Assembly (NCBI RefSeq): GCF_001457595.1 | Contig: NZ_LN831039.1 | Location: 6,120,001-6,152,000, forward strand | DNA from: Mycolicibacterium smegmatis | GTDB taxonomy: Bacteria > Actinomycetota > Actinomycetes > Mycobacteriales > Mycobacteriaceae | Length of the DNA stretch: 32,000 nt | Direction: 5' to 3' | Shown: positions 1 to 32,000 of the stretch, one piece after another | How positions within the stretch are numbered: position 1 is the stretch's first letter | How the letters are laid out: each line of letters starts with the position of its first letter | Made by a program: the position numbers and the translations under genes | The notes under the pieces: generated by a model | Database searches by the model: none | The model's input: only the letters and a program-made list of their open reading frames with translations | What the model was told of the DNA's origin: nothing

Positions 1-636
1 CAGCGTGCCGACGGCCTGCACGGCCATCGTGACCGCGACGCCCAGCAGCACCATGAACACCACCGACAGTGTGCGCACCGGGACACCCTTGGCCTCGGCG
101 ACCTGAGCGTTGACCGACGCGAACAGCAGTGGACGGTAGATGAATACGATCGCGGCGGCCAACACGAGCAGCAGCGCCGTGAACGTCAGCAGCTGCTCGT
201 GTGTGATCGCCAGCAGATTTCCGAAGAGCACGTTGGTGAGCGTCGAGGAGTTCTTGGTGGCCAGCGAGTTGAAGAACAACCCGAAGCCGGTCGCCAGTGC
301 CAGGACGGTGCCGGTCGCGACCTCACGGTCGTGCGCCTGCTTGCCGAGGGCGCCGATCACCACGGCACCCGCGACGCAGAACACACCGAGGCCGAGCACC
401 GCGGGCAGCCCGAGCAGCGCGGCGCCGGTGGCACCGGGAAGGCCGATGTGTGCCAGAGCGTGGGCCGCGAAGGCGGTGTTGCGCACGATGATGAAGTAGC
501 CGATCAGCCCGGCCGCGAGCGCCACCAGGGTGCCGCCGATCAGCGCGTTGCGCATGAACGCCGATCCGAGGATGTGCAACCAGTTGTGCTGGTAGCCGAT
601 CGCCAGATACGTCTGCGCCAGATCGCCCGGCGGCAT
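1..636 (-). CDS. Metal (Zn/Mn-type) ABC transporter permease, ZnuB-like. N-terminal ~212 codons only; the C-terminus lies beyond the window start.
   Basis: Not in the ORF track because it runs off the edge. My minus-strand translation from ATG 636..634 gives MPPGDLAQTYLAIGYQHNWLHILGSAFMRNALIGGTLVALAAGLIGYFIIVR..., hydrophobic and ABC-3 family-like. The ATG overlaps the TGA of the upstream ATPase (ATGA). Confidence 0.8.
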   Translation of the reverse strand, partial: MPPGDLAQTYLAIGYQHNWLHILGSAFMRNALIGGTLVALAAGLIGYFIIVRNTAFAAHALAHIGLPGATGAALLGLPAVLGLGVFCVAGAVVIGALGKQAHDREVATGTVLALATGFGLFFNSLATKNSSTLTNVLFGNLLAITHEQLLTFTALLLVLAAAIVFIYRPLLFASVNAQVAEAKGVPVRTLSVVFMVLLGVAVTMAVQAVGTL

Positions 637-1415
637 CACTCGCTCCTCATGTACATCTGCCCCTGCAGGGTGTTGGCGACCTGCACCTTGGTGCCGTACA
701 GATGCGTGAGCAGGTCTGCGTTGACGACGTCCATGGGCGCGTGGTGGGCGTGCCCGTCGAGCAGGTAGATGGCGCTGTCGAGCACGCTCAGCAGCGGGTT
801 GAGGTCGTGCGCGACGACGATGATGGTCACCTGGTACTCGGAGTTGACCCGCGCGAGAAGCTGCACGATCTCGTGCTGGCTGCGCAGGTCGAGCGCCGCG
901 AGCGGCTCGTCGAGGATCAGCATCCGCGGATGTGCCACCAGCGCGTTGGCCAGCGCGATGCGCTGACGCTGTCCGCCGGACAGTTGCGAGACGCGGCGGT
1001 CGGCGAACTCGGTGGCCTCGACAGCTGCGAGCGCCTGGTCGACCCTGGCCTTCTCCTCGGCCGTGACCCGGCGCATCCCCCAGCGGTGACCGGTGAGCCC
1101 GAGCGTCACGGCGTCACGCGCGCGGATCGCCTCGCCCGCGCCCGCCACGTAGTCCTGCGGCACGTACCCGATCTGGTCGTTGTGCTCGCCTGGCCTGCCG
1201 CCGAGCACGCGCACCGAACCCGACGCGACCGGCAGCAGGCCCAGGATGACCTGCAGCATGGTCGACTTGCCGGAACCGTTGGACCCGATCAGCGCGACGA
1301 TGCCGCCGGAGGGGATGGTGAACGTGCCCTCCGACCAGATCAGGCGACCGCCCCGCACGACGCTGACGTCGTCGAAGACCAGCGCGGGTTCGGTTTCGGC
1401 GTTATGACTCGACAC
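636..1415 (-). CDS. Metal ABC transporter ATP-binding protein (ZnuC-like)
   Basis: 259 aa with Walker A GSNGSGKST, signature LSGGQRQR and Walker B LILDEP. GTG start overlaps the end of the upstream binding-protein gene by 14 nt. Confidence 0.9.
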   Translation of the reverse strand: MSSHNAETEPALVFDDVSVVRGGRLIWSEGTFTIPSGGIVALIGSNGSGKSTMLQVILGLLPVASGSVRVLGGRPGEHNDQIGYVPQDYVAGAGEAIRARDAVTLGLTGHRWGMRRVTAEEKARVDQALAAVEATEFADRRVSQLSGGQRQRIALANALVAHPRMLILDEPLAALDLRSQHEIVQLLARVNSEYQVTIIVVAHDLNPLLSVLDSAIYLLDGHAHHAPMDVVNADLLTHLYGTKVQVANTLQGQMYMRSE

Positions 1416-2421
1416 CGAGCGCCTTGGCCAGTGCAGTGAGTTGGTCCACCTGCCAAGCCTCGAACGAATCGGCGCCAGGCGCCACCGTTTCGGTCACTTC
1501 GACCACCGGGATGCCCGCGCTCTCGGCCGCGGTGCGCAGCTGCTGCGGCACCGAGCCCTCGGTCTGGACGTTGTAGATGAGCACGTCCACGCCGCGGTTC
1601 TCCAGCAGGGTCAAAAACGCGTCGAAATCGGCGGGCGACGGGTCGGTCTCGTTCGACGAGGCGACCTGGTAACCGGGTGGGGTGCGGTCGGTCAGGCCGA
1701 CGGCCGCCGCCATGTCGTCGAACACCGCTTCGGTTGCCGCGTATGTCTTGCCGGAGGCCTTGGCCTTGATGTCGTCGATGAGCTGGTTGTACGGCTTCAT
1801 CGATTCGGTGAACGCCGCGCGCCGCTCGGCGAAATAGTCCTTGGCCTCCGGCGCCAGATCACCGAGTTTCGCGGTCACCTCGTCGGCGACGGTGGTCACC
1901 GCGGCCGGGCTGTACCAGGCGTGCGGGTTGACGCCCTCTTCCGCGTGCGCGTGGCCGTGTTCGTCGTGCCCGTGGTCATGGGCGTCGTCTTCGTGCGCAC
2001 CGGCGTCCGCGACGGCTGCGACGACAGGAGCATTCGGGGCCGAGCTTCGTGCGAGCTTGCCGGCCCACTCGTCGTAGTGGCCGCCGTTGATCACCACCAG
2101 CTGGGCCCCCTCGAACTTCGCCGCGTCCGATGGTGAGGGCTCGAAGTCGTGTGGGTCGACCGAAGAGCCCGCCAGCACGGTCGTCACCTTCGCGCACGCC
2201 CCGCCGAGCTCTGACACGATGTCGCCCCACTGGTCGACGCTCACGACGACGTTCACCGGTGTCGTCGGGCAGTCGCCCGCCGGCTCGGCCGTCGAGGATT
2301 CGTCGGAGCCGCATGCGGCAAGCGCAAAAGGCGCGGCAAGCGCGACGGAGACGGCCAGGGTACGCACGCTGAGAGGCGAGATCACGCCGATAACGATAAC
2401 CGTTTGCATTACTTGACGCAC
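1402..2421 (-). CDS. Metal ABC substrate-binding lipoprotein (ZnuA-like) with a His/Asp-rich loop
   Basis: Lipobox ALAACG and cluster A-I fold motifs (DPHDFEPSP, NPHAW). The acidic His-rich loop HEDDAHDHGHDEHGHAHAEE is typical of zinc-specific ZnuA. Start is GTG 2421 or ATG 2409. Confidence 0.88.
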   Translation of the reverse strand: MRQVMQTVIVIGVISPLSVRTLAVSVALAAPFALAACGSDESSTAEPAGDCPTTPVNVVVSVDQWGDIVSELGGACAKVTTVLAGSSVDPHDFEPSPSDAAKFEGAQLVVINGGHYDEWAGKLARSSAPNAPVVAAVADAGAHEDDAHDHGHDEHGHAHAEEGVNPHAWYSPAAVTTVADEVTAKLGDLAPEAKDYFAERRAAFTESMKPYNQLIDDIKAKASGKTYAATEAVFDDMAAAVGLTDRTPPGYQVASSNETDPSPADFDAFLTLLENRGVDVLIYNVQTEGSVPQQLRTAAESAGIPVVEVTETVAPGADSFEAWQVDQLTALAKALGVES

Positions 2422-2435
2422 ATCCGCATGATCTC

Positions 2436-2458
2436 TTATTGAAAATCATTTTCGATAA
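2436..2458. promoter_or_regulatory. Zur box (box A), shared by the divergent znuA-like operon and the COG0523 gene
   Basis: TTATTGAAAATCATTTTCGATAA is a near-perfect 23-bp palindrome and AT-rich in a ~67% GC genome. It lies in the 45-bp divergent intergenic region and matches the mycobacterial Zur operator core TGAAAATNATTTTCA as I remember it. Confidence 0.75.
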
Positions 2459-2466
2459 GGAGTGCG

Positions 2467-3603
2467 ATGCCCGATCTGTTGCCCGTCACCGTTCTGTCCG
2501 GCTTTCTCGGCGCAGGCAAGACGACCCTGCTCAATCACATCCTCGCCAACCGGGACGGCAAGCGGGTTGCCGTGATCGTCAACGACATGAGCGAGGTCAA
2601 CATCGACGCCGCGCTCATCGCCGGACAAGGCCACCTTGACCGAACCGAGGAGAAACTCGTCGAGCTGACCAACGGCTGTATCTGCTGCACACTGCGCGAG
2701 GATCTGGTCGAGGCGGTCGGCGCACTGGCCCGCCAGAACCGGTTCGATCAACTGGTCATCGAGTCGACCGGGATCTCCGAGCCGATGCCCGTCGCCGCGA
2801 CCTTCAGCTGGGAGTTCGATGACGGGTTCAGCCTCGGTGCGCTCGCCCGCCTGGACACGCTCGTGACCGTGGTCGATGTCTCGACGTTCTTGATCGAACT
2901 GGCACGCGGCGAGGCACTCGCAGAGCGTGAGATGACGGCCGGACCGAACGACGCGCGCAGCGTGGCCGATCTCCTGGTCGACCAGGTGGAGTTCGCCGAC
3001 GTCATCCTGCTCAACAAGACCGATCTGGTGACCGCCGAGCGTCTCGGCGCGGTCGAGGCGGTGGTGCGCCGGCTCAACCCCACCGCCCGGCTGCTGCACA
3101 CCGACCATGGCGTGGTCGCGCTCGACGAGGTGCTCGACACCGGACTGTTCGACCCGGTGGCCGCGGCAGAGGCGCCCGGCTGGGACGAGGAGATCGCCAT
3201 GGGCCATACCCCCGAAACCGAGGAGTACGGCATCGGCTCGCTGACGTTTCTGGCCGACCGGCCGTTTCACCCGCAACGGCTCGCCGATGCCCTCGAGAAG
3301 ATGACAGGATTGTTGCGCAGCAAGGGATTCTGTTGGATCGCGAGCCGGCCGTCGGTCGCCGCGATCTGGTCGCAGGCGGGTCCCAACCTGGTGATCGAGC
3401 CGGCACAGCTCTGGTCATCGACAGAACTGGACCCCGGCCAGGAGCTCGTGTTCATCGGCGTTCACATAGACCGGGATGCGATCGGCGACATGTTGTGCTC
3501 GGCCCTGCTCACCGATTCGGAATGGGCCCAAGGCGAACACGCCTGGCTGCGCTACCCCGATCCGCTGCCGGCCTGGGACCTCACCCACGTGCACGCACAC
3601 TGA
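2467..3603 (+). CDS. COG0523/CobW-family G3E GTPase (putative zinc metallochaperone)
   Basis: 378 aa with intact P-loop GFLGAGKTT, metal-binding motif GCICCT, switch region ESTGISEP and NKTD. The C-terminus is His-rich (THVHAH). It is divergent from the znuA-like gene across the Zur box. Confidence 0.9.
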
Positions 3604-3610
3604 TACGAAT

Positions 3611-3640
3611 CCGGCGCCCGTCCGGATGGACGGGCGCCGG
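3611..3640. terminator. Bidirectional intrinsic-terminator-like hairpin between convergent genes
   Basis: Perfect 13-bp stem CCGGCGCCCGTCC / GGACGGGCGCCGG with a GGAT loop, followed by TTGTT. It lies between the stop at 3603 (+) and the stop at 3653 (-). Confidence 0.65.
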
Positions 3641-3652
3641 TTGTTCGCACGG

Positions 3653-4819
3653 CTACGAGTGTTCGTGCCCGACGGCACCGCTGAGTTCGTTCGGCGCGTT
3701 CTCCAGTGTGGCGGTCTTGGTCACCGCACCGGACTCGATATCCACCAGGTGCAGCTGCCTGGTCGCCGGGTCGGTGACGTAGACATCGTGGTCCCGGGTG
3801 AACACCGTCGGCCGGGGCTGTTGCCAGTCGTCGGGTTCGGTCCACGGTTCGGTCACCGCAATGGTTTTGACGGTGTCCCCGGACGCCGGATCGATGACGT
3901 AGAGCTTGCCATCGGTGCCGAGGATCAATGCCTCGGCGTGTGGACCGCGCGCCAATGAGCGGAACGAGTAGCTGACCGACGGCGGAAGCGTGACGAGCTG
4001 CAGTCGGTTACCCGCGGTGTCGATCAACGCGAACTGATTCGGCCGCTCCAGCTCGGCATCCGGATCCACCTTGAAATCACCGAGGGCGACCGCGGAGTCG
4101 TCATGGCCCTTGACGGTGCCGATCCTGCCGTAGTCGCCGGGGGCGGCGATCTTGGTGAAGACCCGGTCCGAGTACGTCAAAGCGCCGTTCTCGCAACCGA
4201 ACACCACCGTCTCGCCCTCGACCACCGTCTCCCCGTGAATTCCGGGGCATTCGGCGCTGCGGGCGATCTCGGCCTGATTCGAGTCGAAGGCGACCGCCCC
4301 GGAGCGCTCGTCCGGGTCACCTTCGGTGCGAATGAAGCTACCGTCCGACAACACCACGGCCACCCCGTGATGCGGCTTCGGCGACGAGAGCGTGGTGACC
4401 TCCGGCTTGCCGTCAGCCAGCTCGTGCGGATCGAAAATGGTGATCTCGCCCGACCCGTCGGCGAACAAGGCGGTGCGCTCGCCGTGCGGAACGACGTGAC
4501 CGGGTTCGGAAGCGGTGAACGTGGTCTCGGTCAACTCGCCCGACTTCGCGTCGAGCAGACGGAAGCCTTCGTTCGTGGTCACCAGCACGTGCGCATCATC
4601 ACCCGCTGGATTGACGCGCAGGAATCCCTCCATCGGAATGTCGGCGACCACATCCAACGTCGTGCCGTCGAGCACGTACAGGCCGCCGTCATAGGTGGCG
4701 ACCAGCGGCTCGGCGATGGGTTCTGCCGTCGACCGCTCGGCTTCACCGCTACATCCCGCAAGCGTGGATATCAGTGCCAACGCGCCGAGCGCAGCGGTCA
4801 GCGGCAGGGGTCTTGCCAT
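3653..4819 (-). CDS. Secreted lipoprotein, AztD-like candidate periplasmic zinc chaperone (paralog 1), likely beta-propeller
   Basis: 388 aa from ATG 4819, preceded by GAAGGAGA. Lipobox STLAGCSG. Repetitive beta-strand-rich sequence with scattered His (GHVVPHG, KPHHG, CPGIHG, C-terminal GHEHS). Last gene of the azt-like operon. The family assignment is an inference. Confidence 0.6.
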   Translation of the reverse strand: MARPLPLTAALGALALISTLAGCSGEAERSTAEPIAEPLVATYDGGLYVLDGTTLDVVADIPMEGFLRVNPAGDDAHVLVTTNEGFRLLDAKSGELTETTFTASEPGHVVPHGERTALFADGSGEITIFDPHELADGKPEVTTLSSPKPHHGVAVVLSDGSFIRTEGDPDERSGAVAFDSNQAEIARSAECPGIHGETVVEGETVVFGCENGALTYSDRVFTKIAAPGDYGRIGTVKGHDDSAVALGDFKVDPDAELERPNQFALIDTAGNRLQLVTLPPSVSYSFRSLARGPHAEALILGTDGKLYVIDPASGDTVKTIAVTEPWTEPDDWQQPRPTVFTRDHDVYVTDPATRQLHLVDIESGAVTKTATLENAPNELSGAVGHEHS

Positions 4820-4838
4820 GTGGTGAATCTCCTTCTTC

Positions 4839-5741
4839 TCAAATGAGGTTGTTCGCAATGGTTTCGGTGTTGGTGCGCATCATCCCGAGATAGCTGTCCG
4901 CCTCGGTTCCCGGTGCGCTGAGCGATTCGCTGTACAGCGAGACGACGTTGACCCGCACCCCGGACTGCTCGGCGAGCACGCGCGCGAGACGGTCGGGCTG
5001 CGACGAGTCGACGAAGATGGCCTTCACACCCGCATCCCTGATGGCGCCGGCCAACGACTCAAGGTCCGATGCGCTCGGTGAGGCCAGTGTGGTGCCGCTC
5101 GGAATCACCGCGCCGATCACCGTGAACCCGAATCGGTCTGCGAGGTAGCCGAGTACGTGGTGGTTGGTGACGAGCTTGCGGCGCTGCGCCGGAATGGCCG
5201 CGAACCGGTCCGTCATGTGAGCCGACAGGTTGTTCAGCTCATCGCGGTAGCGCGCGGCGTTTGCCGCCACCGCGGCCCGATCGATACCGGGAAGTTCGGC
5301 CACGCGGCCGGTGATCGCATCGACGGCGAGGATCATGCGTTGCGGATCGGTCCAGAAATGCGGATCGGCTGCACCGTGCTCATCCGCGGAGAACTGCAAC
5401 GGATCGACGTGGTCACCGACAGGCAATGTGCGAACACCGTTTTCGGCTGCCGCATCGACATGGCGTTGCATCGACTCCTCCAGGCCCAACCCGTTGTAGA
5501 TCACCAGGTCGGCCCGGGCCATCTCGGCCGCGTCGGCTGCCGAGAGCCCATAGGAGTGCGGATCGGCGTTGGGTTTCATCATCACCCTGACATCGGCGGT
5601 GTCACCGACCACTTCCGAGACGACATCGCCCAGGATCGTCGTGGTGACGACGATCTGCCGCCTGCCGTCGCTGCCGTCGGGCGCACCGCACGCGGCGAGC
5701 AGCAGGATCGCCAGGCACGCCGCGATGCACCGCCGCGTCAC
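4839..5741 (-). CDS. Cluster A-I metal ABC substrate-binding lipoprotein (AztC/ZnuA/TroA-like)
   Basis: 300 aa from GTG 5741, which overlaps the upstream stop (GTGA). Lipobox LLAACG. Motifs NADPHSY, DPHFWTDP and TNHHVLGYLADRFG. The upstream 114 codons in the ORF track are Arg-rich and overlap the neighbouring gene. Confidence 0.85.
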   Translation of the reverse strand: MTRRCIAACLAILLLAACGAPDGSDGRRQIVVTTTILGDVVSEVVGDTADVRVMMKPNADPHSYGLSAADAAEMARADLVIYNGLGLEESMQRHVDAAAENGVRTLPVGDHVDPLQFSADEHGAADPHFWTDPQRMILAVDAITGRVAELPGIDRAAVAANAARYRDELNNLSAHMTDRFAAIPAQRRKLVTNHHVLGYLADRFGFTVIGAVIPSGTTLASPSASDLESLAGAIRDAGVKAIFVDSSQPDRLARVLAEQSGVRVNVVSLYSESLSAPGTEADSYLGMMRTNTETIANNLI

Positions 5742-6910
5742 CGGCCCGCCTCCACCATGAACCCTGGCGGTATGGAGGTCTCGAACGTACGCGCCACCCG
5801 TAGCCCGTCGCGGTAGTCGATCTCGTACACGGCCCGGCCGGTGATGTCGTTCACGTAAGCGCGGTCGGCATCGACCTCGATCACCGGCGCCGGCCGGCCC
5901 TCGGGCAGCCGGTCGCCGAACAGCTCGACCGCGGCCGTCTGCCGACCGTCGGCCGTGTCGAACGCACGCAGCCGGCCGTCTGCCGTGAGCGCCAGGACCG
6001 CATCGCCCGAGACGGTGTTCGCCGCGACCACCTCGGCCACGTCCACCGACTTCCACGTGCCGCGGCGTGCGTCGAGAACCCACACCGTGTCTGCCGTGAT
6101 TCCGGCCAAAGTCGAACTCCCGTAGCGATACACGAGGGGGCCGGGGTGCGGCACACCAGCGGGCAACGGAATCGGCTCCGCGGTGACCCGGCCTGCTTTC
6201 TTCACGATCCGCACGGCGCCGTCGGCGCAGCCGAACACCACCTCACGGCCGATCGTCACGGCGCCCGTCACACCAGGGCACCGGCCGAGCTCGCGCGTTT
6301 CTGCGCTGATCTCAGAGCTGACCTCGACGACCGCGCCGTCCCGGGACACCGCGACCACGCTGTCACCCATCGGCGCGGCGGCCGCCACGTCACGCAACAC
6401 GTTGAACCCGTCGGCCTCGGTGATGCTCTGGCGCGCAACGCTGTTGCGATCCAGGACCTCGACGGTGCCGTCCTCGCGCTGCACGGTCGTGAGTTCGCGA
6501 CCACCTTTGGCGTCGACCGCCCGGCCGTCGACGCGGCCCGCAACTGCGGCAGGCTCGACGTAGAAGTGGGAATGGTCGCCGTGGTCGAACGTCCAGGATC
6601 CCGCATCCACGACGGTGAGCGCGTTCTCGCCGCGCAGATAGGCGAACCGCCCATCGCCGCTGACACCTCGCGTCGGCCCGAATGCCCCGAGCGGTGACTC
6701 GGATTCCTCGCTCGCGTCGTACACCACAGTGGCACCGGTATCCGGATCGACAAGGACCAGCCGGGTCACCGGCTCCGAGCTCTCGTGCGCATCGATGCCG
6801 GTATCGTCGGCCGAAGTCGGTGCCGAAGGCGTTGGCGTGGTTGACTTCTGCTCGACACCACAGCCCGCCACGAGCAGAACGCAGCCCACCAGGGCGACAC
6901 CTGCCCTCAT
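5738..6910 (-). CDS. Secreted lipoprotein, AztD-like (paralog 2), with an FDHGDHSHFY His cluster
   Basis: 390 aa from ATG 6910, which overlaps the permease stop (ATGA). Lipobox LVAGCG. Shares the block CPGVTGAVTIGREVVFGCADGAV with paralog 1 (CPGIHGETVVEGETVVFGCENGAL). Confidence 0.6.
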   Translation of the reverse strand: MRAGVALVGCVLLVAGCGVEQKSTTPTPSAPTSADDTGIDAHESSEPVTRLVLVDPDTGATVVYDASEESESPLGAFGPTRGVSGDGRFAYLRGENALTVVDAGSWTFDHGDHSHFYVEPAAVAGRVDGRAVDAKGGRELTTVQREDGTVEVLDRNSVARQSITEADGFNVLRDVAAAAPMGDSVVAVSRDGAVVEVSSEISAETRELGRCPGVTGAVTIGREVVFGCADGAVRIVKKAGRVTAEPIPLPAGVPHPGPLVYRYGSSTLAGITADTVWVLDARRGTWKSVDVAEVVAANTVSGDAVLALTADGRLRAFDTADGRQTAAVELFGDRLPEGRPAPVIEVDADRAYVNDITGRAVYEIDYRDGLRVARTFETSIPPGFMVEAGR

Positions 6911-7731
6911 GCCGCCGCCCGCCGCAACACCGCGGATGCTGCCGCCGAGCAGAAGAACAGTGCGACCGCGACGGCGGCGATGCTCGCGCCGCCTGCGGTT
7001 GCGGCATGCCAGGACAGCAGCAGGCCCAGCCACACCGACACCACCCCGACGACGGCGGCGAGCAGCATGATGCGGCCGATCGAGTGCGCCCACAGCGTGG
7101 CGGCCGCCGGGGGTGCCACCAGCAGGCCGAGTACCAGCAGCGTGCCGACCACATGGAAGGACGCGACGATCGCGACGGCGATCAGCACGGTCAGCACGAT
7201 GCCGGCCGATGCGGGGCTGAGCCCCAGCGTCGCGGCTTTCCGCACATCGAAGGTGGCCGCGATGAACGCCCGGCGTCCGACGAAGGCGATGACGGCGACG
7301 AGCACGAGCGCGCCGGTGAGCACAGCGATGTCACCGAGCCGCACGCCGAGCACGTCGCCGAAGAGGAAGGCGGTCAGATCGACCGCGTAACTGTTCGAAT
7401 GCGATACCACGATGACCCCGACCGCGAGCATGCCGACGAGGAGAAGGCCGATGCTCGTATCCGAGGAGAACCGCGCGGTTCGGCTGAGCACGGACACGCC
7501 GTAGGCCATCGCGAGCGCGGCGGTCAGCGCGCCGGCCAGCAGATTGCCGCCGAGCGCCGATGCCGCGGCCACGCCCGGCAGCATGCCGTGCGACATCGCG
7601 TCGCCGAGGAACACCGAGCCGCGTAACACCACCCAGGTCCCGACGATCGCGCACATCAACGCCACCAGCGACCCTGCGACAGCACCGCGCACGACGAGCT
7701 CCGAGCCGAACGGAGCAACCAACCAGTTCAC
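6907..7731 (-). CDS. Metal ABC transporter permease (AztB/ZnuB-like)
   Basis: ABC-3 family-like hydrophobic protein (VVLRGSVFLGDAMSHG...). I prefer GTG 7731 as the start, because the TTG 7767 extension (MKTIIINDKSL) is simply the translated Zur box. Confidence 0.85.
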   Translation of the reverse strand: MNWLVAPFGSELVVRGAVAGSLVALMCAIVGTWVVLRGSVFLGDAMSHGMLPGVAAASALGGNLLAGALTAALAMAYGVSVLSRTARFSSDTSIGLLLVGMLAVGVIVVSHSNSYAVDLTAFLFGDVLGVRLGDIAVLTGALVLVAVIAFVGRRAFIAATFDVRKAATLGLSPASAGIVLTVLIAVAIVASFHVVGTLLVLGLLVAPPAAATLWAHSIGRIMLLAAVVGVVSVWLGLLLSWHAATAGGASIAAVAVALFFCSAAASAVLRRAAA

Positions 7732-7747
7732 AGGTAAACTCTTATCA

Positions 7748-7769
7748 TTAATGATAATCGTTTTCAAAA
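7748..7769. promoter_or_regulatory. Zur box (box B) between the divergent aztB-like and aztA-like genes
   Basis: TTAATGATAATCGTTTTCAAAA fills most of the 45-bp intergenic region and shares the core ATGAYAATCGTTTTCA with box E. Confidence 0.7.
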
Positions 7770-7776
7770 GGAGTAC

Positions 7777-8490
7777 GTGGTGAGTGCCGTCCGGCTGAAC
7801 CGAATCACCTTCGGCTACAACAGGAATCCGGTGTTCACCGATCTGACGGTCGAATTTCCCCGGGCGGCTTGCACCGCGGTGACGGGACCCAACGGTTGCG
7901 GTAAGTCGACATTGCTCAGCCTGATCGCAGGTGTGTCACGACCACACTCCGGGACGGTCGAGCTGTGCGCCCGCGACGTGGCCCTCGCCGTCCAACGCGA
8001 CGAGGTCGCCCGGACGTTCCCGATCACCGTCGCCGAGGCGGTCATGATGGGTCGTTGGCGTCGGTTGGGACTGCTGCGCCGCCCATCGCGCGCCGACCGC
8101 GACATCGTCGACTTCTGGCTCACCGAACTGGGCCTCGACGATCTCCGCACGTGCCGCATGACCGAGCTGTCCGGCGGTCAGCGGCAACGCACCCTGTTGG
8201 CGCAGGCATTCGCCCAGCAGGCCCCGATCCTGCTGCTCGACGAACCGACCGCGAGCCTCGACGCCGACAGCGCGCAGACCGTCTACCGGCAGCTTCGCCG
8301 ACTCGCGAGCTCTGGGACCACCATCGTGGCCGCCACCCACGACGGCGATGCACTCGACCAATTCGAGCACCACCTGAGCCTTACCGGCCTGAGCGGACAC
8401 GCCGCGACGCTAGGCTCGGGTCGTGCCTCGACATGCGTTCAGCCCCAGCGAACGGCAAGCCGTATACCGAGCGATCACCGAACGCCGTGA
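7777..8490 (+). CDS. Metal ABC transporter ATP-binding protein (AztA/ZnuC-like)
   Basis: GTG start preceded by AAGGAG. Walker A GPNGCGKST, signature LSGGQRQR, Walker B LLLDEP. The 3' end overlaps the next ORF by 68 nt, so the true stop or the neighbour's start is uncertain. Confidence 0.85.
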   Translation: MVSAVRLNRITFGYNRNPVFTDLTVEFPRAACTAVTGPNGCGKSTLLSLIAGVSRPHSGTVELCARDVALAVQRDEVARTFPITVAEAVMMGRWRRLGLLRRPSRADRDIVDFWLTELGLDDLRTCRMTELSGGQRQRTLLAQAFAQQAPILLLDEPTASLDADSAQTVYRQLRRLASSGTTIVAATHDGDALDQFEHHLSLTGLSGHAATLGSGRASTCVQPQRTASRIPSDHRTP

Positions 8491-9082
8491 CATGCGCCAG
8501 TTCGTCCCGGGCAGCACCGTCTCCGATGAGGTCCTGAGCCGGTTGTTGCACGCCGCGCACGCCGCGCCCAGCGTGGGCCTCATGCAACCGTGGCGGTTCA
8601 TCCGCATCACCGACGACACCCTGCGCAGCCGGATCCACGCGCTCGTCGACGAAGAACGCGTCAACACCGCCGACGCACTCGGACCGCGCGCGCAGGAGTT
8701 CCTGGCGCTGAAGGTCGAGGGTATCCGGGAGTGCGCGGAACTGTTCGTCGTCGCGCTGGGCGAAGGCCGCGAACGGCACGTGTTCGGCCGCCGCACGCTG
8801 CCCAACATGGATCTCGCGTCGGTGTCGTGCGCGATCCAGAACATGTGGCTGGCGGCGCGCGCCGAAGGGCTCGGCATGGGGTGGGTGTCGATCTTCGAGC
8901 CGCAGCCGCTCGCCGAGCTGCTGGGTATGCCTGACGGCGCCGAACCCGTCGCCATCCTGTGCCTCGGCCCGGTGCCGGAATTTCCGGACCGGCCGGTCCT
9001 GGAGATCGAGCACTGGACGACAGGTCGTCCCCTGCCGGAGTTCGTATCGGAGAACGGCTGGCCCGAGCACGCGTCCGTGTAA
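8423..9082 (+). CDS. bluB: 5,6-dimethylbenzimidazole synthase (BluB, nitroreductase fold)
   Basis: 219 aa. The blocks ERQAVYRAITERRDMRQF, LLHAAHAAPSVGLMQPWRF, LKVEGIRE and MDLASVSCAIQNMWLAARAEGLGMGWVSIF closely match BluB as I remember it from Sinorhizobium. Confidence 0.8.
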   Translation: MPRHAFSPSERQAVYRAITERRDMRQFVPGSTVSDEVLSRLLHAAHAAPSVGLMQPWRFIRITDDTLRSRIHALVDEERVNTADALGPRAQEFLALKVEGIRECAELFVVALGEGRERHVFGRRTLPNMDLASVSCAIQNMWLAARAEGLGMGWVSIFEPQPLAELLGMPDGAEPVAILCLGPVPEFPDRPVLEIEHWTTGRPLPEFVSENGWPEHASV

Positions 9083-9105
9083 GGCCGGACGCTTAAGCTG
9101 GATTT

Positions 9106-9891
9106 GTGCCGTCGACAGTCGATCTCAACGCAGACCTGGGTGAGAGCTTCGGCGTGTGGCAGCTCGGTGACGACGAGGCGATGCTCGGTCTCGTCACGAG
9201 TGCCAACGTGGCGTGCGGATTCCACGCGGGTGATCCTGCGTTGCTGCTGCGGACCTGCCGCACCGCGGCGCAGCGCGGTGTGGCGATCGGCGCACAGGTG
9301 AGTTACCGGGATCTGGCAGGGTTCGGCCGGCGCTTCATCGAGGTGGATCCAACGGACCTGGAAGCCGAGATCATCTATCAGATCGGTGCGCTGCAGGCCA
9401 TCGCACACGTCGCCGGGTCAGGTGTCGGATACGTCAAACCCCATGGCGCGCTGTACAACACGATCGTCGGCCACGAAGAACAGGCCGCCGCGGTGGCCGC
9501 CGCGGTGCACGCCGTCGACCCGGCCCTGCCGGTGCTGGGCCTGCCCGGATCGGCGTTTTTCGCCGAAGCACGACGCCTCGGGTTGCGCACGGTGTCCGAA
9601 GCGTTCGCCGACCGGGCGTACCGGTCCGACGGAACACTGGTGTCCCGGCGCGAACCGGGTGCGGTGCTGCACGATCCACACGAGATCGCCGAGCGTGTGG
9701 CGGCCATGGTGACCGACGGACGCGTCACGGCGGTCGACGGGACGGTCATCGACATCACCGTGGAATCTGTGTGCGTACACGGCGATTCACCCGGCGCGGT
9801 GCGGATCGCCAAGGCCGTGCGCGAGCGCCTTGAGGCCGAGCCGGTCGAGCTGGCCTCGTTCACCGGGGCGCGGTCCGAAACCGGCCGGTGA
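9106..9891 (+). CDS. pxpA: LamB/YcsF family protein (5-oxoprolinase subunit A, PxpA-like)
   Basis: 261 aa. The N-terminus [12 protein letters not shown]...[18 protein letters not shown] is the family signature. GTG start. No pxpB/pxpC partners are adjacent. Confidence 0.8.
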
Positions 9892-9905
9892 CGTACCGGA
9901 GGAGT

Positions 9906-10292
9906 TCAGTTACGTCGAGCCGCCCTGGTCAGGTTGACATCGGCGCGCAGCCGCGGCGACAGCGTCTGGCTGTGCCATGACCCGTCGGTGATCCAATCGC
10001 ACGCGGCCCGAAGGTCACTTTCGGTCGCGACGGGGCCGATCCACTTCGCCGGACCAATTGGCCTTCGGTCCGCGGTGCACGGTTGCAGCATCAGGATCAC
10101 CCCGTGTTCGCGGCGGCGCGTCGCACACGTCAGCCCGCCGAGCAGGCAGCGGGTGACCACCAAGACGCCATGAGGGCAATCGCCGATCACCCCCGCCAAG
10201 GTCGGGACCAACGAGGAGACCGCAGAGGTGGTGCAGCCCGTGCAGACCGCCACGGTGAAAGGCCGGGCGGTCGGACACCCATCCGGTTTCAC
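9906..10292 (-). CDS. Cys-rich hypothetical protein (8 Cys in 128 aa; possibly thioredoxin-like ferredoxin or metal-binding fold)
   Basis: GTG start preceded by CAGGAGGG. Contains CTGC plus six further Cys. Divergent from mspD across a region with Zur-like boxes. I do not recognise a family with confidence. Confidence 0.55.
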   Translation of the reverse strand: MKPDGCPTARPFTVAVCTGCTTSAVSSLVPTLAGVIGDCPHGVLVVTRCLLGGLTCATRRREHGVILMLQPCTADRRPIGPAKWIGPVATESDLRAACDWITDGSWHSQTLSPRLRADVNLTRAARRN

Positions 10293-10375
10293 AAACCCTC
10301 CTGATCGGTGCGACGGAACGCGCTGTCGTCGCAGCCGGTCGAGACGAGCACCACCGGCGTACGCATCGCACCCCT

Positions 10376-10396
10376 AATCGGTAACGGTTTTCAACA
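10376..10396. promoter_or_regulatory. Degenerate Zur-box-like element (box C')
   Basis: AATCGGTAACGGTTTTCAACA resembles the right half of boxes B and E (TAATCGTTTTCAA). It lies ~85 nt upstream of the Cys-rich gene. Confidence 0.35.
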
Positions 10397-10428
10397 GGCG
10401 GGTCTCACGCTACAGTGCTGCGGAGCCC

Positions 10429-10451
10429 TTGTCGAAAACGATTTTCAATAA
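10429..10451. promoter_or_regulatory. Zur box (box C) upstream of mspD
   Basis: TTGTCGAAAACGATTTTCAATAA. Its reverse complement TTATTGAAAATCGTTTTCGACAA is nearly identical to box A. It lies ~105 nt upstream of the mspD start. Confidence 0.65.
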
Positions 10452-10556
10452 GTCGGCCGACCGAGGTCCTGTGACACCACCGATCCCGCTGTCCCCCAAG
10501 AGGAACCACCGAAGTGTGCGTTCCGCCCATCCTCCCGAAAGGACATCAACCCAATC

Positions 10557-11180
10557 GTGCGCTACCTCGTCATGATGTTCGCTCTACTCGTGTCCGTGAC
10601 GCTTGTGAGCCCCCGCCCTGCCAACGCGGTGGACAATCAGCTCAGCGTGGTCGACGGCCAAGGTCGCACGCTGACCGTGCAGCAAGCCGAGACATTCCTC
10701 AACGGCGTGTTCCCTCTCGACCGGAACCGACTGACCCGTGAGTGGTTTCACTCCGGCCGCGCCACCTACCATGTGGCCGGCCCAGGTGCCGACGAATTCG
10801 AGGGCACGCTCGAACTCGGGTATCAGGTCGGCTTCCCGTGGTCATTGGGCGTCGGCATCAACTTCTCGTACACGACCCCGAACATCCTCATCGACGGAGG
10901 CGACATCACCCAGCCGCCGTTCGGCCTGGACACCATCATCACCCCCAACCTCTTCCCCGGCGTGTCCATCAGTGCCGACCTCGGCAACGGTCCCGGTATC
11001 CAGGAGGTCGCCACCTTCTCGGTGGACGTGAAGGGCGCGAAAGGAGCGGTCGCCGTATCCAATGCGCATGGCACCGTGACCGGCGCGGCCGGCGGCGTGC
11101 TCCTGCGTCCGTTCGCCCGGTTGATCGCCTCGACGGGCGACAGCGTCACCACCTACGGCGAGCCCTGGAACATGAACTAG
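10557..11180 (+). CDS. mspD: MspD porin (Msp-family octameric outer-membrane porin)
   Basis: 207 aa. The mature part is near-identical to MspA (…LTVQQ..TFLNGVFPLDRNRLTREWFHSGRA.Y.VAGPGADEFEGTLELGYQ.GFPWSLGVGINFSYTTPNILID…TTYGEPWNMN) but carries roughly 18 substitutions, the pattern I remember for MspD rather than MspB or MspC. Confidence 0.9.
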   Translation: MRYLVMMFALLVSVTLVSPRPANAVDNQLSVVDGQGRTLTVQQAETFLNGVFPLDRNRLTREWFHSGRATYHVAGPGADEFEGTLELGYQVGFPWSLGVGINFSYTTPNILIDGGDITQPPFGLDTIITPNLFPGVSISADLGNGPGIQEVATFSVDVKGAKGAVAVSNAHGTVTGAAGGVLLRPFARLIASTGDSVTTYGEPWNMN

Positions 11181-11190
11181 GTCAAGCGAA

Positions 11191-11219
11191 TCGGCCGCCA
11201 CGGGAATGCCGGCGGCCGA
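11191..11219. terminator. Possible hairpin between the convergent mspD and ctpC-like genes
   Basis: TCGGCCGCC / GGCGGCCGA forms a 9-bp stem with an 11-nt loop. There is no clear U-tract. Confidence 0.3.
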
Positions 11220-11284
11220 CATGGTGAACGCGCCGGTGGGCGGTACGACGACGTGTTGCACACCGGCAGCGTTCGCCGAACGCC

Positions 11285-13423
11285 CTAGTCGATTTCGTAC
11301 CGGATCAGCCGGGCGCTGTTGGCCACCACCGCAACCGACGACGCATTGTGCAATACGGCGGCAAGAACCGGCGACAACGCGCCCCCGGCGCCGACGGCGA
11401 GACCGATGGCGTTGACCGCGATGGACATCGCATAGTTCTGCTGTATGACGTCAACCGCGCGGGCGCCGAGATCCCGTACGTCGAGCAGCCGTCGCAGATC
11501 GTCACTGGCGAGCGCGACGTCGGCGGTCTCGACGGCAACGTCGGTGCCGCCCAATCCCATAGCGATACCGATGTCGGCGGCAGCGAGCGCGGGCGCATCG
11601 TTGACGCCATCACCGATCACCGCCACGGTGTGCCCTTCGGCGTGCAGCCGGCGCACCACCGCGAGTTTGTCCTCCGGCAGCACCTCCGCACGCCACTCGG
11701 TGATACCCAGTTCATCGGCCACGGCGGCCGCGGCGTCCGGATGATCCCCGGTGAGCATCACCATGCGGCGCACGCCGGCCGTGCGCAGTGCGCGCAGGAC
11801 TTCGGCGGCCTCGGGCCTCACCTCGTCGCGGAGGCTGATCAGGCCGACGAGCTTTCCGTCAACCGCCAGCAGCAGCGGCGTTTCCGCGCGCTTGCGGAGC
11901 TTGTCGACCCATGCCGCGGCCCGACTGGTGACACGCACCTTCTCCTGACGCAAGAGCGACGGACTGCCGAGAAGCAACGTTCGCCCGTCCGCCCTGGTCC
12001 GCATGCCCAACCCCACGAGCACCTCGCACTCTTCGTGCGGGGGTATCACGATGTGGCGCTCCCGTGTGGAACGGATCACGGCCTCGGCCAGCGGATGACG
12101 AGCATGGATCTCCGAGCTGGCGGCGTATGCCAGCACCTGCTCGGGTTCCCAGTCCTTGTGGAACGCAACCACATTGGTGACGATCGGCCGTCCCAGGGTG
12201 AGGGTCCCGGTCTTGTCGAACACCATCGCGTCGACCCGGCCCGCCTGCTCCAGGTGCGAACCGCCCTTGATCAGGATGCCGCGCCGGGCGCCGTTGCCGA
12301 TCGCGGCGCTGATCACCGTCGGAGTGGCGAGTCCCACCGCACACGGGCATGCCACCAGAAGCATGGTCATCGCGCGCCGCACGTCTCGCGTCACCACGAG
12401 GGTCGCGGCCGAGAGCAGGAACGAGGCGGGGACAAAACGCCGTGAGAAGTTCTCGCCGACCGTCTGGATGGGCGCGCGATGCTGCTGCGCTTCCTCGACC
12501 CGGGTGATGATGCGACCTATGGTGGTGTGGCTCCCCACCGCTTCCGCGGTGACGACCAATCGTCCGCGGACGACCACCGAACCGGCGTACACCTTGCTAC
12601 CCGGCCCGACCGCGACGGGAAGGTTCTCCCCGGTGATCGCCGACTGATCGACGATCGCCTCACCGTCGCACACCACGCCGTCGACCACGATCGCAACCTG
12701 CTCGTGTATCACGACCTGGTCACCGACGCGCACCCCGTCCACGGCGACCTCGATCTCGGTTCGGTCCGCGAGCCGCAGCCAGACGGTGTCCTGCGTGCCC
12801 TGGAGCAGATTGGCGATCGCCCGGCGAGTGCGCCGCAACGTCAGGTCCTGGAGGTACTCGCCAATGTTGAGCAGCCACAGAACCGTAAGGGCCACCACGT
12901 TTTCGCGCAGCACCAGACTCGCGACCGTGGCCGCCGACACCAGCACATCCGTTCCAGCGGAACGGTTGCCGGTGAGAGTTCGTAACGCACCCCGCAGGAA
13001 CGGGTAGCCGGTGATTATCGTCGCTCCCGTTGCCAAGGTGCGGCTGGTCGACCCCAAGAGCGGCGGCCGGGCAAATCCGTAGCGACGAATCCCCAAGAGA
13101 ATCAACGCCACAGCGCCGATCGCCATACGAACGATGTCGGCGTTGTGCACGTCGGCGGATCGGGGGCTACGACCGGGCACCAGGTGCCGGGCCACCCCCG
13201 CTGCCGCTGTCATGGCCGACCGCACCGCGTCACGGTCGCAGCGCCTGGGCGAGTACCACACCACCACGGATCCTGTTCGCGGATAGGCGTGTACGGCGCG
13301 AACGCCCGGCACCTGGTCGACGGCCTGTTCGATGGCGACCGCGCGCACGGCGTCCCCGCGGAACCACGGCGCGTGTACGCGCATGCGGCCGGCCGCGTCG
13401 GATACGACCGTCAGATCAGCCAC
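11285..13423 (-). CDS. ctpC: P1B-type heavy-metal-translocating ATPase, CtpC-like (Zn/Mn efflux type)
   Basis: 712 aa with TGE, the CPC transmembrane metal site (VACPCAVGLATP), DKTGTLT, HP (ARHPLAEA) and GDGVNDAPAL. The N-terminal HMA-like domain lacks CxxC, as in M. tuberculosis CtpC. It is preceded by a pacL-type gene. Confidence 0.85.
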   Translation of the reverse strand: MADLTVVSDAAGRMRVHAPWFRGDAVRAVAIEQAVDQVPGVRAVHAYPRTGSVVVWYSPRRCDRDAVRSAMTAAAGVARHLVPGRSPRSADVHNADIVRMAIGAVALILLGIRRYGFARPPLLGSTSRTLATGATIITGYPFLRGALRTLTGNRSAGTDVLVSAATVASLVLRENVVALTVLWLLNIGEYLQDLTLRRTRRAIANLLQGTQDTVWLRLADRTEIEVAVDGVRVGDQVVIHEQVAIVVDGVVCDGEAIVDQSAITGENLPVAVGPGSKVYAGSVVVRGRLVVTAEAVGSHTTIGRIITRVEEAQQHRAPIQTVGENFSRRFVPASFLLSAATLVVTRDVRRAMTMLLVACPCAVGLATPTVISAAIGNGARRGILIKGGSHLEQAGRVDAMVFDKTGTLTLGRPIVTNVVAFHKDWEPEQVLAYAASSEIHARHPLAEAVIRSTRERHIVIPPHEECEVLVGLGMRTRADGRTLLLGSPSLLRQEKVRVTSRAAAWVDKLRKRAETPLLLAVDGKLVGLISLRDEVRPEAAEVLRALRTAGVRRMVMLTGDHPDAAAAVADELGITEWRAEVLPEDKLAVVRRLHAEGHTVAVIGDGVNDAPALAAADIGIAMGLGGTDVAVETADVALASDDLRRLLDVRDLGARAVDVIQQNYAMSIAVNAIGLAVGAGGALSPVLAAVLHNASSVAVVANSARLIRYEID

Positions 13424-13439
13424 GGTACTCAGTGGTCAC

Positions 13440-13724
13440 TCAGTGGTCGTGGTCGTGGCCGGCGTCGCCCGCGGCGGGCGGCGGCACTTCCTCACCTATG
13501 CGTTCGCGCGCCTCTGCCATCACATCGGCGACCTTCAGTCGCGCCGACTCGGCTCCCACCTCGGCTTTTCGCGCTCCCCGCAGAGCCAACGCGGTCGTCG
13601 CCACGGCCGCTTCACGAACCGGCGCCTTGGCGACCGCCTTACGCAGCCCCTCGTAGGCCGCGACGCCGACAGCCCCGGTGACCACTGTCGTTGCTGCCTT
13701 GACCAGAAGTCCATGCCACACCAT
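13440..13724 (-). CDS. pacL: PacL-type (DUF1490) small membrane-anchored metallochaperone/scaffold with a C-terminal DAGHDHDH metal motif
   Basis: 94 aa with an N-terminal hydrophobic helix and Ala/Glu-rich helices. The C-terminus GHDHDH resembles the DLHDHDH tail of M. tuberculosis PacL1 (Rv3269). It lies immediately upstream of the ctpC-like gene. Confidence 0.75.
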   Translation of the reverse strand: MVWHGLLVKAATTVVTGAVGVAAYEGLRKAVAKAPVREAAVATTALALRGARKAEVGAESARLKVADVMAEARERIGEEVPPPAAGDAGHDHDH

Positions 13725-13751
13725 CGGCCAAGCCTATCGCGAGTTAGTGGA

Positions 13752-13773
13752 AATGATAGTCATTGTTGACTAT
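13752..13773. promoter_or_regulatory. Two overlapping dyads (operator candidate; degenerate Zur box or another metalloregulator site) between pacL-ctpC and the PF03773 permease operon
   Basis: AATGA-TAG-TCATT (13752..13764) overlaps ATAGTCA-TTGT-TGACTAT (13756..13773, perfect 7+7). This is an AT-rich island. ATGATAGTCATTGTTGACT matches box B at about 12 of 19 positions in my manual alignment. Confidence 0.5.
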
Positions 13774-13802
13774 TGCGGAGTTCACAACATCGGCCTGGCA
13801 TC

Positions 13803-14837
13803 ATGGCCGCCGTGGCCATGAACCTGGCGGTGGCTCGTTGGCGGCCGAACTCCATGCAGGTGCTCGTGTTCGGCATCGTCGGCCTGGCGCTCGCCGGAAC
13901 CACGCTCCGCGCGTTCGTGGCGGACACGCCGGACGTCGCCACCGCGGCCACGGTGTTCTGCGGGGTGTTCGTCCAGGCCCTGCCGTTTCTGGCGCTCGGC
14001 GTGGTGATCAGCGGGCTCATCGCGGTGTTGGTCACGCCCGACCGGCTCGCGCGCTGGTTGCCACGGCGCACGAGCGCCGCGATCGTGGTGGCCGGTGTCG
14101 GCGGGGCGGCGTTGCCCGGGTGCGAGTGCGGGTCGGTGCCGGTGGCACGCAGGCTCTTCGGGGACGGCGCCGGCGCGGGCACTGACAAGGGCACTGGCAA
14201 GGGGCATGTGGGTGCCGCCGCATTGACGTTCATGCTTGCGGCCCCCGCGATCAACCCCGTGGTGTTGGTCGCGACCGCGGTCGCATTTCCCGAGCACCCC
14301 CAGATGGTCGCGGCGCGCTGTGCGGCGTCACTGCTCACCGCGATCATCATGGGTGCGGCGTGGGCCCGGTTCGGCAATCCGGCGTGGATCACGCACCGCC
14401 TCACCCGGCCGGACCACAGCGCGGGGTCGCGCTGGGCCGCGTTCACCGAGGCAGCACGGCACGATTTCCTCTCGGCATGCTCGTATCTCGTCGTCGGCGC
14501 GGCCGCGGCCGCCGCACTGCACGTACTGGTCCCGCCCTGGGTGTACGAGCATGTCGCGGGCCAGATCGCGCTCGGAGTCATCACGATGGCGGTGCTGGCG
14601 GTCGTGCTGGCGCTGTGTTCGGAGGCCGACGCCTTCGTCGCGGCCAGCCTGACCATGCTGCCGCTGCTGCCGCGCCTGGTGTTCCTGGTCGTCGGGCCCG
14701 CGGTCGACATCAAGCTGTTCGCCATGCAAGCCGGGATGTTCGGCCGCGCGTTCGCGATCCGTTTCGCTCCTGCCACATTCGCGGTGGCCACACTGGTCGC
14801 CACGGTTGTCGGACTGCTCATCCTGGGGCCACGGTGA
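13803..14837 (+). CDS. PF03773/COG0701 (UPF0718, ArsP/YcgR-like) permease
   Basis: Polytopic membrane protein with the family-typical vicinal-Cys motif LPGCECGSVPVARRL. The start is uncertain (ATG 13803 preferred; TTG 13773 in the track). Confidence 0.75.
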   Translation: MAAVAMNLAVARWRPNSMQVLVFGIVGLALAGTTLRAFVADTPDVATAATVFCGVFVQALPFLALGVVISGLIAVLVTPDRLARWLPRRTSAAIVVAGVGGAALPGCECGSVPVARRLFGDGAGAGTDKGTGKGHVGAAALTFMLAAPAINPVVLVATAVAFPEHPQMVAARCAASLLTAIIMGAAWARFGNPAWITHRLTRPDHSAGSRWAAFTEAARHDFLSACSYLVVGAAAAAALHVLVPPWVYEHVAGQIALGVITMAVLAVVLALCSEADAFVAASLTMLPLLPRLVFLVVGPAVDIKLFAMQAGMFGRAFAIRFAPATFAVATLVATVVGLLILGPR

Positions 14838-15550
14838 GCCGCGAGAGCGAGAACGCGCTGCTGCTCTTGATCGGGGTGAGCACCGCGATCATCACGGTCA
14901 CCGGGTCCTACACCCGATACGTCAAACCGTCGCTGCTGCCCTACCTGGCCGCGACCGCGGGTCTGCTCATCGCACTGGCGCTGGTTGCGATCGTGCGCGA
15001 TATCCGCCGTGGCGGCCATCACGACGATGATTCCGACAACCAGGACCACTCGCATCGACGCGGCGTCGCGTGGTTGCTGCTCATCCCCATCGTCCTGCTG
15101 GCGTTCGTGGCGCCGCCTGCTATCCGTCCCGACGCCGCGTCGGTGACCGAGGTCGCCAACGACAGCGTGCGCAGGCCGTTCCCGCCGCTGCCGGAAGGTC
15201 ATGCCCCGGAGATCTCCCTGCCGGACGTACTGATCCGCATCGCACAGGACTCCGCCGCAACCCTCGACGGTCGAACGATCACCGTCACGGGTTTCACCAT
15301 GCGCGACGGTGACCACATCGACCTCGCCCGCATCGTCATCATCTGCTGTGCGGCCGACGCCCAGCTCGCCCGCATCCGGCTGGCCGGCCCCGCGGCCGCA
15401 CAGGCGGTGACCTACCCCGAGAACTCCTGGATCAAAGTCGAGGGCACAGTCGCTGCGGCGCAGGACGCTTCGACACGACGCACGATCCCCACCATGACAG
15501 CCGCGCGCCTGTCCCGCATCGACCCGCCGCCACACCCCTACGCGTACTGA
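14834..15550 (+). CDS. TIGR03943/YcgQ-like two-TM protein, partner of the PF03773 permease
   Basis: 238 aa from GTG 14834, which overlaps the permease stop (GTGA). Two TM helices flank the loop GGHHDDDSDNQDHSH. The C-terminal soluble domain carries IICCAADAQ. The 5' 158 codons of track ORF 14360..15550 overlap the permease and are discarded. Confidence 0.7.
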   Translation: MSRESENALLLLIGVSTAIITVTGSYTRYVKPSLLPYLAATAGLLIALALVAIVRDIRRGGHHDDDSDNQDHSHRRGVAWLLLIPIVLLAFVAPPAIRPDAASVTEVANDSVRRPFPPLPEGHAPEISLPDVLIRIAQDSAATLDGRTITVTGFTMRDGDHIDLARIVIICCAADAQLARIRLAGPAAAQAVTYPENSWIKVEGTVAAAQDASTRRTIPTMTAARLSRIDPPPHPYAY

Positions 15551-15563
15551 GCGGCACCGATGC

Positions 15564-16355
15564 TCACCGCGGAGCCGCCTGTCCGGGTACCACCGTGATC
15601 TGAGGAACCCCCGCGGTATCGCCGATCGTGGCGTCAACCCCGTAGACCTCCGCGAGCAGCTCGACGGTCAGGACCTCACGCGGGGCACCGACGGCGACCA
15701 CCTGCCCGCGATCGAGCACGCAGATGCGGTCGCAATAGGCGGCGGCGAGATTGAGGTCGTGCAGCGCCGCGATGACCGTCGATCCGGTGGCACGCAGAAG
15801 GCGCAGCGTGTCGTGTTGATGACGCAGATCCAGATGATTCGTCGGCTCGTCCAACACGATGACATCGGTGTGTTGTGCCAGTGACCGCGCGATCAGCACA
15901 CGTTGCTTCTGCCCACCCGAGAGCCTGCCGAACGGCGCGTGAGCCAGATCGGCGATGTCGAGCGCCGCCAGTGCCGAGGCGATGATCTCGCGGTCGGTGG
16001 CGTTGTCGGATTCGAACGAGCGTTTGTACGGCGTGCGGCCCATGGCCACGATGTCGTACACGGTGAGCTCGAAATCCGTCGTCATCTCCTGAAGTACCGC
16101 CGCGACCCGCTGTGCGGCCCGCTTACGTGGCAGCTTCCACAGATCGGCACCGTCGATCAGCACATTGCCTGCCGTGGGGCGTTGCGCGCGGTAGATGGTG
16201 CGCAGAAGAGTCGTCTTCCCGGCCCCGTTCGGGCCGACGACCGCGACCATCTCACCCGGCGCGACACGCAGCGAGACACCGTCGACGACGGGTCGGTTGC
16301 GGCGCGTCGTCGACATCACCACCGAGATCCGGTGCAGCCGCACCTCCGCCGTCAT
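15564..16355 (-). CDS. ABC transporter ATP-binding protein, FepC/BtuD type
   Basis: 263 aa from ATG 16355 (ATGA overlap with the permease stop). Walker A GPNGAGKTT, signature LSGGQKQR, Walker B IVLDEP. Confidence 0.9.
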   Translation of the reverse strand: MTAEVRLHRISVVMSTTRRNRPVVDGVSLRVAPGEMVAVVGPNGAGKTTLLRTIYRAQRPTAGNVLIDGADLWKLPRKRAAQRVAAVLQEMTTDFELTVYDIVAMGRTPYKRSFESDNATDREIIASALAALDIADLAHAPFGRLSGGQKQRVLIARSLAQHTDVIVLDEPTNHLDLRHQHDTLRLLRATGSTVIAALHDLNLAAAYCDRICVLDRGQVVAVGAPREVLTVELLAEVYGVDATIGDTAGVPQITVVPGQAAPR

Positions 16356-17386
16356 GCCGGTGCCCTCCGTCGCATCAACCACAGGAAGAACGGTCCGCCC
16401 ACGAGCGCGGTGAGCACACCCACAGGCAGTTCCTCGGGAGCGCCGACGGTTCTGGCCGCGATGTCGCACACCACCAGGAACGCCGCACCCAGCAACGCCA
16501 CCGCGGGCAGCGCGCGCCGGTGATCCGCGCCGACAAGGAATCTCACCGCGTGCGGCATGATCAGGCCGACGAAGCCGATCGACCCGCTGACCGCGACCAT
16601 CGCACCGACCATGAGGGCCACCACCACGAACATCGCCGCGCGGAAACGATGGACATCCAGTCCGAGCGAGGCCGCGGCCTCCTCCCCGGTGTAGAGCAGG
16701 TTCAGCGGCCTGGTCACCGCGAGCAGGACCACGACGCCGATCAACACCACCACGGCCGGAATCCACACCGCGCGCCAGGTCGCGCCGCCGAGACCGCCCA
16801 GCATCCACCGCAACGCGGCCTGTGCCTTGTGCGGGTCGTCGGAGGTGACGATCAGCAGGCTCGCCACCGCGGAGAGCACCTCGGCGACCGCGACGCCGGC
16901 CAGGATTAGCCGCACCGTGGTCATCCGTCCGCCGGAACGCGCAAGGAAGTACACCGCGACCAGTGCCGCGAGCGCACCGACGAACGCGGCAACCGGCAGC
17001 GTGACCAGTTGCCGCACACCGGCCCCCGCGACCAGTACGGCGACCGCCCCGACCGTCGCGCCCGAGGACACGCCGAGCAGCATCGGATCGGCGAGCGGAT
17101 TGCGCACGACGGCCTGCAGAACCATCCCGCACGCAGCCAATCCGGCGCCCACGACCGCCGCGAGCACCACCCGCGGCAGGCGTGCGTCCAGCACGATCGA
17201 GGTGCGTACCGCGGGCCAGGTCTGCTCGGCCAGTGCCGGATGGATGCCGTTCAACACGATCTGCCACACCTGCCGCGGCGCGATCGGCACCGATCCGATC
17301 GCCACACCCGCGGTCATCACGAGCAGCAGGAGCACCACCAACGCGCCCACCACCAGGGCGTAGGGCAGCCGCGACCGGACCGTCAC
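16352..17386 (-). CDS. FecCD/BtuC-family ABC permease
   Basis: 344 aa, polytopic. The C-terminal VGVLTALVGGPFFLWLMRRR is typical of the FecCD family. The GTG start directly abuts the TAG of the upstream binding-protein gene. Confidence 0.9.
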   Translation of the reverse strand: MTVRSRLPYALVVGALVVLLLLVMTAGVAIGSVPIAPRQVWQIVLNGIHPALAEQTWPAVRTSIVLDARLPRVVLAAVVGAGLAACGMVLQAVVRNPLADPMLLGVSSGATVGAVAVLVAGAGVRQLVTLPVAAFVGALAALVAVYFLARSGGRMTTVRLILAGVAVAEVLSAVASLLIVTSDDPHKAQAALRWMLGGLGGATWRAVWIPAVVVLIGVVVLLAVTRPLNLLYTGEEAAASLGLDVHRFRAAMFVVVALMVGAMVAVSGSIGFVGLIMPHAVRFLVGADHRRALPAVALLGAAFLVVCDIAARTVGAPEELPVGVLTALVGGPFFLWLMRRRAPA

Positions 17387-18367
17387 CTAGAACCGGTCCG
17401 GATGTAGTTGCCGCGCCAGCGAATCCACCGCCTTGGCCACCCGCACACCCACCACGACCGACGACAGCGGCAGCACCGCGAAACGCCGGTGCACGATCGC
17501 CGGCACGTGGGCCAGCATGGGATGGGCGGTCAGGAACGCCTTCTTCTGTTCCGCCGACTCGTCGCCGTAGTCGTAGATCAGGATCACGTCCGGTGCTCGG
17601 TCGGCGAACTGCTCGAACGACACGTCGGCCCACACCTTCTGCACGTCGTCGAAGAGATTCACCGCGCCGGCGGCCTCGATCATCTGATTGCCGATGCCTT
17701 TGCCGCCGGAGGTGAACACCGACGCCTCCCCGCTGTCGTAGACCGCGACGCGGACCGGCTCGACGCCGTTCACGGACTCTGCGGTTTCCGCGAGATCGCG
17801 ATGCAGCAGGTCGAGCAGGTGTCGCGCGCGCTCCTCGACCCCGAAGATCTCTCCGATGGTGCGGATCTCCTCGTCCACGGTCGCCATCGTCGCGGGTTCT
17901 GCGCTGCAGTCCTCGATGTTGAGGTGTGTGTTGATGCCGGCGTCGGACAGGCGTTGTCGCGCGCGACCTTCCTTGTCGTCGAACGCGCTGTCCCAGCCGC
18001 CGTAGACGAAGTCCGGTTCGACCGTCAGCAGCGCCTCGTACGACGGGTACTCGTCGGCAAGGACCGGTATGCGATCGTAGGCGCCCTGATACTCGGGCAG
18101 GATCGCGTCATCGAGGAATGAGGTGCCCACCATGGAATCCTCGAGCCCCAATGCGAGCAGTACCTCGATCGCATGCTGGTTGAGTGCGACGGCGCGGGTG
18201 GGTGGCCGCTCATAGGTGGTGGTGACGCCGCAGTTGTCCACCGTGATCGGGAATCCGGGTGCGGCAGCCTGACCGGCGTCGGACGCTGAGGTACTGGTAC
18301 ATCCCGACGCCACCAGCGCGATCGCCGAAACCACCGACCAGCATGCGATCGAGCGCCGCGCCGCCAT
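17387..18367 (-). CDS. Class III (PF01497-like, BtuF/FecB type) ABC substrate-binding lipoprotein; corrinoid-binding inferred from the riboswitch
   Basis: 326 aa with lipobox LVASGC. Architecture and motifs of siderophore/cobalamin binding proteins (RAVALNQHAIEVLLALGLEDSMVG). Directly downstream of a cobalamin riboswitch. Confidence 0.8.
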   Translation of the reverse strand: MAARRSIACWSVVSAIALVASGCTSTSASDAGQAAAPGFPITVDNCGVTTTYERPPTRAVALNQHAIEVLLALGLEDSMVGTSFLDDAILPEYQGAYDRIPVLADEYPSYEALLTVEPDFVYGGWDSAFDDKEGRARQRLSDAGINTHLNIEDCSAEPATMATVDEEIRTIGEIFGVEERARHLLDLLHRDLAETAESVNGVEPVRVAVYDSGEASVFTSGGKGIGNQMIEAAGAVNLFDDVQKVWADVSFEQFADRAPDVILIYDYGDESAEQKKAFLTAHPMLAHVPAIVHRRFAVLPLSSVVVGVRVAKAVDSLARQLHPDRF

Positions 18368-18374
18368 GTTCTCT

Positions 18375-18546
18375 CCATTCCTCTCCGGGGAGATCCGCCC
18401 CAGACCCTGCGAGGTGGTGACTGCGGTGAGTGTCTGACTCTCGACGCCCCGCGGGCATCGATCACAGTGGCGGGACCGTGCCGGATTCGCACCGGCTTCC
18501 TCGATCCGCAGTCGCCTTCGGCACCGATGGTGTCATACCGCACGCC
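18375..18546 (-). promoter_or_regulatory. Cobalamin (B12) riboswitch
   Basis: The minus-strand RNA contains GGAAGCCGGUGCGAAUCCGGCACGGUCCCGCCACUGUGA (18500->18462), the conserved cobalamin aptamer core. It is followed by a B12-box-like GAGAGUCAGACACUC (around 18439->18430). The element ends ~20-60 nt before the ATG at 18367. Confidence 0.85.
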
Positions 18547-18801
18547 TCAGCGCGGACCCGCCATCGGCAACAACGCCATCTCGCGGGCGTTCTTGATCGC
18601 GGTCGCGACCTGCCGTTGCTGCTGCGGCGTCAAGCCGGTGACGTGGCGCGAGCGGATCTTGCCGCGCTCGCTGAGGAAGGTGCGCAGCACCGCGACATCC
18701 TTGTAGTCGATGGTGGTGACGCCGAGCGCCTCTAGCTGATTGCGCCGCGGTTTCTTGAGTTCAGTTGCGGCCGTGCGCTTTCTGGACTTCTTGACTGCCA
18801 T
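18547..18801 (-). CDS. rpsR2: Alternative (Cys-less, zinc-independent) ribosomal protein S18
   Basis: 84 aa from ATG 18801. [32 protein letters not shown] is the bS18 signature. No Cys. One-nt overlap with the rpsN2 stop (TGATG). Confidence 0.9.
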
Positions 18802-19106
18802 CACCAACTCGCCTTCCGCACACCGGGCAACTCGCCGCGATGCGCCATCTCGCGCACCCGCACACGGGACAACCCGAACTTGCGCAGATGCCCGCGTGGT
18901 CGGCCGTCGACGACATCGCGGTTGCGCAACCGCACGGGACTGGAGTCGCGCGGCAGCCGTTGCAATGCGCTGACCGCGGCCGCGCGCCGCTCTGGCGAGC
19001 TGGCCGGATCACGGATGGTCCTCTTGAGTTCGGCGCGCCGTTCGGCGTAGCGCTGCACCAGTTCTCGCCGCTGCTCGTTCTTGACAATCTTCGACTTCTT
19101 CGCCAT
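18801..19106 (-). CDS. rpsN2: Alternative (Cys-less) ribosomal protein S14
   Basis: 101 aa, [28 protein letters not shown]...[21 protein letters not shown]. It is the long uS14 form without the CxxC zinc ribbon. Confidence 0.9.
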
Positions 19107-19270
19107 CAGCGTTCCTCGCGGAACTCGACGTGGCGGCGCAGGACCGGATCGTATTTCCTGAGCACGATGCGGTCCGGGTCGTTGCGGCGATTCTTGCGGG
19201 TGACGTACGTGTATCCGGTTCCCGCAGTGGACCGCAGCTTCACGATGGGCCGGATCTCGTTGCGAGCCAT
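19106..19270 (-). CDS. rpmG2: Alternative (Cys-less) ribosomal protein L33
   Basis: Below the track's size cutoff. My translation is [54 protein letters not shown] (54 aa, no Cys). Start and stop overlap the neighbouring genes (TGATG on both sides). Confidence 0.9.
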
Positions 19271-19506
19271 CAGACCTTCTCCCCCCGTGCACGCATTCGG
19301 GCGACGACGGCCTCGATGCCGTCACGGTCGATCACCTTGATGCCTTTTGCGCTGACCCGCAGCCGGATTCGTCGTCCCTCCGACGGCAGGTAATAGGTCT
19401 TGTTCTGGATATTGGGGTCCCAGCGTCTCGGGGTGCGTCGGTGCGAATGCGACACCGAGTTCCCGAATCCGGGGCCGCGCCCGGTCACCTGGCAGTGGGC
19501 CGACAT
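19270..19506 (-). CDS. rpmB2: Alternative ribosomal protein L28
   Basis: 78 aa from ATG 19506, preceded by [36 protein letters not shown] is the bL28 signature. It has a single Cys, so no CxxC pairs. Confidence 0.9.
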
Positions 19507-19538
19507 TGACTCTCCTTCGTCGTGCGGTACCGTCGTAC

Positions 19539-19563
19539 GATAATGACAATCGTTTTCAATAAG
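19539..19563. promoter_or_regulatory. Zur box (box E) between the divergent altRP operon and the mrf-like gene
   Basis: GATAATGACAATCGTTTTCAATAAG lies 33 nt upstream of the rpmB2 ATG and 17 nt upstream of the 19580 ATG. Its core is almost identical to box B. Confidence 0.8.
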
Positions 19564-19579
19564 CAAACCGGGAGGTCCC

Positions 19580-20794
19580 ATGCGTACGCCGGTAGTGCTG
19601 GTCGCCGGACAGGATGACGCCCGCGGAACCGGTCGGGCCGTCGTCGAGGAACTGCTCAAGGCACCTGGCACCCTGCTCGTCAGCCACACCTTCGACGGCC
19701 ATGTCGTCGTCCGCACCGTGAGCAGCTCGGTCGACAGCTCTCAGTGGGTACTTGAGCTGGTGCACGGATGCGTCTCGTGCACCGTGCGTGACGATCTGCT
19801 GATCCTGCTTCGCCGTCTGCACCGGCGCGCCGACGTGACCCGCATCGTCGTGCAGATGATGCCCTGGCTCGAGCCCGAACCCGTGCGCTGGGCCATCGAC
19901 AACGTGCACGTACGGGTCGGCCCGGGGTACATCGACGGGCCCGCGGCCCGCGACGTGGAGGTGGCAGCCGTGGTGACATGCGTGGACACCGCGGCGTGGC
20001 TGGAGCAGGCGCTCGGCGAGGACGAACTCGCCGACGGCCGCACGGCCGCCCAGGTGGTGGTCGGGCAGGCCGAGGTCGCCGACGTCCTCGTGCTCGGCGA
20101 ACCGGAGGCAACGACACTGGCGGTGCTGCGCCGGCTTGCGCCCCGCGCACGGATCACGGTCGGGCCGGACCGCCTCGAGCTGGCCCTGGCCCACCTCGAA
20201 CCGGACACCCCACGCGGACGCGCGCTCTCGCCCCGCGATTCCCTGCTGGCCGGACAACCGCCGCTGACGGCCGACGGCGAAGTACGCATCGTCGAGTTCA
20301 CCGCACGGCGTCCGTTCCACCCGGTGCGGCTACATGCGGCCATCGACCTGCTGCTCGACGGCGTGGTGCGCACCCGCGGCCGCGCCTGGCTGGCCAACCG
20401 GGACGCCGAGGTCATGTGGATCGAATCAGCCGGTGGCGGACTGCGTGTCAGCACCGCTGGAAAATGGCTGGCCGCAATGAATTCCAGCGAGCTTGCCTAC
20501 ACGGATCCGCAGTGGCGCGCGCTGGCGGCTATCGACTGGGACCCGAGTTTCGGCGACCGGCACGTCTCGCTCGTCATGCTGGTCTGCGGCGCCCGCACCG
20601 ACGACATCCTCGACGCACTGCGTGGCGCCCTGCTCACCGACGCCGAGTTCGCCCGACGACAGGAGTGGCGTCACTACCCCGACCCGTTCGGCGACTGGCA
20701 CCAGGAACCGTGCGACGCCGACCAGGCTGCCCACGCCGCGCAATTCTCAGACGCTCGTCACCACCCCGACCCCCAGACAGGAGAGCAATCGTGA
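19580..20794 (+). CDS. mrf: COG0523-like protein with a degenerate P-loop; probable Mrf (MPY recruitment factor) ortholog
   Basis: 404 aa with a COG0523 layout, but the Walker A position reads [11 protein letters not shown] (no GxxGxGK[ST]) and the CxCC motif is GCVSCT. It is adjacent to altRP genes, as the Rv0106-type proteins are. The Mrf assignment comes from memory of the published M. smegmatis locus. Confidence 0.6.
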
Positions 20795-21039
20795 AACCCG
20801 GCATCCACCCCGACTACCACCCGGTGGTGTTCCAGGACGCCGCAACGGGCGCGCAGTTCCTGACGCGCTCGACGGCCACCAGCACCCGCACCATCGAATG
20901 GCCCACCCCCAGCGGGCCGAAGACCTACCCGCTGATCGTGGTCGACGTCACCAGCGATTCGCATCCGTTCTGGACCGGATCGGCACGGCACATCGACTCC
21001 GCGGGTCAGGTGGAGAAGTTCCGGCGTCGCTACGGATGA
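20791..21039 (+). CDS. rpmE2: Alternative (type B, Cys-less) ribosomal protein L31
   Basis: 82 aa from GTG 20791 (GTGA overlap with the mrf-like stop). [16 protein letters not shown]...HPFWTG...[11 protein letters not shown] is the bL31 type B signature without CxxC. Confidence 0.9.
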
Positions 21040-21061
21040 CGGTCCACCTTAGGGTGGGGCC

Positions 21062-22007
21062 ATGCGGCTCAAACCCGGCAGGCCAGATCTGGCCGACCAC
21101 GCGCGGTTCTGCGACGCGCCCACGGCCACACCGGATTCCCCGGTCACCGTCACGTGGGCCGGTGTCACCACGCTTTTGGTCGACGACGGTGCGTCGGCGC
21201 TGCTGACCGACGGGTTCTTCAGCCGCCCCGGCCTGCTCACCGTTGGCCTGCGCCCGCTCGCGCCGAACGTGCCGCGGATCGACGGCTGCCTGGCCCGGTT
21301 GGGTGTGGACCGGCTCGCCGCGGTGCTGCCCGTGCACACCCACTTCGATCACGCCATGGACTCCGCCGTCGTCGCCGAACGCACCGGAGCGGCGCTGGTC
21401 GGTGGATCCTCGGCGGCGCAGATCGGCATCGGCGGCGGTCTGCCCGACGACCGGATCGTCACCGTCACCCCGGGTGAACCTGTAGCCATGGAGGCCTACG
21501 ACGTCACGCTGTTCGTCTCCGAGCACTGCCCGCCGGACCGGTTCCCCGGCGTCATCACCGAGCCCGTGGTGCCCCCGGCCAAGGCGTCGGCGTACAAGTG
21601 CGGTGAGGCGTGGTCGACGCTCGTGCACCACCGCCCGAGCGACCGTCGCGTGCTGATCGTCGGCAGCGCGGGCGCGGTTCCCGGCGCGCTGGCCGGGCAG
21701 CGCGCCGACGTCGTGTACCTGGGAGTCGGGCAGCTGGGACGGCAGCCCGAGCGCTACCTCACCGAACTACTGGACGCAGACCGTGCGCACCGTCGGCGCG
21801 CGCCGCGTGGTGCTGATCCACTGGGACGATTTCTTCCGGCCCCTGCACCGCCCGCTGCGTGCGCTGCCGTATGTGGCCGACGATCTCGACGCCACCATGC
21901 GCGTGCTCACCACGCTGGCCGCACACGACGGCGTCGCGCTGCACCTGCCGACGCTGTGGCAGCGCAGCGACCCCTGGATCGAGACCGGGAGCGGGCCCTG
22001 GCGCTGA
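21062..22007 (+). pseudogene. MBL-fold metallo-hydrolase with an apparent +1 frameshift near 21760-21772 (pseudogene or sequence error)
   Basis: The frame of 21062 encodes a plausible N-terminal ~235 aa including HTHFDH. After ...ERYLTE it becomes Arg/Ala/Pro-rich junk. The +1 frame continues with YWTQTVRTVGARRVVLIHWDDFFRPL...TLWQRSDPWIETGSGPWR*, which has high GC3 and is protein-like, ending at TGA 22005..22007. Confidence 0.55.
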
Positions 22008-22033
22008 CGCTGGCGCTCATCGCGCTGATCGTC

Positions 22034-23239
22034 GTGCTGACCTTTGCGATGGTGCGCCCCAACGGATGGCCCGAGGCCGTGGCCGCCGTGCCCGCAGCGG
22101 TCCTGCTCATCGCCCTCGGGGCGATCTCGGTGCACGACGCGGTGGACGAGGCAGGCCGCCTGCTACCGGTGGTCGGGTTCCTCGCGGCCGTCCTCGTGCT
22201 CGCGCACCTGTGCGACGACGAGGGCCTGTTCCACGCGGCGGGCACGCTGATGGCCCGGGCGAGCCGCGGGCACCCGCGCAAGCTGCTGCTGCGGGTCTTC
22301 GTCATCGGCGCGACCACGACCGCGGTGCTGAGCCTGGATGCGACCGTGGTGCTGCTGACGCCGGTGGTGCTCGCGACCGCACGCACGCTCGCGATCGCAC
22401 CCCGCCCGCACGCGTATGCCTCGGCACATCTGGCCAACTCCGCGTCGCTGCTGTTCCCGGTGTCGAATCTGACCAACCTGCTGGCGTTCACGGTCGCCGG
22501 GCTGAGCTTCGTGGAGTTCAGCGCGTACATGGCGATACCGTGGCTGGCCGCCGTGGCGGTCGAATTCGCGCTGCTGAGTTGGCTTTTCAGCGCCGAGCTG
22601 CGGCCGCGGCCGGTGCCGGAGACCGCGCCGCCACCACCGGAGGTGCCGGTGTTCGTCCTCGTGGTGCTCGGCCTGACCCTCGCGGGTTTCGCGGTGACCT
22701 CGCTGCTGGACCTCGCACCCGCGTGGGCCGCCCTGGCCGGTGCCGTGGTGCTCGGGATACGCAGTTTCGCGCAACGCCGCAGCACGGTGCGCGGCATCGT
22801 GCGCGCGGTCAACGTGCCGTTCCTGGCGTTCGTGCTGTGCCTGGGCGTCGTGGTGGATGCCGTGGTGCTCAACGGGCCCGAGGCGGTCATGCGCGATGTG
22901 CTGCCCGACGGCGACTCGCTGCCCGCGCTGCTGGGCTACGCCGCGATCGCGGCCGTGCTGGCCAATCTGGTGAACAACCTGCCCGCCGTGCTGATGCTGT
23001 TGCCGTTGGTGGCCGCGGCGGGCCCCGGCGCGGTGCTGGCCGTGCTGATCGGTGTGAACGTGGGCCCGAACCTGACCTATGTGGGTTCGCTGTCGAACCT
23101 GTTGTGGCGCCATGTCGTCCACCGGCAAGGTCTGGCGGCCAAGGCAGGCGAGTTCAGCCGCGTGGGTGTGGTCACCACACCGCTGACGTTGGTCGCCGCG
23201 GTCCTCGGGTTGTGGGCGGGCCTGGAGCTGTTCGGCTGA
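22034..23239 (+). CDS. ArsB/NhaD-superfamily (arsenical pump membrane protein-like) permease
   Basis: Polytopic protein with motifs SLDATVVLLTPVV, ANSASLLFPVSNLTNLL, VNNLPAVLMLLP and GVNVGPNLTYVGSLSNLLW. The start is uncertain (GTG 22034 or ATG 22049). The hydrophobic segment begins at ~21998, where only CTG codons are available. Confidence 0.75.
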   Translation: MLTFAMVRPNGWPEAVAAVPAAVLLIALGAISVHDAVDEAGRLLPVVGFLAAVLVLAHLCDDEGLFHAAGTLMARASRGHPRKLLLRVFVIGATTTAVLSLDATVVLLTPVVLATARTLAIAPRPHAYASAHLANSASLLFPVSNLTNLLAFTVAGLSFVEFSAYMAIPWLAAVAVEFALLSWLFSAELRPRPVPETAPPPPEVPVFVLVVLGLTLAGFAVTSLLDLAPAWAALAGAVVLGIRSFAQRRSTVRGIVRAVNVPFLAFVLCLGVVVDAVVLNGPEAVMRDVLPDGDSLPALLGYAAIAAVLANLVNNLPAVLMLLPLVAAAGPGAVLAVLIGVNVGPNLTYVGSLSNLLWRHVVHRQGLAAKAGEFSRVGVVTTPLTLVAAVLGLWAGLELFG

Positions 23240-23245
23240 GCCGTG

Positions 23246-24190
23246 TCAGCTGCGGCGCTGACGCGCGATCTCGGCGAGCACCACACCGGCGGCCACCGAC
23301 GCGTTGAGCGACTCGGTGGGCCCGGCCATCGGGATCGACACGATCGCGTCGCAGTGCTCACGCACGAGCCGCGACAGGCCCTTGCCCTCGGAGCCGACGA
23401 CGACGACCGTGGGGCCCGTCGCGTCGAGTTCGTCGAGGGTCGTGTCACCGCCGGCGTCGAGGCCGACGATCTGCAGGCCCGCGTCGGCAAAGCTCTTCAG
23501 CGTCCGGTTGAGGTTCGTCGCGCGCGCCACCGGAACACGTGCCGCGGCACCGGCGCTCGTGCGCCAGGCCACCGCGGTGACCGATGCCGACCGGCGCTGC
23601 GGGATCACCACGCCGTGGCCGGCGAACGCGGCCACCGATCGCACGATCGCCCCCAGGTTGCGCGGATCGGAGATGTTGTCGAGCGCCACCAGCAGCGCGG
23701 GTGCGGCATCGGCTCTCGCCGTGGCCAGCAGGTCGTCGGGGTGCGCGTAGGCGTACGGCGGCACCTGCAGTCCCAGGCCCTGGTGCAGCCCGTGGTTGCT
23801 CATGCGGTCCAGATCGGTGCGGGGCACCTCGAGGATCGAGATGCCGCGGTCCGCGGCCATCTGGACGGACTCGGTCACGCGCTCGTCGGCGTCGGTGCCC
23901 AGCGCGACGTACAGCGCGGTCGCGGGCACCTTGGCGCGCAGGCATTCGAGCACCGGATTGCGGCCGAGCACCAGTTCGGTCTCGTCGGTCTTGCGGCCGG
24001 CGCGCTGCTGCTGCGCCTTGGCCGCGGCCCTGGCCTTCTTGGCTGCCGGATGGTTGGGGCGCATGTGGGCCGGCGGCGTCGCGCCACGGCCCTCCAGGCC
24101 GCGCCTGCGCACACCGCCAGAACCCACGGTCGGGCCCTTCTTGGTCCCGGGCTTGCGAACTGCGCCGCGCCGCTGTGAATTTCCGGCCAT
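23246..24190 (-). CDS. rlmB: 23S rRNA (guanosine-2'-O)-methyltransferase, SpoU/TrmH family (RlmB, Rv3579c-like)
   Basis: 314 aa from ATG 24190 (one-nt overlap with the cysS TAA). Basic N-terminal tail followed by a SpoU methylase domain ([46 protein letters not shown]). Confidence 0.85.
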
Positions 24191-25623
24191 TACTTGTCCC
24201 GCTCTATCAGGGCCCATTGCGGGCCGTCGGCGGTGTCGGTGACCTCGATACCGGCTTCCTTGAGCCTATCGCGGATCGCGTCGGCGGCCGCCCAGTCGCG
24301 ACGCTCACGGGCCTCGGCGCGGCTGGCCAGCGCCCACTGCACCAGCACGTCGACGGCCTTGAGCGCGGCCGACGTCGCATCACGCGACTCCCAGCGCTCG
24401 TTGAGCGGGTCGCAGCCGAGGATGTCCATCATGGCGCGGATCGACGACGCCTGCTGCATCGCGGTCTGGTGGTCGCCCGAGTCCAGCGCCCGGTTGCCCT
24501 CGGCGCGCGCGGCGTGGATCTCGGCCAGCGCGATGGGCACCGACAGATCGTCGTTGAGCGCCGCGGCGAACTTCGGCGTCCATTCCCCGATCGGCACCGA
24601 GCCGACGCGACTGCACACACGGTGCAGGAAGTCCTCGATGCCCGTGTAAGCCTTGACCGCGTCCTGCAGCGCGGTCTCGGAGAACTCCAGCATCGACCGG
24701 TAGTGCGCACTGCCCAGGTAGTAGCGCAGCTCGGCAGCCCGGACCCGTTGCAGCACAGCGGGAATCGAGAGCACGTTGCCCAGCGACTTGCTCATCTTCT
24801 CGCCGCCCATGGTGACCCAGCCGTTGTGCAGCCAGTACCGGGCGAAGCCGTCGCCTGCGCCGTGCGCCTGCGCGATCTCGTTCTCGTGGTGCGGGAACAC
24901 CAGATCCATGCCGCCTGCGTGGATGTCGAATTCGGGGCCCAGGTAGGCCTCGCACATCGCGACACACTCGGTGTGCCAGCCGGGACGGCCGCGGCCCCAC
25001 GGCGTGGGCCAGGACGGCTCGCCGGGCTTGGCGCCCTTCCACAGCGTGAAGTCGCGCTGATCGCGTTTGCCGGTCGCGACGCCCTCGCCCTGGTGCACAT
25101 CGTCGATGCGGTGCCCCGACAACTGCCCGTAGTCCGGCAGGCTCAGCACGTCGAAGTACACGTCGCCGCCCGCGGCGTAGGCGTGGCCCTTGTCGATGAG
25201 GCGCTCGATGAGCTCGACCATCTGCGTGATGTGCCCAGTGGCCCTCGGCTCGGCAGACGGCGGCAGCACGCCCAGCGCGTCGTAGGCGGCCGAGAAGGCA
25301 CGCTCGAAGGTGGCGGCCCACTCCCACCACGGACGCCCGGCGTCAGCGGCCTTGTTGAGGATCTTGTCGTCGATGTCGGTGACATTGCGGATGAACGCGA
25401 CGTCGTAGCCGTTGGCGGTCAGCCAGCGGCGCAACACGTCGAACGCAACCCCACTCCGGACATGTCCGATGTGCGGAAGACCTTGTACGGTCGCCCCGCA
25501 CAGGTAGATCGAAGCGTGCCCAGGCCGCAACGGCACGAAATCACGTACGGCACCCGCCATGGTGTCGTAGAGCCTCAAGCCGAGCTCAGGGCCCGACCCG
25601 ACAGCTTGAGCGCGATCGGTCAC
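24190..25623 (-). CDS. cysS: Cysteine--tRNA ligase
   Basis: 477 aa with HIGH (LPHIGHVRS), KMSKS and class I CysRS blocks ([17 protein letters not shown]). Confidence 0.95.
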
Positions 25624-25652
25624 GACGTGCCAGCTTACCGGCCCTTTGAGGG

Positions 25653-26144
25653 CTACTTTGCATCACCGACCGGTTCGGCGGCCACGAGGGCCGTGGCGAT
25701 GGCTGCCAGACCCTCGCCGCGGCCGGTCAGCCCGAGGCCGTCGGTGGTGGTGGCCGACACCGACACCGGGGCTCCCACCAGCCCGGAGAGCACCTGTTGT
25801 GCCTCTTCGCGCCGGGGCCCCACCTTCGGCCGATTGCCGATGACCTGCACCGTTGCGTTGCCGACGACGAAGCCCGCGTTCTCGACGAGCGCGCGCACGT
25901 GACGAATCATGTCGGCGCCGCTGGCACCGCGCCACTGCGGGCGGTCGGTGCCGAAGATCGTGCCGAGATCACCCAACCCGGCAGCGCTGAGTAGCGCGTC
26001 ACACAGCGCGTGGGCCGCGACATCGCCGTCGGAGTGGCCTGCGCAGCCGTCGGCGTCGTCGAATTCCAGGCACAGCAGACGACACGGGCGGCCTGCCTCG
26101 ATCGGGTGGACGTCGGTGCCGAGCCCGACGCGAGGCAGCATCAT
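25653..26144 (-). CDS. ispF: 2-C-methyl-D-erythritol 2,4-cyclodiphosphate synthase
   Basis: 163 aa with [34 protein letters not shown] and [18 protein letters not shown] overlap with ispD. Confidence 0.95.
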
Positions 26145-26809
26145 GCGCCGCGCGCCAGGACGGCCTCGGCGAGCACGAGATCCAGCGGTGTGGTGATCTT
26201 GAATGCCAGCGGGTCGCCGTCGACGATCTGCACGGGCGTCCCGAGTTGTTCGACCAATGACGCGTCGTCGGTCACGCCGCCGGCCGTGGCGCGCGCGTAG
26301 GCGCGCCGCAGCACGTCGGCATGGAAACCCTGAGGCGTCTGGACAGCGCGCAGACCGGCCCGCTCGGGCGTTCCGAGCACCGCGCCGTTGGCGTCGACCG
26401 CCTTTATGGTGTCGGCCGGCGCGAGTCCGGGTACGACGGCACTGTGCCCTTCTTTCAGCGCAGCCACCACCCGGGCGATCAACGCGGGCGGGGTCAGTGC
26501 GCGTGCGGCGTCGTGCACCAGGACGAACTCGGCGTCACCGGCCGCTTCGAGAGCGAGCGCAACCGACCCTGTGCGATCGACCCCACCGGAGACGATCACG
26601 GAGTCTTCACCGCCGAACACCAGTTTCGACTCGTCGGTGAGCGCGGGCGGTACCGCGATCACGATCCGGTCGATCACGCCGGAAGCGCGAAGCCCCGACA
26701 GAGCGTGCTCAAGAAGGGGTGCTCCCCCCAGTGTCACGAATGCTTTCGGCCGTCCCGCGCGCAGCCGCTCACCAGAGCCGGCGGCCGGGACGACGGCAAC
26801 CGTCGCCAC
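26141..26809 (-). CDS. ispD: 2-C-methyl-D-erythritol 4-phosphate cytidylyltransferase
   Basis: 222 aa with [21 protein letters not shown] and VQTPQGF. Confidence 0.95.
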
Positions 26810-26828
26810 CGTTTACGTCCCGAACAGA

Positions 26829-27362
<534 letters not shown>

Positions 27363-27601
27363 TCACACGTGCACCAACGGTGCAGGTCAGGGGCCATGCA
27401 GGTTAATGGCAGGGGTTGACACGATGACGAATTCGTGCAACTGCCGCGAGATCGACGGGGCCGAAAGGGATCCCGGCGCAAACTCCCGCGCGCCTCACGA
27501 GGGGCCTGAAGGGACGCTTGGCAAGCCCTCACATTCCCCTGATGATCGCCACCTACTACTCTGCATAGTCGAAGAACGGCGAACCTGTTCAGGAGGCTTG
27601 A

Positions 27602-28162
<561 letters not shown>

Positions 28163-28218
28163 GTCTTCACCGGCCTGTCGCAGGCCCGGCTGTCGGTGCC
28201 TGCCGATACTGTCACGGC

Positions 28219-29619
28219 GTGGCCGGTTCGAAAATACGTTCGCAGTACCGCTGTTCGGAGTGCCAGCACGTCGCGCCCAAATGGGTCGGCCGCTGCGCCA
28301 ACTGTGGTACCTGGGGCACCGTCGACGAGGTCGCGGTGCTCGCCGGCAACAACAAGCTCAACGGTGCGGCACGGCGTTCGGTCGCCCCCACGTCACCGGC
28401 CGTGCCGATCACGTCCATCGATCCCGGCGTCACGCGCCACTACCCCACCGGCGTCAGCGAACTCGACCGCGTGCTCGGCGGTGGTCTGGTCGCGGGTTCG
28501 GTGACACTGCTCGCGGGTGATCCCGGGGTCGGCAAGTCCACGCTGCTGCTCGAGGTGGCCAACCGCTGGGCCCACAGCGGCAAACGCGCGCTCTACCTGT
28601 CCGGCGAGGAATCCGCCGGGCAGATCCGCCTGCGGGCCGAACGCACCGGATGCACGCACGATCAGGTGTACCTGGCCGCCGAATCCGATCTGCAGATCGC
28701 CCTCGGCCACATCGACGAGGTGAAGCCCAGCCTGGTGGTGGTCGACTCGGTCCAGACCATGTCCACCACCGAGGCCGACGGCGTGACCGGAGGCGTGACG
28801 CAGGTGCGCGCGGTCACCACCTCGCTCACCGCGTACGCCAAGGCCGCGGTCGGCGATCCGGCCGTCGCGATGATCCTCGTCGGCCACGTCACCAAGGACG
28901 GCGCCATCGCGGGCCCGCGGTCACTCGAGCATCTCGTCGACGTGGTGCTGCACTTCGAAGGCGACCGGGCATCGTCGCTGCGCATGGTGCGCGGCGTGAA
29001 GAACCGGTTCGGCGCCGCCGACGAGGTCGGCTGTTTTCAATTGCACGACAACGGGATCGAGTGCGTCAGCGATCCTTCGGGACTGTTCCTCGACCAGCGT
29101 CCGCTCGCGGTGCCCGGTACCGCGGTGACCGTGACCCTCGACGGCAAGCGCCCCATGATCGGCGAGGTCCAGGCCCTGGTCTCCCCGCCTGCGGGTCCGC
29201 CGCGGCGCGCGGTCAGCGGTATCGACTCGGCCCGTGCCGCGATGATCGGCGCGGTGTTGCAGACGCGCTGCCGCATGCCGATCAACAGCAACGATCTCTA
29301 TCTGTCGACCGTGGGTGGTATGCGGCTCACCGATCCGTCGGCAGACCTCGCGGTGGCGCTCGCGATCGCATCGGCGTACTTCGACATCGCGATGCCCATG
29401 AAGGCCATCGCGATCGGCGAAGTGGGCCTGGCAGGTGACCTGCGCCGCGTCACCGGCATGGACCGCAGGCTGTCGGAGGCCGCCCGGTTGGGGTTCACGA
29501 CAGCCGTCGTCCCGCCGGGTGTCACGTCGGCACCGGCGGGTCTGAAGGTCGTCGCCGCGGATAACATCCGGGCCGCGGTTCAGACGATGCGGGAGATCGC
29601 GATTGCGGGTGCCCAATAG
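28219..29619 (+). CDS. radA: DNA repair protein RadA
   Basis: 466 aa with the N-terminal zinc finger [23 protein letters not shown], Walker [15 protein letters not shown] and a Lon-like C-terminal domain. Confidence 0.95.
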
Positions 29620-29654
29620 GATCGGGACAATACCGGCCGATCCTAGGAGGGCTG

Positions 29655-30773
29655 ATGGCCGTGAAGTCCGGCGCGAGATCCGGACGCAACGTCGTGCACC
29701 TGGCCCGGCCGACGTTGCGCGAGACGCTGGGCCGCCTTGCCCCCGGCACACCGTTGCGCGACGGGCTTGAGCGCATCCTGCGTGGCCGCACCGGTGCGCT
29801 GATCGTGCTCGGATACGACGACAGTGTCGAGGCCATCTGCGACGGCGGTTTCGTCCTCGACGTGCGCTATGCGCCGACGCGGCTGCGTGAGCTTTCGAAG
29901 ATGGACGGCGCAGTGGTGCTCTCCAGCGACGGCAGCCGCATCCTGCGGGCCAACGTGCAGCTGGTCCCCGACCCGTCCATCCCGACCGACGAGTCCGGAA
30001 CCCGGCACCGCTCGGCCGAGCGCACCGCGATCCAGACCGGTTATCCCGTGATCTCGGTGAGCCACTCCATGAGCATCGTGACGGTCTACGTGGCAGGCGA
30101 GCGGCACGTGGTGCCCGATTCGGCGACGATCCTGTCCCGGGCCAACCAGACCATCGCGACGCTGGAACGCTACAAGGGCAGGCTCGACGAGGTCAGCAGG
30201 CAGCTCTCGACCGCCGAGATCGAGGACTTCGTGACGCTGCGCGACGTGATGACCGTCGTGCAGCGCCTGGAGATGGTGCGCCGCATCAGCCTGGAGATCG
30301 ACGCCGACGTGGTGGAACTCGGCACCGACGGCCGCCAGCTCAAGCTGCAGCTCGACGAACTCGTCGGCGACAACGAGACCGCGCGCGAGCTGATCGTTCG
30401 CGACTACCACGCCAACCCGGATCCGCCGACGGCCGCGCAGGTCGCCGCGACGCTCGAGGAGCTCGACTCGCTCAGCGACAGCGAACTGCTGGACTTCACG
30501 GTGCTGGCACGCGTCTTCGGGTATCCGTCGACCGCCGAGGCCCAGGATTCGGCGATGAGCTCACGCGGTTACCGCGCGATGGCCGCGATCCCCCGGTTGC
30601 AGTTCGCCCACGTCGACCTGCTGGTGCGTTCGTTCGGCTCGCTGCAGAACCTGCTGGCCGCCAGCGCCGACGATCTGCAGTCCGTCGACGGCATCGGTTC
30701 GATGTGGGCACGCCACATCAGGGAAGGGCTCTCACTGCTGGCCGAGTCGACGATCGCCGACCGGCTGGCCTGA
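29655..30773 (+). CDS. disA: DNA integrity scanning protein DisA (diadenylate cyclase)
   Basis: 372 aa with the DAC domain motifs DGAVVLS and [10 protein letters not shown], plus a C-terminal HhH domain. Confidence 0.95.
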
Positions 30774-30774
30774 A

Positions 30775-31572
30775 TTAGTTACCCGCGCCGGGGGCGTCCG
30801 GGCCGGGTGCGCCGTCGGCAGGTGGCGCTGCCGGCTGCTGCGGATTCGCCTCGGCGAGGATGAACGGCACGGGCGCGGATCTGAGATTGCCCAGTTGCAC
30901 CACGAGGTTGTAGGTGCCCGGACCGATCGGCTGGCGCGGCAGCGGGCACTGCGGCGCCGAACCCATACCGGTCCAGGTGACCTCGGTGGTCACCTGTTCA
31001 CCCGGGTTGAACGTCTTGACCAGCGTCTCGTTGGACGGCGCGCAGTCCAGGTTGGACCACAGCCGCGTGTTGTCGAGCGAGTAGACGTAGGCGGCCAGGA
31101 CCGCGGCGCCGACGTCGCGCTTGCACGCCACCAGACCGATGTTGGTGACCACCATGGTGAACTTCGGCTGATCGCCGACGACGTACTCGGGCTGGCTCGT
31201 GATGCCCTTGACCGCGAGCGTTGAGTCCGGGCAGTCGTCGCCCTCCTTGAGCACGGGCGGCGGCGTCACGGCCGCGGTCGGCGTGGGCGTCGGCGGTGGC
31301 GCGTGCTGCGCGGGCGGGACGATCGGCGTCTTGACGGCGGGGTCCTCGCCGGGCAGCGGCGTCGGAGGGGCGGCCTCCTGGGCCGCGGTCTCACTGGACT
31401 GATCGGCTGCGGTGTTCTCGGATCCCGAGCTGCTCTTGGTCATGATCACCGCGACTATCGCGGCGACAACCCCGACGACGACTACCGCGATACCGATAGC
31501 CAGCGCCCGGCGCCGCCAGTAAATCTGCGCGGGCAGGGGCCCCTGAGGTTCGAGATCCAACACGACTTTCAC
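30775..31572 (-). CDS. Conserved single-pass membrane protein with a Pro-rich linker and a Cys-containing extracytoplasmic domain (Rv3587c-like)
   Basis: 265 aa with the TM helix ALAIGIAVVVVGVVAAIVAVIM, a Pro/Thr/Ala-rich spacer and a C-terminal beta-rich domain with four Cys. Its position matches Rv3587c. Confidence 0.7.
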   Translation of the reverse strand: MKVVLDLEPQGPLPAQIYWRRRALAIGIAVVVVGVVAAIVAVIMTKSSSGSENTAADQSSETAAQEAAPPTPLPGEDPAVKTPIVPPAQHAPPPTPTPTAAVTPPPVLKEGDDCPDSTLAVKGITSQPEYVVGDQPKFTMVVTNIGLVACKRDVGAAVLAAYVYSLDNTRLWSNLDCAPSNETLVKTFNPGEQVTTEVTWTGMGSAPQCPLPRQPIGPGTYNLVVQLGNLRSAPVPFILAEANPQQPAAPPADGAPGPDAPGAGN

Positions 31573-31629
31573 GGTAAGCCCAGGTCATCCCCAGTTGCCC
31601 GAGGCGCCCCGGCGTGTCGCCGTCGGGTG

Positions 31630-32000
31630 TCAGACTTCGCCGATATCGCCCAGGTGGCTGCGCAACTCCACGTGTCCGTCCGCGAGGTGGTAGGTGGTGC
31701 CGACGATGGCCTGCGTACCGGCCGCGAGCCCCTGGGCAATCGCGGTCGAGCGCATCTGCAACTGCGCGACGGTCTCGTTGACGTGCTGGGCCTCGAACTC
31801 GTCGACACGGCTCAACCCGGCCTTGCGCCCCAACAGGATCGAGGGCGTCACACGCTCGACGATGTCGCGGACGAACCCGCTGGGCACCTCGCCCTCGTCG
31901 AGCGCGGACAGCGTCGCCTTGACCGCACCGCAGCTGTCATGGCCGAGCACCACGATGAGCGGCACCTTGAGCACCGTCACGGCGTACTCGATCGACCCGA
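31630..32000 (-). CDS. canB: Beta-class carbonic anhydrase, C-terminal part (N-terminus beyond the window end)
   Basis: ...GSIEYAVTVLKVPLIVVLGHDSCGAVKA... is the beta-CA signature. The frame is open to the window edge. Its position matches Rv3588c. Confidence 0.8.
   Translation of the reverse strand, partial: GSIEYAVTVLKVPLIVVLGHDSCGAVKATLSALDEGEVPSGFVRDIVERVTPSILLGRKAGLSRVDEFEAQHVNETVAQLQMRSTAIAQGLAAGTQAIVGTTYHLADGHVELRSHLGDIGEV

Follow-up and report, generated by a model that had tools for sequence, protein, structure and literature searches.

What keeps the porin gene mspD of Mycolicibacterium smegmatis silent in zinc-replete medium, and which of the two divergent genes around its upstream region is served by the operator-like palindromes found there, is the question raised by this locus. 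The DNA analysed, referred to as the window, is the whole stretch of 32,000 nucleotides and covers the M. smegmatis zinc island MSMEG_6045-6070. Pfam calls for the import genes comprise an ABC ATPase with ZnuA, a COG0523 GTPase, and a second ZnuA with an ABC-3 permease and ATPase; next to these a nitroreductase, a LamB/YcsF protein, a Cys-rich ORF without any domain and an MspA-family porin are found, followed beyond the porin by a P-type ATPase, an ArsP-type permease, and FecCD and binding-protein genes, while the remainder consists of an alternative ribosomal protein operon (L28, L33, S14, S18) and a second COG0523 gene. The two genes of direct concern are the following.

10557..11180, plus strand: mspD (MSMEG_6057), GTG start, 24-residue signal peptide, MspA-family octameric porin.
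9906..10292, minus strand: MSMEG_6055, encoding a Cys/His-rich protein of 128 aa, GTG at 10292 with AGGAGG 4 nt before it.

The product of ORF 10557..11180 matches Pfam PF09203 with 137.9 bits (cutoff 22.9; 4.3e-40), its leader peptide is hydrophobic, 24 residues long and ends in ANA, and residues 25-207 align with MspA (1UUN) at E = 2.6e-111 with about 18 differences, including D91G. Since these substitutions match the published description of MspD, the porin can be identified as MspD. Its gene is flanked by MSMEG_6055 on one side and by the P-type ATPase gene MSMEG_6058 on the other, and the intergenic gap of 264 bp towards MSMEG_6055 holds both of the Zur boxes considered here, which are listed together with the others of the window.

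10430..10450, no strand assigned: strong Zur box TGTCGAAAACGATTTTCAATA, nearer mspD, 106 nt before the mspD GTG.
10376..10396, no strand assigned: weaker Zur box AATCGGTAACGGTTTTCAACA, nearer the Cys-rich gene.
2439..2458: box A TTGAAAATCATTTTCGATAA, between znuA and the COG0523 gene.
2391..2411 and 2437..2457: strong Zur box pair (30.9 and 38.5 bits) in front of znuA/COG0523, the latter overlapping box A.
7749-7769: further strong Zur box in front of the second znu system.
19541-19561: further strong Zur box in front of the alternative ribosomal protein operon/mrf.

As strong Zur boxes also precede znuA/COG0523, the second znu system and the ribosomal protein operon/mrf, the window is the Zur island. 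An initial annotation of this DNA had placed a strong site, TTGTCGAAAACGATTTTCAATAA, at 10429..10451 and a weaker copy at 10376..10396, and both are present at exactly these positions; its statement that the reverse complement of the strong site departs from box A at just a few positions also holds, with 2 mismatches in 20, and no match to box A at three or fewer mismatches was obtained in 100 dinucleotide-preserving shuffles. Scoring was carried out with a 21-nt Zur-box matrix trained on six other published M. smegmatis boxes, both tested boxes being left out. The strong box reached 33.9 bits, compared with 30.9-38.5 for the other boxes of the window, and the weaker box 24.1 bits; when the real DNA surrounding 80 Msp genes from other species (654 kb) was taken as background, the top score was 18.0 bits, and among 20 mononucleotide-shuffled versions of the window a single one got to 21.5 bits. 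Furthermore, the two boxes are contained in a 28-nt direct repeat, 54 bp from start to start, and the strong box, read on its plus strand (CCTTGTCGAAAACGATTTTCAATA), violates none of the fixed positions of the 24-nt consensus published in PMC7174638. The weaker box is also more than chance, because the same pair occurs at the same spacing upstream of a Cys-rich homolog in an unrelated metagenome-assembled genome (L084, discussed below). Both boxes are statistically and phylogenetically real.

The control of mspD by zinc and Zur is itself already known. In the RNA-seq data of Goethe et al. (2020, mSystems, PMC7174638), mspD was up 435-fold in the zur deletion strain, with a 52-fold rise with TPEN and a 393-fold rise in the smtB-zur double mutant, and MSMEG_6055 was up 498-fold in the zur deletion and 28-fold with TPEN; the abstract of that paper already counts 'the porin MspD' among the Zur-controlled putative zinc transporters. 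In a second paper (Goethe et al. 2026, Microbiology, PMC13098993), qRT-PCR showed mspD to be induced on TPEN treatment and when znuABC or zur was deleted, an effect that complementation reversed, and HA-tagging with electron microscopy demonstrated that tagged MspD responds to zinc and resides in the outer membrane. Moreover, the joint deletion of mspD and znuABC led to a rise in zinc-starvation markers, an accessory role in zinc homeostasis was assigned to the porin, and a model in which MspD feeds ZnuABC and ZnuABC2 is in print. The initial annotation had proposed that mspD is kept off by Zur as long as zinc is plentiful, and that MspD serves as an entry route through the outer membrane which is induced by zinc starvation and works together with the ZnuABC importers. 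Both proposals match these expression data on the one hand and the protein and mutant data on the other, and the activation of mspD in porin mutants, which it also mentions, is cited in PMC13098993 as 'backup porin' behaviour. Its remark that no such description was known does not hold, since regulation, function and both box sequences are in print; the zinc/Zur control of MspD is a correct rediscovery of what was published in 2020 and 2026. The architecture of the mspD locus was called unanalysed by Goethe et al. themselves.

In order to place the boxes with respect to transcription, promoters were sought in the intergenic region. A strict sigma-70 and terminator scan of 10200..10650 returned nothing; its thresholds are too strict for mycobacterial promoters, and the looser mycobacterial TANNNT rule was used instead, giving the following predicted elements.

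10411..10416, plus strand: predicted mspD -10 element TACAGT, the sole plus-strand TANNNT of 10293..10556.
10388..10393, plus strand: predicted mspD -35-like element TTTTCA, inside the weaker box, 17-bp spacing, 4/6 match.
10412..10407, minus strand: predicted -10 element TAGCGT of the Cys-rich gene, the sole minus-strand TANNNT of the intergenic region.
10435..10430, minus strand: predicted -35-like element TCGACA of the Cys-rich gene, inside the strong box, 17-bp spacing, 5/6 match.

We infer from these elements that two divergent promoters start from the spacer between the boxes, where their -10 elements overlap. Transcription of mspD is predicted to start near 10423, which would put the strong box at about +6..+28, and that of the Cys-rich gene near 10400, with the weaker box at about +4..+24; in the published transcription-start data (PMC6448022, PMC4633059), as far as the supplements were accessible, MSMEG_6055, 6057, 6048 and 6068 have no entries. 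On this arrangement we consider it highly probable that the two Zur operators repress both divergent promoters, that loss of zinc derepresses them, and that MspD feeds ZnuA and ZnuA2. When zinc is sufficient, zinc-loaded Zur (FurB) dimers would bind both boxes directly and shut both promoters. For mspD, the weaker box would cover the -35 region and the strong box would lie just downstream of the start, and for the Cys-rich gene the strong box would cover the -35 region and the weaker box would fall in the early transcribed region. As zinc falls, Zur would leave the DNA and both genes would come on several hundred-fold, and the extra MspD octamers in the outer membrane would pass zinc on to ZnuA and ZnuA2, the periplasmic proteins of the Zur-controlled importers encoded nearby. 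The fact that each box would lie over the -35 element of one promoter and the early region of the other fits the near-equal derepression of both genes. The strong box is directly followed, at 10452..10461, by a perfect palindrome of 10 bp, GTCGGCCGAC, which falls in the predicted mspD leader and of which the TCGGCC part is kept in L084.

The age of this arrangement was approached by comparison with other genomes, from the side of the porin and from that of the Cys-rich gene. The Msp loci scanned were the best 80 of more than 500 Msp matches (L001-L080), all from other Mycolicibacterium species, M. smegmatis not being among them; several of the Msp genes stand there as tandem copies. In none of the 80 is there a Zur box of at least 22 bits within 4 kb of the Msp gene, the best score being 18.0, so that Zur-controlled Msp porins are not a family-wide feature. 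In addition, no other msp locus is homologous at the nucleotide level to the region upstream of mspD, except in the near-identical strain L082, which has the same layout as the window. The homologs of the Cys-rich gene give a different picture: in all seven distinct contexts examined they lie in a zinc island with strong Zur boxes before the gene or operon. In L081 (M. houstonense), L083 (Mycolicibacterium sp. HK-90) and L086, the gene adjoins a ctpC-like ATPase with no porin nearby, and the boxes score 32-36 bits; in L085 it stands opposite a divergent znuACB, with a CobW_C gene downstream of it, and in L087 it lies downstream of cobW. The most informative case is L084, the Actinomycetota metagenome-assembled genome, where boxes equivalent to the strong one (4888..4908, 29.7 bits) and the weaker one (4942..4962, 28.0 bits) are found 54 bp apart directly upstream of the Cys-rich homolog. 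The core between the boxes, GCACTGTAGCGTGA, which includes both predicted -10 elements, is identical in the window and in L084, while the flanks diverge, and the divergent neighbour in L084 is a short-chain dehydrogenase, with no porin.

Since the box/-10/box arrangement is kept in L084 without a porin, the operator module would be older than its association with mspD, and since, in addition, the 80 other Msp loci are free of boxes, mspD has probably come to stand beside an older operator. The fuller reading, that the module is an old bidirectional Zur promoter of the Cys-rich family which mspD joined by position, in the M. smegmatis lineage only, is put forward tentatively, as somewhat less likely than its opposite.

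This history also bears on the rival explanation that survives best, according to which the boxes control MSMEG_6055 only; the response of mspD would then be indirect, with a secondary regulator or a general reaction to zinc starvation working on a separate promoter that lies closer to mspD. In favour of this explanation, the two-box module is ancestral to the Cys-rich gene and exists in L084 without a porin, and the published assignments agree with it: Table 6 of PMC7174638 lists the FIMO-predicted Zur boxes GCCTGTTGAAAACCGTTACCGATT (-239) and ACTTATTGAAAATCGTTTTCGACA (-293), which are the reverse complements of window positions 10376..10399 and 10430..10453, i.e. of the weaker and the strong box, and credits both to MSMEG_6055 and none to MSMEG_6057, mspD being left without the asterisk for a predicted site in the regulon tables. 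It is further favoured by the 106 nt that separate the strong box from the mspD start codon and by the later response of mspD, whose induction has a T1/2 of 17 min compared with 4-8 min for znuA, znuA2 and rpmG (PMC13098993), a delay that the two-operator promoter model leaves unexplained. Nevertheless, the fold changes of the two genes in the zur deletion (435 for mspD and 498 for MSMEG_6055) are nearly equal, the plus strand of 10451..10556, where a separate promoter would be expected, contains no TANNNT, the sole one lying between the boxes, and the fit of the strong box to the 24-nt consensus on the plus strand makes the omission of mspD from the table look like bookkeeping. We therefore regard exclusive control of MSMEG_6055 as unlikely. 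As to binding, Zur ChIP was confined to the smtB-zur promoter (PMC7174638), neither PMC7174638 nor PMC13098993 was found to report Zur binding to the mspD upstream region by EMSA, footprinting or ChIP, and a literature search on znuABC2 gave no further paper that assigns a Zur box explicitly to mspD.

A second possibility is that mspD is silent mainly for intrinsic reasons, because its promoter is weak, its ribosome-binding site is poor or its leader contains an 'insertion element', the Zur-like sequences being of minor weight. The only Shine-Dalgarno-like sequence is indeed a distant GAAAGGA at 10537..10543, 13 nt before the GTG, but the deletion of zur alone lifts the transcript 435-fold (PMC7174638), and the appearance of HA-tagged MspD on zinc starvation implies that translation is adequate (PMC13098993), which renders this explanation very improbable. 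The 5' leader has no Rfam match and the folding of 10423..10575 is unremarkable against shuffles (z = -0.76), so that no alternative cis-regulator is apparent. Least probable of all is that the palindromes are due to chance or serve some other regulator, for example SmtB or a different Fur paralogue, for while the one mononucleotide shuffle at 21.5 bits comes near the weaker box, the strong box stands at 33.9 bits with nothing at or above 22 bits in the 654 kb of related DNA, both boxes and their spacing are kept in L084, and only few genes respond to the deletion of smtB (PMC7174638).

Direct control of both divergent promoters from the two boxes remains the preferred reading, and it can be set beside systems already described. 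The closest is the M. smegmatis Zur regulon of PMC7174638 and PMC13098993, with identical locus, boxes, regulator and proposed function in support of ZnuABC/ZnuABC2; the boxes are credited there to MSMEG_6055, whereas overlapping divergent promoters and co-option by mspD are inferred here. The consensus of PMC7174638 derives from the boxes of M. tuberculosis Zur (FurB, Rv2359), where the same AT-rich palindrome of ~21 bp (TnnTGAAAAnnnTTTTCAnnA type) precedes COG0523 genes, znuA-like genes and those for alternative ribosomal proteins; as Msp porins are absent from M. tuberculosis (PMC13098993), a Zur-controlled porin has no counterpart there. Within the window, the divergent znuA/COG0523 promoter likewise has two Zur boxes in a short intergenic region with genes on both strands, although it differs in that its boxes are spaced by 46 bp instead of 54, both are strong, and the start codons are much closer. 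A similar logic, a Zur-repressed outer-membrane entry coupled to ZnuABC, is met in ZnuD of Neisseria and in a porin with ZnuABC in Synechococcus (cited in PMC13098993). This is a functional analogy only, since ZnuD is an energised TonB-dependent receptor, whereas MspD is a passive, non-homologous, octameric porin of the mycomembrane.

The divergent partner of mspD belongs to a small, uncharacterised Cys/His-rich family, whose full-length members have 125-131 aa and in which C17, C20, H41, C49, C56 and C72 are invariant. No Pfam domain was found in the protein, even at E = 10; its AlphaFold model is of moderate confidence (pLDDT 78), and when this model was compared with the PDB by Foldseek, no hit reached E <= 0.001 and the resemblances seen were weak and thioredoxin-like. 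The published label of MSMEG_6055 as a 'class I SAM-dependent methyltransferase' is supported neither by the Pfam nor by the Foldseek searches. From the offsets given in the literature, the annotated start of MSMEG_6055 falls at window position 10160, which corresponds to 84 aa; such a start would drop two invariant cysteines, whereas the GTG at 10292 with its AGGAGG fits the homologs. Judging from this comparison, MSMEG_6055 is probably annotated too short at 84 aa.

Two further observations concern other parts of the island. A degenerate Zur-like palindrome, TAGTGGAAATGATAGTCATTG, at 13745..13765 (16.1 bits) lies in the gap that separates the ArsP-type permease gene from the DUF1490/P-type ATPase operon (MSMEG_6059-6058). 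A better version, GAATGAAAATGATAGTCATTT, with 21.9 bits, occupies the equivalent position in three other species (L081, 8836..8856; L083, 8857..8877; L086, 7852..7872). The palindrome of the window is missing from the published motif table (PMC7174638). A 9-17-fold response of MSMEG_6058-6059 to Zur/TPEN has been reported, and this palindrome could be its source. The second observation is a cobalamin riboswitch at 18408..18543 on the minus strand (Rfam RF00174, 47.7 bits), which lies 4 nt past the stop of the alternative S18 gene. The riboswitch directly precedes the binding-protein/FecCD genes MSMEG_6064-6062, for which the literature gives the labels lipoprotein and 'Fe uptake system', and this position suggests that they form a B12-regulated importer. 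Their induction in the zur deletion may come from read-through of the Zur-derepressed ribosomal protein operon.

As regards the biology of the organism, a Zur-controlled porin represents a regulated outer-membrane step in mycobacterial zinc acquisition, a point already made and tested by Goethe et al. What is added here is that the boxes should also be credited to mspD, that a testable model of promoters and operators is available, and that Zur control of Msp porins is apparently lineage-specific. If the tentative origin proposed for the module is true, the 'backup porin' activation of mspD in mspA/mspC deletions could be Zur derepression resulting from the zinc starvation of porin-poor cells, and the uncharacterised Cys/His-rich 128-aa protein would belong to the core of the zinc-starvation regulons of actinobacteria.

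Follow-up and report, generated by a model that had tools for sequence, protein, structure and literature searches.

A cobalamin riboswitch leader with its own promoter between a Zur-controlled ribosomal protein operon and an ABC importer in Mycolicibacterium smegmatis

The importer operon MSMEG_6064-6063-6062 of Mycolicibacterium smegmatis is preceded by a cobalamin riboswitch and has its own promoter, which is active in zinc-replete medium. Both elements follow directly on rpsR2, a gene of the Zur-controlled altRP operon. In the reading that we favour, and consider probable, transcripts with a class-II-like riboswitch leader of 152 nt arise either from this promoter or by read-through upon Zur derepression, and are then subject to an OFF switch by B12, the link to zinc being a matter of spill-over. 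The promoter (TGACACCAT, with its start at G18519) would be packed into the 30 nt that follow the rpsR2 stop codon, overlapping the end of that gene. Once Zur repression is lifted, a part of the very strong altRP transcription would cross the terminator-free junction, so raising the level of transporter mRNA 6- to 27-fold. Both kinds of transcript would contain the whole aptamer, and would be governed by the same B12 switch. No mention of a cobalamin riboswitch together with rpsR2 was found in the literature, and MSMEG_6064 was met in the main text of a single paper. The components are each documented in public data for a model organism, and the link between them, like the control of MSMEG_6064-6062 by B12, appears not to have been spelled out before.

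Organisation of the locus

The window, by which we mean the complete stretch of 32,000 nucleotides that was analysed and to which the coordinates refer, is 99.98% identical to CP082846.1 across 10.26 kb, and 99.6-99.7% identical to CP102342.1 and CP089233.1. The order of its genes is that given for MSMEG_6062-6071 by Goethe et al. (2020), and the 24-nt Zur box GCTTATTGAAAACGATTGTCATTA is the same as the box they give for MSMEG_6068/6069. Since gene order and Zur box are identical to those of the published M. smegmatis locus, rpsR2 can be equated with MSMEG_6065 and the importer genes with MSMEG_6064-6062, so that the published data apply directly. With respect to the coordinates of mc2155 there is an offset of ~1.47 kb between bluB and MSMEG_6059. 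The features are collected in Table 1.

The altRP genes are connected by ATGA stop/start overlaps. From Pfam and the translations they encode Cys-poor (C-) paralogues of L28, L33, S14 and S18; RpmG2, RpsN2 and RpsR2 contain no cysteine and RpmB2 has one. The RpsR2 protein matches a multispecies Mycolicibacterium entry with 100% identity, and the position of its stop codon in the first-pass annotation was verified in the sequence. That annotation had also placed a Zur box at the altRP promoter, and an exact match is found there (chance expectation 0). The window contains Zur boxes at 2440, 7749, 10433 and 19541; a search of the window found no second box before the transporter, near 18368..18620. 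The Zur box, the order rpmB2-rpmG2-rpsN2-rpsR2 and the divergent mrf-rpmE2 unit are all as in the known Zur-regulated C- operon of mycobacteria. There is no difference within the operon; the point added here is that nothing insulates the B12-regulated unit downstream from its transcription. For the three genes of that unit Pfam and the gene calls agree with the assignments made at first pass, i.e. a class III binding protein, a FecCD permease and an ATPase.

Table 1. Coordinates of the features discussed, numbered from the first letter of the window
Feature	Position	Strand	Basis or remark
Zur box TTATTGAAAACGATTGTCATTA	19541..19562	minus	Common to the divergent rpmB2 (altRP) and mrf promoters
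altRP operon rpmB2-rpmG2-rpsN2-rpsR2	18547..19506	minus	MSMEG_6068-6065
rpmB2	19506..19270	minus	Pfam L28
rpmG2	19270..19106	minus	Pfam L33
rpsN2	19106..18801	minus	Pfam S14
rpsR2	18801..18547	minus	Pfam S18; TGA at 18549..18547; MSMEG_6065
Extended -10 element TGACACCAT	18535..18527	minus	Hexamer CACCAT at 18532..18527, with TGA (TGn) in front
Transcription start of MSMEG_6064-6063-6062	G18519	minus	28 nt past the last base of the stop codon, 3 nt before P1
Cobalamin aptamer proper	18416..18516	minus	RF00174 and comparative consensus structure
Expression platform	18379..18414	minus	RNAalifold consensus
Substrate-binding lipoprotein, class III	18367..17387	minus	MSMEG_6064; ATG at 18367; Pfam PF01497
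FecCD-family permease	17386..16352	minus	MSMEG_6063; Pfam PF01032, 325 bits
ABC ATPase	16355..15564	minus	MSMEG_6062; Pfam ABC_tran, PF00005, and gene call
Divergent Zur-regulated unit mrf-rpmE2	19580..21039	plus	
mrf, COG0523 GTPase	19580..20794	plus	NCBIfam MRF equivalog (ribosome-hibernation recruiter), 548 bits against a cut-off of 375
rpmE2 (L31)	20791..21039	plus	Gene call
bluB	8423..9082		8 kb from the riboswitch-transporter module

The riboswitch and its expression platform

An Rfam scan of the whole window returned a single match above threshold. This is to the Cobalamin family RF00174, at 18543..18408 on the minus strand, with a score of 47.7 bits compared with the gathering score of 31.5 (E = 3.8e-09), and it bears out the cobalamin aptamer core that had been recognized after rpsR2. 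The riboswitch was thought to begin right at the rpsR2 stop codon, but in the comparative fold P1 starts at 18516, 30 nt past the TGA. Over its initial ~27 nt the Rfam envelope is a forced fit to the P1/P2 region of the model, with many pairs flagged as non-canonical.

The consensus structure was derived by RNAalifold from an alignment of eight leaders, those of M. smegmatis (two lineages), M. wolinskyi, M. brisbanense, M. fortuitum, sp. 050232, M. phlei and M. flavescens. P1 is an 11 bp helix in which GGCGACUGCGG (18516..18506) is paired with CCGCAGUCACC (18426..18416), supported by one compensatory pair and several wobble changes in the aligned leaders. P3 exhibits AU to UA covariation in four of seven sequences, and P6 is supported by compensatory changes. 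The remainder of the aptamer comprises the P4 hairpin GCCGGUGCGAAUCCGGC, a small P5/L5 and the B12-box region. P6 is one hairpin, which varies in length (0-40 nt) and is missing in M. fortuitum and sp. 050232. The conserved core is formed by GGAA at J3/4, the hairpin GCCGGUG..AAUCCGGC, CCCGCCACUG and the B12-box region. The peripheral P7-P11/P12 extension that class I (AdoCbl) switches have between P6 and J6/3 is absent from the consensus fold of the eight leaders, and the Rfam alignment of the window element passes over 59 model positions. Judged by its sequence and consensus fold, the element is a short, class-II-like cobalamin switch. The modest Rfam score is explained by this short form with no P7-P11 extension; the orthologous leaders score 37-51 bits. 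When 18340..18560 was folded as a single sequence the energy was no better than that of shuffled sequences (z = 0.54).

The sequence CCUC (18414..18411), a single nucleotide past P1, is paired in the consensus fold with GAGG (18383..18380) within the Shine-Dalgarno sequence GGAGAGGA (18386..18379). This helix surrounds a hairpin (18403..18385) with the loop CGGAUCU, which on reading the sequence is complementary to L5 (GUCC with GGAU). Both the CCUC:GAGG pairs and the GUCC/GGAU complementarity are invariant across the aligned leaders, with zero covariation. As every pair of the Shine-Dalgarno helix is invariant, the model of the platform rests on thermodynamics and conservation, and not on covariation.

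How might the switch operate? On binding of B12, P1 and the adjoining CCUC:GAGG helix would keep the Shine-Dalgarno sequence closed, probably assisted by an L5-L13 loop-loop contact. The switch in the MSMEG_6064 leader probably blocks translation in this way, and the untranslated mRNA would then probably be terminated by Rho or degraded. For each of these steps (closure, block of translation and loss of mRNA) we infer the mode of action from the metE and ppe2 B12 switches of M. tuberculosis. Those are translational OFF switches that act by masking the Shine-Dalgarno sequence, where the loss of mRNA has been attributed to Rho termination or decay. The ppe2 switch is another short, class-II-like member of RF00174; it shares the conserved core, the P1 helix and the lack of a P8-P12 extension, and its platform, which masks the Shine-Dalgarno sequence with a likely L5-L13 contact, has a putative counterpart in the MSMEG_6064 leader. 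In contrast to the switches of M. tuberculosis, which serve ppe2-cobQU and metE, that of M. smegmatis precedes an ABC importer, its P6 hairpin is variable and no role for a uORF is seen in the MSMEG_6064 leader. Reading by eye found no uORF of the M. tuberculosis type that is consistent across the species; M. smegmatis has an out-of-frame ATG at 18378, the counterpart of which in M. fortuitum and M. wolinskyi is in frame. Ribosomes stopping at the rpsR2 UGA stand ~30 nt from P1. The aptamer still forms when 41 nt of upstream RNA are included in the fold, and read-through transcripts should thus be gated likewise.

Transcription of the importer operon

The first-pass annotation saw no room for a separate promoter ahead of the riboswitch, but the 30-nt spacer carries an extended -10 element and a published transcription start. 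In Table S3 of Li et al. (2017) the entry for MSMEG_6064 (minus strand, CDS 6131586..6132566) has its start at 6132718, giving a 5′UTR of 152 nt. The leader is free of indels across seven genomes of the M. smegmatis clade, so that this length of 5′UTR places the start at 18519 in the window. A gap of 7 nt separates it from the end of the CACCAT hexamer. The promoter DNA upstream of the -10 element overlaps the stop codon and last codons of rpsR2. To that extent the fallback proposal of a promoter buried inside rpsR2 was nearly right, but the -10 element itself lies in the spacer.

The promoter is conserved along with the riboswitch. All eight leaders have A18531, A18528, T18527 and the start G18519 without variation, at a fixed distance from P1. 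The hexamer reads TACCAT in M. fortuitum and M. brisbanense and TACTAT in M. wolinskyi; M. phlei and M. flavescens share TGGCAGGAT. The rpsR2 stop codon is 2 nt upstream of the hexamer in M. fortuitum, M. wolinskyi and M. brisbanense. In M. phlei and M. flavescens the -10 element and start are kept even though rpsR2 is missing upstream and the upstream DNA is unrelated. Thus the element belongs to the riboswitch-transporter module.

The cultures of Li et al. (2017) were grown in 7H9, which is zinc-replete, and the stretch of their table covering this locus lists no start for MSMEG_6065-6069. The 5′ end at 18519 is therefore independent of the altRP promoter. These ends come from ordinary RNA-seq without TEX, from which alone 18519 could be a processed end. 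Martini et al. (2019) define MSMEG_6064-6063-6062 as operon #261, the same three genes as given by Li et al. (2017), and by their rule the first gene of an operon must have a primary start of at least 95% confidence, using libraries that discriminate triphosphate ends. A scan for consensus sigma-70 promoters found nothing. We have discarded this as proof that a promoter is absent; a -10 element suffices for mycobacterial SigA promoters, with no -35, and the empty scan is consequently uninformative.

Transcription probably also arrives from upstream. No intrinsic terminator-like site was found in 18200..19700, in agreement with the first-pass annotation, and with no terminator between the units derepressed altRP transcription would enter the transporter operon. 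In the RNA-seq data of Goethe et al. (2020) the expression of MSMEG_6064, MSMEG_6063 and MSMEG_6062 is increased 27.4-, 8.7- and 6.0-fold, respectively, in delta-zur, and that of MSMEG_6064 is increased 6.5-fold by the chelator TPEN. The altRP genes themselves rise ~5000-fold in delta-zur and 280-1040-fold with TPEN. The response of the transporter genes therefore follows altRP induction, being greater in delta-zur than with TPEN, and declines along the operon. MSMEG_6071 lies on the opposite flank, downstream of mrf-rpmE2, and rises 28-fold in delta-zur and 5.2-fold with TPEN. These gene-level data point to read-through as the cause of the changes in the transporter genes, and the zinc link looks like spill-over by gene adjacency rather than a dedicated circuit.

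Does read-through provide the only supply of the transporter? According to the first-pass annotation the genes may be made by read-through from the Zur-box promoter and then gated by B12, requiring low zinc and low B12 together. The contribution of read-through stands, given the Zur-dependent rise of the three genes and the lack of a terminator, but it is not the sole source. A transporter with no promoter of its own would fit the tight spacing, the failure to find a consensus sigma-70 promoter or a terminator, and the response of the genes to Zur. Yet there is a 5′ end at 18519 in zinc-replete medium where no altRP start is listed, the operon #261 call required a high-confidence primary start, the -10 element and start are kept in species with no rpsR2 upstream, and the empty promoter scan carries no weight for SigA. 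The model is largely refuted, and we regard it as highly improbable. Since the operon's own promoter is active without zinc starvation, the requirement for low zinc and low B12 together does not hold. The effect of Zur on MSMEG_6064-6062 might alternatively be indirect, for example if the riboswitch were derepressed by a change in the B12 or cobalt pools of delta-zur, or if some other regulator were involved. Consistent with this, Goethe et al. (2020) classed MSMEG_6062-6063 as Zur-dependent but 'zinc independent', and the read-through reading rests on gene-level fold changes. However, those fold changes track the altRPs in both conditions, fall from 27 to 8.7 to 6 along the operon, and are matched by identical behaviour of MSMEG_6071 on the opposite flank. 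Moreover metE, the other gene with a B12 riboswitch, receives no mention in the main text of that study, and this argues against an effect via B12 pools. We therefore think an indirect effect unlikely.

A promoter of the importer operon supplemented by read-through resembles the sub-operon architecture of tandem or internal promoters, in which the downstream promoter overlaps the 3′ end of the upstream gene and there are read-through transcripts in addition. It differs from the usual form in that the shared leader at MSMEG_6064 is a riboswitch, so that there would be one post-transcriptional gate for both inputs.

Distribution of the modules and substrate of the importer

How general is the association of this riboswitch with the importer? 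An RF00174 element is found before orthologous transporters in seven other Mycolicibacterium loci. Of 13 loci from Streptomyces, Actinomadura relatives and similar genera, 12 have it too, upstream of the transporter and in the same orientation, with no altRPs nearby. The contexts of the orthologues were gathered by exact-protein look-ups, while a scan of genome contigs using the binding protein gave only two mycobacterial loci. The occurrence of the element before orthologues in other genera, with no altRPs close by, indicates that control by B12 is ancestral, and that adjacency to the zinc-responsive genes is a lineage-specific juxtaposition. Within the interval compared, extending from a metallo-β-lactamase-like gene to a pxpA-like/bluB pair, there are four arrangements. 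Both modules are present in M. smegmatis, M. fortuitum, M. wolinskyi, M. brisbanense and sp. 050232, head-to-tail with no terminator at the junction. M. phlei has the riboswitch-transporter module only, with no altRP cluster upstream, and M. cosmeticum has only the altRPs, lacking the transporter and any match to RF00174. M. flavescens has a partial altRP operon, with a whiB-like gene in place of rpsN2-rpsR2. In M. phlei and M. flavescens bluB directly adjoins the riboswitch-transporter module.

The combination in one operon of a class III binding protein, a FecCD-type permease and an ABC ATPase (PF01497, PF01032 and PF00005) defines a type II (BtuCD/FecCD-type) importer. It is the architecture of the bacterial btuFCD-type systems, and the position of a B12 switch in the leader of an uptake system is shared with E. 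coli btuB and with btuFCD-type corrinoid operons. The proteins differ from known BtuFCD in falling below all of the NCBIfam equivalog cut-offs, for BtuF (40.8 against 234), BtuC (277 against 461) and BtuD (121.6 against 281). The earlier description as a BtuFCD-type importer is therefore retained for the architecture but not for the identity of the proteins. Their top NCBIfam matches are to models for a 'putative F420-0 ABC transporter', likewise below the cut-off, and the closest PDB entries to MSMEG_6064 are 4mlz and 4n01, both uncharacterised binding proteins. MSMEG_6064-6062 are annotated as 'lipoprotein / Fe uptake system'. In the mycobacterial B12 literature the candidate transporters are MSMEG_4558-4560 and Rv1819c homologues; MSMEG_6064-6062 are not named as such in the literature searched. 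From the riboswitch and the neighbouring bluB, corrinoid is a candidate substrate.

Rather than a corrinoid, the cargo could be chelated iron, exochelin being an example, or a chelate of some other metal. A TnSeq study found that msmeg_6063 is needed for growth in low iron without mycobactin, the orthologous operons elsewhere end in an FhuF_C-type (siderophore-iron-reductase-like) gene, and the missed BtuF/C/D cut-offs point the same way. Against this, the transporter family has a B12 riboswitch in front of it across the Actinobacteria, and bluB, which lies 8 kb away in the window, adjoins the module in M. phlei and M. flavescens. B12 OFF switches usually govern B12 uptake, B12 synthesis or B12-independent isozymes. 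We consider a chelate to be a possible cargo, though not a likely one. A further alternative concerns the junction itself, which might be a selected circuit whereby zinc starvation purposely boosts corrinoid uptake together with ribosome remodelling. The terminator-free, head-to-tail junction is kept in five species, and the operon is within the Zur-responsive island MSMEG_6045-6071 of Goethe et al. (2020). However, the modules are separate in M. phlei and M. cosmeticum and have a whiB-like gene between them in M. flavescens, and the transporter of M. phlei has no upstream altRP operon to supply read-through. Furthermore, the induction is ~200-fold weaker than that of the altRPs and equal to the spill-over into the unrelated MSMEG_6071. 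Such a circuit seems improbable. We give similarly little credence to a broader proposal, that read-through has been selected in M. smegmatis and the M. fortuitum group so as to couple uptake of corrinoid or metal chelates to zinc-sparing ribosomes, and that fast-growing mycobacteria have their true high-affinity importer of corrinoids in MSMEG_6064-6062 rather than in MSMEG_4558-4560.

Taken with the spill-over reading, the riboswitch is genuine but ordinary, and neither the annotation of the importer nor the point of regulation alters the understanding of riboswitches or of Zur regulons. Strong derepression of the Zur-controlled genes would leak into both flanks, MSMEG_6064-6062 on one side and MSMEG_6071 on the other, and such leakage would account for the odd, weak classing of flanking genes in the Zur regulon of the zinc study. 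The conserved B12 riboswitch makes MSMEG_6064-6062 a concrete candidate for the missing corrinoid importer of non-tuberculous mycobacteria.

Riboswitch leader of M. smegmatis

The closing helix of the aptamer, P1, contains a C•A mismatch in the window, in which C18514 lies opposite A18418 of the 3′ strand (18426..18416). A guanine replaces A18418 (leader position 159) in two other genomes of the M. smegmatis clade, L035 and L036, and in most other species, restoring a C-G pair. Compared with the M. fortuitum group, M. smegmatis has ~12 additional nucleotides (GGCGTGCGGTAT) separating the rpsR2 TGA from the −10 element (18546..18533), and the TG of its extended −10 comes from this insertion. 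The insertion coincides with the presence of C rather than T as the first base of the −10 hexamer.

Gene content around the module among relatives

In four relatives (M. fortuitum, M. wolinskyi, M. phlei and M. flavescens) a fourth gene stands last in the B12-regulated transporter operon and encodes an FhuF_C domain, a 2Fe-2S domain like that of siderophore-iron reductases; the M. smegmatis operon lacks this gene. Upstream of the operon in M. flavescens, rpmG2 is followed by a WhiB-family gene instead of rpsN2-rpsR2, and then by the riboswitch promoter. The pair formed by bluB and the pxpA/LamB_YcsF gene lies ~8 kb from the transporter in the window, and in M. phlei, M. flavescens and M. cosmeticum it directly adjoins the riboswitch-transporter module or the altRP operon.

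Features in the window and in loci of related species
Feature	Locus	Position	Strand	Evidence
FhuF_C gene	M. fortuitum (L026)	6767..7426
FhuF_C gene	M. wolinskyi (L024)	6779..7441
FhuF_C gene	M. phlei (L028)	6740..7384
FhuF_C gene	M. flavescens (L030)	6821..7471
WhiB-family gene	M. flavescens (L030)	3471..3827		PF02467, 71.6 bits
bluB, 5,6-dimethylbenzimidazole synthase	Window	8423..9082	+	TIGR02476, 241 bits
pxpA/LamB_YcsF gene	Window	9106..9891	+
Zur-box match	Window	2440..2454		0 expected by chance
Zur-box match	Window	7749..7770		0 expected by chance
Zur-box match	Window	10433..10447		0 expected by chance

Zur boxes and strain differences in the window

The three further Zur boxes precede genes of the zinc-responsive island, namely ZnuABC/CobW-like genes, an ABC ATPase (7777..8490) and the mspD region. 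On comparison with the published mc2155 gene coordinates, the offsets shift by ~1.47 kb between bluB and MSMEG_6059 (window ~9891..13440), and thus the window strain seems to lack ~1.5 kb of mc2155, in the MSMEG_6055/6056 region. At 21766 (within 21062..23239, plus strand) the window carries one nucleotide more than two other M. smegmatis genomes. This insertion could be either a mutation of the strain or a sequencing error. It frameshifts the metallo-beta-lactamase-like MSMEG_6071 orthologue, fusing it with the ArsB/CitMHS gene into a single 725-aa ORF.
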